A stretch of DNA of 64,000 bases from Verrucomicrobia bacterium SCGC AAA164-E04 (lineage in GTDB: Bacteria > Verrucomicrobiota > Verrucomicrobiia > Limisphaerales > AAA164-E04): NCBI GenBank assembly GCA_000383715.1, contig KB911862.1, forward strand, positions 27,132 to 91,131, written 5' to 3'. The position numbers were made by a program, and so were the translations under genes. Below the pieces are notes generated by a model that was not told the DNA's origin, searched no databases, and worked only from the letters and a program-made list of their open reading frames with translations. Numbering within the stretch: the stretch's first letter is position 1; every line of letters starts with the position of its first letter. Below are positions 1 through 64,000 of the stretch, piece by piece.

Positions 1-229
1 TTCAATTGAGTAGCATCATCAGTCAAAAAATAAATGCATTGCTTCAGGCGGCATTTTTTCACAGTGGATGGGAGAATGACCAGCTGACTTGCTCTCGGTG
101 AACTCAACAGAGGTACCGTTGGGCCATTACTGTTGGAGGATAAATAGGCTTCATTCCTTTACCCCCTTTCAGTAAGACCGGAATACAAAAAATGATCGCA
201 TTATTTCTAACACGTAGAGGAGAAAAATA

Positions 230-808
230 TTGAGCAAACGAACCAAACGAAGTGGTGCGCGCAATAACAGGCATGCGCAAGGTGGTGGCTTTGTTGCGAT
301 TGATCAACCTGATTTAGAGACAATCCTCAGTTCCACAGAGAACCCCTTCCTGCTGGTTCTTGACGGTGTCCAGGATCCGCACAATCTGGGGGCATGCCTT
401 CGGACAGCTGATGGTGCTGGCATTCATGCGGTGATCGCCCCCCGGAATCGGGCAGTTTCCATTACAGAGACCGTCTCCAGAATTTCCTGTGGCGCGGCGG
501 AAAATGTACCTTTTGTGCGCGTCGTAAACATCGTAAGGACCCTTGAACTTCTCCGTGAGCACGGGGTCAATCTGGTGGGGACTGCTGATGGCGCCGAATC
601 AACATCGTTATATGAGGTCGACTTTACTGGACCGACCGCATTGGTGTTGGGAGCCGAGGGCAAGGGGATTCGGCGACTTACGCAAGAAAACTGTGATCAA
701 GTGGTACGCATACCCATGTTAGGGAGGGTGGATTGCTTGAATGTATCAGTGGCGACTGGTGTGTGTCTATACGAAGCGCTTAGACAGAGGATAGGCCATA
801 GCAAGTAG
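230..808 (+). CDS. SpoU/TrmH-family RNA 2'-O-methyltransferase (RlmB-like, short form)
   Basis: 192-aa ORF with SpoU knot motifs LVLDGVQDPHNLGACLRTADGAG, ALVLGAEGKGIRRLT and IPMLGRVDCLNVSVATGVCLYE. TTG start at 230 has GGAG about 7 nt upstream. An in-frame stop at 215-217 rules out a long N-terminal substrate-binding domain. Confidence 0.85.
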   Translation: MSKRTKRSGARNNRHAQGGGFVAIDQPDLETILSSTENPFLLVLDGVQDPHNLGACLRTADGAGIHAVIAPRNRAVSITETVSRISCGAAENVPFVRVVNIVRTLELLREHGVNLVGTADGAESTSLYEVDFTGPTALVLGAEGKGIRRLTQENCDQVVRIPMLGRVDCLNVSVATGVCLYEALRQRIGHSK

Positions 809-1087
809 TTGTTGCGCAGGGCTGTTTCGGATTCAATAGCCTGGTAATGGGTATGACAGCCTGCTCTTCCTGGGAAAATTCACCACTCCCGGTAGTCTCT
901 AACCTAGAATTGTAACACGTATTGGCTGCATGCTGATCCCGCTGTGATGCCTCAAATCAGCGCGTTTCATGGATTCTTTCTCTTTGGATCCATTCCTCCA
1001 TTTGTCTCAAATATGGTAAAGCTGAGGCCAGTTATCATTTCTTCAACAAAATCAGATTGTTGGTGTTTTCATAACGATTGAATCACC

Positions 1088-1106
1088 AGCTTCCCGGGGG
1101 GAAGCT
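1088..1106. terminator. GC-rich stem-loop between the convergent methyltransferase and ABC-F genes (possible bidirectional terminator)
   Basis: AGCTTCC-cgggg-GGAAGCT gives a 7-bp perfect stem. No clear U-tract on either strand. Confidence 0.25.
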
Positions 1107-1213
1107 ACTTGTTGACAACGCCGCAGTTTATCTGCCGTTGAATGCTCCGAACAATCGTAGCCTTTCCTATTTCGAAGGACTCGCCTGCCACTATACGTGC
1201 TTGAGTCTTTACT

Positions 1214-2821
1214 CTACGCCGTGATCGCAGCGCGCTCGTTGCCTTGGGAATTGGTTTTCTCCAGAAAGTAGTCGTAGTCGCCTGCGTATGAGGTCACTGT
1301 GCCTTTGTTGACATGCAGGACCTTGGTGGCGAGTCGGCGTATGAAGTAGACATCATGGGAAATGAAGAGCAGCGAACCTTCGTAACGCTCAAGAGCGATG
1401 ATCAGCGACTCAACGGTCAGTATGTCGAGATGCGTGGTAGGCTCGTCCATCAGCAGGAGATTAGGAGGGTTGACGAGGAACTTGAGAAGGTTTAAGCGGC
1501 TTTTTTCGCCCCCACTCAGCACCCCTGTTTTCTTGTATATCTCCTCCTTGCGAAACATGAAGGAACCCAGGATGCCGCGCGCCTCGTCTTCGCGGATATC
1601 CGGCGAAGAATCAAGCACTTCGTCGAGCACGCTGTTATTCGGATCAAGTGTTTTGGAACGGTGCTGGCTGAAGTAGCCGAGCTTACAATTGTGGCCTTCA
1701 GTCCGAACGCCCTTCTGGAATTTTACCTCACCAGCGAGAATCTTGAGTAGCGTAGATTTTCCCGCACCATTCGGCCCGATAAGGACTGTTCGATCGCCGC
1801 GTTGAACTTCGAAATCGAGCCCTTCATAAACCTTGTTGTCTCCGTAGGCCATGTGGATGTTCTCCAGCGCGATGGATCGCTGGCCACCGCGCAAGGGGGC
1901 GGGGAACCTGAATGGATAGGGCTTGCGGGGAGGGAGGGGCTTTTCGAGCATTACCATTTTTTCCAATGCCTTCAGCCGACTCTGCGCCTGTGCGGCTTTG
2001 GAGGTCACGTTTCGAAATCGGCTCACGAAGTCCTTGATCACCGAAACCTCCTTCTGCTGGTTCTTGTAGGCGGCGGAATCTCGAATGAACGCCTCCTTTT
2101 TCTGGATTTCGTATTCGGAATAGTTGCCCTTCCAGGAAAGAAGTCGCTTGTTCGAAAACTCAAATACCTTCTGTACGATGCTATCCATGAACTGTCGATC
2201 ATGCGAGATCAACAGTACGGCGCAGGACTGGGTCTTGAGGTATTCCTGAAACCAGAGCAGGGCACTGAGATCGAGGTGGTTGGTCGGCTCATCAAGCATC
2301 AGTAAATCAGGCTGCATGGCCAACAAACGAGCCAGATGTGCGCGCATGACCCACCCACCGCTCAAGTCGGAAGCAGGGCGATCAAAGTGTTCCTCCAGAA
2401 ACCCGAGGCCGTGTAGCATCTTCTTGGCCTTGGCCTCGAATTGCGGATCGTTCAAGGCGTCGAACTTGGCCTGAGCCTCATAGTATTCTATGCAATCGCA
2501 TGTACCGGCTTCCTCAAGTCGACGAAGAGTCGCTTCCAATGATGGGATCGTGCCAACCCGGCCGGTGGTCACCTCCAGCACTGTCTCGTCTCCGAGCGCT
2601 TCACTTTCCTGTGGTAAATAACCGACTGTCGTCCACTCGTCTCGGTTGATCTCGCCTGCGTCGGCCGTATCTTGGCCGAGGATGAGCGAGAAAAGAGTGG
2701 TTTTGCCGGAACCGTTGGGCCCGACCAATGCCACCCGCTCGCCATAGTTCATGGTCATGGATACGTCCTCAAACAAAGGCGTTCCGGCAAATGCTTTCGC
2801 TACTTTTCGAATTGCTAACAT
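1214..2821 (-). CDS. ABC-F family ATPase (two fused ABC domains, no membrane domain; YbiT/EttA-like size)
   Basis: 535 aa. Walker A appears twice (GPNGSGKTT, GPNGAGKST), the signature twice (LSGGWVMR, LSGGEKSR) and Walker B twice (LLMLDEPTNHLD, LLLMDEPTTHLD). A charged inter-domain linker is present and no TM segments. Confidence 0.9.
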   Translation of the reverse strand: MLAIRKVAKAFAGTPLFEDVSMTMNYGERVALVGPNGSGKTTLFSLILGQDTADAGEINRDEWTTVGYLPQESEALGDETVLEVTTGRVGTIPSLEATLRRLEEAGTCDCIEYYEAQAKFDALNDPQFEAKAKKMLHGLGFLEEHFDRPASDLSGGWVMRAHLARLLAMQPDLLMLDEPTNHLDLSALLWFQEYLKTQSCAVLLISHDRQFMDSIVQKVFEFSNKRLLSWKGNYSEYEIQKKEAFIRDSAAYKNQQKEVSVIKDFVSRFRNVTSKAAQAQSRLKALEKMVMLEKPLPPRKPYPFRFPAPLRGGQRSIALENIHMAYGDNKVYEGLDFEVQRGDRTVLIGPNGAGKSTLLKILAGEVKFQKGVRTEGHNCKLGYFSQHRSKTLDPNNSVLDEVLDSSPDIREDEARGILGSFMFRKEEIYKKTGVLSGGEKSRLNLLKFLVNPPNLLLMDEPTTHLDILTVESLIIALERYEGSLLFISHDVYFIRRLATKVLHVNKGTVTSYAGDYDYFLEKTNSQGNERAAITA

Positions 2822-2840
2822 AGATGTGGATTTCCGAGCT

Positions 2841-2865
2841 AAAGGCTCAAACGTCTTGAGCCTTT
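2841..2865 (-). promoter_or_regulatory. Perfect 10-bp stem-loop in the 5' leader of the ABC-F gene
   Basis: AAAGGCTCAA-acgtc-TTGAGCCTTT ends 19 nt upstream of the ATG at 2821-2819. No U-tract follows it on the minus strand. Confidence 0.3.
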
Positions 2866-3055
2866 CTCTGGAAAAGGGGCATCGAGAAAAAGCGGATTAT
2901 CGAATCGGGTCAACAAAAAACGAGCTATGCTTTGGTTCTCACGCACGATGCTTTGGCAAAATAGGTGGGCTTCCTTCATCATGACTTCGTGCAACTGCGG
3001 CAGCCTCTTTGGAAATCGATCTGTGTCGAAAACGTGTTATTCCGAAATAATCAAT

Positions 3056-3420
3056 CGCAGTTACAAGAATCAAAAACCATCCAACAGTGCTCGTGATCGG
3101 TCCTGTTGCAGCATTCGCTCCATCATGGGATTTAATGTTGCTGACTGGATAAGTTCAAACTGAACAATAATATCACCTACGCTGCTCTCTTGCGTGAGTC
3201 CTTGTCCCACAGTCTCTTTCGAGAGGTCTGTATTTCTTGCTTTCGCGTGGGGTATGCCAAAGGCAGCCTCATGGTCTCTACAAGATGGTAGATCAGGTGG
3301 ATAAAAATTTCTACCATGCAAGTCCCCCTGACAGCCCTTTCTTTGAAGGGGGGATTGATCTAATGTGTCCTCGCTTGCACGAGTTCTGGCATTTTTATCC
3401 CAGAGTGATGACTATCTTCG
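3056..3420 (+). pseudogene. Degenerate fragment of a CotH-family gene (paralog of the intact CotH at 4550-6301)
   Basis: Relic LDKFKLNNNITYAALLRESLSHSLFREVCISCFRVGYAKGSL aligns to intact GLGKINLNNNISDPSLLRESLSYTLFREAGIPCSRVGYARVSL. After a deletion of about 30 nt and a frame change, RQPHGLYKMVDQVDKNF aligns to RQPHGLYTLVEQVDKRF. An in-frame stop lies at 3142-3144 and DNA-level similarity is visible. The boundaries are approximate. Confidence 0.55.
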
Positions 3421-3453
3421 TTTTCCTTGGAGGGCCATCCATAATCCACGGAA

Positions 3454-4305
3454 TCAGGGGCGGTAACCGATATTTTTCCATTTCTCTTCGAATTGGGCCT
3501 GACGCCTGTGGGTGTAACCGTATTTCATGAACCAAATATCTTGCTTGTCTTGGTCTGTTTTGGCGGTTATCCCAAATTTGGAACTCCTTGGGTCTGCTTT
3601 GGATGCCTCCAGCATGCCCTCACCTTTCCATTTATGGCTGTCAGCATGCCCGTCGGCGTAACTCAAGGTGCTCATGTTGATATGCCACAGTGCAACCGCA
3701 TCCACCCATGTGAGTGCTTTTGGATCCGGGTTGATCAACCACGAACCAAGATTCCAGCCTCGATTGTCAGCTTCCTCCACAAAGACGTAGTTTCTGGATG
3801 GAAAGAGAATGGAATCCATTTTTGTGATGGAATTGGCTGTGTCCTCGCCATCCAGGCCACCAGCGCCACCGTAGCTGTCATAGGCAAATCCCTGACCTGG
3901 CTTAAGTTTGGTACGTCCGTCTCCCGGGCAATGCCAGGATCCTACGGCGGAAGCGTATGTAAAAAGTTTGCCCTGCCGCAATCCCTCGTGCACTTCGGCC
4001 AAAGCCTTTGCCTTGCCTTTCAGATTACTGCCTCTGGGAAGCGCCTTGGGGCCGGTCCAGAAATCACGACCATTACGGTAGGTGCTCATTCCCACCACTC
4101 GCTCTTCATTGTCACCGGCATACATGTAGAAAGCCAGTGCCAGTTGTTTCTGATTACCAAGGCAGGCAGCTCCTGTGGCCTTGGTTTTTGCCTTTCCAAG
4201 CGCTGGAAGCAGCATGCCAGCCAGTATGGCAATAATGGCGATGACAACCAGAAGTTCAATCAGGGTGAAACCTGATTTTTTTCGACAATGATATTGAAGG
4301 TTCAT
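3454..4305 (-). CDS. Prepilin-type N-terminal cleavage/methylation domain protein, DUF1559 / H-X9-DG family
   Basis: 283 aa. N-terminus is [28 protein letters not shown] (type IV pilin-like signal). C-terminal region has [13 protein letters not shown], which fits H-X9-DG. Confidence 0.85.
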
Positions 4306-4549
4306 GATATGTAGTATCTGAGGATTACTCTAAATTCATGGAGTAAGCTTAGATTTTTGTCAAGTTTCATACATACGATGAAACGGCCGTCAAGACAGGG
4401 ACTTTCGTCGCAGCCTCAGCTTAATCCTTCTTCACACTTTCATAGACCGCATGCGATTTAGACGAAGACCATGATGGAGACCTGATCTTTATTCTCAGGA
4501 ATGGCACTGTGGTGAAGTTCAAAGAACGTGCATCCTCTTTTCTTCACAT

Positions 4550-6301
4550 TTGCTTTTCATCGCAAAAGAAACATGCAACTTTTATCTAACCGTGTGTGTA
4601 GGCATTGTTGTGTTAAGAAGAATTCAGTATCTCAGTTTTTTTTCAGTTGTCCTCATGTTGTTGTCCGGCAAAGCCCTCGGTCAGGACATGCAGTCAGCCG
4701 AAGATTCAAAACTGCTTTTTGGGTTGGATAAAGTAAGTGATATTCACATTCGGATTTCGGCTGATGAATGGGCTAAGCTGCAGCCCCCCATTGGTTTAGT
4801 GGTGGATATCGAAGCGGCATTTGGGGACTTGATCAAGGATGCTGTGATGGGAAAACATTTTCGCAGCGAAAAATCAACACGCCCGGGGCTCGCCGGTTAT
4901 CTTGGGGTGGATCATCAATATGGAAAGGCGGACGTCCGCATCGCTGAAGAGACTGTTCAGGATGTCGGGTTGCGCTACAAGGGAAATGGAACCTTTCTGG
5001 AGTATGTTGAGGGTGATTTTACCAAGCGATTATCGTTCAAGATCGATTTCAACGAATATGAGGAAGACCTTTCATTCCGAGGGCTTGGAAAGATCAACCT
5101 CAACAACAATATCTCTGATCCTTCTCTGTTGCGTGAATCTTTGTCCTACACTCTCTTTCGTGAAGCAGGTATTCCCTGCTCACGTGTGGGATACGCCAGA
5201 GTAAGTCTTACAGTGCCAGGCCAGTTCGATCGCCAACCTCATGGCCTTTACACGCTGGTAGAGCAAGTGGACAAGCGCTTCCTCAAAGACCGTTATGGCT
5301 CATCAAAAGGGCTTTTGATGAAACCAAGCACGTTTGGAGCCTTTCGTTATTTAGGCGAAGACTGGGCAGAATATCAAATCGGTTTTGTACCAAAGACCAC
5401 GGCTACTGAGGCTCAGAAAAAACATGTCATTGAGTTTGCCAAGTTGATTCACAAGGATGGGGATCAGGCTTTCGGGGAGCGCCTGGAAACGTATCTGGAT
5501 GTGGATCAGTTTCTTCGTTTCCTTGCAGTCAATGCCTTGCTGAGTAATCTCGACAGCTTTCTTGGAGGGGCACAAAATCATTACATTTATCTGGAGCCTT
5601 CATCCAACAAATTTCAGTTCCTGCCCTGGGATATGGATCATTCTTTTGGAGCCTTTCCCCTCAAAGGAACACCCGACTCACGCCGTGATTTGAGTATTGA
5701 TCACCCCGCGGGCATGAAACATACGCTGATTGAGAGGGTCTTGAGCATTCAGCATCACAAGGAAACTTACCACGCCTATCTGGATACCTACCTTGAAACG
5801 ATCTTCGGGGAGGAAAAAATGCTTGGGCAGATTCAAAGTGCGGCCGCCTTTGTGCGTCCCTTGGTAGGAATCAACGGGCCCAAGGCATTGGACCTTTTTG
5901 ATGCTGTGCTGGCTGAAGAACCAGTATGGTATGAACCCCATCCATTGAAGTATTTCGTGACTGAGCGAAGGGAATCTGTCCGCCGTCAGCTGGACGGGAT
6001 TTCCGCAGGTAGCGTGCTTGAAGAAGGGTCCCCTGACTGGAAGTCAATCATACCATGGCTGTTAGGGGGGCTGGTGGTGCTTTTGTTGAATCTATCCGCG
6101 TGGCTATGGGGTGTCGTAGCCGGCTTTCGAGTAAGCATGCTCTGGGGTGCACTCAATTTGTTTTTCTACCCTCTGGCTCCTGTCATCTATGGCTTTGTAA
6201 TCCAGAAAACATTGGGCCGTCGATCCGCTCTTTGGACGCTTTTTTGTTTCACCTGCTTGGTGGGTTTCATCATAATAATGATCGTTCAGAAACCTGGCTG
6301 A
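4550..6301 (+). CDS. CotH-family protein (atypical kinase fold) with C-terminal membrane anchor
   Basis: 583 aa. CotH blocks RQPHGLYTLVEQVDKRFL and NHYIYLEP...FQFLPWDMDHSFG. Signal-like N-terminus. Three hydrophobic C-terminal helices (LLGGLVVLLLNLSAWLWGVVAGF, LWGALNLFFYPLAPVIYGFVI, LWTLFCFTCLVGFIIIMIV). The exact start is uncertain (ATG 4550 or a downstream GTG). Confidence 0.85.
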   Translation: MLFIAKETCNFYLTVCVGIVVLRRIQYLSFFSVVLMLLSGKALGQDMQSAEDSKLLFGLDKVSDIHIRISADEWAKLQPPIGLVVDIEAAFGDLIKDAVMGKHFRSEKSTRPGLAGYLGVDHQYGKADVRIAEETVQDVGLRYKGNGTFLEYVEGDFTKRLSFKIDFNEYEEDLSFRGLGKINLNNNISDPSLLRESLSYTLFREAGIPCSRVGYARVSLTVPGQFDRQPHGLYTLVEQVDKRFLKDRYGSSKGLLMKPSTFGAFRYLGEDWAEYQIGFVPKTTATEAQKKHVIEFAKLIHKDGDQAFGERLETYLDVDQFLRFLAVNALLSNLDSFLGGAQNHYIYLEPSSNKFQFLPWDMDHSFGAFPLKGTPDSRRDLSIDHPAGMKHTLIERVLSIQHHKETYHAYLDTYLETIFGEEKMLGQIQSAAAFVRPLVGINGPKALDLFDAVLAEEPVWYEPHPLKYFVTERRESVRRQLDGISAGSVLEEGSPDWKSIIPWLLGGLVVLLLNLSAWLWGVVAGFRVSMLWGALNLFFYPLAPVIYGFVIQKTLGRRSALWTLFCFTCLVGFIIIMIVQKPG

Positions 6302-6584
6302 GCTTATCTACCTCAGATTCTGATAACAGAACAATGCCACTCAAAATGTATGGGAGGAGGCTGTGAACGGCGGGATTCTTATGAAATATTTCACCAATGC
6401 TGCAAGCAATCTTCTGCTGGACTTGATGCAATCTGGGACTTTGATCCTTGAGGGATGATCAGATTGCCTTTAAAGAGTTTTTCGTTTTCTGAGATGAGGC
6501 AGGCCGGCTGTTACAGCAAAAGAAAAACTAAATGCACATCCTTCTCCTGTTGCCAATGCGGAGTGAATACATCATGATGCGAAC

Positions 6585-7496
6585 ATGCTAAACCTACATG
6601 CCTATGTCATCCTCTGCGCATGGGGCCTGTGCATTGCGCCCCTGAAAGCTCAGGAAACGAACGCAGCGGAAGCCTTGTCCCTTCGAGACGGAGACCGTGT
6701 TGTTTTTCTGGGGAATACTTTCTTTGAGCGTGCTCTCGATCATGGCTACCTCGAAACATCTCTGACTGTGCGCTGGCCCGAAAAGAGAATCATCTTCAGG
6801 AATCTTGGCTGGGATGGTGACACGGTCTACGGTCATTCGCGGGCGGGAGGAAGGAGGCGTCAGGTATTTGGTGATGCGGAGGAGGGGTTCCAGCGGATGA
6901 TGGAGCATCTCAACTCTGAAAAGCCTTCCGTGGTTTTTGTTGCCTATGGATTCAATGAATCCTTTGATGGCATTCAAGGTCTTGCCTCCTTTCAGAAAGG
7001 ATTGAATCGACTGCTGGATCGCCTTGAAAACCTTTCCAGACAAATTGTATTGATCACCCCGCCAGCTGTCGTGGTGCATGACGATTCTCTCAATCATATA
7101 CTGGGACATTATGCGGAGATTCTACTGGAGGCGGCCCGCTCAAGGGGACACCTTGTAGTGGATCTGTTCGAAGTCGAAGCGTTGAATGCTCCGGCATGTC
7201 GTGAAAACGGATTGCACTTGTCTGCAGCGGGTTACCAAAAAGCAGCAGAAATATGGGTGCAGCAATTGAAGCTGCCACCGGTCAGGATCGATTTAAATAA
7301 TTCCCGTGCAGACAAGGTCCGACAGGCCATCATCAAAAAGAATACCCTTTATTTTCATCGATGGCGGCCCAGAAACGATGCCTTCGTCTTTGGGGAACGC
7401 AGGGACGAGCAGAAGATCGCTCAGAAAGAGCCCTTACAATTTGAGCCCTACATCGAACAACAGGAACAACGCATTCGGAAACTTTTGAAACCATGA
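6585..7496 (+). CDS. SGNH/GDSL-hydrolase-fold protein with a non-canonical catalytic block
   Basis: 303 aa with a signal peptide. SGNH blocks are VVFLGNTFFE (GNT where GDS is expected), GWDGDT, GFNES and NGLHLSAAGY. The stop overlaps the next start (ATGA at 7493-7496). Confidence 0.8.
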   Translation: MLNLHAYVILCAWGLCIAPLKAQETNAAEALSLRDGDRVVFLGNTFFERALDHGYLETSLTVRWPEKRIIFRNLGWDGDTVYGHSRAGGRRRQVFGDAEEGFQRMMEHLNSEKPSVVFVAYGFNESFDGIQGLASFQKGLNRLLDRLENLSRQIVLITPPAVVVHDDSLNHILGHYAEILLEAARSRGHLVVDLFEVEALNAPACRENGLHLSAAGYQKAAEIWVQQLKLPPVRIDLNNSRADKVRQAIIKKNTLYFHRWRPRNDAFVFGERRDEQKIAQKEPLQFEPYIEQQEQRIRKLLKP

Positions 7497-10447
7497 ACCG
7501 TTCTCATATTATCCTGCTCTCATTCCTTCTTCTGAATGCGTCTGCTGAACTGATCGGGCAGCGAAGTCTGCAAGAAATACCTCCACCGGATCCTGCGATC
7601 GAAGCGGCCTCTTTTCAAGTAGCTGATGGATTCGAGATCAATCTGTGGGCCGCTGATCCCTTGCTCGCAAAGCCTACCCAAATTGCCTTTGACCCTCAGG
7701 GGCGACTTTGGGTTTCCACCAGCAAGACCTATCCTCAATTGAATGTGAACCAGGAGCCGAATGATCAGATCATTATCCTGGAAGATCTGGATCGCGATGG
7801 AGCTGCTGACAGATCCACGGTCTATTATGATGACCTTCTCATTCCTGGAGGGGTGCTACCTGATGGGAACGGAGGAGCTTATGTGGCCCATGCCGATGAA
7901 CTGATACATCTGAAAGATGATGACGGCGATCTCAAGGCAGACCGCAAACAAATCCTGCTTTCCGGTTTCGGAACCGAGGACACGCACCATACACTTCATC
8001 GACTTCGTTGGGGACCGGACGGACTGCTTTACATGCTTCAGGGCTATTACATCGGTACGCATGTTGAAACACTGCACGGCCCTCGCAGATTGAATGGAGG
8101 CGGCCTATGGTATTACAACACCCGAACGCGCAGACTTGAAATTTACAGCCGTGGCCTGGTCAATCCCTGGGGAATGGTTTTTGATGCATGGGGGCAGACG
8201 TTCCAAACCGATGGTGCAGGTGGTGAGGGCATCAATTACAGTTTTCCAGATAGCGTGTTCAACGCCTCTCCCCTCGAGCTCAGATACTTGAGCGGACTCA
8301 ATCCAGGCAGACCTAAACTTTGCGGTCTGGAAAGAATCAGCGGAGGACACTTTCCGGAATCCTGGCAAGGCAATTTGATGGCCAACGATTTTCGAGCAAA
8401 CAACATCGATCGATACGTTGTCGCAGAATCGGGTAGCGGATATGTTTCAACGCTCAAGGAGGATCTTTTGAAATCCAGTCATGTCTCGTTTCGTCCTATT
8501 GACTTGGTCATGGGGCCGGATGGGGCTCTTTATGTGGCAGATTGGTACAGTCCCATTATCCAGCATGGGGAAGTAGATTTTCGAGACCCACGGCGTGATC
8601 AGGTCCACGGCCGGATCTGGCGAATCACAGCTGTCAACCGCCCTTTGCTTGTCCCCCCAGACTACGGTCAATTGAGTATTACCGGTTTGCTGGATCTGCT
8701 GAAAGTCGAGGAGGACTGGGTCAGGCTCCATGCCAAACAGGTATTAAAAAATCATGATCCACAAGCTGTCCAGCGCGCGCTCCGTGACTGGCTGAGTCAA
8801 CTGGATTCATCTCATCCTCATTTCGAACACCATCGCCTTGAGGCCTTGTGGGTTTATCAAACGATAGCCATCACACCTCCTGCAGCATGGATGGAGGCAT
8901 TGCTTCGTTCGCCGGACCATCGTGTTCGGTCCGCTGTGACCCGATTTTGGTATCATGGGGGAGATGCGCTTCAGAACCTGGAAACATCCGTCCATGATCC
9001 TCATCCGCGCGTTCGACGAGAAGCCGTCACTGCCCTGGGGCAAATTCATTCTCCGTCAGCTCTCACGCTGGCTCTGAAAGTACTGGATCAGCCCATGGAT
9101 GCCTATCTGGATTTCGCTCTTTGGAGAACATGTCGCCTGCTGGAAGAGGACTGGGTGCCCGCATTCAAGAATGGTTCCCTGCCATTGCATGATCATGTCG
9201 ATCAACTGGCATTTGCCCTGCGATCAATCGAAAAGCCGGGCTTACTTGCACCTCTGGTCAAACTGTTGGTTGACGGATCTACCTCCAATGATGTCGCAAC
9301 AGTGCGTCTCATCGGAAAGATAGGATCGGCTGATGATTTGAACCTTCTTGCCGATCTGGTATCCAAGAACGGGCACTCTTTGTTCAGCGCATCAGCGGAG
9401 GCACTTCTTGAATCAGCTCAGGATCGCAGGTTGTATCCTTCCAAAGTGGGATTGAGATTGCGAGCCTGCCGGATGATGATGCAATCTGCTGAGCCTCAAG
9501 TGCTGGCTCAAGCGTGCCGGTTGATTGGACTCTGGAAGTTGAAATCGATGCGCGACCTTCTTGTGATCCACCTCACTTCAGAAGATACAGGTCTTCAGCG
9601 TGCCTCGATTTCAGGATTGGCGGATCTAGGCGATTTCGAGTCTCTGAAACGTTTGGCCAGGGATACTCAGGCTACTGCGGAGCGCCGTGTCAACGCGTGC
9701 GTTTCCTTAATGGATCATGATCCGTCTTTGGCTGCCGCGATTGTGGCAGAGTTATTGACGCGAACCATGTCCGATCAGGATGTAGAGCGATTGATGGGGG
9801 CCCTGGTTTCAAACAAGCAGGCCATCACCGCACTTACCGGCAGTATGTTGCAGGCTCAGATTCCAACACACAATGCCATCATGGCTGTGAGAATGGTGGA
9901 AACATCCGGTTATTGGGATTCTCCTCTGATGGATGCCCTTTCAAAAGCAGGTTCGATTCAATCGACACCTCTGAGTATGGACCCAGTGCATTTGGAGGGC
10001 TATCTGTCTCGAATCCAAAACGCCGATCCAGAGCAGGGGAGCAAGGTCTACCAGCGTGCAGACCTGGGCTGTGTGCTCTGTCACACCGTCGATGGAAAGG
10101 GAGGCATGATTGGTCCAGATCTATCAAGTATCGGTGCCAGTGCGCCCATGGATTATCTCATGGAATCGCTTTTGGAACCCAGTTCCAAGATCAAGGAAGG
10201 TTACAGGATGTCCGTCATCACCACGAAAGATGAGTCTGTTATATCCGGTTCAATCGTTCACGAGACCCCGCATGTCATCGTGTTGCGTAACATTGCAAAC
10301 GTGGAGACACGGATACGAAAGGATAATATTGCTTTCCGTGAAACCAGTTCTGTTTCCATGATGCCTTCGGGGCTGGTTGATTCTCTTACCAAGCAGGAGT
10401 TTTTTGATCTGCTCGGTTATCTGTCCTCTCTTGGAAAGACAGAGTGA
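7493..10447 (+). CDS. PVC-type heme-binding CxxCH protein: 'membrane-bound dehydrogenase' beta-propeller, HEAT repeats and a cytochrome c domain
   Basis: 984 aa with a signal peptide. Propeller-like blocks (GRLWVSTSKTYPQ, DGALYVADWYSPIIQHG). HEAT-like HRVRSAV / HPRVRREAVTALGQI. CVLCH at 10070-10084 is followed by GPDLSSIG. This matches my recollection of the TIGR02604 plus TIGR02603 architecture. Confidence 0.9.
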   Translation: MNRSHIILLSFLLLNASAELIGQRSLQEIPPPDPAIEAASFQVADGFEINLWAADPLLAKPTQIAFDPQGRLWVSTSKTYPQLNVNQEPNDQIIILEDLDRDGAADRSTVYYDDLLIPGGVLPDGNGGAYVAHADELIHLKDDDGDLKADRKQILLSGFGTEDTHHTLHRLRWGPDGLLYMLQGYYIGTHVETLHGPRRLNGGGLWYYNTRTRRLEIYSRGLVNPWGMVFDAWGQTFQTDGAGGEGINYSFPDSVFNASPLELRYLSGLNPGRPKLCGLERISGGHFPESWQGNLMANDFRANNIDRYVVAESGSGYVSTLKEDLLKSSHVSFRPIDLVMGPDGALYVADWYSPIIQHGEVDFRDPRRDQVHGRIWRITAVNRPLLVPPDYGQLSITGLLDLLKVEEDWVRLHAKQVLKNHDPQAVQRALRDWLSQLDSSHPHFEHHRLEALWVYQTIAITPPAAWMEALLRSPDHRVRSAVTRFWYHGGDALQNLETSVHDPHPRVRREAVTALGQIHSPSALTLALKVLDQPMDAYLDFALWRTCRLLEEDWVPAFKNGSLPLHDHVDQLAFALRSIEKPGLLAPLVKLLVDGSTSNDVATVRLIGKIGSADDLNLLADLVSKNGHSLFSASAEALLESAQDRRLYPSKVGLRLRACRMMMQSAEPQVLAQACRLIGLWKLKSMRDLLVIHLTSEDTGLQRASISGLADLGDFESLKRLARDTQATAERRVNACVSLMDHDPSLAAAIVAELLTRTMSDQDVERLMGALVSNKQAITALTGSMLQAQIPTHNAIMAVRMVETSGYWDSPLMDALSKAGSIQSTPLSMDPVHLEGYLSRIQNADPEQGSKVYQRADLGCVLCHTVDGKGGMIGPDLSSIGASAPMDYLMESLLEPSSKIKEGYRMSVITTKDESVISGSIVHETPHVIVLRNIANVETRIRKDNIAFRETSSVSMMPSGLVDSLTKQEFFDLLGYLSSLGKTE

Positions 10448-10490
10448 ATCTACTGTTCTCAGGCTCGCCAGATCCCATGCCCAATCAGAA

Positions 10491-11678
10491 CTAGAACAAA
10501 ACCTTTGATCCTGGTTTTAATGCCTGCTCTGGCAGTGGCCTTGCTTCATTGAACACGCGCATTTGTTCGGGGGTTTCCAAGACCGTTTTGCTTTCGTCGT
10601 ACACTTCAGTTGCCGGGTCATATACTCCTTTTTTATTCAGCTTGAGGTGCTTCACCATGAATGGATACATTGCCTGACGTTTCATGAATTGATAGCCATG
10701 TTGCTGGTTGGGAAAATGAGCATTTTCCACCAGTGATTTCTTGCCGGAAAGATTGTACACATTGCGTATGTAAGGATACTCGACAAGCGGTGTGTTCTTC
10801 GTCCAGTCTCCGCCCACGGAAACCAGTAACTGGGGCCGTGGCGCTGTCAGGGCTGCGATCTCGGCATTGTTTGTCTCCAGCTCCTCGGTCTTGTGGATGG
10901 GCATTCCGCTTTCACAATCACATCCACCAAAAAAATGAGCCGAGACCATCACAACGGGTGCCGACACCCGAATACGGTCATCCAAAGCCGTCAGAAGAAA
11001 GGTTTGAGTGCCCCCTCCTGAACAGCCAGTGATGCCGATTTGATCATCATCGACATCCTCAAGTGCCTGAACAAAATCAACGGCCCTTATGCTGCCCCAG
11101 GTCTGTAGCGTCAGTGCCTGGGGATGATTGTGATCCCAACCGAGATTCAGGGAATCCCCGAATCCGACCATGTCATATGAAAAAACCACGGCACCCATAC
11201 GGGCCAGTGTCGCACAACGGTATTGCTGATCTGAGCGATAGCGTCCGCCCTCCGGTCCGCGGGCATGACCGTGAGGACAGAGAATGGCCGGATGCGGTCC
11301 TTTTGCTTCTGTGGGACGGTAGAGATTGCCATAAACGAAAAAACCAGGCCGGGCCTCAAACGCCGCAGCCTCGACGGAATAGCCTTCATAGGTTCGCTTG
11401 TTGTGCACCACTGCATTCAGAGGCGTTCGTTTGGGTAGTGGGTGCAGTCCTGATCCAATCAGGATTTGTTTGCGAACTCTTGCTGCACGAGCATTCCATT
11501 CCTTGAGGTTACCATACTTGGCAGCCATGCGTGCAAGTTGTTCAATAGCTTGCTGCTCTGTCTGATAATTTCCCTGGCAAAGCACAGGGCCTTTCACGAT
11601 GTCATGAGCTTCATTCTGCCCCATCAATTGAGTCAGTAGACCAGAAGTAATAAGGATGCTGATAATGATACGTTTCAT
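10491..11678 (-). CDS. Secreted alpha/beta hydrolase (acetylxylan-esterase-like)
   Basis: 395 aa with a signal peptide. Nucleophile elbow GITGCSGGGTQTF and upstream PHGHARGPEGG. The length and block order fit an AXE1/dienelactone-hydrolase-like fold. Confidence 0.8.
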   Translation of the reverse strand: MKRIIISILITSGLLTQLMGQNEAHDIVKGPVLCQGNYQTEQQAIEQLARMAAKYGNLKEWNARAARVRKQILIGSGLHPLPKRTPLNAVVHNKRTYEGYSVEAAAFEARPGFFVYGNLYRPTEAKGPHPAILCPHGHARGPEGGRYRSDQQYRCATLARMGAVVFSYDMVGFGDSLNLGWDHNHPQALTLQTWGSIRAVDFVQALEDVDDDQIGITGCSGGGTQTFLLTALDDRIRVSAPVVMVSAHFFGGCDCESGMPIHKTEELETNNAEIAALTAPRPQLLVSVGGDWTKNTPLVEYPYIRNVYNLSGKKSLVENAHFPNQQHGYQFMKRQAMYPFMVKHLKLNKKGVYDPATEVYDESKTVLETPEQMRVFNEARPLPEQALKPGSKVLF

Positions 11679-11814
11679 ATTCGATGTTTCGTCGTTGTAT
11701 TTGAATGCTTGCCTCAGCCTGATGACTTGGTTGATTTATGCCAAGGCGGGTATTCTGCAATGATGCGCCCCATCATTCGTTAGTCTGGATTTCAACGAGC
11801 TGGCTAGGAACTAA

Positions 11815-13599
11815 CTAAAGTCTTTCAATCACAGCGTAATACGCTCCAATGCGCATTCCTGATTCGTTGTCGCTGTGGAAGATGCCTTCCAGCAGATAGT
11901 CATCCTCTTCAAGTTCCAAGGTGAATCTAATTTCCTCGGCATCATCAACAATCGGTTTGGTTCGTGTCAGATTACCTATTTTCAAGGTAGCTTTTGTCGC
12001 TCCCAACCCTTTGCCCGGTGTTTCTCGAAATGCATTCAATCCTGGTACGGCTGCTCCCGGTGCGAGATCTGCATTGATCGGATGAGAAAGTTCTCTGGGC
12101 CAGCGGCGTAAAGAAATCACATATGTTGCAGATTGCTCGACTCGGATTGCCCATCCCCCTTCACTTGGTTTGGCGGCTCGGATTTTCCCCTGATGCCAGG
12201 GGGAAGCGTTGTCGCTGTCCGCGAGCCAGTCATGCCCCGTCAGGTGAGCTGGGTTCTCAGCATCGTTTCCAACCACCACGCGCTCATGAACCGCGAATCC
12301 CGGTGAAATGCTGTCCCACCATTTGTCATACTCATGACGAAGGGTTTCAACGACTCTGGGACGTTTGGCAGCCAAGTTGTTTTTCTGGGATGGATCACGG
12401 TTGATGTGATAAAGTTCCTTCCCGTTGACCAAACGCCATTGTTCGGTCATTACCGCTGATTTGCGCCATTTGATCGGATCAATGACGCGTTGTGAATCCG
12501 TCACAAGAGCTCGCTCAGACCATGGTACGGGTAGATCGTAAAGCAGGCTTACCAAGGAGCGCCCATCGAAGGCATAATCCATGGGAGCCTTCAATCCACA
12601 CAAATCAATGAAGGTGGGCAATATATCGACGTGCGCGGTGAGTTGATCGATATCTCTGGCATTATTCAGTCCTCCGAAAGGCCAGGAAAGGAAGAACGGT
12701 ACTCGATGTCCTCCCTCATATTCACTGCCCTTCTGACCGCGCATCTGTGCATTAAAAATTTCTCTCCCACTCGCCGTTCCGTTGTCAGTCGTGAAGATGA
12801 AAATGGTATCTTTTTCCAGACCCTTGTTGCGCAGCCATTGTCTCAACGCACCCACGTTTTCATCGATGTTGGCAATCATGCCGAAGAAAATTGCCTGACG
12901 TTCGGTCATCCCCTGCGCCAAGTAAGGTTTCCAATATTTTTCAGGGCAATGATAGGGACCATGGGGTGCATTGGTGGAAATATAGGCAAGAAACGGTTTG
13001 CTGGCTTCGACGCTTTCTTCGATAAACCGTTTTGCTTCCCTGAAATAAACGTCGGTGCAATAGCCTTTGTAAGATTGAGGTTTGCCATTGTGAAAGTAGG
13101 TGTCGTCGAAATATGAATTGTCCCAGTAATCCGGTGTTTGACCGACACCACCGCCGCCGTGGCGCACGACCTCCTGAAAACCACGATCTTCGGGGCGGTA
13201 AGGATAGTTGTCACCTAGATGCCATTTGCCAAACATCCCGGTTGCATAGCCGCCCTCACTGAAAATATCACCCCATGTCGCAGATGTCTGTCGCAGGAAG
13301 GAACGTCCGCGAATGGTATGCCATGGCCCGGCTCGATTGGTGAAATGGCCACTCATGAGCGCACCGCGGGTAGGAGCACAGGTTGGACTGACGTGATAAT
13401 CGGTGAGTCGGATGCTTGTTTCCCTGAGGGCATCCAGGGAAGGTGTTTTCAGGACAGGGTTGCCGTGCGAAGAAAGGTCCCCGTATCCCTGATCATCGGT
13501 GATGACAAAAACGACGTTTGGTTGAGCGGCCTCTAATCCATGGAATACGATCATCCATGAAAAGAGCAACAAAGTATTGATGCGACAATTATGATTCAT
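11815..13599 (-). CDS. Arylsulfatase-family sulfatase (formylglycine type) with an extra C-terminal beta-rich domain
   Basis: 594 aa with a signal peptide. NVVFVITDDQGYGD and the CxPxR motif in SPTCAPTRGALMSGH; also GKWHLG and TDNG blocks. Confidence 0.9.
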   Translation of the reverse strand: MNHNCRINTLLLFSWMIVFHGLEAAQPNVVFVITDDQGYGDLSSHGNPVLKTPSLDALRETSIRLTDYHVSPTCAPTRGALMSGHFTNRAGPWHTIRGRSFLRQTSATWGDIFSEGGYATGMFGKWHLGDNYPYRPEDRGFQEVVRHGGGGVGQTPDYWDNSYFDDTYFHNGKPQSYKGYCTDVYFREAKRFIEESVEASKPFLAYISTNAPHGPYHCPEKYWKPYLAQGMTERQAIFFGMIANIDENVGALRQWLRNKGLEKDTIFIFTTDNGTASGREIFNAQMRGQKGSEYEGGHRVPFFLSWPFGGLNNARDIDQLTAHVDILPTFIDLCGLKAPMDYAFDGRSLVSLLYDLPVPWSERALVTDSQRVIDPIKWRKSAVMTEQWRLVNGKELYHINRDPSQKNNLAAKRPRVVETLRHEYDKWWDSISPGFAVHERVVVGNDAENPAHLTGHDWLADSDNASPWHQGKIRAAKPSEGGWAIRVEQSATYVISLRRWPRELSHPINADLAPGAAVPGLNAFRETPGKGLGATKATLKIGNLTRTKPIVDDAEEIRFTLELEEDDYLLEGIFHSDNESGMRIGAYYAVIERL

Positions 13600-13828
13600 G
13601 AGGAATAAAAAGCACCATAAAGTCTTTTTTCAGACATTCAAATCCCGAGATCAAAAAAAGCTGTTTTTTCTGTTTGAAAACATACTCTTATCAGGTCTGG
13701 CAGAGCCTCTGAATAGAAAGTTAGCCTAGTTTTACTTGATCCAATCCTGTTCAGTTCTTTGGAATGGGTGATATTTGAGTGTTCAGAGCAAGCTTGAATA
13801 CGAAGCATGGTTCTTGTTTTATCCAAGC

Positions 13829-14668
13829 ATGCTACGTATCTGTATCTTCCTCATTGCGTCGACACTGTCTTTGATTTCCGAGACGCCCGTGATTGCTGTA
13901 TGGCCGGAAGACCGCGTGCCTGGAAAGGTGACGGAGGAACCCGAAACTTTGATTCCAAGAGCAGACGGATATCAGCGCATGACCCACGTCAGTCGCCCTA
14001 CATTGACTTTTTTTGCGGCTTCCGATGTGAAGGGATTGCCAACACCTGCGGTCATCGTTTGTCCGGGAGGCGCCTATCGTTATACTGTCATGGACAAGGA
14101 GGGATCAGCGATAGCAAGACGATTCAACCAAGCGGGTATTTCAGCGCTCGTTCTGAAATACCGCACTCCTGACAATCGGGAAGGCGCCTTGCAGGACCTG
14201 CAACGTGCATTGAGTCTGACGCGTTCCCGCGCGTTTGAATGGGATATTGATCCAGATCGTATTGGTGTCATCGGGTTTTCTGCAGGAGGTCACCTTGCGG
14301 CCAGTGCAAGTACACAATTTACGGCGAGGCGCTACGAGGCCATTGACTCAGTGGATACCCTGAGTTGCCGTCCAGACTTCGTCATGTTGGTTTACCCTGC
14401 GTATCTCGATGACAAGCAAGGCAATGTTTCAACCGACCTCAACCTTCAGGTTGATATCCCACCCTCCTTGATTCTTCACAGTGAGGATGACAGAAATCAT
14501 GTCACCGGGAGTAGGCTCTATGCCAAACGACTCAAGGAAAAGGGGGGGCAACATGCATTCAAACTTTATTCAAGCGGTGGACACGGCTATGGCCTCCACT
14601 CAAAAGGAGAAGCACGCGTCTGGCCTGACGAAGCGATCGAATGGCTGCGAGCAATTGGCACTCAGTAG
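13829..14668 (+). CDS. Alpha/beta hydrolase, esterase/lipase (BD-FAE-like)
   Basis: The ORF track starts at a TTG at 13775. ATG 13829 gives a clean signal peptide, MLRICIFLIASTLSLIS. Motifs VCPGGAYRY and GFSAGGHLA (GxSxG), plus a C-terminal GGHG block. Confidence 0.8.
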   Translation: MLRICIFLIASTLSLISETPVIAVWPEDRVPGKVTEEPETLIPRADGYQRMTHVSRPTLTFFAASDVKGLPTPAVIVCPGGAYRYTVMDKEGSAIARRFNQAGISALVLKYRTPDNREGALQDLQRALSLTRSRAFEWDIDPDRIGVIGFSAGGHLAASASTQFTARRYEAIDSVDTLSCRPDFVMLVYPAYLDDKQGNVSTDLNLQVDIPPSLILHSEDDRNHVTGSRLYAKRLKEKGGQHAFKLYSSGGHGYGLHSKGEARVWPDEAIEWLRAIGTQ

Positions 14669-14792
14669 CTCGTTGCAAGCAACGACAGCTTTGGAAAATC
14701 ACGCGCATGGTGATTTATTCACCATGCCGACATGGATAAGATCCGCTGTGAATTCACTTGCGTAAATTCCTACTATTTACAGATTATTCTAA

Positions 14793-16274
14793 ATGCGCTG
14801 GATGTTACTTATTTTCTTTGCAACCTTGACCATGGTCCATGCTCAAGACCGTCCGAATTTCATCCTGGTCATGGGCGACGATCATGGATGGAGTGAGACC
14901 GGCTACAACGGTCATCCTCACTTGAAGACACCGGTATTGGATGAAATGGCAGCAAGGGGTTTGCGCCTCGATCATTTTTATGCCGCTCACCCGAGTTGTT
15001 CGCCAACGCGTGCCAGTGTCCTGACAGGGAGACATCCCAATCGATGTGGAACCTTCGCTCCCGGTTGGTCGATTCGGCCGGAGGAAATCACCATCGCGCA
15101 CCTTTTGAGCGAAGCCGGTTATCTCTGCGGTCATTTCGGTAAGTGGCATGTAGGCGCAGTGAAAGCGGAGTCGCCATTGAACCCTGTAGCGATGGGATTT
15201 GATGCTTATGTGTCACATGACAATTTTTATGAGATGAACCCGGAGATGTCTCGTAATGGGGGGGCGCCAGAGATCTTGGAAGGCGAAGGCTCGGAGGTGA
15301 CGATTGCGGAAACGCTGAAGTTTATTGATCGTGCCCATGAAGAGGGGAAACCTTTTCTAGCGGTGGTATGGTTTGGCTCGCCTCATGAACCGTACAGCGG
15401 ACTGGAGAAAGACCTGGCTCTTTACAACGATCTGCCCATCGAGTACGAGCAGAGAAAAGTTCGCCTGACATCCATGAAGACAGGCAAGCCAACGGAACGT
15501 GTATTGCGTGCCGTATTGCGCGAACGTTATGCCGAAATCACGGCAATGGATCGATCCATTGGTTACCTCAGGGATTATTTAAAATCGACCGGGCTGCGCG
15601 ATAATACGGTGCTTTGGTATTGTGGAGATAATGGTAGTCCATCCAGCAGTGGTCGCGTTGAAACACCACTGCGTGGTCAGAAAGGAACGATGTATGAGGG
15701 AGGCATACGGGTGCCCGGATTGATTGAGTGGCCTGCAAGGATTGCGAAAGGACGTTTGAGTGTTCTCAATGCGGTGACAAGCGACATGCTGCCGACCTTG
15801 TGTGATCTGGCGGGGGTTGCGATTCCCCAAAGACCGTTGGATGGAGTGAGCCTGGCCTCTCTTCTGACAGGGGAAATGACCCAGCGACCGCCTATCTGCT
15901 TCTGGAGTTATCCGTCAAAAAGGATCACGACCCATACCCCGGAACTGAAGCCTTGGATTGATCCTCTGCTCCAGGAAGGGACGACGAAACTGGTGAAATA
16001 CATGGGCAGCAAGCGCACGCGTAGTTTCAGGAATTATCACCAACCGGAGATCACAGAAGCAGACTATGGCGGCTCCCGCGTGTTGCTTGATGCTGATTAC
16101 AAGTTAGTGATTGATGGTAACGAAAATATCGAATTATTCGATCTAAGGAAGGATCGTGCGGAAGGAATGGATCTACACGAATCGCAATCGGAACTCGCTC
16201 TCAAACTGCAGAAGCAATTGCGATATTGGCAAACGTCTGTGTTGCAGAGTTTGCGCGCGGGCGACTATCCATGA
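14793..16274 (+). CDS. Sulfatase (formylglycine type)
   Basis: 493 aa with a signal peptide. NFILVMGDDHGW and CSPTRASVLTGRHP (CxPxR); also GKWHVG and GDNGS blocks. Confidence 0.9.
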   Translation: MRWMLLIFFATLTMVHAQDRPNFILVMGDDHGWSETGYNGHPHLKTPVLDEMAARGLRLDHFYAAHPSCSPTRASVLTGRHPNRCGTFAPGWSIRPEEITIAHLLSEAGYLCGHFGKWHVGAVKAESPLNPVAMGFDAYVSHDNFYEMNPEMSRNGGAPEILEGEGSEVTIAETLKFIDRAHEEGKPFLAVVWFGSPHEPYSGLEKDLALYNDLPIEYEQRKVRLTSMKTGKPTERVLRAVLRERYAEITAMDRSIGYLRDYLKSTGLRDNTVLWYCGDNGSPSSSGRVETPLRGQKGTMYEGGIRVPGLIEWPARIAKGRLSVLNAVTSDMLPTLCDLAGVAIPQRPLDGVSLASLLTGEMTQRPPICFWSYPSKRITTHTPELKPWIDPLLQEGTTKLVKYMGSKRTRSFRNYHQPEITEADYGGSRVLLDADYKLVIDGNENIELFDLRKDRAEGMDLHESQSELALKLQKQLRYWQTSVLQSLRAGDYP

Positions 16275-16624
16275 GTGTTCGTGCTGTGATGTTGAACTAA
16301 TAAGGTAGTGGAAAGCCGGGGGTAATGTCTTGTTGCCAAATTTGCCTCATTTTGCTTTGAAACGGCCATGTGAATTTAAACTTCAGTTCAATGGAGCCGG
16401 TGCCCAGCTTGGCAGCGCTCTTTCGCTTCTTTTTCCTGAAGTGAATAGCCGGGTAAATTATAGATTCATAGAGTATCATAGAAGTGTCTGATTGTTCTTT
16501 CATTTCAACATCATCCTGATCAAAAACGGCAAAAGATATCCGCAAGAGAGCCGAGTATTTTGAATGGATTGACCAAGTTGATTGAAAAGATTTTGCGAGC
16601 GCATTACTGGGCTTTCCATAGAGC

Positions 16625-16660
16625 AGAAAGGTCCCCAGTGTGCTAGATGGGGACCTTTCT
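16625..16660. terminator. Strong stem-loop between convergent genes (probable bidirectional terminator)
   Basis: AGAAAGGTCCCCA-gtgtgctaga-TGGGGACCTTTCT gives a 13-bp perfect stem. It lies between the sulfatase stop (16274) and the stop of the minus-strand gene (16687). There is no obvious U-tract. Confidence 0.5.
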
Positions 16661-16686
16661 CATAAAGTTGACTGATTCACCAGAAG

Positions 16687-19197
16687 CTATCGTAGTCGAT
16701 AAAATGCTTGAGTTCCAGTGAATGAGATTTCCACACCACTGACTGCACCGGCCACTTCTTTCCACGGGCCGTTGACTGATGTCGCTGTCTGCAGGGAAGC
16801 ACTCCCTCCCCATTGGAGAATGATTCCCTCAGCTGAACGCGTCAGTTGCACTTTAGGGGAATCTTCTGATCCGCTGCCAAGCTCTCGTCCAAGCACCAGA
16901 GCTCCATAAGAAAATTCTCGATGTGGAGCTCCAGCCCAGTTTAGTTGAGCTTTCCGACCGTTTCCATCATCGTCATTTAATGCAATATTGAAACCAAGAC
17001 GATCTCCTTGCGACACTCCAAGCAGGGCGGCTTTACTGAATTTAAACTCCATCTGATAACCATCCTCTGAATCGCTTGTAGCGGCAAACCAGTCGGCATT
17101 CTTACCCCATTTCGGATTGTTAGCTTCGTTATCTCTGCGAGCTCCATTGGGTGTAAAGACAAACTGTCCCTCGAACTTGCTTTCGGTGTTTCGCTGAGGA
17201 TCGTTACTGTTGTCGGCATCAAAGAATATCTCAATACTATCATCTAACCACGTCTGCTCATCCTCGGAATTTATTGCGGCCGAGTCAGTTGAAATTATAT
17301 CGTCTTTAGCAACAATACCTACGTAAATTGACGACTCATCATGGACTATCCAACCTGTCAGGCTGTGATCTCCATCCTCCCACTCATCATTGCCAACACC
17401 TACATGATAAGATCCAGTGTGCTGATTAAGCACAATTGGAAGCGCTGCCTCATATTCCATGGCTTCGATCTTTCCATCCAGGTTTGGGGCACTTGTTTTT
17501 GGTGCAGTGTAGCTCCTCTCTCCAATGAAAAGGTTGCCGTAAGTTGCTTCATTGTGAGGGGATCCAACCCACATGATTTGTCGGCGGGAGCTTTGATCAT
17601 CATCATTGACGCCAACACTGAAACCGATTGCCTCTCCGGGCTCTGGATTGCCAATCACCGCCAGTGAAATGCGAAATTCGGCAACATAACCGTTATCGGT
17701 TATTTCTGCTTTGGCATACCAGTCAGCGTTTTCTCCAAAGGAAGGATCACCCGCCTCTTTATCGCGTCTGGCATTGTTAGCAGCGATGACAAATTGACCA
17801 CCAGTATCAATGATTTCAGGAATCCCAGCCGTATTGCGTTCCTCAAAATTACTGTTGTCGCCATCGATGAAAACTTCAACGCTATCGTCCTCCCATGTAG
17901 GTCCATCCTCTGAATTTGCCTCAGCGTTGTCATTGACGACCCAATCATCGGTGACCTCCACCGCCAGGTAGAGGTCGCTTTCAAAAACGCCCGCATAAAT
18001 GTTGAACTGAATATCTGTTTCATCCCAGATTTCATCTGGCAGCCCATCACCAAACCCTCCACCTCTGAGCAAGTCCTCCAGTTCTTCATCGTATCGTACA
18101 CTCCAGGAGTTCTGAGCCGCTCCTCCCGCCCATTTCCAACTTTCCTCACTGTCTAAAATACCATCAATAGACGGAGCTGCTGGCAAGGCGAGTGCCATCT
18201 GAGTTTTTGTTGGGTCAAGCGCGATTTCAACAGGGCTGTCACCTTCAACTAATGGGAGGTTTGTCCGAATGAATTCAGCCCAGGCATCTGCCAGGTGTTC
18301 CTGATAGGACGTGGTAAATCGCAAACCATCCCAGAAGATGTAATTCTCGGGGTTTGAAACAATGGAGCCTGAAGCATTGGAAGAAGGTGTACCAAGATAG
18401 CATTCATAGCAGGCAAGCGCGCTGAGTTTGAAGCCATCCTGACGGGCATCAGTCGCCCATTTTTCGTGCCAGCTCACCCAGTCAAAGTAAAATAACGTGA
18501 TATCCTGTCGATCTTGCAAATCAGTGATCACCGATTCAAGCTTCATGTGGTATGCCTCTTGCCACTTTTCCATCTCTCGTTGCGCATGCTGACTTTGTTC
18601 CATCACTGACGGACGAAGACCACTGGTAAACAAATTGCTGATCAGAAAATACTTTCCGCCGGCATCAGCTAACGCAGATACATAACTACCCAAAGCATCC
18701 GCTGTTTTGACTCCTTCATTCCCAGGGAAGCCATTGCCCTGAACATATTGGTCGTTTTCGCCGGCAATGATGATGATCAACTCTTCGCCGCTCAAATTCT
18801 CATTGGCAAGCATCGTGTCAATTTGTTTGCCGACATTGTCCGGATCAAAGCTACCTCCATAACGAGCCATGACATTGCTTCCAATCAGAGGGGCTCCAGC
18901 AACTGCATAATTTGAGCCTCCTTGTTCACTGGCTTCTGGAATTGGCAAGTTTAAATCATCCGCTAAATGTTCGACTGCCAGGGGACCGTTGGAGAATCTG
19001 CCACCGAAATATGGCTCAGGTGGAAAACTAAAGATCTGATAACAGTTACCCGTATCGGAAATTTCACCTCCAAAAATAATTGTTCGTGTGAAAGGTAAAG
19101 CAGGATCCTGTGCCTCGAGATTCTTTGAACTAGCGAAGATTATCAAGGAAGCAAATGCCGCCAACGTAGCTTTGAGCTTAATAGAAAACAATTTCAT
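16687..19197 (-). CDS. Secreted GDSL-like (catalytically substituted) domain, two CBM9-like modules and a C-terminal F(Y/F)R beta-sandwich tail
   Basis: 836 aa with a signal peptide. GDSL scaffold blocks FGGEISDTGN, GRFSNG, AGENDQY and FWDGLRF. Two CBM9-like modules (DDSVEVFIDGDNS...GFSVGVNDDD and DDSIEIFFDADNS...GFNIALNDDD). The tail ends ...GTQAFYRLR. Confidence 0.8.
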   Translation of the reverse strand: MKLFSIKLKATLAAFASLIIFASSKNLEAQDPALPFTRTIIFGGEISDTGNCYQIFSFPPEPYFGGRFSNGPLAVEHLADDLNLPIPEASEQGGSNYAVAGAPLIGSNVMARYGGSFDPDNVGKQIDTMLANENLSGEELIIIIAGENDQYVQGNGFPGNEGVKTADALGSYVSALADAGGKYFLISNLFTSGLRPSVMEQSQHAQREMEKWQEAYHMKLESVITDLQDRQDITLFYFDWVSWHEKWATDARQDGFKLSALACYECYLGTPSSNASGSIVSNPENYIFWDGLRFTTSYQEHLADAWAEFIRTNLPLVEGDSPVEIALDPTKTQMALALPAAPSIDGILDSEESWKWAGGAAQNSWSVRYDEELEDLLRGGGFGDGLPDEIWDETDIQFNIYAGVFESDLYLAVEVTDDWVVNDNAEANSEDGPTWEDDSVEVFIDGDNSNFEERNTAGIPEIIDTGGQFVIAANNARRDKEAGDPSFGENADWYAKAEITDNGYVAEFRISLAVIGNPEPGEAIGFSVGVNDDDQSSRRQIMWVGSPHNEATYGNLFIGERSYTAPKTSAPNLDGKIEAMEYEAALPIVLNQHTGSYHVGVGNDEWEDGDHSLTGWIVHDESSIYVGIVAKDDIISTDSAAINSEDEQTWLDDSIEIFFDADNSNDPQRNTESKFEGQFVFTPNGARRDNEANNPKWGKNADWFAATSDSEDGYQMEFKFSKAALLGVSQGDRLGFNIALNDDDGNGRKAQLNWAGAPHREFSYGALVLGRELGSGSEDSPKVQLTRSAEGIILQWGGSASLQTATSVNGPWKEVAGAVSGVEISFTGTQAFYRLR

Positions 19198-19616
19198 AAT
19201 TCGTCTGGGGTTTCAGTAAAGAAAACGAAAACTCCTCTGCAACGGGGCCAAAAAAATAACTTTTCCTGATAAATTTGCCTCACAGGAAAAGGATTTTCCA
19301 AGCCATCAAAACATCGCTTGACCATTAAGGACTGCAGCCAATAAAGTTTTGATTGGTTTCCTGGAATGCGGATGTGAAGTAAAACTTTACTGTATCCTTA
19401 GTCGAGATTAGTCAGCTTGTAACAATCATCAACACGGCAAATAGCGACTCGGTTCACAATGCAGGGTGAATTGGGTGGGAGTGTTCAAGGTAGGATCATT
19501 GATCATGCGATAGGTCACATAATCATGCCTTCAACGAGGTGCGGAACAGCTTGTGTTTGCTTCTGTTCAGTAAATCTTTTCTTGTATTTCTTTTTCTCAC
19601 ACCTTCCTCTATTGAG

Positions 19617-19698
19617 TCAAAAATCAGTTTTTGATTGGGAATACCAGTCTTGCCTTAAAAAAAGATTGCACTAGTTTCCACTTTTTGAGTTACTCAAA
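19617..19698 (+). promoter_or_regulatory. Two dyad symmetries sharing TCAAA/TTTGA half-sites, upstream of the first gene of the His-rich locus (candidate operator)
   Basis: TCAAAAA-tcag-TTTTTGA at 19617-19634 (7-4-7). TTTGAGT-t-ACTCAAA at 19684-19698 (7-1-7, perfect) ends 8 nt before the ATG at 19707. Confidence 0.3.
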
Positions 19699-19706
19699 TT
19701 TCTGAC

Positions 19707-20075
19707 ATGATCATTTTGCGTCACATCATCACATTATTGATGACGGTAAGCATCCTCACTGCAGGATTTCTTTCCCGTGATGCGGAATTCCATGCCTTGC
19801 TGCATGCTGGTGAAGAATTCTGTGAAGTTAAAGCATCAGAATGCCACCAAAAAGGTCAACATGACCACCATCACGAAGGTGAGGGAGCGGAAGAACATCC
19901 TCATGGGCTCCTGACGCTGATGGCTGGAGCAGCTGTTGAAACCTCATTAGCCCCTCTGGTCTGCCCAGAACCGGTGCCTGCCCAATGGGCTTTTGTGACA
20001 TGGAAGCAAGAGCAAGGTGAAAGCTTTCGGAGCTGGAAAGCTTGCTTGGGACGAGCACCCCCAGCTCGATCCTAA
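19707..20075 (+). CDS. Small N-terminally anchored His-rich protein (hypothetical)
   Basis: 122 aa. N-terminal hydrophobic helix IITLLMTVSILTAGFL is followed by HALLHAGEEFCEVKASECHQKGQHDHHHEGEGAEEHPHG. I recognise no family. Coding status rests on its position and composition. Confidence 0.5.
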   Translation: MIILRHIITLLMTVSILTAGFLSRDAEFHALLHAGEEFCEVKASECHQKGQHDHHHEGEGAEEHPHGLLTLMAGAAVETSLAPLVCPEPVPAQWAFVTWKQEQGESFRSWKACLGRAPPARS

Positions 20076-20183
20076 CATCTCCCTGTTTCATACAAACCAA
20101 GGCGTTCCATCTTCCGTATCCTGTGCCAGTGCACGCAAAACGCTTTATGGAATGCTGCACTTAAAGTTTCCTTTCATAAAATT

Positions 20184-20936
20184 ATGTCAAAATCCTCTTG
20201 GCGCCCACATGTGGGTCCCAGGTTGAGCGATGCTGCAATCCGTGGGTTTACTCTCGTTGAATTACTCGTGGTCATTGCCATCATAGGCTTACTGGCGTCG
20301 ATGCTGTTTCCAGCACTCGGCAAGGCCTCGGCTAAAGCCAAGCAAGTTAAATGTGCCTCCAACATGAGGCAAATTGGTCTTGGTATCTTCATGTATACCG
20401 ATGACTTTGATGGTAAATTGCCGCAGACGGCCCACGAAACGCTGAGCACGAACAAAATCTGGATACGTCAACTGCTTCCTTACGTTGGGAATTCGGACGC
20501 GATCCGCCTTTGTCCGGCTGATCCAAATCGAACAGACCGTCGAGAAAGTGGGGGAACGAGCTATATTCTGAATGAGTTTATTTCGGTTCCGATCGTAGAC
20601 TCATTTGGGCAGACGCTTAAACCCATCCCCAAACTTGATCAACTCAGGCAGCCATCGGAAACCCTATTGCTTTTTGAGGTTGCTGATGATTATGGCCCAT
20701 CCATCTTTTCGGACCATACGCATTCACGCTCCTGGCTCAGAAGTGGATGGGAAGGTGTGGTCGCAGACATTCAAGTGGATCGGCATCGAACTGGAGCTCC
20801 CAACGTGGATCGCACCCAGGGAAAAGCCAATTATCTGTTTGTGGATGGACATGTCGAATCCGTTGATGCCTCTGTATTCAAACAGCAGTTTGATCAGGGT
20901 ATCAATGTTGCCCAGCCTCCAGAGTTCCGGCCTTGA
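20184..20936 (+). CDS. Prepilin-type N-terminal cleavage/methylation domain protein, DUF1559-like
   Basis: 250 aa. [26 protein letters not shown] at the N-terminus and NYLFVDGHVESV near the C-terminus. Confidence 0.85.
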   Translation: MSKSSWRPHVGPRLSDAAIRGFTLVELLVVIAIIGLLASMLFPALGKASAKAKQVKCASNMRQIGLGIFMYTDDFDGKLPQTAHETLSTNKIWIRQLLPYVGNSDAIRLCPADPNRTDRRESGGTSYILNEFISVPIVDSFGQTLKPIPKLDQLRQPSETLLLFEVADDYGPSIFSDHTHSRSWLRSGWEGVVADIQVDRHRTGAPNVDRTQGKANYLFVDGHVESVDASVFKQQFDQGINVAQPPEFRP

Positions 20937-21084
20937 TCGCCATCGGATACTGACTCCAAATAGCCCCAGAAGAATTCAATAGATTCGCTCAAGAGCAAGC
21001 TCATTGCTTACGACTGTACTCATATTCAAGGGGGGGGAAACTCTTACAATACTCACCAAAACAAAAATCAATTTACGAACAATA

Positions 21085-24000
21085 ATGAATCAACACTCAG
21101 TGAAAAACGTTATCATGCTGCTTTTTGGCCTGATTTCAATAACAGCATTGGCCGGTGAACGGCTAAAGTGGACTGATGGTCACGGAGACTTGTCAGTAGG
21201 ATATAACCAAGGAGATTGGGACTGGGGCATATGGGTCAATAGTCCTGTGGACGGAGTGATTGTAAGTCTCAACGAAAAAGCAAAGAATACAATCCCGGAC
21301 ATTACAGGTTTTGAATTTCTTGGGAATGTGGGTGATTCGATATGGATCGCTCCTCAAGTGGATCGAGAAGGTGTTATTTTCTTTGGCATGAATTCCTCTT
21401 CCACGCCTCAAGGAACATTCGAGAGAAATCGCTTTGATCTCTTGTTAACCAGTGTGGAAGGTCCCGGCGATTTTCTCACTTGGATCACAGGGGGCGCGGG
21501 ATCCGTCGAAGTGGGTATGAATTCTCGCGATGGCATCGATACTTCAGATCGTATCGACGTTCCTGCGCCGGGGCATTTCCACCAAAACTGGGGGTTTACC
21601 TCCCCTGGAACCTATCACGTGGGATTTACTGGAGAAGGAATACTTGCCGGTCAGTCAGCATTGGACGTGAGCGACGAACAGGTTTATCGATTTGCCGTCA
21701 ACGTCTTTGACCGAGGTGAACTGGACATGGAAGTTGCCTATGAAGATGGTGAATGGGAGTTGGTTTTACTTGATGAAGTCAATGAAAAAGAGATCGAGGC
21801 AGGAGATGCAGCCTTGCATGCGGGACCATCCACGTGGCAGGCGGTTCCGTCTGATCCGGCTTTTGGTTTCCTGGGAAATCCCGGTGATAGTATCTACATC
21901 CTCCCTCAGGACGAAAAAGAAGGTATCCTGTTTTTGGGGATAGCTGGTGATGAAATTGAATCAGGTGTGTTCGAAAATGATCAGGTTTCCCTGAATCTTT
22001 CAACAGTGGAAGGTCCGGGTTCTGTGTATCTGTATTCAACCGATGCATTCGGTACCCCAAGCAAATACTTCGACTCTGGCGACGGGATAAGCGCGGAGGA
22101 TCAGTTCCCTGTGAGTGTTGGGGGTCATTCCCATCAGAACTGGGCATTCTCATCTCCCGGGATCTATCGTGTTGGTTTGAATGCTTCTGGAGTTTTGGTC
22201 GATGGTACGTCAGCGAAGAGCGATGATACCGTCTTTCTCTTTGAAGTCTTTGGTCCCACTATTTTTGGGGCAGGTGAACTTGATCTTGAAGTTGCCTATG
22301 AAGATGGAGAATGGGAATTGATAGGCCTGGATGAGGTCAATGAGCGTGAAATCAACGCTGATGAACTTGTGATTCTGGGGTCATCGGCCACGCAGACAGT
22401 TGTGCCTGAAAATCCAGCCTTTGGTTTCCTTGGTGCTCCGGGTGAAGTCGTCCATGTGTTGCCACAGGAAGAGACCGAAGGAGTCATCTTTCTGGGTATT
22501 GCCGGTGATGAGATTGAGTCCGGTGTTTTTGTTGGAGACGCCGTGGAGTTGAAACTCGTTTCTTCGGAAGGTCCCGGTCATGTCTCGTTGTATGCTGTGG
22601 ACGCATTCGGAAGTCCAGAGGTCTTCTTCAATACAGCTGACGGGATCAGTGGCAGTGACGCGTTCCCGGTCAATGTTGGTGGGCATTCGCATCAGAACTG
22701 GGGCTTTACACAACCGGGTGTTTATCGGGTTGGCTTGCAGGCTTCTGGAGATCTGGCGGGCAACGCTGGTGGATCTCAAAGTGATGTAGCCATATTCACG
22801 TTCAACATTGAGGGGACAGGAACAACTACAGATACACCACGCGTGGTCTTTGACCGAGGTGAACTGGACATGGAAGTTGCTTACGAAGATGGTGTATTCG
22901 AGCTCGTGCTTCTTGATGAGGTCAACAATCTGGAAATTGAAGCTGCAGATGTCCTCCTCACAGGGACCGCCGCCACATTGGAACCCGTTCCCAACAGTAA
23001 GGCTTTTGGCTTCCTGGGGAATCCAGGCGAACGCATTTTCATTTTACCACAGGACGAGCAGGAGGGAGTCTTGTTCCTCGGCATTGCTGGAGATGAAATT
23101 CCGGCAGGCGAGTTCCGAAATGATTCGGTTGGATTGAATCTGGTTCAAATTACTGGCCCAGGTGATGTGTTCCTCTATGCCACGGATGCTTTTGGGACCC
23201 CAGAAGCCTTCTACAATTCGGCAGATGGCATTGATGAATCCGACGTTTTCCCTGTAAAAGTGGGGGGGCATTCTCATCAGAACTGGGGTTTTTCAGCGGC
23301 AGGAGAATATGAAGTGATTCTGCAGGCTTCAGGTGTCAAGGCTGGAAATGAAGAGTCCGTTGTGAGTGAGCCTGTTGCTTTCTTTTTTCATGTCATCGAG
23401 CCTGAAATTTTCCACTCGGGTGAGCTGGATATGGAAGTTGCCTATGAAGATGGTGCATGGGAGCTTGTTTTGCTGGATGAGGTCAATGAGCGTGAAGTGG
23501 CGCCTGATGAGTCCTTGCTTCAAGGCGGAGCTGCTGTGATGCAGTCAGTTCCGAACAACGCTGCCTTTAGTTTCCTTGGCTCCGTGGGAGATACCGCATG
23601 GGTCCTTCCACAGGAAGAGACCGAGGACGTTCTGTTCCTTGGCATCGCTGGCGATGAGATTGAAGCTGGCATCTTTGAAAATGATGCCGTGGATCTGCAA
23701 CTCAAAAGCGTGCGTGGTCCGGGTGATGTTTCCTTATATGCGGTCGATGCATTTGGAGCTCCCGTTGTCTATATGAATTCAGGTGACGGTATTGATGCCA
23801 ACGATGTTTTTCCGGTTAAAGTCGGAGGACATTCACACCAGAACTGGGGATTTACTGCTCCAGGGATATACAAAATTGCATTGCAGGCAGCAGGCACCCT
23901 CTTTGAAGGGAGTGAATTGATCGAAAGCCAGACAGTTGAATTCACTTTTGAACTTTTGGATGGTTCCTCGTCCATCAGCCTTGTTCGAAACCTGAATGAT

Positions 24001-24201
24001 AGCATCAAACTTCGCTGGGCGACATCGCTCGGAGCGAACTACCAGTTACAATCACGATCTGCTCTAAGCGGTGGAGAATGGGGTGATGTGGGAGAGGTGA
24101 TGTCAGGGACGGGAGAGGTCATGGAATTTGAAGTGCCTGTCATGGCAGATGTAGATTCCTTGTTTTATCGTTTGTGGATAGTGCCTTCAGCGACGCCATA
24201 A
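21085..24201 (+). CDS. Secreted protein of five tandem ~185-aa repeats with a (G/P)GH(S/F)HQNW(G/A)F motif, plus a C-terminal F(Y/F)R tail; resembles the ABC-transporter-associated surface repeat (TIGR03769 / choice-of-anchor M type, from memory)
   Basis: The ORF track opens at 21004. ATG 21085 gives the signal peptide MNQHSVKNVIMLLFGLISITALAG. Five repeats share the blocks GELDMEVAYEDG.WEL, AFGFLG.PG, EGV.FLGIAGDEI, EGPG and GGHSHQNWGF..PG.Y.VGL. The tail ends ...SLFYRLWIVPSATP. Confidence 0.85.
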   Translation: MNQHSVKNVIMLLFGLISITALAGERLKWTDGHGDLSVGYNQGDWDWGIWVNSPVDGVIVSLNEKAKNTIPDITGFEFLGNVGDSIWIAPQVDREGVIFFGMNSSSTPQGTFERNRFDLLLTSVEGPGDFLTWITGGAGSVEVGMNSRDGIDTSDRIDVPAPGHFHQNWGFTSPGTYHVGFTGEGILAGQSALDVSDEQVYRFAVNVFDRGELDMEVAYEDGEWELVLLDEVNEKEIEAGDAALHAGPSTWQAVPSDPAFGFLGNPGDSIYILPQDEKEGILFLGIAGDEIESGVFENDQVSLNLSTVEGPGSVYLYSTDAFGTPSKYFDSGDGISAEDQFPVSVGGHSHQNWAFSSPGIYRVGLNASGVLVDGTSAKSDDTVFLFEVFGPTIFGAGELDLEVAYEDGEWELIGLDEVNEREINADELVILGSSATQTVVPENPAFGFLGAPGEVVHVLPQEETEGVIFLGIAGDEIESGVFVGDAVELKLVSSEGPGHVSLYAVDAFGSPEVFFNTADGISGSDAFPVNVGGHSHQNWGFTQPGVYRVGLQASGDLAGNAGGSQSDVAIFTFNIEGTGTTTDTPRVVFDRGELDMEVAYEDGVFELVLLDEVNNLEIEAADVLLTGTAATLEPVPNSKAFGFLGNPGERIFILPQDEQEGVLFLGIAGDEIPAGEFRNDSVGLNLVQITGPGDVFLYATDAFGTPEAFYNSADGIDESDVFPVKVGGHSHQNWGFSAAGEYEVILQASGVKAGNEESVVSEPVAFFFHVIEPEIFHSGELDMEVAYEDGAWELVLLDEVNEREVAPDESLLQGGAAVMQSVPNNAAFSFLGSVGDTAWVLPQEETEDVLFLGIAGDEIEAGIFENDAVDLQLKSVRGPGDVSLYAVDAFGAPVVYMNSGDGIDANDVFPVKVGGHSHQNWGFTAPGIYKIALQAAGTLFEGSELIESQTVEFTFELLDGSSSISLVRNLNDSIKLRWATSLGANYQLQSRSALSGGEWGDVGEVMSGTGEVMEFEVPVMADVDSLFYRLWIVPSATP
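21163..23961 (+). repeat. Five in-frame tandem coding repeats (546-585 nt each)
   Basis: Unit boundaries read from the translation: R1 21163-21711, R2 21712-22269, R3 22270-22854, R4 22855-23415, R5 23416-23961. The unit starts are nearly identical at DNA level, for example gaactggacatggaagttgc in R2 and R4. Confidence 0.85.
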
Positions 24202-24490
24202 ACGCTTTTGTATTTGGGGAGCAGTGCCCGGCGTGAGACTACAATGGGCGCTGCCACCCCCCTTCTTAACATGTCAATGTTCAGTTGATTTTTACAATGC
24301 AATTTGAGTAATGAAGAATCGAAATAAACCACCTTTGGAATCCATTCAAATTCTTCGATTCACGCCTTTGCTTCAAGTTGTTCACAGCTGCGGAAGAGTG
24401 GCGGCTTGTCTGCCTGGTGGTGAAATAAACGAATTGTGATCGAGTTCTTGAGAAGCGAGTGACCCGAGCGATTCATGCTAAACAAAACAA

Positions 24491-24913
24491 ATGAAAAGTC
24501 ACATATTCATTAAACCCTGTATCACACAGGTTTCCTGCGACATGGATGCGAGCGCCCAAGTGGATTCAAATTTTTGTTCTATTACCAAGATAGTGAGTGA
24601 GTTCGGGTTAAAGCGAAAAATCTCACACGGTCGCCGACAATTCACCCAAGAAGAATACGAAAAGTTAAAACTGATTTGTAAGCTCGGCAGACTCAATGTG
24701 AGTGATACCAGCACATTACTCGGCGACAGCAGTATCAATCATCCTGATTGCGACACTTTTCAAAATAGCAGTGAATCTTCCGACGCTGAACTTAGCAGAC
24801 TGAAAAAACAAGAGCAGTTCTTAGATGAATTGTTGAATGAAATCATGAATTCGACAGCTGATGTGGATAACTATTTGATGAAAGCACTTTTATTATACGC
24901 AGGAAGGGAATGA
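24491..24913 (+). CDS. Hypothetical protein (orphan; weak MerR-like HTH resemblance)
   Basis: 140-aa ORF in a visibly AT-richer segment. ITKIVSEFGLKRKISHGRRQFTQEEYEKLKLICKL is loosely MerR-like. There is no other support. Confidence 0.35.
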   Translation: MKSHIFIKPCITQVSCDMDASAQVDSNFCSITKIVSEFGLKRKISHGRRQFTQEEYEKLKLICKLGRLNVSDTSTLLGDSSINHPDCDTFQNSSESSDAELSRLKKQEQFLDELLNEIMNSTADVDNYLMKALLLYAGRE

Positions 24914-25009
24914 TTTCCCGAATAAGTAGTCAATGGTCATCGTTCATGGCTGCACCAATAATTCATTTCCTTTTTCTAGAATATCAATCCTTAAGCAGAG
25001 ACAAATAAA

Positions 25010-26143
25010 ATGAGAATGAACAAGAGTTCTTACATGCTGGCTTTCCATACCTTATGCATTTGTGTATTCGGATGGGCTTTATGTGGATGCGGCCCCAATG
25101 GGCATAACGACAAAACCGGTAGTGGCCATGCGGCCGATCGGCATGCGGATAGTGAGCTTCCCTGCGTCATTGTTTCGACAACCGATTTGAAAGGCATCGT
25201 GGAAGCCATCAGTGGCGACAAAATTGAACTTCACAGCTTTGGTAAAGGGAACCAGGATCCCCATGACCTAGATATTCTTCCCAGTTATGTCCGTGAAATG
25301 AACGATGCGGATCTATGGGTTCAGGTAGGAAACGGCATTGAAGCAGCCTGGTATCCTAACTTGATCCGAAATGCTAATAATCCAGATATCATCGACGGAG
25401 CTGAAGGTTTCATGGACGTATCTCAAGGAGTGACTCCACTGGAAGGCATCGTTGGCGACATACTGGGCGCGGGGCACAACAGTGGTGTGCATGAGGCAGG
25501 TAACCCGCATTACCTGCTTGATCCTATCGAAGGGATACGGGTCGCCGAATTAGTGACACGGAGATTGTCCAAGATGCTTCCTGATCTGGCAGTCGAGTTT
25601 GCAGAGAATTTAGATAAGTTTCGTGACCCATTAGCCAAGGCCCTCATGGGTGAAGCTCTGGCTGAGCGGCATGATGTTGTCCAGATTGCTGATATGTACA
25701 TGGCAGGCACCCTGGACTCTTTTCTTGAACAGCAGGGGCATGGTTTGGCTTTGCAAGGCTGGTTAGGCGAGCTCAAGGAATACCGAGGCACAGTCATTGT
25801 TGGGGACCACGATCTCTGGCCTTATTTTTCCCGAAGGATTGGCCTGAGTGTTTTAGGGTATTTTGAGCCAGAACCAGGGATTCCTCCGACTACCAAACAT
25901 CTTCAAGCACTCATCGCCCAGATGAAGGCACAGTCAGTGCAGATCATTCTCTCCGCTCCTTACTTTGACAAACGACATGCAACATTTGTTTCCGAGAATA
26001 CTGGGGCTGTTGTTTTGCCCATGTGTCATCAAACTCAAGCGCGACCGGCTACTGAAACTTATTTCGATATGGTTCGACATAATATGGAAACCATCATCCA
26101 AGGGCTGAAACAAACGCAATCACCAGCTCCAGCCGCACAATAA
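25010..26143 (+). CDS. ZnuA/TroA-type (cluster A-I) metal ABC substrate-binding lipoprotein
   Basis: 377 aa. Lipobox-like GWALCGC is followed by the His/Asp-rich GHNDKTGSGHAADRHAD. Metal-site blocks NQDPHDLD, GNPHYLLDP and GDHDLWPYF (His at the third ligand position, as in Zn/TroA-type proteins), plus SAPYFDKRH. Confidence 0.85.
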   Translation: MRMNKSSYMLAFHTLCICVFGWALCGCGPNGHNDKTGSGHAADRHADSELPCVIVSTTDLKGIVEAISGDKIELHSFGKGNQDPHDLDILPSYVREMNDADLWVQVGNGIEAAWYPNLIRNANNPDIIDGAEGFMDVSQGVTPLEGIVGDILGAGHNSGVHEAGNPHYLLDPIEGIRVAELVTRRLSKMLPDLAVEFAENLDKFRDPLAKALMGEALAERHDVVQIADMYMAGTLDSFLEQQGHGLALQGWLGELKEYRGTVIVGDHDLWPYFSRRIGLSVLGYFEPEPGIPPTTKHLQALIAQMKAQSVQIILSAPYFDKRHATFVSENTGAVVLPMCHQTQARPATETYFDMVRHNMETIIQGLKQTQSPAPAAQ

Positions 26144-26148
26144 ACCGT

Positions 26149-27021
26149 ATGAAAGAGGATATGCGAAAACAGCTGGGTCTTGATGAAAGGTCCGTTGGTA
26201 TTCCAGTAAAAAAAATGGTTCCCCCTTCAGAAGGGACAAGCGTACAACAGAAAAGTGACCCCATTGTCCTCGTAGAAAATGGCGGGTTCGCCTATGGCCG
26301 GAACTCGATCCTGGAGTCGGTGGAAATGAAGATCAAGGATGGTGAATTCTGGTGTTTTATTGGGCCCAACGGGGAAGGGAAAACAACTTTCATCAAGGCT
26401 TTGTTGGGCGCACTCAGACCAAAACGTGGTTTGATACGCTTGCGTGCAGATTTCGCAAGAAGGACCCGTATAGGTTTTGTACCTCAAAGTTGTGACTTGA
26501 ACCCTAGTGTTCCGACCACGATCGAATCTTTTGTGAAACAAGGCACGGCAGGTTTGAACGTCGAGCGAACAAAATTAAACCATCGAGTGCGGCGAGCGCT
26601 TGAAGTGATGGGAATCCAGTTCATTCGTGAACGAAGCATCTGGCGTGTTTCCGGAGGGCAACGACAGCGAGCCATGGTCGCACGGGCGCTGGTCAGAGAC
26701 CCCCTGATGATGATTGTCGATGAGCCTACTGCTGGATTGGATCTTGCTGCCTCTTCGGGGCTTTTGAAAACCATCACGGAGCTCAATCAAAAGCACAAGA
26801 TTACGGTTATTTTTGTGACGCATGATTTACAGCTGGCAGGAAGGTATGCGTCTCATGTCGCCATCTTTAAAAACAAGCGTGTAATCAATGGCCCGATTGG
26901 TGAAATATTGACCGGTAAGAATTTAGAAAAAGCTTTTGGTGTCCCCACTGAGGTCAAGCAAACATCTTCGGGTGAATATACAGTGCGCTCAAAAGTTGAA
27001 TTTCAGGAGGCCTCCGTATGA
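26149..27021 (+). CDS. Metal ABC transporter ATP-binding protein (ZnuC/TroB-like)
   Basis: 290 aa. Walker A GPNGEGKTT, signature VSGGQRQR, Walker B MMIVDEPTAGLD. The start lies 5 nt after the binding-protein stop. Confidence 0.85.
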   Translation: MKEDMRKQLGLDERSVGIPVKKMVPPSEGTSVQQKSDPIVLVENGGFAYGRNSILESVEMKIKDGEFWCFIGPNGEGKTTFIKALLGALRPKRGLIRLRADFARRTRIGFVPQSCDLNPSVPTTIESFVKQGTAGLNVERTKLNHRVRRALEVMGIQFIRERSIWRVSGGQRQRAMVARALVRDPLMMIVDEPTAGLDLAASSGLLKTITELNQKHKITVIFVTHDLQLAGRYASHVAIFKNKRVINGPIGEILTGKNLEKAFGVPTEVKQTSSGEYTVRSKVEFQEASV

Positions 27022-27851
27022 TAGCTGAATTTATTGAGTCATGGCCTCTTTTTTACCGTACTTATCTGAGTGCCATCATGATTGGCCTTTCTCTCTCCCT
27101 TCTGGGTGTTGTGGTTGTCGCTCGTGGGAATGTTTTCGTGGCTGCAGCCATCTCTCAGGCTTCCTTGCTTGGAGTGGCGCTGAGTATGTTCTTTCGTCTG
27201 GGGCAACCTGTGTTAGCGGCCGTTTTATGCTCTGTGGGTGCTTCTCTGCTGGTTGCACGGAAACATTCGGCCGGGGGGAGTTCAAGCAGTGAGGAATTGA
27301 CCGGATGGCTGTTTCTCATCAGTGGGAGTCTGTCCGTGTTGCTACTTGCCAAAATGCCATTTGGATTAAAGGAAATACAGTCTCTTTTTTCTTCCAGTAT
27401 TATCGGAGCAAATTCGCTCGATATCGGAGTATTTGCCTCACTGCTGGTGATTTTTATCTTATTTCTGCTCACACGCATGCGCCGGCTCACATTGTTTCTC
27501 TCTGATCCTGTCATGGCTGCCGCTGTCGGTGCCAACATCATGATATGGTCGGTGACCCTTTCAATTTCTTTGGGATTGGCGACTGGCTTGGCCATTCGCT
27601 CTTCGGGGATGCTCTTTACTTTTGGGTGCTTGATTCTTCCGGCTCAAATGGCAAAGCACATATGCCGTGACATCTCACCGATGTTCATGGCGGCTCCCAT
27701 CATGGCCATCGTTAGCATTCTCTCTGGATTGGTGCTTGGAAATTATTTTGATCTTCCTCCGGCTCAAACCATCATTGCCTTGATGTCATTCATGTTGCTC
27801 CTGACATGGTCCTATCGTTGGACAAGAGATTCCTTTTTTGTCACTTCATAG
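27018..27851 (+). CDS. Metal ABC transporter permease (ABC-3 family, ZnuB/TroC-like)
   Basis: 277 aa with about 8 hydrophobic helices. The start overlaps the ATPase stop (ATGA at 27018-27021). Confidence 0.85.
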   Translation: MIAEFIESWPLFYRTYLSAIMIGLSLSLLGVVVVARGNVFVAAAISQASLLGVALSMFFRLGQPVLAAVLCSVGASLLVARKHSAGGSSSSEELTGWLFLISGSLSVLLLAKMPFGLKEIQSLFSSSIIGANSLDIGVFASLLVIFILFLLTRMRRLTLFLSDPVMAAAVGANIMIWSVTLSISLGLATGLAIRSSGMLFTFGCLILPAQMAKHICRDISPMFMAAPIMAIVSILSGLVLGNYFDLPPAQTIIALMSFMLLLTWSYRWTRDSFFVTS

Positions 27852-27873
27852 AAAATAGGGTTCTTTCAAAACT

Positions 27874-30441
27874 GTGACTATGCTGAGTCAACGAAAACAA
27901 TTTCAGATAGCGTGTATCCTCGTCGTACTCAGCGGGGCTGCCTCACTATCACATCAATTGCTCTGGACCAACCGGATGACGGATCTTCTGGGTGCCAGTG
28001 CGGCCTCGGTTGCGCGCGTTTTTGGTTGTTTTTTTCTTGGCCTCTCTGTCGGAGCGGGACTGATGGGATGGAAAATATCCAGTGTGAAGCATCCCTGGCG
28101 TTGGCTCGCGTGTGCAGAATTTGCAGTTGCACTGATGTGCTTGCCCATTTTGTGGCTGTCCTATTGGACTGATTGGATCTGGCCATGGTTGGGGCTGGAC
28201 GGATTGCTGGGCTGGCAAGGCGCCTGGATTAAATGGATATTGTCCATGGGTGTTGTGTTTTTTCCTGCAATGGCCATGGGGACGACATTGCCGATTGTCA
28301 TCAAAGGGGTACGTTCGGCATCCGCTTTGAAAGGTCACTTTAGCGTCTGGCTTTATGCTTTGAATACTTTGGGCGGACTATTGGGGCTGGGAATTACCGG
28401 TTGTCTGACCTTGTATGCGTTCGGTATCAGCGGAGCCATGATGCTGGCCATCGGTACGAATATCTGTGTTGGCATGATTGCCCTTTGGGTGGATAGAAAA
28501 TCAAAAATCATTGATCATCATATTCGACGTGATCTGGTTCCTGATGGTGGTGTGCTGACAACGTTAGGTCAAATTGGCTGGAAAGCATCAAGCACTGCTT
28601 TTGCTTCGGGATTCCTGATACTTGCACTCGAGATTCTGGCCATGGATCTTGTGATGCTGATCGCGCCTTTGTCTTTTCATGCACCACTGGCTGTTTTGGG
28701 TGCGTTTATATTCACATTGGCGCTTTCTGCCTCTTGCATTCCTCTTCTTGGAACTAAATGGCGTCGCAGCAGTCAATGGATCATGCTACTGCTGGCTGCT
28801 GCTGGTATTTTAGCTGCCGCGGGACCCTACTGGTTTGTCCAGTCGGCTATGAACACTGAGGGAGTTCTGCCGGCCGATAGTCTTATTGGTTTTACGCGTT
28901 CGCTCGTGTTTACAGTTTTATTATCATTTGGACCGTGCATTCTGTTGGGTGGATTCATTTTTCCAAGCCTTCTGGGGATGATCCCTGATAAATGCGAAAA
29001 GAGTAATGCTGTTGGATTTCTTTTGGCTTTCAATGGTTTGGGAGGGCTTTTGGGAGCAGAATTTACCTATGGTTTATTGATGCCAATGCTGGGTGTATAC
29101 CTTGGGATAGGGGGTGTTGCTGTGATATATGTGCTGATGGCTTTTCTCTGGGTGCAGTGGAATTCAAAGAGAAAGCCTGTTTTCGCAAACCTTGCTGTTT
29201 TTGGCGCTCTGCTGATCACGGCAGCATCCTTTTTTTGGTTAAGACAATTGCCGGTCGTGAATCCGAACATGGGACTCAAAATCCTTGAGTTAGATTCTGG
29301 ACGTGAGGGCAACCTGGCTGTTGTTGAGCATGAAAATTTTGGACGTGGATTACTTTTTTCCAATCAGTATCTGCTCGGCAGTACCAACGTTCGCTATGAT
29401 CAGGAGCGCCAAGCTCATATCCCATTGATGCTTCATGGAGAACCCAAGCATGTCTGCTTTGTAGGGTTGGCCACTGGTATCACTCCTTCCGCAGCATTAC
29501 AGCATTCAATGGTCGAAAAAATTGACGTGGTGGAGCTATCCTCGATGGTCACCCGTGCTGCAGGTACTCATTTTACAGATTTTAACGCTCATATCATTCA
29601 AGATCCTCGCGCCCATATCTACGTGGAAGATGGTCGCACTTTTATTGCGTCTCAGCGCGATCAATATGATGTGATTGTCAGTGATCTGTTTCTGCCCTGG
29701 CGCCCTGGTGTAGGCCGACTCTACAGCGCCGAGCACTTTCAATCGACGCGGAACGCCTTGCGCTCAGGGGGGCTTTACTGTCATTGGTTGCCCCTTTATC
29801 AGTTTACCAAAGAGCAGCTGGATTTGGTCTTGAGAACCTTCCAGAGCGTTTACCCCAAGGTATATTTATTTGAGGGAAAGCTGCAACTGGACGCCCCTGT
29901 CCTTGGTCTGGTTGGGTTCAAGAGCGGAGATCTTAAATGGGAAGAGCTTCAGGATGCCTGTCGCCGTGAGCGTCTGGCCGGCAATATCAAAGATCCGACA
30001 GTGAGATGGTTGCAGGGACTCGCGATGTTGTTTCGTGGAACGATCGATTCCGATGTTCAGTACGAGAACATCAATACGCTTGATAACATGCAACTTGAGC
30101 TTCAGGCCGGGCTTGACCGAATGATCGATCCTGAAGGGAGCAAATATCTGACAGGTATCAGCTGGTTGTCCCTTGCTCAAAATTATCTTCAAAAGAATGC
30201 TCGGAGGGGTTACCCAAACACTATTCAGGATTATCCCTTGAAAGGCATGAAAATAAGTGTGCTGACCGAAAGAATCAAACAAGGTGGCGAAACAAAAAAC
30301 TCAAGCCTTCGAGAAATTTTTTCCCAAATGCCTGAGGCCATGCTTAAAGACCAATACTCTGACTGGAAGCGTTGGGCTGGTGCTGAGATAAGTGTGAGAT
30401 GGAAACCCAAAAGTGATAAACTGAATGCACCACAGTTATGA
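27874..30441 (+). CDS. Fused polytopic membrane (MFS-like) / spermidine-synthase-like protein
   Basis: 855 aa. About 12 TM helices lie in the first ~470 aa (SGAASLSHQLLWTNRMTDLLGAS...). An aminopropyltransferase-like fold follows: VCFVGLATGITPSAAL (nucleotide-binding loop), VVELS and DVIVSDLFLPWRPGVGRLYSAEHF. A further ~250-aa C-terminal extension is of unknown type. GTG start at 27874, or ATG at 27880. Confidence 0.8.
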   Translation: MTMLSQRKQFQIACILVVLSGAASLSHQLLWTNRMTDLLGASAASVARVFGCFFLGLSVGAGLMGWKISSVKHPWRWLACAEFAVALMCLPILWLSYWTDWIWPWLGLDGLLGWQGAWIKWILSMGVVFFPAMAMGTTLPIVIKGVRSASALKGHFSVWLYALNTLGGLLGLGITGCLTLYAFGISGAMMLAIGTNICVGMIALWVDRKSKIIDHHIRRDLVPDGGVLTTLGQIGWKASSTAFASGFLILALEILAMDLVMLIAPLSFHAPLAVLGAFIFTLALSASCIPLLGTKWRRSSQWIMLLLAAAGILAAAGPYWFVQSAMNTEGVLPADSLIGFTRSLVFTVLLSFGPCILLGGFIFPSLLGMIPDKCEKSNAVGFLLAFNGLGGLLGAEFTYGLLMPMLGVYLGIGGVAVIYVLMAFLWVQWNSKRKPVFANLAVFGALLITAASFFWLRQLPVVNPNMGLKILELDSGREGNLAVVEHENFGRGLLFSNQYLLGSTNVRYDQERQAHIPLMLHGEPKHVCFVGLATGITPSAALQHSMVEKIDVVELSSMVTRAAGTHFTDFNAHIIQDPRAHIYVEDGRTFIASQRDQYDVIVSDLFLPWRPGVGRLYSAEHFQSTRNALRSGGLYCHWLPLYQFTKEQLDLVLRTFQSVYPKVYLFEGKLQLDAPVLGLVGFKSGDLKWEELQDACRRERLAGNIKDPTVRWLQGLAMLFRGTIDSDVQYENINTLDNMQLELQAGLDRMIDPEGSKYLTGISWLSLAQNYLQKNARRGYPNTIQDYPLKGMKISVLTERIKQGGETKNSSLREIFSQMPEAMLKDQYSDWKRWAGAEISVRWKPKSDKLNAPQL

Positions 30442-30469
30442 TGTCAGCTAACGTTTAATGATTTAGACA

Positions 30470-31453
30470 ATGATGAATAAAGAATATTTATCGACCATCT
30501 TTGAGCACGACCATTCGTTTGGCCAGGATAAGAAGAAGCCCGGCGAGTTGAAGACCATTCTTGTGATCGTGATCACCTTTACAATGATGATCGTGGAAAT
30601 AACAGCGGGTCTGGCTTTTGGATCCATGGCGCTGCTCGCCGATGGTTTGCACATGGCTTCTCATGCAGCTGCACTTGGTGTTTCAGCCATCGCATACGTA
30701 TTTGCACGAAAGTACGCACACGATCCGACCTACAGTTTTGGTACCGGAAAAGTCAATGTGCTGGGAGGTTTTACGGGAGCCGTTCTCTTATTGGTTTTTG
30801 CCCTGATCATGGTGAGTGAAAGTATCCATCGATTGGTCTCACCTGTGGAGATTGTTTTCAATCAGGCAATCACAGTAGCAGTGATTGGACTCATCGTGAA
30901 TGGTTTATCGATGCTCATCCTCGGTCATGACGATCACCACCACCATTCTCACGATCATGAAGACGATCACCACCACCATTCTCACGATCACAACCTGAAA
31001 GCAGCCTATCTCCATGTACTGGCGGATACGCTTACATCCTTACTTGCGATTTTTGCCTTACTGGCTGCCAAATATTTTGGATGGGTCCGAATGGATCCGC
31101 TGATGGGAGTCGTAGGGGCAATCGTTATTTCCAAATGGTCCTTCGGTTTGTTATCGCAAACCGGTTCCTCCCTCCTGGATCGGCAAGCTTCAGCTCGGAC
31201 CAAGGAGGGGATCATTGGCAGGATTGAGGGTGCGCAATCTGAGACTTATGTCTTTGACCTGCATGTATGGTCTATCGGTCCAGGGATCTTTGCAGCCTCT
31301 TTCATTGTGGTTTCAGATCAACTAAAAGCACCTCATTTTTATAAAGATCTCCTCAAGGATATGGGGCAAATCGTGCACATAACCGTCGAAACACATCTGC
31401 TTGATCCGGAGGAATTGTATGATCACTCAATAAGGACTCAAGCCCAGGCATAG
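30470..31453 (+). CDS. Cation diffusion facilitator (CzcD/ZitB-like) divalent-metal efflux transporter with a His-rich loop
   Basis: 327 aa. CDF blocks LADGLHMASHAAALG and YLHVLADTLTSL, six TM helices, and the loop GHDDHHHHSHDHEDDHHHHSHDHN. Confidence 0.9.
   Translation: MMNKEYLSTIFEHDHSFGQDKKKPGELKTILVIVITFTMMIVEITAGLAFGSMALLADGLHMASHAAALGVSAIAYVFARKYAHDPTYSFGTGKVNVLGGFTGAVLLLVFALIMVSESIHRLVSPVEIVFNQAITVAVIGLIVNGLSMLILGHDDHHHHSHDHEDDHHHHSHDHNLKAAYLHVLADTLTSLLAIFALLAAKYFGWVRMDPLMGVVGAIVISKWSFGLLSQTGSSLLDRQASARTKEGIIGRIEGAQSETYVFDLHVWSIGPGIFAASFIVVSDQLKAPHFYKDLLKDMGQIVHITVETHLLDPEELYDHSIRTQAQA
30931..30990 (+). repeat. In-frame 33-nt tandem duplication inside the CDF His-rich loop
   Basis: cgatcaccaccaccattctcacgatca occurs at 30931-30957 and again at 30964-30990 (27/27 identical, period 33 nt). 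It encodes DDHHHHSHDH twice. Confidence 0.9.
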
Positions 31454-31576
31454 GTTAGTCTTGGAGCTCTCTTTTTAGCGGTAACTTAATCATTTTTGTA
31501 TTACCTTCACTTGAGGTAATTCGGCCCATGTTCGCATGTTAGGCTTTAAATGACCTTTTATTCCGTCCGTCAAAAA

Positions 31577-32124
31577 CTAATGATTTTTATCTGAATTGAT
31601 CGACACGTGCTTGTCTTGATCAGGTGCTTGCTTTGTCCATTGGCCATCGGGTCTGAATACGCCAGAGGCTGCTGAACATGGTAATGCATGGGGAACGGAT
31701 AGTCGGCACCAATAACCCATAATCAGCCGACTGCGGCCCGCGCCCTCATGTTCATACACTAGCAAGCCCAATGGACTTCTTCTTCCGCTCGGCGCCCTCC
31801 ATTGATGGGGATAAAAATGATCTGTGCACCTTTTTCTGCAAGTTACCGACTCAAGTGGAGATCAGGCATCGGGGTATATTGCTGATTCCCCCATATTTCG
31901 TTACAGGTGGGTCCACTCACTCGAATCCCCTTGATTTCAAAGGTGCTAAGAAGGGGGATTGCATAGTCGTTGATTTCTCTTTGAAGGGTTTGGGGAAACT
32001 CCCGCCAAATAAGGGCTCTGAGTGTAAATCCTGAAACTTGCCTGATGAATCGTAAAAGCCAATCTGGTTTTAGTGCTTTTGATCGTCCGATTCGGTGTGA
32101 CAGGTAACTAAGGTAAGGGCGATA
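31577..32124 (-). pseudogene. Decayed carbon-nitrogen hydrolase (nitrilase-superfamily) gene
   Basis: One minus-strand frame reads ...FEIKGIRVSGPTCNEIWGNQ...SR*LAEKGAQIIFIPINGG...VHWAC*CMNMRARAAVG*LWVIGAD. In-frame stops are TAA (31843-31845), TAG (31759-31761) and TGA (31723-31725). The last block (SAASGVFRPDGQWTKQAPDQDKHVSINSD) is in a different frame. The N-terminal part is missing. Confidence 0.5.
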
Positions 32125-32229
32125 TTAGATCGATTGGCTTGCTCGACAATGTTTGCCAATGCGCTGCTAACTTTTGTCTGATCGGATTTAGGAACTTGAT
32201 CCCTGCCTTTTAATGTTCAAGATGAACAC

Positions 32230-33045
32230 ATGTTACCCGCTGAATTGCATAAGCGACTGCACTCAAATGGGACAGTCTTTGGTTCTTTGATCGTTTCTCC
32301 CTCACCGCGCTGGCCAGATGTTGTTAAAACCTGTGGCCTTGATTTTGTATTCATCGACACAGAACATATTGCGCTGGATCGAGAAAAATTGAGTTGGATG
32401 TGCCAGACATACATGTCGCTGGGGCTGCCTCCTTTGGTGCGCATTCCATCACCAGATCCCGATGTCGCTACCACGGTGTTGGATGGTGGTGCTGCTGGAG
32501 TGATCGCTCCCTATGTTGAATCTGTCGCTCAGGTCAATGCCTTGCGTGGCGCCGTCAAGCTTCGACCCATCAAGGGTGAAAAACTCAAGGGAATACTGGC
32601 AGGTGAAGCTGTTGAACCAATATTGGAGGATTATATCAACAAAAGGGCAGCGGATTGTTTGTTCATTGTGAATATCGAAAGTGTTCCGGGGATCAATGCA
32701 CTTGATGATATACTGGCCATTCCCGATTTGGATGGCGTGCTGATTGGGCCGCATGACCTTTCCTGCAATCTCGGTATCCCAGAGCAATACGATCATCCAG
32801 ACTTCTTGGAAGCCTGCAAAACAATTTTCCATAAAGCCCGTGAAGCTAACGTCGGAGCAGGTATTCACTTCTGGGGGAATGTGTCTCAACAGGTCCGGTT
32901 TCTCGAAATGGGGGCGAACTTCCTTATTCACAGTGCTGACATACTGCTCTTTCAAAAGCATTTGTCCGCGGACCTGAGTGCCATTCGCAAAACCGCAGGA
33001 ATCAAAGTCGACACACTTGATGAAGGTAAGGTGGATTCCATATAA
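32230..33045 (+). CDS. HpcH/HpaI-family aldolase (2-keto-3-deoxy-acid aldolase type)
   Basis: 271 aa. GLDFVFIDTEHIALD, VRIPSPD, APYVESVAQV and LIGPHDLSCNLG are typical of the HpcH/HpaI aldolase/citrate-lyase fold. Confidence 0.85.
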   Translation: MLPAELHKRLHSNGTVFGSLIVSPSPRWPDVVKTCGLDFVFIDTEHIALDREKLSWMCQTYMSLGLPPLVRIPSPDPDVATTVLDGGAAGVIAPYVESVAQVNALRGAVKLRPIKGEKLKGILAGEAVEPILEDYINKRAADCLFIVNIESVPGINALDDILAIPDLDGVLIGPHDLSCNLGIPEQYDHPDFLEACKTIFHKAREANVGAGIHFWGNVSQQVRFLEMGANFLIHSADILLFQKHLSADLSAIRKTAGIKVDTLDEGKVDSI

Positions 33046-33252
33046 TTCTATAGCTGATCGTTCCGCGAAAAGATATGAGGGTGCTTTTTGTATCCTCTTA
33101 AAATGAATCTTTGTTCCTGAAATGATTTAGTTTGCTATAGCATGACAGGAAAAAATGACTCTTTAAAAGGCAGCTGGAAAGCTGGGAATGGGATCTGTGG
33201 AGAGGAGTGAACCTTTTGCATCAGCGGCCTAATTAGGCTTTCATGGCATGCT

Positions 33253-34752
33253 TCATTGAAAGGCATAAAGCCACTTTGTCGTGCGGAAGAAAATGAGATT
33301 ATCCTGTATGGCAGGTGTTGCGTAGATTTCTCCATCCAGCTGGATGGTGGATACCTTTTCAAAACTGTCATCTGTTTTCATCACTGTCACCACGCCGCGT
33401 CGCGAGGCAAAGTAGATGTGATTATTGGCTGCGACCGGTGAGGCTGCATACATGCCGCTTGCGTTGAGTCGATCTTTCTCGATGAGTTTGCCGGTGTTTG
33501 CATCCCGGACCACAAAAAAACCACCGTTCAGAACGGCGTAAACCCTTTCGCCGTAGGGAAGGATGGTGGGGATTTCGGGTAGGTAGCGCCTCTCTGACCA
33601 GAGTAATTCAGGAGTTGGCGTCTGTCCCTTCTTTCTTACAATCTGCACGCGTCCCTGCGCTGCCTGCATCTTCCGTGTCATGGAATCGATTTTCGAAACA
33701 AATTCCTCAAAAGGTATCTTCCCGTCATTGTTTAAATCAAATTCTGATTTGAACCGAGTTGGCGGGCGCATGACATAGCCGAATCCAGGTGATGAAAGGG
33801 GTAGGTCGGGGCGCTGGGGCATGCGTATGCCTTGGGTGATTTCTTTTTCTTCGATCACGCCATTCTCGTTTTTGTCAAAACTCAGGATGTATTCCCATGC
33901 TTTTTCGTGATTGTAGTCGACCTCAAAGCCCAACATGATTTTGGCATTAATGAAAAGTTCTTCATCCCTCACGACAGGAAGATTGATGGACGATTTGCCC
34001 ATGCCATCCAATGACCAGACTTCTTTTCCCGTCTCGGCTGAATAACCACTGAGGCGACCTGCACCCAGGGTCACGATTTCGTCTCCGTCAGGAGTTTCAA
34101 GAACGGAGGGGGTACAGTATGAAATATTGGAAAAAGGCCTTCGTGTTTTCCAGATGACTTTGCCCGTTTTTCCATCAAAGGCATACAGCATGGAGTTTGC
34201 TTTTTTCAGGCTGTCTCGAAGCAGGAAAACGGTTCCGTCATGGACCATGGGAGACCCACCCGTTCCATACAGAAATGGAGTGCGCTTGAAATCATGATGC
34301 CAGATTTCGTTTCCAGAATGATCGTAGCTCGTGAGGCCAATGCTGAGACCGTAGGCGTAGACTCGTTGATCATCGGCACAAAGCGTCATGGCGGCTGGAT
34401 TGGTGTCTTCGTGCAGATCTTCAAATCCCGGTCCCTTCTTGGGGCCTTCATAGGATCGTTTTCGACTCCACTCTATGGTTCCATCCTTTTTGGAAATGGC
34501 ATGGATGAACAAGGTCTCGTTTTCGAAGGACGTCAGGAAAATGCGTTCTCCCCAAATGATCGGAGAAGAGTGCCCCAATCCGACGGGCACTTTCCATTTC
34601 AAACCCGTGTCATCGTTCAAATGCACCGGGGGTTTTCCTCCTTCGATCATGCCAGTTCCGTTGGGTCCTCGAAATCGACTCCAGTAGTTATCTGCATGCA
34701 GCGTGCTGGCCAGCAGAAGCATGGCCGAGATTTGGGTGCAATTTCTTATCAT
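33253..34752 (-). CDS. Secreted PQQ-like (BamB-type) beta-propeller repeat protein with an inserted EF-hand pair
   Basis: 499 aa with a signal peptide. Repeated G..(I/V)W propeller blades (GTIEWS, GNEIWHH, GKVIWKT, GKEVWSL). Two canonical EF loops, DKNENGVIEEKE and DLNNDGKIPFEE. Confidence 0.8.
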   Translation of the reverse strand: MIRNCTQISAMLLLASTLHADNYWSRFRGPNGTGMIEGGKPPVHLNDDTGLKWKVPVGLGHSSPIIWGERIFLTSFENETLFIHAISKKDGTIEWSRKRSYEGPKKGPGFEDLHEDTNPAAMTLCADDQRVYAYGLSIGLTSYDHSGNEIWHHDFKRTPFLYGTGGSPMVHDGTVFLLRDSLKKANSMLYAFDGKTGKVIWKTRRPFSNISYCTPSVLETPDGDEIVTLGAGRLSGYSAETGKEVWSLDGMGKSSINLPVVRDEELFINAKIMLGFEVDYNHEKAWEYILSFDKNENGVIEEKEITQGIRMPQRPDLPLSSPGFGYVMRPPTRFKSEFDLNNDGKIPFEEFVSKIDSMTRKMQAAQGRVQIVRKKGQTPTPELLWSERRYLPEIPTILPYGERVYAVLNGGFFVVRDANTGKLIEKDRLNASGMYAASPVAANNHIYFASRRGVVTVMKTDDSFEKVSTIQLDGEIYATPAIQDNLIFFRTTKWLYAFQ

Positions 34753-34925
34753 GATATAACTTTAGATTACGAAGAATTTAATTTGCTTCAAGTTCTTTTG
34801 TTGTTGCTGATCAATTTGATACGAAATAGATATTTTTTCAAACGCTATCAGTAGGCCGCGATGTTAAACCATGTTTTCAGAGCTTTCTGAAGAGAAGAGC
34901 AGCGCTGACGATATTAATGCGATCT

Positions 34926-36335
34926 CTAATGAATGATCTCTTCAATAGGGCCGTTGCCTTCCTCGACCAACAATGAAACGGGGCCCAGCTCAGGGAGAAA
35001 CATCTTCGTGTGATCGACACCTAGTTGCCGGAGGATAGTGGCATGCAGATCACTGTAATAATGGGGGCTTTCCACCGCTTTGTAGCCTACTTCATCAGTG
35101 GCACCATGCACGAAGCCGCCCTTGACTCCACCACCTGCCAACCATGAGGTAAAGCCCTTTGGATTATGATCGCGGCCCGTGGTGTTTTGTGACCATGGCG
35201 TGCGTCCGAACTCACTGGTCCAGACAACAAGTGTCTCGTCCAGCATCCCGCGTTGTTTGAGATCTTTGATCAGACCAGCGATCGGTTTGTCGGTGGCTCG
35301 GCAATGCGGCTCGTGATATTTCATGTCGCCATGGGAATCCCAACCGCCGTTGCCACCACCCGCGTGGCAGATTTGAATATAGCGAACGCCTCGCTCGGCG
35401 AGACGACGAGCAAGCAGGAGTTGTTTGCCAAATTCCTCGGTGTGCTCCTCATCGATGCCATAAAGCGATTTGACATGCGATGGTTCTCGAGTGAAATCAA
35501 CAGCCTCGGGGGCAGACATCTGCATGCTGGCAGCGAGTTCATAGGCTCTGGTTCGAGCTTGGATGTTGGAGTTGATCGCATAGCGTTTGCGAAATGCTTC
35601 GTTCATCTTTTGCAATAACTGCATCTGACGATCGCGTTCCGCGCCCAATCCTTCTTTGATTGGGTGAAGGTTGGGGATGGGTGTTTCTCCAGCTTGAAAC
35701 GGTGTCGCAGAAACCGATGCGCCGAGATAGCCGCCTGTGAGTTGCACGGGTGAGGTGGGTCGACCAATATTGACGAAGCTCGGAAGATTCTTGTTTGAAC
35801 TTCCGAGTGCATGAGAAACCCAGCCTCCAAATGAAGGGTGATCGAAAGCCCTGCCTCGATGTCCAGTGGTCGTTTCGATTACCGCAGGTGCATGATTGCC
35901 CTCGTGACACCACATGGATCGTACGACTGCAATGTCGTCGATGATGCTTCCAACATGAGGAAACCAATCCGAAACGGGAGTGCCCGATTGTCCGTAGCGT
36001 GTGAAAGTTCGATGGCAGGGAATGACAGGGCGCTGCATCTCTGCGAGGTTGTCGCCGAAGCCGACCGCATCGATGAATTTCCCTGCGTGCTCGTTACCTT
36101 TCGGATCAAAGGTATCGATATGACTGACGCCCCCGCACATGAACAGGAAAATGACCGACTTGGCCTTGGGTTTTGAATCGGGAATCAAAAGGGCGTTCTT
36201 GATTTCCCCACCTTCGGCCCACATGCCGCCGAGTGCGACGCCGAGAAAACCGCCACCGGCTTGATGCAGGAATTGACGCCTCGGGTTTCGGTTTCCTAAA
36301 GTTGGATGGGTATCAACGGACATAGATGAATTCAT
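34926..36335 (-). CDS. DUF1501 family protein (sulfatase-like fold) with a twin-arginine signal
   Basis: 469 aa. TAT motif NPRRQFLHQAGGGFLGVALGG. CGGVSHIDTFDPK and GGWDSHG blocks are typical of DUF1501. It overlaps the upstream partner gene. Confidence 0.9.
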   Translation of the reverse strand: MNSSMSVDTHPTLGNRNPRRQFLHQAGGGFLGVALGGMWAEGGEIKNALLIPDSKPKAKSVIFLFMCGGVSHIDTFDPKGNEHAGKFIDAVGFGDNLAEMQRPVIPCHRTFTRYGQSGTPVSDWFPHVGSIIDDIAVVRSMWCHEGNHAPAVIETTTGHRGRAFDHPSFGGWVSHALGSSNKNLPSFVNIGRPTSPVQLTGGYLGASVSATPFQAGETPIPNLHPIKEGLGAERDRQMQLLQKMNEAFRKRYAINSNIQARTRAYELAASMQMSAPEAVDFTREPSHVKSLYGIDEEHTEEFGKQLLLARRLAERGVRYIQICHAGGGNGGWDSHGDMKYHEPHCRATDKPIAGLIKDLKQRGMLDETLVVWTSEFGRTPWSQNTTGRDHNPKGFTSWLAGGGVKGGFVHGATDEVGYKAVESPHYYSDLHATILRQLGVDHTKMFLPELGPVSLLVEEGNGPIEEIIH

Positions 36336-38523
36336 CGAGATTGAAGATCAGCCAGGCAAGATGATTGAGGCGCTCAGCGTCACCTTCGAGGTAATCAAAG
36401 GCCAGATTTTGTTCCGTGGTGCTGGGTGGTCGTGCGACCGTGAGGCGATAAGTGAGCTCAATCGCCTGCTTCAAGTCATTTGCTGTTTCTTTGCGGACGC
36501 GTGATGCAAGTCTTGCGGAAGCAGATTCTACCTCGGGGCTGTTCATCAGGAACAGGGACTGAGGTGCCGTGACGGTTTGCGTTCTGATCGGGCAGGGGAC
36601 GCGTCCGTCATCCACATCGAAGGTCTGCAAGAATTGCGGTGTCACATCGCGATTGGTAGCAAAGCCGCGTGTGATGTAGACACCTCTTCTTTGTGATGAA
36701 TCGTCACCATCGGGGGTGAACGAGCGACCGCCAATTTTTAGATCCAGCCTGCCAGCTGCCAAGTGAATGGTGTCCCAGATTGGTTCTGCTCCCAGTCGCT
36801 GCAGTCGGAAATGCCAAAGAAAGATGTTGTTCGGATCGATTTTCTGTGAAGCGGCGAATGCGGGGGGGATATCCGATTTCATTCGATAAGCGTCCGAAGT
36901 GACCATGAGACGATGCATGTATTTCATGCTGTAACCACTCTTCACGAACTCCAATGCCAGCCAGTCAAGCAGAGCCGGGTGTGATGGCAGCCCTGCCTGT
37001 TTGCCGAAATCGCTTGACTGCTTGTGTAATCCCCATCCGAAATGCCACTGCCACATTCGGTTTACCGCGACGCGTGCAAAAAGGGGGTTCTCCGGCGCCG
37101 TCAGCCAGTCTGCAAACGCCTCGATACGGCCTTCACGAAAATCGACCTCTCCATCAAAAAAAGGCCAACCCGCTTTTACCTCATTCTTCAGCTCGGGTCG
37201 GGACGGATCTGCACTGGTCAGGATGTAGCTTTTCTCCTGCTCTCGAACAGGATCTATTTCCACCGTGTAAAAGACTGGGATTTGAGGCGCACTGCGCAGG
37301 CTTTCATTCACCTCATCCAGCTCTTTCTCCAGTTTTCGAGATTGTTTTTGGATGTCGTCGGGAAGGATCGCATTGATCTTGCCACCATCGATTCGAAGAA
37401 TGGGAAAGTAGTCGTCAGCGATCTTCTGCTCTTCGACGCTGCGCTCTTTTTCGGACTTCAGAATCACGGCGCGCACATCGGGAGGGAGCATTGCAACGCG
37501 TTCGTTGTAGAGACGCTGCTTGTAGGGAGCGAGCAGATCAGTTCGTTTTTTCTCCAGCGGCGCGCGTGCCTTTTCAGTTTCCGCCCTGACTTTGCCGGCT
37601 TCCATCAACGTGGCTGCATCTGCGAGCGTCACCTTGCGCAGGACGAGGGGATCGAACAGCGCTTTCATGGAGTAATAATCAATTTCCGAAACAGGGTCAA
37701 ACATGTGGTCGTGACATTTGGCGCATGCAACTGTCATGCCCATGAACGCGGAAGAAATGGTGTCGACAGCGTTGATGGCGAGATTCTCAGCGTTTTCGCC
37801 TTTACCTCCACCTCGTGCAAGGAATCCCAGAGCAAACATGTCGCCCGGGCGCGGTTCCCTCTCCGAGCGGTAGCCGGTAGCTGACATACGGGTACGTTCG
37901 TTGGCACGTCGCCCTGTCAATTGAATCTGTACGAAATCATCGTAAGGAAGGTCTTCGTTCAAGGCATTGATGATCCAGTCTCTCCAGAGATGAATTCCCG
38001 GAGCTGCTGTCATTCTTGAATCGGTATCTGCGTAGCGCAGTACATCCAGCCAATGACGTGCGTATCTTACTGCGTGCTGTTCGCTGTCGAGCAGTTGATC
38101 CACAATTTGTTCAAAAGCATCTACCGATGTGTTTCCAAGGAATGCCTGCTGCTCGGCTGGGGATGGAGGTAGTCCGGTAAGGTCCAGATAAACACGACGC
38201 AGCAGCGTGAGTTTGTCAGCTGGGCCGACCGTCTCAAGTCCTTGGGCATGGCGCTCTTTGGATAGAAATCGGTCAATGGGATGATACAGCTCTTCATCAC
38301 CCTCAGGAACTGCCTGAGCGGCGATGGGGCGCAAGGACCACCAATTCGTCATGAGGTTGCTTTTCTGGGCGCCCAATAGATCGCAACCGGCAAGATACAT
38401 CCATGTCGCAATGAAGATGCCGCAGCCGACGCGACGACTTATCGAGGCAGTATTTTTATCAGCAATGGTTGGCACTGGAGAAAAGATCATTTTTTTTACT
38501 TGAAAAGGCAAGCCTTTCGGCAT
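36313..38523 (-). CDS. DUF1549/DUF1553 domain protein (PSD1-type), usual partner of DUF1501
   Basis: 736 aa. RRVYLDLTGLPPSPAEQQAF, CAKCHDHMFDPVSEIDYY and a C-terminal FNLDEFIYVR are characteristic blocks. Confidence 0.9.
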   Translation of the reverse strand: MPKGLPFQVKKMIFSPVPTIADKNTASISRRVGCGIFIATWMYLAGCDLLGAQKSNLMTNWWSLRPIAAQAVPEGDEELYHPIDRFLSKERHAQGLETVGPADKLTLLRRVYLDLTGLPPSPAEQQAFLGNTSVDAFEQIVDQLLDSEQHAVRYARHWLDVLRYADTDSRMTAAPGIHLWRDWIINALNEDLPYDDFVQIQLTGRRANERTRMSATGYRSEREPRPGDMFALGFLARGGGKGENAENLAINAVDTISSAFMGMTVACAKCHDHMFDPVSEIDYYSMKALFDPLVLRKVTLADAATLMEAGKVRAETEKARAPLEKKRTDLLAPYKQRLYNERVAMLPPDVRAVILKSEKERSVEEQKIADDYFPILRIDGGKINAILPDDIQKQSRKLEKELDEVNESLRSAPQIPVFYTVEIDPVREQEKSYILTSADPSRPELKNEVKAGWPFFDGEVDFREGRIEAFADWLTAPENPLFARVAVNRMWQWHFGWGLHKQSSDFGKQAGLPSHPALLDWLALEFVKSGYSMKYMHRLMVTSDAYRMKSDIPPAFAASQKIDPNNIFLWHFRLQRLGAEPIWDTIHLAAGRLDLKIGGRSFTPDGDDSSQRRGVYITRGFATNRDVTPQFLQTFDVDDGRVPCPIRTQTVTAPQSLFLMNSPEVESASARLASRVRKETANDLKQAIELTYRLTVARPPSTTEQNLAFDYLEGDAERLNHLAWLIFNLDEFIYVR

Positions 38524-38768
38524 TCAAGCTATCTGCACAATCTAACTCAATCGCCCGAACAATTTTGCAGCCCAAGGGGCCTTAATCAGTGATAATGTAC
38601 AACGACTCAGGCATACTCCTCATTCTCACTCACCCCTTCCTTATCCAGCACAGCGCTCTCACATATTGATTCAGGCTGACAACCCCCTGTTTTGCGTGAT
38701 TGCACAACAGTCATCAAGAAGTCCACAAAGATTGCAGCCAAAGGTGAATTATTGTAAGTATTGATGCC

Positions 38769-39875
38769 ATGCAGAGGTTTTCTTCAATCGCATGCTACAT
38801 GGTTCAGGCAACGTTTTTGATGACTATGGTCGTTCACTTGACCGCTTGCCGTACCTTTGGTCCGGAAGCCATTCAGTCTTCACAATTGGATTACAATAAA
38901 TCTCTTTCCAATGGAGTGCAGCAGGAGTTGCTCCTGAATATTGTTCGACTGAGGTACAGGGAGTCACCGTTTTTTCTGAATCCCGGGAATTTGACCACGA
39001 GTTTCAAAACAAGTGCCAGCTTCGGATTGAATGGGGACCTGAATCTGGGGGGAGGCAGCGATTCACTTTCCCCTTCAACTGGCTTTGGATACTCGCATGC
39101 GCCCACAGTGGTTTACACCCCGGTTCAGGGGAAGGACTTTGTCAGAGATTTAATGACGCCCCTTGATCCCTCCGAACTCTTCTTTCTTGATCAGTCTGGA
39201 TGGGATTTGAAGAGGGTTTTCGGCTTGGCGATCGAACGAATCAATCATCTGAATAACGCTCCCTCTGCCTCAGGGCCAACACCTGAGCAAGCCCCACCAG
39301 GATTGGAGGATTTTAAAACGTTGATCCATCTTCTCAGTGAGCTTCAGCAGGAAGGCTCTTTTGGTTACTCGCAAAGTTCCGAGGAAGGCAGTGTGAATTT
39401 TTTCCTGAATCCCGATAATGAAAATGATCCGAAAGTGAATGCAGTGAAGCGATTGCTTGAATTGAGTCCCGCATCGACGGAACTAAGACTGCATCATGAG
39501 GAGCAGATGCAGGATCAGGAGAGAATTTCCATCGGGACACGATCCTTGCTTGGTATCCTTTTCTATCTTTCGCACAACGTGCAAGCACCTGAGTCGCATC
39601 GCAGTCAAGGGTGGGTCACGGTCACACACAAAGATGGGGATCCGTTCGATTGGAGTAACACGCCTGCGGGGCAGTATTTCAAGGTGCTCTACAGCGAAAA
39701 ACCTCCTGTGAATGGCTTTCTGAGCGTTCCTTACAAAAAGGGTCATTACTACATCGCAGATGAAGATCTGAATACAAAATCAACCTTCCTCCTCCTGCTC
39801 CATCTCCAATCACTTCAAGCTGGAAAGAACCACGAGGACAATAGTCCCACGTTGACGATTCCGATTGGAGGATAA
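38769..39875 (+). CDS. Hypothetical lipoprotein
   Basis: 368 aa. Signal plus lipobox (VVHLTAC). I recognise no family motif. Confidence 0.6.
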   Translation: MQRFSSIACYMVQATFLMTMVVHLTACRTFGPEAIQSSQLDYNKSLSNGVQQELLLNIVRLRYRESPFFLNPGNLTTSFKTSASFGLNGDLNLGGGSDSLSPSTGFGYSHAPTVVYTPVQGKDFVRDLMTPLDPSELFFLDQSGWDLKRVFGLAIERINHLNNAPSASGPTPEQAPPGLEDFKTLIHLLSELQQEGSFGYSQSSEEGSVNFFLNPDNENDPKVNAVKRLLELSPASTELRLHHEEQMQDQERISIGTRSLLGILFYLSHNVQAPESHRSQGWVTVTHKDGDPFDWSNTPAGQYFKVLYSEKPPVNGFLSVPYKKGHYYIADEDLNTKSTFLLLLHLQSLQAGKNHEDNSPTLTIPIGG

Positions 39876-39955
39876 AATAGTCAAATATCTCACAAGTGCC
39901 CTGCGCATGTTACTACCCATCGGGGTGTCCATGAGCAGGTGCCAACCTGCCGTGT

Positions 39956-42163
39956 TCAATCCTGCCAGAGAAAGCGCATTTCCTCCCGGTGATCTCGGTG
40001 TTCGCGCCATGATGGGGAAGGGCTTTCCTGCAATTGCTTTTGGATGACGTAGCGGCGCAGCGTGATGAAGCGGATCATCTCATGCACGCCACGCTCGAAC
40101 TCGAGGATGTCGGGTCTTCCCAAACCCTCCTGAGATGCGACATGGGGGTGAATCCGCACATACATTTCACCAATGCGAGCAAGGATCCTTTCCTCGTTCC
40201 AAACCTCATCCAACAACCTTTGCGCTGTTTGCCGGTATATTCGCTTGCCCGCGTTCGTCATCAGAAGGGCTCGACCGAGAATACCTCCTTGTGGACGAAA
40301 AATATGCTGATCCAGTTCTTCAAACAATTGATCTGCCCCATGGGGGAAAAAGAAAAACTTATCTGACAAGGGATGATGGTAGATACGGTAATTGTTGACT
40401 TGTGTGTAGCCGTCCCAATGGTTCACGAATTGTTCGAGGCACAGGAAGGTGGTAAAGGATGATAACTCCACATGGTCATCTAAATTGCTCCATGGATTGT
40501 CCTCACCGGCCTCCTCAATCGCTTGAGCGAGGCGTTTGAGGTCTGAGCGGTCTTCTTTATTCTGGTTGGAATCGAGATCCAGATGTTCCCATTCAATGAC
40601 ATCCCCGGGCCCTTCGTATAGGTTGCCGCTTGCGTCCTCGAACCACCGTTTCAGGAAATCCTTGGTGACGGCTTCGACCTGAACATACAAGCCGTAAGGG
40701 CTTCCATTGACGGAAAGGGTGGCGTGTGTGATGCGTGGGGCTGGAATCTGGGCATCTCGAAACAGTGAATACCCAACAGATTCACGCATGTAGGAGGGAT
40801 CCTGAGCGGCATTGTTTAGAACGATGCGGCGCAGGCCATGAAATCGCTGGCCAGATTTGAACTGATTGAATTTCACTGTGAACGCGACCTTGGAACGTCC
40901 ATCCATCATCCGGAAGCTTCCCCATCCACCCTTCAAACGCACGCCGACATCCTCATAGACCTGCCCCTGATCCCGAAACGTCCCTCGTGCATATTCCTTG
41001 GGACTTTTTTGTAGCGCTTCAATAGCATCATCGGATAGTTCAAGCTGATAATGGCGGACAGAGGAGTCTTTCCAGAATTCGGAATTTGTATCTTCTCTGG
41101 GTCGTGCTGGTGCTGGGGCCTTTGCCAGTGAACTACTCAACTTCAATTGCGATAAGATCCCTTCTGCTGCCTGGCTCGCCAGAGATTCAGGAGCAAATGT
41201 GGTAACTGTCTCCGCGAGGAGCATTGCTGCATGAGGGTGGGGGGTAGCAAGAGATAAAACCCTCTGGACAGCGTGCGATGCGACTTCATCCAAAGAAGGT
41301 TTGTCCTCCCTGTGATCTTCTTCTTTTTGTTCGCGCCTGCTTTCCACCCAGCGATAGAAGGGACTATGATCCATGTGCCTCTCATGCTCATCTTCGGCGA
41401 AGCTTTGGTGATGCAACAGGAATTCTGCTATTTCCATGGCTTCATGATCCACTTGCTCCAGCAGTGGGAGGCGTCGTCGCAATACAAGACGTGCATGCGC
41501 CTTGCGGAATGACGTCAACAAAGTTGATTGAAGATTATTTTTTTCTGCATCCAGACCATCGAGTGATATGTTGAGATGCTCCAGAATGGAAGCCACTTTG
41601 CCTTCTACACTCTCCGAGTCGTCGTTTTCTGTTTTCTCGCTCAGAACACGCACAGCATCCTGCAGACGATTCAGGGCAATGAGATTGCTCAAGTGCAAGA
41701 TCAGGGATTCAGCATTGCTTGAATCTTGTTTTATGGACTGTATTTGGGATTGAATTTCCCGACGCGAAGCGCCGCGTATGAAGTCGATGGTCAAGTCCCA
41801 TCTCTCCATCCATTCGAGCGCTTCCTCCCTTGCATCTCCTGCGGCTTCCTCGGACGCAATCGCTGCCATGATTCTGGCAGCCTCAGACCCTGCTCCTGAC
41901 TCAGCCAGCAGCCTTGCGCCTTCCAGGGCGTGAAACCAGTCCTCATGTCTCGATCCAACTCCCGATACATCGGCTAATTCTCCTCCTGAGTTGGAAATAG
42001 AAGCCTCATTCGTGGCGTTTTTTTCTTCGCCTGATATTTGCTGGATGGTTGATGATAATCCAAAAAAGATACTTAAAATGAACAGGCAAAACGAGAGCTT
42101 CCGATTGCAACTCCAGCCAGGGTTCATGTGATGTGAATCATCATGGGTGAATGACATAAGCAT
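39956..42163 (-). CDS. CotH-family protein with a long acidic/helical N-terminal extension
   Basis: 735 aa. The C-terminal ~370 aa carry CotH blocks (VRLKGGWGSFR, PYGLYVQVEAVTKDFLKRWF, NNYRIYHHP..DKFFFFPHGADQLF). The N-terminal ~350 aa are Glu/Ala/Leu-rich. Confidence 0.8.
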   Translation of the reverse strand: MLMSFTHDDSHHMNPGWSCNRKLSFCLFILSIFFGLSSTIQQISGEEKNATNEASISNSGGELADVSGVGSRHEDWFHALEGARLLAESGAGSEAARIMAAIASEEAAGDAREEALEWMERWDLTIDFIRGASRREIQSQIQSIKQDSSNAESLILHLSNLIALNRLQDAVRVLSEKTENDDSESVEGKVASILEHLNISLDGLDAEKNNLQSTLLTSFRKAHARLVLRRRLPLLEQVDHEAMEIAEFLLHHQSFAEDEHERHMDHSPFYRWVESRREQKEEDHREDKPSLDEVASHAVQRVLSLATPHPHAAMLLAETVTTFAPESLASQAAEGILSQLKLSSSLAKAPAPARPREDTNSEFWKDSSVRHYQLELSDDAIEALQKSPKEYARGTFRDQGQVYEDVGVRLKGGWGSFRMMDGRSKVAFTVKFNQFKSGQRFHGLRRIVLNNAAQDPSYMRESVGYSLFRDAQIPAPRITHATLSVNGSPYGLYVQVEAVTKDFLKRWFEDASGNLYEGPGDVIEWEHLDLDSNQNKEDRSDLKRLAQAIEEAGEDNPWSNLDDHVELSSFTTFLCLEQFVNHWDGYTQVNNYRIYHHPLSDKFFFFPHGADQLFEELDQHIFRPQGGILGRALLMTNAGKRIYRQTAQRLLDEVWNEERILARIGEMYVRIHPHVASQEGLGRPDILEFERGVHEMIRFITLRRYVIQKQLQESPSPSWREHRDHREEMRFLWQD

Positions 42164-42332
42164 GGAAACAATCTGTTGAAGGGATGTTCAGCGCACAAGT
42201 GTCTTTTAAATCAGATAATGAGTGTTTCATTCATGAAGTTTCAGGCGTTTTCGTTGAGTGTCTGAGCTCGCTGTTTTACAATCCTCTTTTCTGATGCACG
42301 CCATTTTTTCAGTTCAACAGGATAGTTTTTTC

Positions 42333-43283
42333 TCATTGGGCCAGGTGGTGCATGAGGAAAGCAGTATCGTCTTCGAAGGGAACTTTTGCGTTGGGATATT
42401 TGAGAAAGACTGCCACTCCCTCCTCGCGCAGTTTTTCTTCCATTACAATACCGAAATTCACATGGTGAATGGACCAGCCCTGAGCACGTTTGGGATTGTT
42501 GGGAATTGAAGCTTCGGGATGCATACCATAGCTCATGAAAGTGGGTGGGTCATCCGAGCTTATGTGATGGATGATGGAAAGTTCATGGACAAGTGCTCTC
42601 TGTTCGATTTCAGAGAGATCTCCACGCTTGCTATCTCCGTGAAAATTTCTGTCGTAACCAGGTATATGCTCAACCCACCAATCCAGATCAAGGGTTGATT
42701 GTCCTCCTATGGGAGCAACTGCTGTCAGGCGCGAGGATTCTCTGGAGATTGGATCTTTGCTATCTGGATCGGCAAAATCATCTGCCCAGGCCAAGTAGGC
42801 AACAAGTTGAGCTCCAGCCGAACCTCCATAGGCTGCAATGCGGTTTTTATCGACATTCCATGCCTTTGCCCTGCTTCGGATAAACTGCAGGGCGCGAACG
42901 GCGTCCTCATGGGGTGCAGGGAACTGGGCATGTTTGAGGAAACGATATTCGATGGAAGCATGATGCATCCCTGCATCAAGGTATGCTTGAACTTTTTCTT
43001 GCGATATTTTGTCGTGCGAACCTCCGGTAAAGCCGCCGCCATGAATGAAGATGACTAAGGGAGCTGGTCCCTTGACATCGGCTTGCCAGAAGTCGATCAC
43101 TTGATTGGGGTGATCACCATAGGCAACGTTTTCGAAAGTAATCTTTTTTGGCGTGGACTGCGGGCTGGTTGTTTGTGCTGAAAGCAGCAAGGGCACCGTC
43201 AGGGTGAAGCATATCCATAGCATGCAGGTCAGTTTGCGGTCGCTTGAATGTTTGGTCGCTATCCATTGTTTTGATGTTTTCAT
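42333..43283 (-). CDS. Secreted alpha/beta hydrolase (carboxylesterase, HGGG type)
   Basis: 316 aa with a signal peptide. Oxyanion VIFIHGGGFTGG and nucleophile YGGSAGAQL. Confidence 0.85.
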   Translation of the reverse strand: MKTSKQWIATKHSSDRKLTCMLWICFTLTVPLLLSAQTTSPQSTPKKITFENVAYGDHPNQVIDFWQADVKGPAPLVIFIHGGGFTGGSHDKISQEKVQAYLDAGMHHASIEYRFLKHAQFPAPHEDAVRALQFIRSRAKAWNVDKNRIAAYGGSAGAQLVAYLAWADDFADPDSKDPISRESSRLTAVAPIGGQSTLDLDWWVEHIPGYDRNFHGDSKRGDLSEIEQRALVHELSIIHHISSDDPPTFMSYGMHPEASIPNNPKRAQGWSIHHVNFGIVMEEKLREEGVAVFLKYPNAKVPFEDDTAFLMHHLAQ

Positions 43284-43496
43284 GCTGGCTGTTTTTCTCC
43301 TTCAGACAGGAATCATTGATATGTTAGCCCAAGCGATGAGTGAAGTCATGCTATTCGTCAAAAAGAACCAGTGATGTTTTTTCTGCCTCATGGTGGTGAC
43401 TGGTGTGCTTGAGACGAGTTTTCAGATGTCGCTAAAAAAATGTAAGTATATAAAACATCTGAAACAACACTGCCCATGCTTGAGCTTATTCTCAAG

Positions 43497-44117
43497 CTAC
43501 TGAGCTCGCAGAGTCAGTCTATAAAAACGATTTCCATTTTTTTTTTGGATTTCAAGGGATAAATCTTGCGGCCATTCATACTCCAAAGGTTGCGGCGTGG
43601 ACAGTGTCGCTTCGCTCCAATGGTTCAAATCGGAAGATTCTTCCACAATCAAGTCTGGCACTTGAAAGAGGGGGCGGTAAGCCAAATCATCGAATGTCAG
43701 ACGATGGGTCACAGGATCGTATTTGCCGGCAATGGGTAAGAGGTATCCAAAGATGGATGCCTCCATTTCATGGGTTTTTAATGTGGTGTAATTTCCCAAA
43801 AATACCATGTCGGTTTGCAGCCATTCCAGTATCCCTTTTTCTTTGAACCAGATTTGATATGGCATTGCCGGAGAACCCGGCCAGGGTTGAGGAAAGGTAT
43901 CGAGAGATTCATATCTCGTATGCTCCCATCGAAATGCTTGGTGCAGGTCTACGACGACATCGATGTTTTTTTCCCCGATGATGAGATCGACGATTTCAGG
44001 CCGTGCATTTGTTTCACTTTCATTGGCAAGACCTACCTGCATGACTAATGCAGAAAATAGCCATGTGAGGAAGAGTTGAGTCGTTTTAAGGTGCAATGGT
44101 GCTTTTTCTGGTTGCAT
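43497..44117 (-). CDS. Hypothetical secreted protein with a C-terminal F(Y/F)R tail
   Basis: 206 aa with a signal peptide. The C-terminus is ...SSDLNHWSEATLS...NGNRFYRLTLRAQ. Confidence 0.6.
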   Translation of the reverse strand: MQPEKAPLHLKTTQLFLTWLFSALVMQVGLANESETNARPEIVDLIIGEKNIDVVVDLHQAFRWEHTRYESLDTFPQPWPGSPAMPYQIWFKEKGILEWLQTDMVFLGNYTTLKTHEMEASIFGYLLPIAGKYDPVTHRLTFDDLAYRPLFQVPDLIVEESSDLNHWSEATLSTPQPLEYEWPQDLSLEIQKKNGNRFYRLTLRAQ

Positions 44118-44456
44118 ATGAATGATCGGAAACTTGTATGTTCAACCCTGGTTGCAGCGGGTTCATATTCAATCTACAATATCGAGTCAGTATGTATAGA
44201 GCCAGACATTTACCCTTGGTCAGGCTCAAATCAATAGGAAAACCAAAATCATTCATATCACCTATGAGCTGTTGTTATTCGTCACTCGCATGATCTGTGC
44301 TACACGCGGCATTCATGCGGCTTCTGATCATTTTCGGAAGAATCATGACTGAAGAAGGACTGAATAAGGCACCGTAAGTGTTAAATATCGCACTGATCAG
44401 TTCCCCTTTATCTATGGAGCTTGTCACGCATCACGAGGACAGAGTTTATGATTTGG

Positions 44457-46925
44457 TTAGCGAGATGGTACAAGGTGAGTGGGTTTTCCGATCGTACGGA
44501 TTTCTAATTTGAGGGCGGGTTCATTGCCCTCAAAACGATAACCCAGATTAATGGATTGAGGGCCTTGTGCGATTTTCATGATCTCGCTGTTGACGGCTCT
44601 TTTGTCCAGCATGTGCCAGGATGCATCGTAGGTGATGATTTCTAATCCACCGTCATACTTGAGGATCTCTCCGGGTTTCAAGGAGCTTCGCAGGTCCAGG
44701 GTGGTGGATGAGTTGATTTCGAGGGTGACGTCAATAGCCTGGGATTTTCCCGTGGATTGGATGATGAATTGGAGGGCTTGTTCCGGGTGTGGATTGACAA
44801 AATCATAGCTTGAAAATGCGATCATTCCTGGTTGTTCGTTGTGTTGATGAGATTGCTTGAAGGAGAATACTGGATAAAGTTGCCAGGTGCCGTCTTCGGT
44901 TGCCTCTAGTTCAAACTCTTTTTCGATTTGCTGTAGCTCGGGTTTCAGCGCTTTGGTAAAAGCGCCTCGCAAACGGGCCGTTTCCCACTGGCGAATCTTT
45001 TCAACGATCTGAATGCCCAATCCATTTTGCTGAACCGTTTTTGGGCTGGTGGCAAGCGCAAACCCCGCATCAAATCCAGCGGCACGGGCCAGTAGCCATT
45101 CTGCATCTTCCACACTGGTTTTTGCGTTCATCTGGAACCAGCCCAGCATGCGCGGCATGAGGTTGCGGCTGTAATAAGCCTGGTTTTTCAAGCGATAAAG
45201 CGTTTGGCTTTCCCTGAAGCCCGCATACCATGGTTCACCCCAGTTCATGCGGGTGTAAATATGCCAGTTGAAATGTCCCGGGTTGCTGGCGTCGTTGATG
45301 ACCGACCCCCGGAGTGCAGGTTCGAGATGGTCGAACCACTCTTTGGTGAAGAGCGTCCTGCCGTATTGCCCCATCCCGGTGGACCAATTGCCCTCCAGTC
45401 CGTCAAAGGAAATCTGAGCAAGCTTGGTTTGATTGAACAAGTCGGCGATATTCCGAGCGATTTCGAGCGATAGCTCCGTATTGCTCAAGAAGACGCGGTA
45501 TCCATGGTCCATCAGTTTTGCCACCTTTTCTGAACGTGCGTGACCTGCAGCAGTGGTTCCCCATGCACCTCGCTGGCACCCTGTCAAAAACCAGGGAGCT
45601 TCCGCACTCACTGCCTGGTAAAGGATCAACTCCTCACCAATCCGCACGGTGTTCATTGTGGTTTTCTTTTGAAAGAAGCCGGGGTTTTCTATGGGGATTT
45701 GATCTTGTGCTGCGTCAATTGAAGCCTTCAACACAGAGGCGCCAATTGCTGCCAGACGCGGGTCTGGGCGAGGTGCCACGTAAGGGTCATTGGGTTTGAT
45801 GAAATTAGACAGAGTGTGAACGCCCAGGCGCACTCCTGATGCCTTCGCCTTTGTGACACACCGTTGCATGCTGCGCCAGTTATCTGGAAATTGATTCGGA
45901 TTGAGTCTGAAGTGTCCCCATGTCTGAAACGGGCCACCGTGATAAAGGTAACGCAGTCCGGCGCTTTTGGTCAGTTTGATGACCTCGTCGATGTCTTTCT
46001 CGCCAAAGGACACGATCAGGTAGGAGGCAGTTGCATCTGGTGAGATCTTCGCCCAGACATCGTCGATTTCTGGATGTGGCAGGTTTTCCTGTTCTTCAAT
46101 CATCCCGATGGTTTGCAATGCCTGGTCGGCAGGGCATCCGAAAAGTGCAATTCGACTCCCAACCAGACCTCCATCCTCGAAGGGGGGAGCAATGTATTGG
46201 GGATGTCCCCAGTTGGTGATGGTTCTTTGTTCACTCCGATCGCGGCAATAAGCCTGGATCACACTGCCGTATTCCTTGTGCTCAGCCGTGTTGCCGCGAT
46301 ACAGCTGCTGGTCTTTGAACTTGAGCGCAATATCTGAATAATCCGATCCGTCGAAGATGTTGTACATCGGCATGACATCGTCTTCTTTTACAGGGAATCC
46401 ACCCAGGGTTTTGGCGTTGAGTGATTGAATGCCTATGGCATATTGCTGATCCCGCACGACTCCCACCGTTTCACCGACGATGGCCTTGATGGTGGTGGGG
46501 TATGGGCCCCATACCGCGAGGTCGGTTTTTCCTGTCGGTTCTACGGAGCGTAATTCAAAAGAGACATGACTATTGTGAGCAGTGTAAGCCACCACTGCCT
46601 TGATGTTGGTATCATCAAAAAATAGATGCATTTCTGAATCGGATGCGTGCCAATCCATCCGACTGGGTGAATGGAAGGATCCATCGACGCGAAGGCTGAG
46701 AACAGGGGCCTCTACGTCATTCGGCAAGTAGTTGATTCCGTCCGGCAATGATGTCAGTGAATACAGATGTCCAGCTTTGATTTGAACCTGCATGGAGTCG
46801 GTCTTCAGCACTTCGGCAGAAAGGGTGATGAAGACAGATGCCGAGATACATTTCCATGCCAGAAGGAATATCAGGATGTTCCTTCCTTGCACACCTAGTT
46901 GAGCGAGATTTGAGAATTTGATCAC
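44457..46925 (-). CDS. Large conserved-looking hypothetical protein (possibly a TIM-barrel glycoside-hydrolase-like fold; unassigned)
   Basis: 822-aa uninterrupted ORF with an N-terminal hydrophobic segment. I could not name a diagnostic motif. Confidence 0.65.
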   Translation of the reverse strand: MIKFSNLAQLGVQGRNILIFLLAWKCISASVFITLSAEVLKTDSMQVQIKAGHLYSLTSLPDGINYLPNDVEAPVLSLRVDGSFHSPSRMDWHASDSEMHLFFDDTNIKAVVAYTAHNSHVSFELRSVEPTGKTDLAVWGPYPTTIKAIVGETVGVVRDQQYAIGIQSLNAKTLGGFPVKEDDVMPMYNIFDGSDYSDIALKFKDQQLYRGNTAEHKEYGSVIQAYCRDRSEQRTITNWGHPQYIAPPFEDGGLVGSRIALFGCPADQALQTIGMIEEQENLPHPEIDDVWAKISPDATASYLIVSFGEKDIDEVIKLTKSAGLRYLYHGGPFQTWGHFRLNPNQFPDNWRSMQRCVTKAKASGVRLGVHTLSNFIKPNDPYVAPRPDPRLAAIGASVLKASIDAAQDQIPIENPGFFQKKTTMNTVRIGEELILYQAVSAEAPWFLTGCQRGAWGTTAAGHARSEKVAKLMDHGYRVFLSNTELSLEIARNIADLFNQTKLAQISFDGLEGNWSTGMGQYGRTLFTKEWFDHLEPALRGSVINDASNPGHFNWHIYTRMNWGEPWYAGFRESQTLYRLKNQAYYSRNLMPRMLGWFQMNAKTSVEDAEWLLARAAGFDAGFALATSPKTVQQNGLGIQIVEKIRQWETARLRGAFTKALKPELQQIEKEFELEATEDGTWQLYPVFSFKQSHQHNEQPGMIAFSSYDFVNPHPEQALQFIIQSTGKSQAIDVTLEINSSTTLDLRSSLKPGEILKYDGGLEIITYDASWHMLDKRAVNSEIMKIAQGPQSINLGYRFEGNEPALKLEIRTIGKPTHLVPSR

Positions 46926-47322
46926 TTCAACGAGGTTGCGGACAGCTGTTTAATTGTCAAGTCCCTGACCGCTGTAAATGAATGTAAATATCAAAATACG
47001 ATTCGAACATGTGGCTTGATGAAGCCCAGCGCAGAAACCTTTTTAGCCTCGCTGCCGAGGAGTTAAATGATCACCAGGCTCGGGTTAAGAATCCGGGTAG
47101 CATCCTCTCATGTTGAGATGAAACATTTCCTGATGGCATTGACCAAGCAATTTGATGCTGATTGAAAACCTCAGGTTCTCTCACGCTATGTTTCCTCATT
47201 TTTCGGCTGAAGAGGGAATCTCTATTCTTCGTATCTGTCCATGGGCACCTCCGATGGCTGCGGTTTGATCCTGAGGGTCTATGGCAATCGCATAAGCCCA
47301 TCCATCGATGGCGCGTAGATTA

Positions 47323-47760
47323 TCAGTGACGACGACTTGAAGCGGAGTTACTGACAGGCTCATGGAATTCTTCTTTTGTCGTCAATATACCATGAAGATC
47401 GGCTGTGTGCAGATACTTCAAACGTGCCCCTTCACCCGGTTCCAATTGCCGGGACAATTGCTCTGTTTCTTCCTTCGTGGCAATACCGTCCAAATAACGA
47501 TGCACCAGATCTTCCCAATCTCTTTCCCTCATACAATCCCTCCCCCGGCCAGTGGTTCGTCGCAGACGAAGCTCAATGCATGACTGGAGCCCTTGTCGAA
47601 TTCGCTGGATCAATTTGTAGATAGCTTCGATTGAACGGTCACTGAATTGAGATAAATCTCTGACTGAACGCTCCTTGTAACAGTACGCGCGAATCAGTTT
47701 TTGAAAACAGGTTGACGATTCAATATCCCTGTTCGAGAGACACTCTTATGTAATGAGATT
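47323..47760 (-). pseudogene. Relic of an ECF sigma factor / anti-sigma pair, fused in one frame and truncated at both ends
   Basis: The open frame from the stop at 47761-47763 reads ...LIRAYCYKERSVRDLSQFSDRSIEAIYKLIQRIRQGLQSCIE (sigma-70 region 4 only). It runs directly into MRERDWEDLVHRYLDGIATKEETEQLSRQL (anti-sigma N-terminal domain) and stops after about 60 aa. There is no region 2, no TM segment and no FecR domain. Confidence 0.5.
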
Positions 47761-47948
47761 ATTCCATACCTGCTTAAGCCCCAACTGGGCTCTTATCAAA
47801 TTATACTTGAAAAGATTTATATTTTAGTTAAAGTTTTATTTGACAAATCCGATAAAGGTGAGTGTGAGGTGCTGCAAAAAATAATCTAGGTAGGTATGCA
47901 CTTATTTGGCTCAAACTTTTGGAGTAATTCGGATTTACAATAAGATTT

Positions 47949-49031
47949 ATGTATTTCAACAAACCAGATCAGAAAAAACGACGCATTCAATCGCCATTTA
48001 TCCTGCGATTGCGTTTATTGCTTGCTGTGGGGACAATTTGCATTTCATTGAACGCCAGGAGTGCAACACCTGACCTCCTGCAACTGTCTCCTGTTGAAAA
48101 CTTCCGCTACAGCGTCGATCTCAGCACTCGCTTCCTTCACGATTCGTTTCCCAATAAGAGCGGTTTTCAAAATGCAGTGGGTTTTGATGCCTACACCAAG
48201 ATTACAAGTGCCGAGCGGGATTGGGCTACTATCGTGATTCAGCTGTACGGAATGAGGCTCGACGGTCATCCGCGGCCGGCTCCTTTCTTTGAGGGTGAGG
48301 ACGATTGGGAATTGATGCCTCGCATCAACACGATGAATATTCACCTCCTTCCTGACCGCAGCCTGAATCTCAAAATCGGACACTACGAAATCCCTTATGG
48401 TCTTGAAGTTCCCATCAATTCCAATGGAACTATCCGTCAGCTCAATCACGGCCCTAACTTGGGTGTGAAGGTCGACTACGGCGTGGGGCTCAACGGGACA
48501 CTAGAGCACTTTCAATATGATTTCGGTATTAGCCGAGGTGCTGGTGTTGAATTTGACCTCGACACCGATGCCTACATTTTTGCAGGTAGAATAGGAACCG
48601 TCACCGATCGCGAATCTTTTTATGGAATCAACTCAGTAGGCCTATCTGTTTTTCACATGGAATCGGATAAAGCTGGAAGCAACACGCTTCGCAGGCAAAG
48701 GGTTGGATTGGATGGCCAATATTACATGGGCCCTTTTGGTGCCATGGGTGAATTCTCTGTTGGTCATGATTCCGATCGTTTCCTCGTGAACTCCCTTGCG
48801 GAATTGAATGTTGTTAACAGGAAGGAGACCTTGCTTTTCTACCTGCAGTACCGGCATCGAAGCATTGACCGCCCGGCTGCTTGGGACCGATTCGCCAATA
48901 TCGGGGCAGGTGTCAGGTGGGCTCCTGACAACCACTGGGCACTGAGTGCTCAGATTGATCGGACGGTTGAGCACTTCGGATCTCTACCCGAATCCACTTT
49001 GGCCCAACTGCAACTTCGCTACAGGTTTTAA
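47949..49031 (+). CDS. Putative outer-membrane beta-barrel protein (porin-like)
   Basis: 360 aa with a signal-like N-terminus. It shows an alternating amphipathic beta-strand pattern and a terminal aromatic residue (...AQLQLRYRF). Confidence 0.55.
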   Translation: MYFNKPDQKKRRIQSPFILRLRLLLAVGTICISLNARSATPDLLQLSPVENFRYSVDLSTRFLHDSFPNKSGFQNAVGFDAYTKITSAERDWATIVIQLYGMRLDGHPRPAPFFEGEDDWELMPRINTMNIHLLPDRSLNLKIGHYEIPYGLEVPINSNGTIRQLNHGPNLGVKVDYGVGLNGTLEHFQYDFGISRGAGVEFDLDTDAYIFAGRIGTVTDRESFYGINSVGLSVFHMESDKAGSNTLRRQRVGLDGQYYMGPFGAMGEFSVGHDSDRFLVNSLAELNVVNRKETLLFYLQYRHRSIDRPAAWDRFANIGAGVRWAPDNHWALSAQIDRTVEHFGSLPESTLAQLQLRYRF

Positions 49032-49050
49032 ATCTCATACACAGCATATC

Positions 49051-49662
49051 ATGAAAAGATCTCTATTCATCCTCCTCACAGCCTTGGTATTTATGGCTCC
49101 TGCCGAGCAATCCTGTGGACAGGCTTTTTGTGCTTTGCGAGATCCGAATAGGATCATAGGTGAACTCTTTCCCGATTTTAGTCAGTTCAAGTCGATCACT
49201 GCAATAATCGGGAAGCCAGAGGTTGAGGCCATCGAAAAAGCCACAGGCCTCAAATGCGATCCGCGTGAATTTGGGAGTCATCGTCTCTATGCTGTTTTCA
49301 ACGAGGGTGGGCTGGAAGGATTTGTTCAATCCAGAAGCGAAATCGTGGATTGGGGAATCGCTGAAATCATCATTGCGACGGATACAAAAAGCAATTTGAA
49401 AGGATTCCGGTTTCAGCGCTGCCGCAGCCGGTACCGTGAAGCGGCTGAAGCGGATATTGTGCAAGAGTTTCTAAAACGACTGAGCTCGGACGAACTGATA
49501 TCCATGGCAAGGGACGAAAAATTCAGAGAAGCCATCATAGAGCAAGCCAGTCTTTCGAAAAAAGTCGACCCGCTCTTGAAGGGAATCCTATCCGGCGTCG
49601 CTAAAATGCAGGCGCTTATGCAAGTAGTCTGGGATGATGAAATTGCGGCTCTAGGCAATTGA
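49051..49662 (+). CDS. Hypothetical secreted/periplasmic protein
   Basis: The ORF track opens at 48946. ATG 49051 gives the signal peptide MKRSLFILLTALVFMAPA. It lies between the barrel gene and the sensor kinase gene, with gaps of 19 and 29 nt. Confidence 0.6.
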   Translation: MKRSLFILLTALVFMAPAEQSCGQAFCALRDPNRIIGELFPDFSQFKSITAIIGKPEVEAIEKATGLKCDPREFGSHRLYAVFNEGGLEGFVQSRSEIVDWGIAEIIIATDTKSNLKGFRFQRCRSRYREAAEADIVQEFLKRLSSDELISMARDEKFREAIIEQASLSKKVDPLLKGILSGVAKMQALMQVVWDDEIAALGN

Positions 49663-49691
49663 ATTGATCATTGATTTAAGCAAATGCTTCC

Positions 49692-52088
49692 ATGTCGATT
49701 CGAGCATACATATTGACTCTAGTGCTTTGGATCGTTGCCGGTGGTGTTATCCTCAACATTCTCCAAAACAAACTGAATCAGACGCAGCTTTTTGCAGAAC
49801 GCAAAACCTATGAGTCCCTGGAATGGATAGCCGAATTCGAATCTGTCGGTCACTCCATGAATACGATATTCACGCTTGCGGATTTGTATTTTGGTTCTTC
49901 GAACGTTTACATATTGCCAGGGCTTATCAATCGTCATAAACAGTTCAAGGAATCCGCTTCGCGCATGATACCGCCCCCGGAAGAAGCTTTTCATGATCGA
50001 TTTACTGTTTATGTCAAAAGCATCGATAAACTCGGAGAGATCCTTGCAAGATCAGGCACTGCTGAAAAAATGGCGGATGCTCTTGATGAATTCGATCTCA
50101 TCAGTGCCGAGATGATCGAACATTTCGATTGGATCAAGGATCAAGCCAAAAGCAGCCTTAAATCTGCAGAGATTGCTCAAATAAATGCTTCCTACCGAAA
50201 AGTAAGTTATAACACGGTTGCCATTTCAGTCTTTCTGCTTACTTCTGTCGCGATTTTTACATGGGCACAGCGTCGCCTGTCGAGTCCCGTTCGGCAGATG
50301 GCGATCGCAGCCGGAAACTCCATCAATCGAAATGAACCTTTCACTTCACCAGCGACTTCGGTCAAAGAGCTGAATAGTTTATCCTCCTCCATCACGACGC
50401 TGGTTCATAGTCTGGAGGATCTGGTTCACAAACGTACTGCCAGCCTTGAGGAGCGTACTCACGAACTCATATCTGCACGCGATCTCGCGGATGCTGCCAA
50501 TGCGGCCAAGAGCGAGTTTCTAGCGACCATGAGTCACGAAATACGAACTCCGATGAACGGTATCATCGGTATGAGTGAGCTACTTCATGATTCAGGTTTA
50601 AATACAGAGCAGCGCAAGTATGTCGAGACCGTTTCGCAATCAGCCCAAATACTGATGTCCATCATTAACGAGATACTTGATTTCTCCAAGATTGAGGCTG
50701 GCAAGATGGAGCTTGAAGTGGTTCACTTTGATCTGAAAAAAGTGTTGGAGGAAGCGGTTGATGTTCTGGGACATCAGGCCTCAGAGAAAGGAATCGAATT
50801 GTCGCTCTATACTTCTCTGAACTCACCATCCCACATGATGGGTGACCCCAACCGACTCCGCCAAATCTTTCTTAACCTGCTCGGTAACGCGATCAAATTT
50901 ACTCGCAAAGGAGAGGTTTCGATTCGAGTAAACGCAACACTGACCTCAGAAAAAGGGGTGTATCGTTATAAGATAGCGGTAAGGGACGATGGAATTGGTG
51001 TTACCCGTCAAAATCAGGATAAGCTTTTCAAATCTTTCAGCCAAATAGATGGTTCGACGACAAGAAAATACGGAGGCACGGGACTAGGGCTCGCTATTTC
51101 TCAACGGCTCGCCAACATGATGGGCGGGCAAATCAGCGTGCGGAGTCAGCCAGGCAAAGGATCTTTGTTTTTGTTGGATATACCTTTGTCAATTGACCTC
51201 AAATCTTCGAGAGTCCCCTTTTCACGCCCAAGATTCTTTCATAAAAATTTTCTTATCATGCACGGGCATTCCCGCTCAAGTCATGCCCTGGAGCGATCGT
51301 TGCGCAAGGAGGGTTGCGTCATCATGTCGCCTATTTCCGCCGGTAGCTGGAATGACATGGTAAACGGTCTTCCGAGCAAGATCGAATCCTTCGATCTTGC
51401 CATCGTGGACCTCGACCTTCCTCATCACCAGGCAGTCAGATTCATTGACCACATAAGTAATTTAAGTGGGGGGAGCCGGATTCCCATTGTGGGCCTTACC
51501 TCCAGCGAAGGCCTTCTTCCCAAGGAACTCGTGTTGAAGCTAAGAAAAATCCTGATCAAGCCTATCACTACTCTGCGCTTGACACGTTTTATCAGCAGTA
51601 TATTCACACCTTCACCGGCCAGTGCCAAGGAATCTCCAGCCAAAGGTGCAGCCCGGCTTGCGCGTGCCCCATTCTCGTCTTCATTCGTCAAAAAGGCGAA
51701 CGGAATTCTTCTCGTTGAAGACAATGATGTTAATATCATGATATCCAAGATGTATCTTAAAAAGCTTGGTTATGAAGCAGATATTGTAAAAAGCGGGATG
51801 GATGCCATTCGTGCCTGGAATCAAAAACACTATGACCTGATCCTCATGGATTGCCAAATGCCGGGTATGAGCGGTTACAGTGTCACAGCCGAGATCCGCC
51901 GTCTTGAATCAGAAAACCCTGCATTACCCAGAACACCCATTATCGCTGTCACTGCAAACGCGATGGAGGGGGATCGAGAGAGGTGTCTGGCTGTAGGCAT
52001 GACCGATTACATCAGCAAGCCGCTGGAAATAAGTGAATTGACCTCGGTGATCAGTGCCCATTTGAATCCAAATGGTTCAAATTCATAG
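49692..52088 (+). CDS. Hybrid sensor histidine kinase/response regulator
   Basis: 798 aa. Two TM helices flank a ~150-aa extracytoplasmic segment. His[20 protein letters not shown]. HATPase blocks [16 protein letters not shown] and [10 protein letters not shown] degenerate receiver-like segment (FLIMHGH...IVDLDLP) is followed by a canonical receiver ([10 protein letters not shown]...[13 protein letters not shown]...AVTANA...KP). Confidence 0.9.
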
Positions 52089-52639
52089 TCATTAGAGTAA
52101 GGGCTCAATCTGGTATACCCATTGTTCTTAAGCTCGAAGTTAATGATTCAGATCTGCTTTGATTGCAGAAAAATCCTACTATTCATTTCCTGTATAACTC
52201 AGCTTCGACTCCAATTGTCCTCTCACCCATCGGATGACAAAAAAGAAAAATTCTTCGGTGGTGAAAGCTTTCATGACCCCATTCACAATTGGCAATCAAA
52301 GCTTGGAGAGATTGGATTCAATGGACGATCGAAAGTGGAAAAGGTAGTCGGATTCAGTTCCTTTTAACGTTTGAATTTGGGGTTGAGTATCTTGTTTTTG
52401 CAGGTCTGTAAAACCTTCTCTCAACCTGCTAGATGCTACTTTAAACCTACAATTTGCTGAGCGTTTCAACGGTGAATTCTGATAAGTATCCGCGTTTTGG
52501 ATTTATACAAAATAATTCATTTTGACAAAAAGATTGAATGATCGGTAGCTTCTCGACACGAACCTTTAAAAAAGAGTCTTAACTTTTTAAGCTCACATGC
52601 TTTCATCTGGACCAAGGACTAAAAGAGGTTTTCAGCTCC

Positions 52640-53041
52640 ATGATAGGGAAGGACACACCGAAACTGATGCCTAGTTTTGCAGTAAAGATGCGGATCCAAG
52701 AAGTCTTCTCTGCGGTTGTTGAATTGATGGGGAAGAAACACGCCGTGACGACTTTCAGCGTGGATTGGAATTCGCACACCTCTCTATCCAAGCGTCGTCA
52801 TCTGGAGCCTGTCCAACAGTATTTCCTCTCCCCACATATCGAGAACCACTTGGAAATGCCAGGTGATGTGGCATGGGGATTTGTTGATGAAGGTAAATTC
52901 CGTAAGTTCGATATCCACATCGCATGCAGGCATCTTTTACAAGCCATCACCAGTATCGCCTGCGGCAAAAGAAAAACACAAGGGGACACGGATTTCATCG
53001 CGGAGCAAACCATGAAATTCAATATATTGAAGCTATTGTAA
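52640..53041 (+). CDS. Hypothetical protein (weakly supported)
   Basis: 133-aa ORF ending 19 nt before the next large gene. No recognisable motifs. Confidence 0.3.
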   Translation: MIGKDTPKLMPSFAVKMRIQEVFSAVVELMGKKHAVTTFSVDWNSHTSLSKRRHLEPVQQYFLSPHIENHLEMPGDVAWGFVDEGKFRKFDIHIACRHLLQAITSIACGKRKTQGDTDFIAEQTMKFNILKLL

Positions 53042-53060
53042 GACTCATAACCGTTACCCT

Positions 53061-56000
53061 TTGCGATCTAAGAACTCAATTTCAATGAAAATAAATCAAC
53101 TCCCTTTGTATTGCATCGCATTCCTGTGTGTTTCCGGCTTGTCATTAAGCGCCGCAGACCTGAATAATATCCCCTTGCCGCCGCATGCGTTCCGGCTGCC
53201 CGATGGCTACACTCTTGAACTGGTTGCCGCCCCTCCGTTGGTTCAGCGTCCGGTCCACATGTGCTTTGATGAAGGAGGTACGCTTTACGTCACGGACAGT
53301 TCAGGGGACAGTCGCAAGGCGCCGGCTCAGCTCAAGACACCAAGCCATCGCATCCTGCGCCTCGTCGACCGCGATAGAGACGGAGTCTTTGATCATTCTT
53401 CCGTTTTTGCCGACGAAGTGCCATTTCCTGAGGGCATCCTCGTTCATAAGGGAGCCGTCTATGTCGGAGCGCCGCCGCACATCTGGAAATTCACTGACAC
53501 AGATGGTGACGATGTGGCAGATGAGCGGGTATCCTGGTTTAATGGTGGTTCCATCGGGGCTTGTGGTAACGATATGCACGGTCCTTATCTGGCGCCTGAC
53601 GGGTATTTTTACTGGTGCAAGGGAGGCTTTCAGGAGCAGTCCCTGCAACTCGGAAAAGGGCAGCGGCACATAGGAAGAGCAGCCCACATCTTTCGCGCCA
53701 AACCCGATGGCAGTGAGCTTGAGGTGGTCATTACCGGAGGGATGAACAATCCGGTAGGGCTGGCTTTCAGTGAGACGGGTGAGCGTTTTCTCAGTGGTAC
53801 TTTTTTTGATCTTTCCCAACCCGGTCGAAGAGACGGAATCCTGCATGCTGTCTATGGTGGAACGTATGGAAGGGAAAACGATCGGGTCCTTGCCAGGCAT
53901 CCACACACCGGAGGATTGCTGCCGATCATTGCGCAAACGGGACCTTCAGCTCCTTCCGGTATTGTCATGCCCCGAAGCGCGGCACTTGGGTTCGATGGCG
54001 ATTTGCTTTGCGCTGACTTTAATCTGAGGCGAATTTCACGATACAGACTGAGTCCATCGGGATCTTCCTTTTCAGCCGAGATGGATATATTGATGGAGAG
54101 TGATCAAAACGATTTTCACCCCACCGATGTCATTGAAGATGCCGACGGTAGCCTGCTTGTTGCCAACACGGGGAGCTGGTATCACATTTGCTGTCCTACC
54201 TCCAAATTATCCAAGCCGCAGATTCTGGGTGCGGTCTACCGAATTCAAAAAATGAATCATACTGCCGACGAAGATCCCAGAGGGTCCAAATTGGATTGGA
54301 AGAATCCTGATGTCGACTTCCTGTCCGACACTCGATCGGTCGTAGTTAACCGTGCGATCGATGCGCTAGCGATTGAAGCAAACGTCAAGGCTCTGCATTC
54401 GGCCGATGCCCGACTGCCGGCGACCTGGGCATTGCACCGCATCTCTGGGGCTGCGGCACGCGAAGCCATTCGGGAGCGAATCGGCGATGATAGCGTTAAA
54501 GTGCGTTCGGCAGCCATTCACAGCGCCGGACTATGGCGTGATCAGGAGGCAGTGAACGAGCTGATTGACACCCTTTCTGCTGATGACTCCCTATTGCGCC
54601 GACTTGCTGCGATGGCGCTGGGCAGGATCGGTGACACGCGTGCCGTGGCCCCCCTGTTAAAACTGGGCGCGAATGAGCAGGATCTTTTTCTGAAGCACGC
54701 CATCACTTATGCTCTGTTTGAAATCGGTGATATTGAGAGCGTGCCGAATGATCACGCATTGGGGAAACAGCTTCGGCACATGCAGAAAGTATCCCAGCAA
54801 AATCCAGCCGTACATCCCATGCCTGAAATCCGGTGGGTAGATCCTGTCGATCCGGATCCGGCCAAATGGGCGCGGCAGCAAGATCGTCTCGTGGAGTTTA
54901 AAAAATACCTGCCCAAAGGAAATCCAATCCGTGGAGAACAACTTTTTCAGGACACGACTCGAACACTCTGCATGACGTGTCACACCATGGGAGAAAAGGG
55001 TATAAGCTTTGGTCCCGATCTGACTGGTATTGGCTCGATACGTAGTGATCAGGATCTACTGGAGTCCATCTTGTTTCCCAGTGCCTCCATCGCTCGGTAT
55101 TACGAAAGGGTGACGATTGAAAAAGCAGAGGGCCACTTGACTGGACTGATTATGCGGGACACCGCTGATCACATCGAATTGGCCTCAGCACCGGGAGTCA
55201 GGGAGTCGATTCCAATTCGGGACATAAAGGCGGCGCAGTATTCGAATATCTCATTGATGCCTGAAGTGTTTGAAGCCTTGTTGAAGCCGGATGAGATCGC
55301 TGATCTAGTCGCTTACCTGAAATCGGAAACCTTGCCCGGACCATTGGTCTCCAATAGCAGGCAAGCCCATGATGCGAGTGCTGAGATTCCCTTGCACAGG
55401 CCATTGAACTTGCCCGGGCTGCATGCTTACGCTCAGAAGAGCGTTGAGGCAGGAGAGGCGATCGAATTCAGAGTGAGCAGTAAGGTTCCCTATAACTTGT
55501 CTGTTGTGGAGTTAGGGGCAGATCCAGAAAGCCGAGAAGAGGACCCCATACTGGAAACGATGCGTGAGGAGAATCCAAAATCACAGCCTATTCATCCCGG
55601 ATCATATGTGCACGTGTCAAAAGGATTGCCTGTCGAAAGGCGTCTGACTGGGCTTACCCTTGAAGGGTGGTTCCGTCCCTTCAGTCTTGAAGGCTGGCAA
55701 GGCCTGATCACCCAGCACGATTATCCAGATCATTGTGGGGTTGGTTTATTTATCAACAATGGTCGGATCGCTTTCATCACGGGCAATGGGGGAAGCCATG
55801 ATCCAGCTTCCCTTCATCAAACGGATTCAGGCCTGATCAGGCCTCAGCATTGGCATCACATCGTTGCCACTTGGGATGGAAAGAATAAACGTATTTACGT
55901 GGATGGCAGGCTGGCGGGTGAGTTTCCATCCGTAGGTGTGATTCGGCCAGGGGCAACGGCGCTTCGACTGGGTGCCTACGGCAGTGACGGTGTCGCTGAT

Positions 56001-57596
56001 CACTTTTACAATGGTGACCTCGCGATGTGCGTGATTTATCAGCGAGCTCTTAATAAGGATGACATCTTAAAACGATTTTCTGATCATGGCCAGACTGCTC
56101 CCAAAGATGAATCGGCGCTGGGATGCTGGCCTTTCGTGGAGGAGCGCGGCAGCAGGGTAGCTGATGTGAGTAACGACGGACGTCATGGGCAAATCATCAA
56201 TAAAGGAACTTGGATGATTGGTGGACCGAGCTTCGATGCCGGAGCGATCGGGCGGCACGATACAAGTTATGATCCATCCAAAGACCCGAATCGCGGCCAT
56301 GGGTTGCGGCTGGCTTCAGACGAACTTTACAATGCTCGTTGGGAAGTTTCACATCGATTCGGAATACCTGCTGACGCCAAATCCGGTGTCTACGCAGGCC
56401 GCTTTGATTTTGAAATGGACGGCAAGCCAATGCGTTACTTTACCACTTTTGTCGTACGGCGTCCTGAATCACGGTCCAAGGCGCCTTTATTAGTACTCGT
56501 CTCCTCGAATACCTGGCTGGCATATAATTCGGCTCCCTTCCCGGTCAATCACGGACGCGAAAAGATCATGATGGGCACTGAAGGGCTTGCCAGTAGCCAT
56601 CCTGATGCGGCTACCTACAGCTGTTACCGGGATCATCGTGCCGGTCAGCCAACATACAAGATCGGCCTCAAGCTGCCCTGGCCGGCCGCGGGTCCAAATA
56701 AAACCTATATCAATCAATCTTACAGTCATTTGCTTCGGGGAGAGCGCTTCCTGCACCTTTGGTTGGACCAGCATGATTATGAATACGATGTGATTACCGA
56801 CCGTGATCTCGATTCAAACCCCGAGATTCTGAAAGACTATCAGGTGGTGTGTCTCAATGGACACAGTGAATACTGGTCCGATCGTGCTTACGATGGGCTT
56901 GATAACTATCTCAAGGCAGGAGGTGCAGCCATGGTCATGTCCGGGAATACCATGTTCTGGCGGGTCAGTTTTGACGACTCCGACGAAGTAATGGAGGTTC
57001 GAAAATTCGGTACTGGTATTGGCGGTCGTCAGGCGGCGCAGGTGGGGGAGCTATACCATAGTCATGACTTCAAACGAGGCAGCTTGATGCGCTTCTGCGG
57101 TTATCCTGCCTGGAAAGTGATTGGGCTCACCTGCATAGGGTGGGGGACAGCTTTTAAACCTTATACGGTGGATCAGCCTGATCATTTTCTGTTCAATCAT
57201 CCTCATGCCACCGGATTGAAGAAAGGAGATACTTTTGGGTTTATCAGTGACGATGTTGGAGCGGTCGGGCATGAGTTTGATGTGCGGCTTTCGACCCTGC
57301 AGCGAGCTACGAATGACCCGGTCATGGAAGGACTTGTCGAATCCGAAGGGATAATAACGGTCGCTCGCAGCCACCATGAGCGCCAAATCCTCGACTTCAA
57401 TGCGGAAGGTCACAAACCTCGAGTGGGTGATGAGGATACGATTGCAGAGATGATCTACTGGGAACGCCCTGAGGGCGGGCGTGTATTCCACACCGGTTCG
57501 ATTGCAAGCGCCTGGGGCGTTTTCCATGACGAAAGTCTGAGCCAGTTGCTCAGGAACGTCCTGCATCACTTCGGAGTGAAGGGAAAGGGTGATTAG
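53061..57596 (+). CDS. Multidomain fusion: PVC-type heme-binding CxxCH dehydrogenase-like module, LamG-like domain and an N,N-dimethylformamidase large-subunit-like module
   Basis: 1511 aa with a signal peptide. The N-terminal half is paralogous to 7493-10447 (propeller blocks, HEAT LRRLAAMALGRIGD, CMTCH at 54969-54983, GPDLTGIG). A LamG-like block follows (LTLEGWFRPFS...WHHIVATWDGKNKRIYVDGRLAGE...GDLAMCVIYQRAL). The C-terminal ~520 aa carry LLVLVSSNTWLAYNS, VVCLNGHSEYWS and MVMSGNTMFWRV, which match my recollection of DMFase-like proteins. Confidence 0.85.
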   Translation: MRSKNSISMKINQLPLYCIAFLCVSGLSLSAADLNNIPLPPHAFRLPDGYTLELVAAPPLVQRPVHMCFDEGGTLYVTDSSGDSRKAPAQLKTPSHRILRLVDRDRDGVFDHSSVFADEVPFPEGILVHKGAVYVGAPPHIWKFTDTDGDDVADERVSWFNGGSIGACGNDMHGPYLAPDGYFYWCKGGFQEQSLQLGKGQRHIGRAAHIFRAKPDGSELEVVITGGMNNPVGLAFSETGERFLSGTFFDLSQPGRRDGILHAVYGGTYGRENDRVLARHPHTGGLLPIIAQTGPSAPSGIVMPRSAALGFDGDLLCADFNLRRISRYRLSPSGSSFSAEMDILMESDQNDFHPTDVIEDADGSLLVANTGSWYHICCPTSKLSKPQILGAVYRIQKMNHTADEDPRGSKLDWKNPDVDFLSDTRSVVVNRAIDALAIEANVKALHSADARLPATWALHRISGAAAREAIRERIGDDSVKVRSAAIHSAGLWRDQEAVNELIDTLSADDSLLRRLAAMALGRIGDTRAVAPLLKLGANEQDLFLKHAITYALFEIGDIESVPNDHALGKQLRHMQKVSQQNPAVHPMPEIRWVDPVDPDPAKWARQQDRLVEFKKYLPKGNPIRGEQLFQDTTRTLCMTCHTMGEKGISFGPDLTGIGSIRSDQDLLESILFPSASIARYYERVTIEKAEGHLTGLIMRDTADHIELASAPGVRESIPIRDIKAAQYSNISLMPEVFEALLKPDEIADLVAYLKSETLPGPLVSNSRQAHDASAEIPLHRPLNLPGLHAYAQKSVEAGEAIEFRVSSKVPYNLSVVELGADPESREEDPILETMREENPKSQPIHPGSYVHVSKGLPVERRLTGLTLEGWFRPFSLEGWQGLITQHDYPDHCGVGLFINNGRIAFITGNGGSHDPASLHQTDSGLIRPQHWHHIVATWDGKNKRIYVDGRLAGEFPSVGVIRPGATALRLGAYGSDGVADHFYNGDLAMCVIYQRALNKDDILKRFSDHGQTAPKDESALGCWPFVEERGSRVADVSNDGRHGQIINKGTWMIGGPSFDAGAIGRHDTSYDPSKDPNRGHGLRLASDELYNARWEVSHRFGIPADAKSGVYAGRFDFEMDGKPMRYFTTFVVRRPESRSKAPLLVLVSSNTWLAYNSAPFPVNHGREKIMMGTEGLASSHPDAATYSCYRDHRAGQPTYKIGLKLPWPAAGPNKTYINQSYSHLLRGERFLHLWLDQHDYEYDVITDRDLDSNPEILKDYQVVCLNGHSEYWSDRAYDGLDNYLKAGGAAMVMSGNTMFWRVSFDDSDEVMEVRKFGTGIGGRQAAQVGELYHSHDFKRGSLMRFCGYPAWKVIGLTCIGWGTAFKPYTVDQPDHFLFNHPHATGLKKGDTFGFISDDVGAVGHEFDVRLSTLQRATNDPVMEGLVESEGIITVARSHHERQILDFNAEGHKPRVGDEDTIAEMIYWERPEGGRVFHTGSIASAWGVFHDESLSQLLRNVLHHFGVKGKGD

Positions 57597-58162
57597 GAAC
57601 TTTCATCGCCCACTGGGTTACGTGCTAATTCAGATCAGAGCTTGCCCCTGGTTCCAGCAAGACTGACGGGCCTCCTGTATTTGTGCCTATTGATTTTCCA
57701 TGATGAAATGTCCCCTCTGGCCGCGGACATTTTTCTCAAATCTGAAGAGACGGTAAATGAGAGTGCACATGGAACGTGTATGCATGGCTTGGGCAGGAAA
57801 TCCATGCGATTTCGACGGATGTAGAATCATCTCTCTCGACTGGACAGAAGATCGCGAATTTGTGCGCCAACTATTGAAAACGATGACACTCGACTTCGGT
57901 GAATGATCAAAAAAATGTCAGCGCCTTAAAGTCTGATGCGTTCCTTGTTTTAACAATTTCATATGATGAACTTCCGAGTGCGTGGAAAAACGCCATGATT
58001 GGATGTCAGTAGATGTAATGAGGTAGGTGCGTCCTTGACGCCGCTTATGTCTGAATCATGCAAGTGTCTTCATGTGTTTTTTTCCCGTCAAGCCGAGCTC
58101 GATTGAGTGCGGCTTGTTCGGTATTGAACATTTTTTAATGGCTACATACAGTTTAAAACATC

Positions 58163-58555
58163 ATGACGAAGAACAAGGGTATACTCATTGGATTCACAGT
58201 TGTTGCCATTCTGGTTCTTCTATGGTCGGTTTTCGGGAATGAACTGTTCGATAATCAGCCTACCTTCAAGAATGAAACCGAAGCTCGGGTCTACTTAAGG
58301 TCACAAGTCGCCAGTGGAAAAATGTCTGAGGTGGAAGCGCAGCTCAGACTAGCTGAAATCATAGCCGGGCAAAACAAGGCCCAGAGAAAAGAGAACAAGA
58401 AAAAAAGAGCTTCAGGGAAGAAGAAAATGTTTGAGTCTCTCAATGAAGCGGTTGAACGAGGTGAAATGACGAAAGAAGAAGCCATGGAGAAATTCAAGAA
58501 CCGAAAGACGGCTGAGAAGGATTCAGGAAAAGCGTCTTCTCAAAAAAAGCAATGA
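58163..58555 (+). CDS. Small N-terminally anchored Lys/Glu-rich protein (hypothetical)
   Basis: 130 aa. TM helix [18 protein letters not shown] is followed by a charged helical region. The stop lies 13 nt before the DUF1559 gene. Confidence 0.55.
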
Positions 58556-58568
58556 ACGCCTGGCTGAC

Positions 58569-59333
58569 ATGAGAGTAATGAATGCATTGATTTCAAAACC
58601 CTTGAGTGCCTCCCTTGGCAAGAAAGAGATAGAAGCCGGTATCCCAAACTCGGGTTTTACCCTGATTGAACTTTTGGTGGTCATCGCCATCATTGGGATC
58701 CTGGCAGGTATGTTATTGCCAGCCCTTTCCAAGGCCAAGGATCGGGCCAAGCGGACTCACTGCCTGAATAACGTGCGTCAGTTGCAACTGGGCGTCTCCA
58801 TGTATGCGGATGACCATGACGGCTACCTGCCCCCCCGGGATTACGATGCAGGTGAGGTGTGGATGGATCGTCTTGAATCCTATTACGGTAATCGAGGTGT
58901 GCTGAAGTGTCCGGTGGATAGGGGTAAACATGAAAACGATTACCTGATGAACGGTTTTGTTGATTTCTTTGCTGTGGAATCATTTCGTGGCGATTGGAAT
59001 GCTTTTTTCGGGGCCTACAAGTCAGGCGGCTTCACTGGAATGAAACTGGCCGCGATACCAGAACCTTCCGAAACGATTGTGCTCGGGGAAAGGAAAGCTG
59101 AATCAGAAGATGATGCCTACATGGATATCTGGCCACCTGAGTATGGTAGCGACCATTTGACCGAGGTGGCTCATGGTAAGCATCGCTCGGCAGGCAATGA
59201 GCAGGGTGGTGGCTCCAATTACGGTTTCGTTGATGGCAGTGTGCGCTTTCTCAAATTCGGAGAAGCCTTCAGCCCCCAAAACCTGTGGGCGGTGACAGAC
59301 GAATTCCGAAATGCTTCGCTGCCTGAACTCTGA
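58569..59333 (+). CDS. Prepilin-type N-terminal cleavage/methylation domain protein, DUF1559-like
   Basis: 254 aa. [30 protein letters not shown] at the N-terminus and [12 protein letters not shown] near the C-terminus. Confidence 0.85.
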
Positions 59334-59407
59334 TAAAATGTAAGGAGCAGTCCTGGAGCTCGAGGGAAAACGCATGGCTGAAATGACAGAATAATTTACC
59401 ACAAACC

Positions 59408-60445
59408 GTGGAGGCCACCCTGCGACCTCTACCCTTTTTTGCACTCAACCGTAGGTGCAAAAAACGGAACTCAAATCTTCACTTTACGATGATCGCCTAT
59501 CATTATTTATCCATGGGTCTCAATGCGCTAGCACGGGCACACCATATGAAATCGATGGCGGGCCATCTCGGCGCGGCAGTGATTGCCGGATATTTTGTTG
59601 GCGAGCAACGCCCCAATCTCGATTCGAAGGTTTACAAGGGTATCGAGGATGATCTCGAGAGAATCATGCGCGGCGAGTCGGTTTTCGGGAAAAGAATGTA
59701 TAAGAATTCGAAGCTTGCTGACCGTGAATTGTTTGAGCCCTTTCCCAAGCAGAAACCCGATGAAACACTCATTGACGGAGTTGCTGAATCACTCGAGAAG
59801 AACATCGGGAGTCCCCGAGAGTCGGGGCACAATGTGATCTTTGCCTCACTTGCGATTCGCGCGCTCAAGGAACATCCCGAATTCGCAACGCCGGCGGTGG
59901 TCGATGGAATCCGGAAGTTGATCTCCCTCTTCGATAACTCACATCCCGGGAGTGGATATTACGGTAAGAAAAGGGGGCGGATTTACGGAAACAAGATCAA
60001 GCTTCCCAACGATGATGGAACACCACTCTACACGGATATGGAGGGAATGACCATTGCGGTATTGGATGAAGTGATCAACCAGAAACCCGAGATCAACCGC
60101 ACAGGTTATGGAAGCCTCGTCCACGTCGTCAATCACGCCGCGGCGATTGCTGATCTTTCCGTTTATGGCTATTCGGAACTGGTGCCACGTGCCGTAAGAG
60201 CCCATCGTGACCACCTGCGCCTTTGGCGTAATCTGCCGAATGTCGCAGACGAGAAAGGGCAGGTAAAGGTCTCTCAATTCACGCCTCACACAGCAGCTTA
60301 TTGGACATCCGGAAAAATACCTTATGATCGCGCACTCCTCACGCATCGAGTGAAAACCATGTTCGGCTTTGATGAGCTCGCCGCAGCGGTTGACGAGGAG
60401 GCGAAGGAGAAGGCAGCTTACAACAAGCTGCGCTTCATGATCTGA
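59408..60445 (+). CDS. Hypothetical protein
   Basis: 345-aa ORF from GTG 59408; ATG 59489 (MIAYHYLSMG...) is the more likely start. I recognise no family. Confidence 0.6.
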   Translation: MEATLRPLPFFALNRRCKKRNSNLHFTMIAYHYLSMGLNALARAHHMKSMAGHLGAAVIAGYFVGEQRPNLDSKVYKGIEDDLERIMRGESVFGKRMYKNSKLADRELFEPFPKQKPDETLIDGVAESLEKNIGSPRESGHNVIFASLAIRALKEHPEFATPAVVDGIRKLISLFDNSHPGSGYYGKKRGRIYGNKIKLPNDDGTPLYTDMEGMTIAVLDEVINQKPEINRTGYGSLVHVVNHAAAIADLSVYGYSELVPRAVRAHRDHLRLWRNLPNVADEKGQVKVSQFTPHTAAYWTSGKIPYDRALLTHRVKTMFGFDELAAAVDEEAKEKAAYNKLRFMI

Positions 60446-60566
60446 TTCGTTTGGATGGCTGGTCGATGTTCACAAGTGCATTCTGCATGGTATTATTGCA
60501 TGGATGCAGAGATCATGAGCATCCAATAGTTTTAAAAATGTCATTGATCGGCCGACAAATGTTTCT

Positions 60567-62555
60567 ATGCTTAAGTTCATGAAACCCGCACTTATCCTTC
60601 TGGCCATGGTCTTAATAGCCAATAGCAACTGGGCCGATTGGCAGGCGTTCAATGACAGTTCCAACAAGAATGGAGGTACCGATGATCCCACGGTGACGAC
60701 CATCAACATTGGACGGAGCAGCCCAGGCCCTGTTGAGGAGGAACTCCTGCAGTTTGGTAGCGGGGACGGTACAGGTGTGATAGCACGCTATGAGGAAACT
60801 GTTTCAACCGGGAGTGTGTTCTGGACGTCCGATTCGATCACAGTCGATCCTCAGAGTGATGCTGTTACCTTGTTTGGTGAGGCATTGGACCTGGATGGGA
60901 ACATCAGTTATGGCGATGCCCCGGGTTGGCATGTGGATTTGGTCCTGGAAGGTCTGGATCCCCAGCGCACTTATGCCTTTGCCGGGACGGCCATGCGGGG
61001 AGGCGGCCAGGGTTATGCCGAGCGTACGACCAACTGGCAACTGTTGGGAGCCGATACCTTCACTTACGCGAGTTCCCAGGGTGCGTGGAAGGTTGGGGAA
61101 GACAGTGTGGAATTCAGTACCGGTCACAACAAGGTGGGCTATGTGGCGCGATGGACTGGTATTGCGCCGGGTTCCGACGGGAAAATTATCATTCGTACGA
61201 GTCATACGGTGGGGGAAGCCAACGGTGGACTCCCCGGAGCTCATGCCTACAAGGGCTACGCAGGCGGTGTGTTCATGCTTGAGCTGGAGTCCGGCAGCAA
61301 TCAAGGACCTCAGCAAAACATGCAGATGGTCAGGCTTTTTCCCTTTCAGGGGCTACCAGCCAACCCTGCTTCGAGCGTCGTGGTTGGGGTGGATCCGGGC
61401 ACTGGGATCCTGGATCCAGAGGCCGTAGAAATGTTCCTGGATGGATCTCCGGTCGCGACTACCCTCGACTTCAGCGAATCCATTATCAACATCATCCATA
61501 CCCCAGAGGATTTCTTTGCAAGCGGATCAGTTCATGAAGTCGAAATTCGATTCGTCGACACACTGACGCCTGCGTTGCCCTATCAAAGCTCCTGGTCCTT
61601 CACGACGGTGGATTACAGCAATCTACCTTCATTGGATGCCGACCAGGCCATGAATCAGGTCGAGACAAAAGATCTGCGGCGAGGATTTGGTATTCGAACC
61701 ATGGCTCCTGATCCCTTCAATACCTCGGGTGGCAACTGGGGGTTGGAGTATACTGAAGACCTCCTAATCATCTGGGATCAACCGCATGAAAACCTGGCTC
61801 AGCTCGATCGGCATAACGAAAAAGGATATTTTGTTGAGTCGGGAGGTATTAATTATCAGCGTGACCAGTTGGCCATTGGCAATCACGGTGAGGAAAAACC
61901 CTTTCCGGGGATTTCTGGCACTGAAGCCCTCATCCCGGAAGACTATGAGGAGCCCTATACCTTTTTTGGTTGCGAGATTGTCACCCTTTTGGAACTGAGC
62001 GAGGGCTACCATGACCTTTCCGTGACAGCATCGCCTCAGCATGAGCTTTACCTTGGCTTTGGACCCAATGCCTTCTTGATCGATCCGGATGAATCCATCA
62101 ACCCCGGCAAAGGAGATGATCAGGGGTGGCGGTATCGATTCACGGTCCCTCAAAGTGGTATCTATCCGTTTACACTTCTCTTTTTCGATGATCTCACAGG
62201 TAGCTCTACGCTCACGACCAGTGGGGGAAGTGCGTCCAGCTTGGAATGGTCGGTGAAATCGCCTTTGGGAACGACGCCATTGATCAATGCTCCGGTAGTA
62301 GGAAGCATCAAGGCCTATATTCCGGAATTTGCCGCGGACAGACAGGTCCAAGCCAGCATTGAGCTAAATTCCATGACCGCGCAAAGCTTCAGCTTCAATA
62401 CCCTTGCAGGTTCAAATTACCTCATTGAAGGATCTGAAGACTTGAAACAGTGGAAAGAGATTGCTCAGCTGACAGCCGAAGGGGATTCAACGACATTCAG
62501 GGATGATCGTGAACCAAGCTCTGATGTATATTTTTATCGGGTTCGACTGCCTTAA
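60567..62555 (+). CDS. Large secreted hypothetical protein with a C-terminal F(Y/F)R tail
   Basis: 662 aa. Signal peptide MKPALILLAMVLIANSNWA. The tail is ...GSNYLIEGSEDLKQWKEIAQL...SSDVYFYRVRLP. Confidence 0.7.
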   Translation: MLKFMKPALILLAMVLIANSNWADWQAFNDSSNKNGGTDDPTVTTINIGRSSPGPVEEELLQFGSGDGTGVIARYEETVSTGSVFWTSDSITVDPQSDAVTLFGEALDLDGNISYGDAPGWHVDLVLEGLDPQRTYAFAGTAMRGGGQGYAERTTNWQLLGADTFTYASSQGAWKVGEDSVEFSTGHNKVGYVARWTGIAPGSDGKIIIRTSHTVGEANGGLPGAHAYKGYAGGVFMLELESGSNQGPQQNMQMVRLFPFQGLPANPASSVVVGVDPGTGILDPEAVEMFLDGSPVATTLDFSESIINIIHTPEDFFASGSVHEVEIRFVDTLTPALPYQSSWSFTTVDYSNLPSLDADQAMNQVETKDLRRGFGIRTMAPDPFNTSGGNWGLEYTEDLLIIWDQPHENLAQLDRHNEKGYFVESGGINYQRDQLAIGNHGEEKPFPGISGTEALIPEDYEEPYTFFGCEIVTLLELSEGYHDLSVTASPQHELYLGFGPNAFLIDPDESINPGKGDDQGWRYRFTVPQSGIYPFTLLFFDDLTGSSTLTTSGGSASSLEWSVKSPLGTTPLINAPVVGSIKAYIPEFAADRQVQASIELNSMTAQSFSFNTLAGSNYLIEGSEDLKQWKEIAQLTAEGDSTTFRDDREPSSDVYFYRVRLP

Positions 62556-62702
62556 GGGCTGGCCGGACGGGTCCCAATGATCCCACGCCGCCTTGTGTTG
62601 AAGTGCCGGATGAATTGTGATCTAACTCTGGGATGGGAAAATTCCAAGTCGAGGCTCCTGAGAGAGGCTTTCGATCTTGATCTCCCTTTATTGCCATGGG
62701 CC

Positions 62703-62933
62703 TCATTGTTGAGAGCAAGCTAATGCCTTTAAATAAAAGTTCACTCCAAGGCTGAGCAGGGAAACAAGTGACGGTATCAGGTCAGAAGGTCTATCGAATT
62801 TTTTCGGAATCGACATTAAAATCGATGCAATACCTGCAAGAGAGAGCAGAAAAAGGCAGTCCCATTCAAAACGATTCATGATAATCAGGGGCGAAAACCC
62901 ATGCCCTTTTGGTCGGCCGGGCATTGATTGCAA
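62703..62933 (-). CDS. Possible small two-helix membrane protein (weak)
   Basis: 76-aa ORF with two hydrophobic stretches (CLFLLSLAGIASILM, LIPSLVSLLSLGVNFYL). No other support. Confidence 0.2.
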   Translation of the reverse strand: MQSMPGRPKGHGFSPLIIMNRFEWDCLFLLSLAGIASILMSIPKKFDRPSDLIPSLVSLLSLGVNFYLKALACSQQ

Positions 62934-63093
62934 TTGCTAAAATCCCATCATATCAAATCCCCCAGGCAGGCTGCATCATCAGGCTGAGGTATGGAGCAAT
63001 CATCACCACTCGGTGACAAGTTGACACGAGCCATTTTCAGTGGTTTTGCTCAAGGTTTTTTCCCATAAATAATCAAATCTTGAGACATTCGGG

Positions 63094-64000
63094 CTAAGGA
63101 CCTGCGCGAAAGAACTGCATTTCTTGAGAGGCTGGCTCCGAAAATGGGCTGGAGGCTCCTTCCACGGGCAACCATGGACCTTCGACTTGAGAAGCTTGTT
63201 GGAGCTGCCCAGTGTATTCCACCACAATCTGCCCGCCTTCCAGTCCCACTGAAACAATGGAGCCACCGGTCTCAGGCGCCATACCGGGGCGAATGATGAC
63301 ATCATCCAGCCCAGCCCAACCCCAGCCGCCGCTGTGACTATCGATAAAATCCAAGGTGTATTGAGCGCCTTCCTCAATCACTCCAGCCAAATCCTCTGAA
63401 GTAAGGATAATGGTTTCCCACGATTGACTCCCACTTTCAGAGCGACCATAAAAAGCCAGATAGTGACCTGTTTGATCATCTCGGAGGGCAACCCCAATAG
63501 CTCCGCCACCCCCGGATGCTTCCGGCAAACCGTTGGCATTGACCTCTTCGAGGTCAAATGTGGTATGCGCTCCGCCAATCAAGGCAAAAGAGATTTCTCC
63601 ATCACCAAACAGTGAAAATGGAGGAGATCGCAGCACCAGCGTTGCGTGAGCCTGGTCGCGCGTATTACCCCCATCGGGATCCTCAAAGGGCAGCGGACCC
63701 ACAAACGCTGGTGCGTTCAAGGGTACAGGTGGGACTGAATCGCCCACTGTGGGGTCGTTCACACTGATGACGCCAAGCTGTGTAGGGCCCGTTTCCGAAA
63801 TACCTTCCTGAGTCCAGCCTTGCAGGGTTTCATCATCGAAATTGTATTTCAAGATCGGGGTGCCTTCCTGAATGATGACATCATCCAATCCTGCCCACCC
63901 CCAGCCGCCGCTATGGGTATCAATAAAATCCAGCGTGTAGGTTTCCCCAAAAGTCACCACGCCCCGCAAATCCTCTTGATCAAGAATGATGGTTTCCCAT
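63094..64000 (-). CDS. Secreted repeat protein (5' end outside the window): tandem MAM/LamG-like beta-sandwich repeats ending ...HSGGWGWAGLDDVII, plus a C-terminal F(Y/F)R tail
   Basis: The frame stays open to the window edge; upstream of the track's TTG at 63969 it reads WETIILDQEDL... Two complete copies of ...YTLDFID(T/S)HSGGWGWAGLDDVII(Q/R)(E/P)G are visible, plus the tail of a further repeat unit at the window edge. The tail ends ...QEMQFFRAGP. Confidence 0.7.
   Translation of the reverse strand, partial: WETIILDQEDLRGVVTFGETYTLDFIDTHSGGWGWAGLDDVIIQEGTPILKYNFDDETLQGWTQEGISETGPTQLGVISVNDPTVGDSVPPVPLNAPAFVGPLPFEDPDGGNTRDQAHATLVLRSPPFSLFGDGEISFALIGGAHTTFDLEEVNANGLPEASGGGGAIGVALRDDQTGHYLAFYGRSESGSQSWETIILTSEDLAGVIEEGAQYTLDFIDSHSGGWGWAGLDDVIIRPGMAPETGGSIVSVGLEGGQIVVEYTGQLQQASQVEGPWLPVEGASSPFSEPASQEMQFFRAGP

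Follow-up and report, generated by a model that had tools for sequence, protein, structure and literature searches.

The window, by which we mean the whole 64,000-nucleotide stretch of DNA that was analysed, contains a gene cluster of a marine Verrucomicrobium whose sequence suggests probable zinc scavenging. The genes and motifs listed in an earlier sequence-only reading were all found in the sequence at the coordinates given below. The first part of the cluster comprises three genes and their flanking regions:

19659-19700, + strand: putative promoter region, A-tract and TTGCAC (-35-like), with AAAAAG(A/G)TTGC conserved in relatives
19707-20075, + strand: candidate leader ORF, 122 aa, DUF2946/CruR/CutF-like, containing HDHHHEGEGAEEHPH
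20076-20183, + strand: intergenic region after the leader ORF, 108 nt; candidate attenuator/Rho-loading region with a C>G stretch and a conserved hairpin (20101-20156)
20184-20936, + strand: specialised DUF1559 pilin-like protein, 250 aa (N_methyl, DUF1559, HX9DG, TIGR02532 and TIGR04294 matches)
21085-24201, + strand: repeat protein of the choice-of-anchor M (TIGR03769) family, predicted to be secreted; 1038 aa without Cys (profile matches, repeat alignment); by domain architecture, a signal peptide precedes five domains and a C-terminal domain
21160-21702, + strand: repeat domain R1 (repeat alignment)
21703-22260, + strand: repeat domain R2 (repeat alignment)
22261-22845, + strand: repeat domain R3 (repeat alignment)
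22846-23406, + strand: repeat domain R4 (repeat alignment)
23407-23970, + strand: repeat domain R5 (repeat alignment)
23971-24198, + strand: C-terminal domain of the repeat protein, ~70 aa (homologue comparison)

The second part holds the transporter genes and what lies ahead of them:

24216-24260, + strand: hairpin, possible terminator/attenuator between two transcription units (MFE -30.6 kcal/mol, z -2.3, weak U-tail)
24491-24913, + strand: doubtful ORF, 140 aa, possible tenth gene, without family match
25010-26143, + strand: ZnuA/TroA-family (cluster A-I) predicted metal-binding lipoprotein (PF01297, 141.8 bits)
26149-27021, + strand: ABC transporter ATPase, ZnuC/MntA/AztA-like (PF00005)
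27018-27851, + strand: ABC-3 family permease, ZnuB/AztB-like (PF00950, 94.7 bits), its start overlapping the ATPase stop (ATGA)
27874-30441, + strand: fused polytopic-membrane (MFS)/SpeE-like protein, 855 aa (NF037959, 72.6 vs 40; PF01564)
30470-31453, + strand: CDF-family efflux transporter, DmeF type (NF033827 DmeF, 380 bits vs 250; PF01545)

The description of this block as histidine-saturated is an overstatement, since only three of the nine proteins are His-rich, namely the small ORF product (8.2% His), ZnuA (4.2%) and the CDF (7.7%), against a window background of 3.0%. The repeat protein, with 1.7%, lies below average, and values of 0.7-2.4% were obtained for the pilin-like protein, ATPase, permease and SpeE fusion. 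The ORF coordinates confirm the tight packing of the transporter genes, which are separated by 5, 22 and 28 nt or, in one case, overlap at ATGA. The first three genes are separated from the transporter genes by an 808-nt gap and the hairpin at 24216-24260, and the block may therefore represent two transcription units. The ORF at 24491-24913 is doubtful, since it gave no match in family searches and is only 61% identical in the relative L008, where its flanking genes are 84-96% identical; in the sister clade (L003, L017, L019, L022) a MerC-family gene occupies its position.

The repeat protein had been likened to the anchored-repeat family, and profile searches bore this out, with NF038134 (choice_anch_M) at 566 bits against a cut-off of 55 and TIGR03769 at 185 against 30.9, both over five domains, and TIGR03773 at 414 against 190. 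The repeats are far above chance, the 566 bits being distributed across five stretches, and judged by these scores the protein is a true member of choice-of-anchor M/TIGR03769, an already known but uncharacterised family. Each repeat has about 185 aa and one copy of the motif (PGHFHQNWGF, GGHSHQNWAF and three times GGHSHQNWGF). LPXTG is absent from the protein, as the sequence-only reading had seen, and PEP-CTERM is also absent; in their place stands the C-terminal domain of ~70 aa, which is found in 92 of ~100 homologues and matched no Pfam family. The family name "choice-of-anchor" already anticipates a non-LPXTG tail.

The AF2 model of residues 1-587 (three domains) is all-beta with a pLDDT of 90, and of 97.9 for R2. 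PVC and Actinobacteria alike retain the GH.D/GE.D and H.H.NW motifs, and the substitutions within these motifs are ligand-like, with Glu for the first site His in domains 2-5 and Asp for the second His in distant homologues. We infer one putative metal site per domain, formed by (H/E)-x-D on the first strand and H-x-H-x-N-W on a later strand. A Foldseek search gave no significant solved homologue (best E 0.005, TM <= 0.37). The weak matches include Cu-binding YcnI and PmoB/AmoB cupredoxin domains, those to YcnI being non-significant (E ~0.008-0.02; TM 0.22-0.24 query-normalised, 0.30-0.32 target-normalised), and with multiple domains the matches were adhesin-type Ig-like arrays such as AgI/II.

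The proposed pairing with a DUF1559 pseudopilin-like protein is conserved across PVC genomes: in nearly every PVC locus an orthologue immediately precedes the choice-of-anchor M gene. The pilin-like protein scores 28.8 bits with N_methyl, 34.4 bits with DUF1559 and 21 with HX9DG (cut-off 19), and has a prepilin G|FTLVELL N-terminus together with conserved TAHE, RLCP, SDHTHSR and DRHR motifs and HX9DG. Conservation of DHTHS extends to Sedimentisphaerales and, in the form DHIHG, to Methylacidiphilales; TAHE, DHTHS and DRHR do not occur in the window's two other DUF1559-type genes.

For the first gene, whose product was earlier called a small anchored protein, a leader ORF of the DUF2946/CruR/CutF type carrying a RAPP arrest motif at its C-terminus is the better reading, and by analogy the product looks like a candidate metal-sensing, ribosome-stalling leader peptide. 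It starts with an export/TM segment, followed by a His/Cys-rich region resembling a sensor (FHxxxH, C39, C46, HHHEGE, EHPH) and by GRAPP three residues from the stop, and the invariant alignment columns include H29, H33, C39, C46, H54-56, H64, H66 and R116-A117-P118-P119. Alignment with sister-clade orthologues by hhalign gave a probability of 97.5% (E 7e-12); these orthologues score 23.8, 23.1 and 19.7 bits against Pfam DUF2946 (GA 23.7), and the ORF of the window scores only 12.9 bits, under the threshold. A RAPP-ending ORF precedes the pilin-like gene in 21 of 26 loci, compared with 0.39% among all ORFs. RAPP is known to cause ribosome arrest and is required by CruR (PMC9426467, PMC10951233, PMC12992588), and CutF-like proteins with His-only motifs have been described (bioRxiv 10.1101/2022.11.11.516240).

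The small ORF might instead encode a stable, membrane-anchored His-rich protein, for instance a periplasmic metallochaperone or a pilin-like partner, in which RAPP has no stalling role. This would agree with the purifying selection on the ORF (dN/dS 0.12-0.16), which acts over its full length rather than on the C-terminus alone, with the sub-threshold DUF2946 score, and with reporter tests in which the proline motif of CutF did not by itself act as a strong arrest sequence (bioRxiv 10.1101/2022.11.11.516240). However, 21 of 26 loci retain R(A/G/S)PP at 2-6 residues before the stop while the remaining C-terminal half diverges freely, and the gene invariably opens the operon, with a spacer of about 100-220 nt behind it (median 108 nt across loci), both hallmarks of CruR-type leaders (PMC9426467). 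We regard a stable protein as the improbable reading of the two.

Around the candidate leader ORF, an upstream element about 35-45 nt ahead of the ATG is common to the window, L008, L009 and L011, and L010 has a looser form, AAATGAGTTGCAG (both by eye). A generic promoter scan of 19659-19700 was not above background, and a Zur-box-like palindrome sought in this region was not found. Downstream, the C/G ratio is 2.4 at 20060-20139, and the hairpin at 20101-20156 sits inside a fold of -28 kcal/mol (z -2.2), its arms being retained in L008, L009 and L011 via G-U or compensatory changes (by eye). The C>G (rut-like) enrichment after the leader ORF is modest overall and not general across loci.

The ZnuA-type lipoprotein has an LCGC lipobox and a His-rich N-terminal tail, GHNDKTGSGHAADRHAD. 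A His-His-His-type site had been proposed for it, and alignment with PsaA/MntA indeed reads His-His-His-Asp at the ligand positions. Its best equivalog is AztC (75 bits, under the cut-off of 350), and the ATPase reaches 140 bits with MntA and 134 bits with AztA, all beneath equivalog cut-offs. The dedicated anchored-repeat transporter models all failed (TIGR03772, 33 vs 350; TIGR03771, 121 vs 269; TIGR03770, 54 vs 297), and on these scores the transporter is a generic ZnuABC/TroA-type cluster A-I metal importer, not the dedicated anchored-repeat type. Of the suggested analogy with the actinobacterial system, the shared repeat family stands, whereas the transporter is generic and not always linked.

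In the SpeE-like domain, aligned with solved SpeE structures, GLATG replaces GGGDG, so that the aminopropyl-binding Asp is lost, and DxxD/E has become DLFLPW, with loss of the second acidic residue of the putrescine site. These changes are conserved in orthologues, and the membrane protein is unlikely to be a normal spermidine synthase. The fusion follows ZnuB in L003, L017 and L019, though not in L010, and does not adjoin ZnuABC in the two outside-clade loci examined (a Myxococcales MAG and an unclassified metagenome contig). The CDF, whose loop holds HHHHSHDH in two copies, is conserved after the transporter genes in L003, L010, L017 and L019. It scores as a Co/Ni exporter, and an exporter is an odd member of an uptake operon; both points count against zinc uptake.

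The conserved core in PVC genomes is the three-gene module of RAPP leader ORF, specialised DUF1559 protein and choice-of-anchor M protein, not the transporter. ZnuABC, MFS/SpeE and CDF, which the sequence-only reading took as part of one locus, accompany the repeat gene in no more than about 7 of the 18 PVC lineages with enough downstream sequence, and in most lineages the trio has no transporter beside it (L004/L012, L005, L011, L014, L015, L024, L027, L035). It is thus conceivable that the two modules are functionally independent, the trio being a surface, adhesion or envelope module and ZnuABC-SpeE-CDF an ordinary metal transporter operon that is its neighbour by chance. The hairpin and the 808-nt gap, the failure of the ABC genes with the dedicated models and the AgI/II-like multi-domain matches are in line with such independence. 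Against it, several species-level genomes from two clades show the same juxtaposition, as does, independently, Luteolibacter (L038), and it is seen again in Actinobacteria, where the domain is even inserted in the binding protein; COG0523 genes adjoin the repeat gene in L032, L038 and L042, and in L003-type loci a Zur-like box lies upstream of the trio, not of the transporter. Chance neighbourhood therefore appears to us a rather poor account of the locus.

As to the metal, the earlier suggestion of zinc proved the best supported. In L003, L017, L019 and L022, Fur-family, HisI (142.8 vs 126) and COG0523 (CxCC) genes are divergently transcribed from the same operon, a triad described for Zur regulons by Haas et al. 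(PMC2770081). The palindrome TGCAAAnnnTTTGCA, which resembles the Zur box TGAAAATGATTTTCA of S. coelicolor (PMC2823685), occurs 20 times in 421 kb against 0.66 expected, 15 of the 20 copies lying within 800 nt upstream of the pilin-like gene. A Zur-like box, a Fur-family gene and a COG0523 gene are all absent from this window, which counts against the zinc reading; regulation here rests on sister-clade orthology. The His3Asp site of the binding protein and the actinobacterial system, which is repressed by Zn and Zur in C. diphtheriae (PMC6711530), likewise point to zinc as most probably the metal of the locus. Copper is the metal to which every characterised DUF2946 member (CruR, CutF, CopL) responds (PMC9426467; bioRxiv 10.1101/2022.11.11.516240), and this counts against zinc; metal-sensing arrest-leader control has to date been shown for copper only.

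The metal could accordingly be copper or nickel/cobalt, with the leader ORF a CruR/CutF-type copper sensor, the choice-of-anchor M domains binding Cu like YcnI/CopC-type proteins and the DmeF-type CDF indicating Co/Ni handling. Besides the copper response of the characterised leaders, this is favoured by the His-only CutF-like clusters that adjoin Ni/Co-linked HupE/UreJ (bioRxiv 10.1101/2022.11.11.516240), the CDF score above the DmeF cut-off (380 vs 250), the weak matches to YcnI and PmoB/AmoB and the sister-clade MerC-family gene. The Fur-family, COG0523 and HisI neighbours, the Zur-like box and the ZnuABC-type importer with His3Asp nevertheless point to zinc, as does the Zur regulation of the actinobacterial system (PMC6711530, PMC2823685); moreover, the matches to YcnI fall short of significance, an N-terminal His-brace is missing from the domain, and Cys/Met-rich Cu(I) motifs do not occur in the protein, which is entirely free of Cys. 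On this balance a metal other than zinc seems doubtful.

We therefore favour, with a probability of roughly 0.55, a locus for scavenging and uptake under metal limitation, most probably of zinc, with two modules and nascent-peptide control. Module 1 (19707-24201), the PVC-conserved part with leader ORF, pilin-like DUF1559 protein and predicted secreted five-domain choice-of-anchor M protein, would capture the metal: the repeat protein may be a multi-site extracytoplasmic scavenger with one candidate site per beta-sandwich domain, and the pilin-like partner, with its own DHTHS/DRHR histidines, may anchor it, display it or relay to it by way of its pilin-type N-terminal helix. The leader ORF would act like CruR/CutF, the ribosome stalling at RAPP for a time altered by metal bound to the nascent chain, and the duration of the stall could set downstream transcription or translation through the 108-nt spacer. 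In module 2 (25010-31453), possibly co-regulated here with module 1, the ZnuABC/TroA-type importer with its His3Asp lipoprotein would move the metal over the inner membrane, the membrane-bound SpeE-like protein comes next, and the DmeF-type CDF may expel mis-imported Co/Ni or send metal back to the periplasm.

The locus can be compared with the actinobacterial anchored-repeat system (TIGR03769/TIGR03773 with TIGR03770-03772; C. diphtheriae troA-dip0445, CmrA), with which it shares the domain family NF038134/TIGR03769, the GH.D and H.H.NW motifs and the linkage to a cluster A-I metal ABC importer. Zur-type regulation has been shown in Corynebacterium (PMC6711530, PMC2823685) and is suggested here by sister-clade neighbour genes. 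The differences are that the LPXTG/sortase anchor is replaced by a 70-aa C-terminal domain of no known family, that the ABC genes are of a generic kind and score below the cut-offs of the dedicated models, that PVC loci add the pilin-like partner and the RAPP leader ORF, and that the host is diderm. Furthermore, a choice_anch_M domain (91 bits vs 55) is embedded in the TIGR03772 binding protein of Actinobacteria (755.7 bits) just ahead of the second ligand His, an insertion that the binding protein here lacks.

Similarities are also seen with ZnuABC and zinc chaperones (ZnuA His-rich loop, ZinT; AztABCD), in the cluster A-I binding protein with a His3(Asp) site and His-rich extension, the ATPase and ABC-3 permease, the nearby gene for an extracytoplasmic accessory protein and, in relatives of this genome, COG0523 and Zur in the neighbourhood. 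Here, however, the accessory protein has five choice-of-anchor M domains and is neither ZinT nor the AztD propeller, the ZnuA/AztC equivalog scores are all far under the cut-offs, and the SpeE-like membrane protein and CDF are added. Both of these added genes pass the NCBIfam cut-offs for DmeF (CDF Co/Ni efflux) and the fused MFS/spermidine synthase (NF037959), although their position behind a metal importer is unusual and, in the SpeE-like domain, both the Asp of GGGDG and the putrescine site's second acidic residue are missing.

The pilin-like protein resembles type II secretion pseudopilins, type IV pilins and the PVC-expanded DUF1559 (HX9DG) family in its prepilin-peptidase-type N-terminus with Glu at +5 and its DUF1559 and HX9DG matches, but belongs to a dedicated orthologous subfamily with the extra His motifs TAHE, DHTHS and DRHR, and no secretion or pilus machinery genes lie near this locus. 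Finally, the leader ORF has in common with CruR (Bordetella bp2923), CutF (Rhodobacter) and CopL its place as a small first operon gene with an N-terminal export signal, a metal-ligand motif roughly 45-50 residues ahead of RAPP, RAPP three residues from the stop and a long spacer to the next gene (PMC9426467), and sister-clade orthologues that reach the DUF2946 threshold. It differs in that its sensor is His-rich with two Cys (HxxxH...C...C...HHHEGE...HPH) instead of CXXC or CxxxC, that pilin-like and choice-of-anchor M genes lie downstream in place of a TonB receptor, multicopper oxidase or RND pump, and that, in this Verrucomicrobiota leader known from sequence alone, the metal is likely to be zinc.

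On the boldest reading of the locus at 19707-31453, given a probability of roughly 0.3, an arrest peptide that senses zinc (or at any rate not copper) while nascent would gate the production of a DUF1559 and a choice-of-anchor M protein, which together would act as a pilin-anchored extracytoplasmic metal scavenger with multiple sites. ORF calling and family searches gave nine convincing genes and one doubtful ORF, all on the + strand:

19707-20075, +, small ORF (leader ORF), 122 aa, no significant match in the family search
20184-20936, +, pilin-like protein, 250 aa, prepilin N-methylation motif, DUF1559, HX9DG
21085-24201, +, repeat protein, 1038 aa, NF038134 choice-of-anchor M, TIGR03769, TIGR03773
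24491-24913, +, doubtful ORF, 140 aa, no family match
25010-26143, +, ZnuA-family binding protein, 377 aa
26149-27021, +, ABC ATPase, 290 aa
27018-27851, +, ABC-3 permease, 277 aa
27874-30441, +, fused MFS/spermidine synthase, 855 aa, NF037959 (72.6 against 40)
30470-31453, +, CDF, DmeF equivalog, 327 aa (380 against 250)

The motifs quoted in the sequence-only reading were all found in the window sequence, and its observation is confirmed with a caveat on histidine enrichment, while its interpretation is partly supported. The description as a histidine-saturated block holds for the small ORF (8.2% His), the ZnuA protein (4.2%) and the CDF (7.7%), and not for the repeat protein, which has 1.7% against a window background of 3.0%. 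The remainder of the window encodes sulfatases, esterases, CotH, DUF1501/PSD1 and a hybrid histidine kinase, and neither a metal regulator nor secretion machinery was found in it. Two large DUF7133-HEAT-cytochrome c proteins (7493-10447 and 53061-57596, + strand), one of them also carrying Laminin_G_3 and DMFA2_C domains, and two CotH-domain proteins (4550-6301 and 39956-42163) are typical genes of PVC bacteria (the group including Verrucomicrobiota and Planctomycetota) and bear no relation to the metal locus. The nearest genomes are marine or estuarine Verrucomicrobiota MAGs with 92-98% identity (L007, L008). An Rfam search of 19000-32300 gave no match at E ≤ 1, and thus no NiCo or other riboswitch, and a generic promoter and terminator scan returned the same counts as shuffled background. 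In the doubtful ORF the segment GRRQFTQEEYEKLKLICKL resembles by eye the wing and the start of the dimerisation region of MerR-type regulators, the ORF having no family match. The sister genomes have a gene for a MerC-family membrane protein in this place, and tblastn detected no MerC remnant in the 808-nt gap at 24202-25009.

The assignment of the repeat protein to the anchored-repeat family was borne out by the HMM search, in which NF038134 (566.2 bits, cut-off 55) and TIGR03769 (185.2 bits, cut-off 30.9) each matched five stretches above the curated cut-offs. The TIGR03773 score (414.1 against 190.3) is built from five repeated local matches to profile positions of about 259-435 and is not an end-to-end match. 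Behind a signal peptide come five domains (R1-R5), each about 185 aa long, and then a C-terminal domain of some 70 aa. Each of the five domains has the motif GH(S/F)HQNW(G/A)F and the H.H.NW.F..PG.Y core, and an N-terminal strand carries GHGD in R1 and GELD in R2-R5. In R2 (residues 207-392) the candidate ligands are E212/D214 and H348/H350. GH.D and H.H.NW are common to the PVC and the actinobacterial domains (L034-L049). There are about 100 homologue clusters, nearly all verrucomicrobial, with 1 to 9 domains per homologue, and the variation at the candidate ligands, His to Glu and back at the first site and His to Asp at the second His of HxH, is of a ligand-like kind. The AF2 models are confident and all-beta, with a pLDDT of 90 over residues 1-587 and 97.9 for domain 2. 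A PDB sequence search with the repeat protein gave no match at E ≤ 1, and Foldseek against the PDB returned only generic Ig-like or cupredoxin-like arrays for a three-domain model (PAD N-terminal domains, AgI/II, Fet3p; TM ≤ 0.17) and nothing at E ≤ 0.001 for a single domain, the matches to YcnI, SO1698 and PAD not being significant. No significant solved homologue was found, and nothing beyond “beta-sandwich” is justified for the predicted fold.

The non-LPXTG nature of the tail was also verified, as both LP.TG and a PEP motif are absent from the repeat protein, which ends in the domain of about 70 aa (...FYRLWIVPSATP). This domain, with the pattern W..G..YQLQS...W...G.G...FYRL, is present in 92 of the approximately 100 homologues and matched no Pfam or NCBIfam family when a known sorting signal was sought. 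A homologue in an Akkermansia muciniphila MAG (L053, 347-1144) is a 265-aa protein with a single domain and a PEP-CTERM tail (IPEPSSSTLLLIGLVGWVATRKR), encoded directly 3' of a DUF1559-like gene. Such a change of tail is what the family name, “choice of anchor”, refers to, and the gene pair gives a gut species that can be cultivated a minimal form of the module. A second DUF1559/N_methyl gene (58569-59333) stands elsewhere in the window, at the head of a + strand group (58569-62555) with two ORFs without family behind it (59408-60445 and 60567-62555), the latter of which ends with the same type of C-terminal domain (HMM E 2.7e-6). In PVC bacteria, a pilin-like gene followed by a cargo with this domain may represent a general scheme of export or retention. 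The GDSL-lipase/CBM9 protein upstream of the locus (16687-19197, -) has an end, ...LQWGGSASLQTATSVNGPWKEV...FYRLR, that is similar by eye, a likeness that the HMM did not pick up at E ≤ 1.

In Planctomycetota and Verrucomicrobiota, pilin-like proteins of the DUF1559 type occur as many paralogues, without a known role. The one at 20184-20936 scores above the cut-offs of TIGR02532 (29.5 against 16.3), PF07963 (28.8 against 21.2), PF07596 (34.4 against 23.3) and TIGR04294 (21 against 19). It does not score as a type II secretion pseudopilin, its value for GspG being 36.3 against a cut-off of 88.85 with the match confined to the N-terminal helix, and the other T2SS pseudopilin equivalogs were not reached either. 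As partner of the repeat protein it is conserved: a DUF1559 gene lies directly 5' of the repeat gene in almost all PVC loci for which upstream sequence is available, and the pair reaches Sedimentisphaerales (L035), Methylacidiphilales (L051, L054) and Akkermansia (L053). The motifs TAHE, RLCP, (S/A)DHTHSR and DRHR are common to the repeat-gene-linked orthologues, out to Planctomycetota, and are absent from the two other DUF1559-type genes in the window (58569-59333 and 3454-4305). Judged by these motifs, the repeat-linked pilin-like proteins form a dedicated DUF1559 subfamily, and the conserved histidines suggest that the pilin-like protein may bind metal as well.

The ZnuA-type protein is a lipoprotein with an LCGC lipobox and a His-rich N-terminal tail (PF01297 141.8, GA 29). 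In an alignment with MntA and PsaA, the positions of PsaA His67, His139, Glu205 and Asp280 are occupied by His, His, His and Asp, the ligand set of TroA and AztC. The zinc equivalogs were not reached (AztC 75.3 against 350, ZnuA 51.1 against 268), and all three ABC components fell below every metal-specific equivalog cut-off in the HMM search. The dedicated anchored-repeat ABC transporter models were not reached either, the scores being 54.4 against 296.8 for TIGR03770, 121.1 against 268.8 for TIGR03771 and 33.2 against 350.45 for TIGR03772. Values so far below both the dedicated and the metal-specific models point to a generic cluster A-I importer, whose metal is not readable from family membership.

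The fused membrane protein belongs to the NF037959 subfamily (72.6 against 40) and does not reach the SpeE equivalogs (TIGR00417 76 against 249.55, PRK00811 105.5 against 260). Alignment of its SpeE-like domain with solved spermidine synthases shows GLATG in place of GGGDG and DLFLP in place of D(S/C)xD/E. Because GxATG and GDLFLPW(G/R)xG are common to the whole orthologous group, activity as a normal aminopropyltransferase is unlikely, and the group would seem to use a substrate other than dcSAM and putrescine. Synthesis of a nicotianamine-type metallophore by this domain was raised by the loss of the dcSAM-specific Asp, found no supporting evidence and was not adopted. A role of the fusion as a general ZnuABC partner was likewise rejected, since the orthologues examined, one from a Myxococcales MAG and one from another metagenome contig, do not adjoin ZnuABC. 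In the former (L058, 10816-17378) the orthologue lies near YtkA, DUF2271, DUF3570, DUF4266 and MbnB/HvfC-type genes, surroundings reminiscent of loci for heavy-metal or copper peptides. By score the CDF is a predicted Co/Ni exporter of the DmeF type (NF033827 380.3 against 250, residues 12-309 on profile positions 1-309 of 309). To account for its conserved place behind an importer, one may speculate that it removes Co or Ni entering under zinc limitation, or that it supplies metal to the periplasm.

A genome scan gave 51 loci, which were then searched with the window proteins and with markers from L003, a sister-clade locus. ZnuABC lies 3' of the repeat gene only in the window and L008, in L010, in the sister-clade loci L003, L017, L019 and L022, and in Luteolibacter L038. 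The proposed pairing of repeat protein and transporter thus stands for some PVC lineages as a facultative linkage, with a transporter that is not of the dedicated type. The MFS/SpeE gene is 3' of ZnuB in L003, L017 and L019 and not in L010, and the CDF gene follows in L003, L010, L017 and L019. Cultured species with the repeat gene are Akkermansia muciniphila, which has the pilin-like and repeat genes and in which the leader ORF was not found, Luteolibacter (known here from a MAG), with ZnuABC and COG0523 besides the repeat gene, and Roseibacillus ishigakijimensis (KCTC 12986, L040), with the repeat gene only.

Among the candidate metals, zinc, which had been proposed with a question mark, is the best supported in this analysis. 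In the sister clade (L003, L017, L019, L022), genes for a Fur-family regulator, HisI (phosphoribosyl-AMP cyclohydrolase, 142.8 against 126) and a COG0523 GTPase with a CxCC motif are divergent from the operon, and this is exactly the combination described by Haas et al. for Zur regulons (PMC2770081). COG0523 genes adjoin the repeat gene also in L032, L038 and L042. The subtype of the relatives' Fur-family regulator was not given by the NCBIfam equivalogs, all of which stayed below their cut-offs. The palindrome TGCAAAnnnTTTGCA, allowing at most one mismatch, occurs 20 times in the 421 kb of loci against 0.66 expected. Of these copies, fifteen are no more than 800 nt 5' of the pilin-like gene, and others precede HisI/COG0523 genes. 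It is often present as two copies about 30 nt apart between the divergent Fur-family gene and the operon (L003, 8622-8669), and it is found upstream of the pilin-like gene also in L017, L019, L022, L005, L027, L020, L025, L033 and L021. It resembles the Zur box of S. coelicolor, TGAAAATGATTTTCA (PMC2823685), and is put forward as a candidate Zur box of Verrucomicrobiota. Within the window there is no Fur-family gene, and no copy of TGCAAAnnnTTTGCA within two mismatches in 19198-19706 or 24202-25009. Both the box and the neighbouring regulator are absent from the window's own clade (L008-L011), such an operator or regulator occurring in sister-clade loci only, and the local palindromes in the window's intergenic regions are not conserved in L009-L011.

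The small ORF had been taken for a small anchored protein. Its RAPP ending, its place as first gene and its link to DUF2946 make it most likely a regulatory leader peptide instead, presumably acting by ribosome arrest. It has 12 close homologues, almost all of exactly 122 aa, and dN/dS against relatives is 0.12-0.16. Invariant positions are F28, H29, L32, H33, C39, C46, H54-H56, E57, E59, E63, H64, P65, H66 and G115-R116-A117-P118-P119, and residues 7-22 form a hydrophobic N-terminus, the predicted export signal. The ORF ends in GRAPPARS*, with the stop three residues past RAPP, which is invariant in 12/12 close homologues. Arrest at RAPP and RGPP is robust, and bacterial proteomes avoid both motifs (PMC10951233, PMC12992588). 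The leader ORF is the first of the gene string in all loci, and ORFs in the same position elsewhere are widely different in sequence and share an N-terminal hydrophobic segment, HxxxH and an R(A/G/S)PP end. An ORF of this kind is found in 21 of 26 loci; among ORFs of 40 aa or more in general, 0.39% have the ending, and in the 64-kb window no other ORF does. The spacer after the leader ORF is 108 nt long, equal to the median across loci, and contains a hairpin with arms preserved in L008, L009 and L011.

The Pfam profile of DUF2946 (PF11162, GA 23.7) gave 12.9 bits (E 0.2) for the window ORF over profile positions 17-117, and 23.8, 23.1, 19.7 and 16.6 for the syntenic orthologues in L022, L019, L017 and L003, respectively, the first three matches spanning the whole profile. 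The window and sister-clade leader ORFs are homologous (hhalign probability 97.5%, E 7e-12, 120 columns). A search of 1.8 billion proteins with the leader-family profile gave only 4 matches and no classical DUF2946 protein, so that the link to DUF2946 rests on the sister-clade orthologues.

If the reading given at the outset, a zinc-sensing or at least non-copper leader gating a pilin-anchored metal scavenger, is true, it would give a first function to the PVC-expanded DUF1559 pilin-like family and a first biochemical role to the TIGR03769 domain, as a free-standing equivalent of an accessory domain inside actinobacterial binding proteins. A RAPP leader ORF heads the conserved module of three genes in which the two families, DUF1559 and choice-of-anchor M, come together, and a zinc-responsive leader would mean that metal sensing by nascent peptides reaches beyond copper. 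From the locus and its relatives come candidates for the ligand residues and for the operator, and evidence that the domain is physically inserted into an actinobacterial binding protein. We infer the metal, metal binding, location and arrest mechanism of the locus products; three points are made testable, namely whether the repeat and pilin-like proteins bind metal, whether ribosomes arrest at RAPP and whether the Fur-family regulator binds the palindrome. For marine Verrucomicrobia, scavenging of trace metals is also relevant to how such degraders of polysaccharides get by in seawater low in zinc.

Enterobacterial ZnuA has a His-rich loop in the region matching the site where actinobacterial TIGR03772 binding proteins carry an inserted choice-of-anchor M domain. 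The window ZnuA lacks this insertion and matches TIGR03772 at profile positions 381-484 only. In the Patulibacter binding-protein ORF (L036; TIGR03772 755.7 bits, embedded NF038134 91 bits against 55) the domain lies between the N-lobe and the GEIDPHLW segment carrying the second ligand His. In L036, L039 and L044 the H.H..W half of the inserted domain precedes the GH.D half, and the domain in TIGR03772 proteins appears to be circularly permuted. As the domain is fused to the binding protein in one phylum and encoded beside it in another, it most likely works together with that protein. In Actinobacteria, among them Corynebacterium, Cutibacterium and Gardnerella, the TIGR03769 domain is tied to Zur regulons and metal ABC transporters. 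The anchored-repeat system of C. diphtheriae is repressed by zinc and Zur (PMC6711530), and in Gardnerella repeat and transporter genes are co-induced 60-120-fold (PMC11979175). The literature found assigns no biochemical function to TIGR03769 or choice-of-anchor M.

Two members of DUF2946 provide precedents for the leader. In Bordetella CruR, copper acts via CXXC to relieve arrest, allowing Rho-dependent termination before a TonB receptor gene (PMC9426467), and in CutF of Rhodobacter it lengthens the stall and exposes the cutO start site (bioRxiv 10.1101/2022.11.11.516240, 10.1101/2025.02.05.636593). CutF-like clusters with His-only motifs occur beside Ni/Co genes (bioRxiv 10.1101/2022.11.11.516240). 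Neither zinc nor a pilin-like downstream gene is mentioned in bioRxiv 10.1101/2022.11.11.516240 or PMC12992588, where Verrucomicrobiota appear in a phylum-wide motif-frequency figure only. CruR and CutF have CXXC or CxxxC about 45 residues from RAPP, whereas the window ORF has no CXXC and carries HxxxH, C39, C46, HHHEGE and EHPH instead. Its H66 and C86 are 50 and 30 residues before R116, and in the sister clade a PFC stands some 47 residues ahead of RAPP. Dependence on Rho is not claimed, because the rut-like C>G bias, clear in a stretch of the window spacer, is not general across loci, and for the same reason no choice is made between the CruR and CutF mechanisms. In the zinc-sensing proposal the leader ORF would be a His/Cys-rich, RAPP-terminated relative of CruR and CutF. 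The pairing of choice-of-anchor M with an ABC transporter and the arrest-peptide leader of the DUF2946 type are known kinds, and the new element is the PVC-specific module of three genes.
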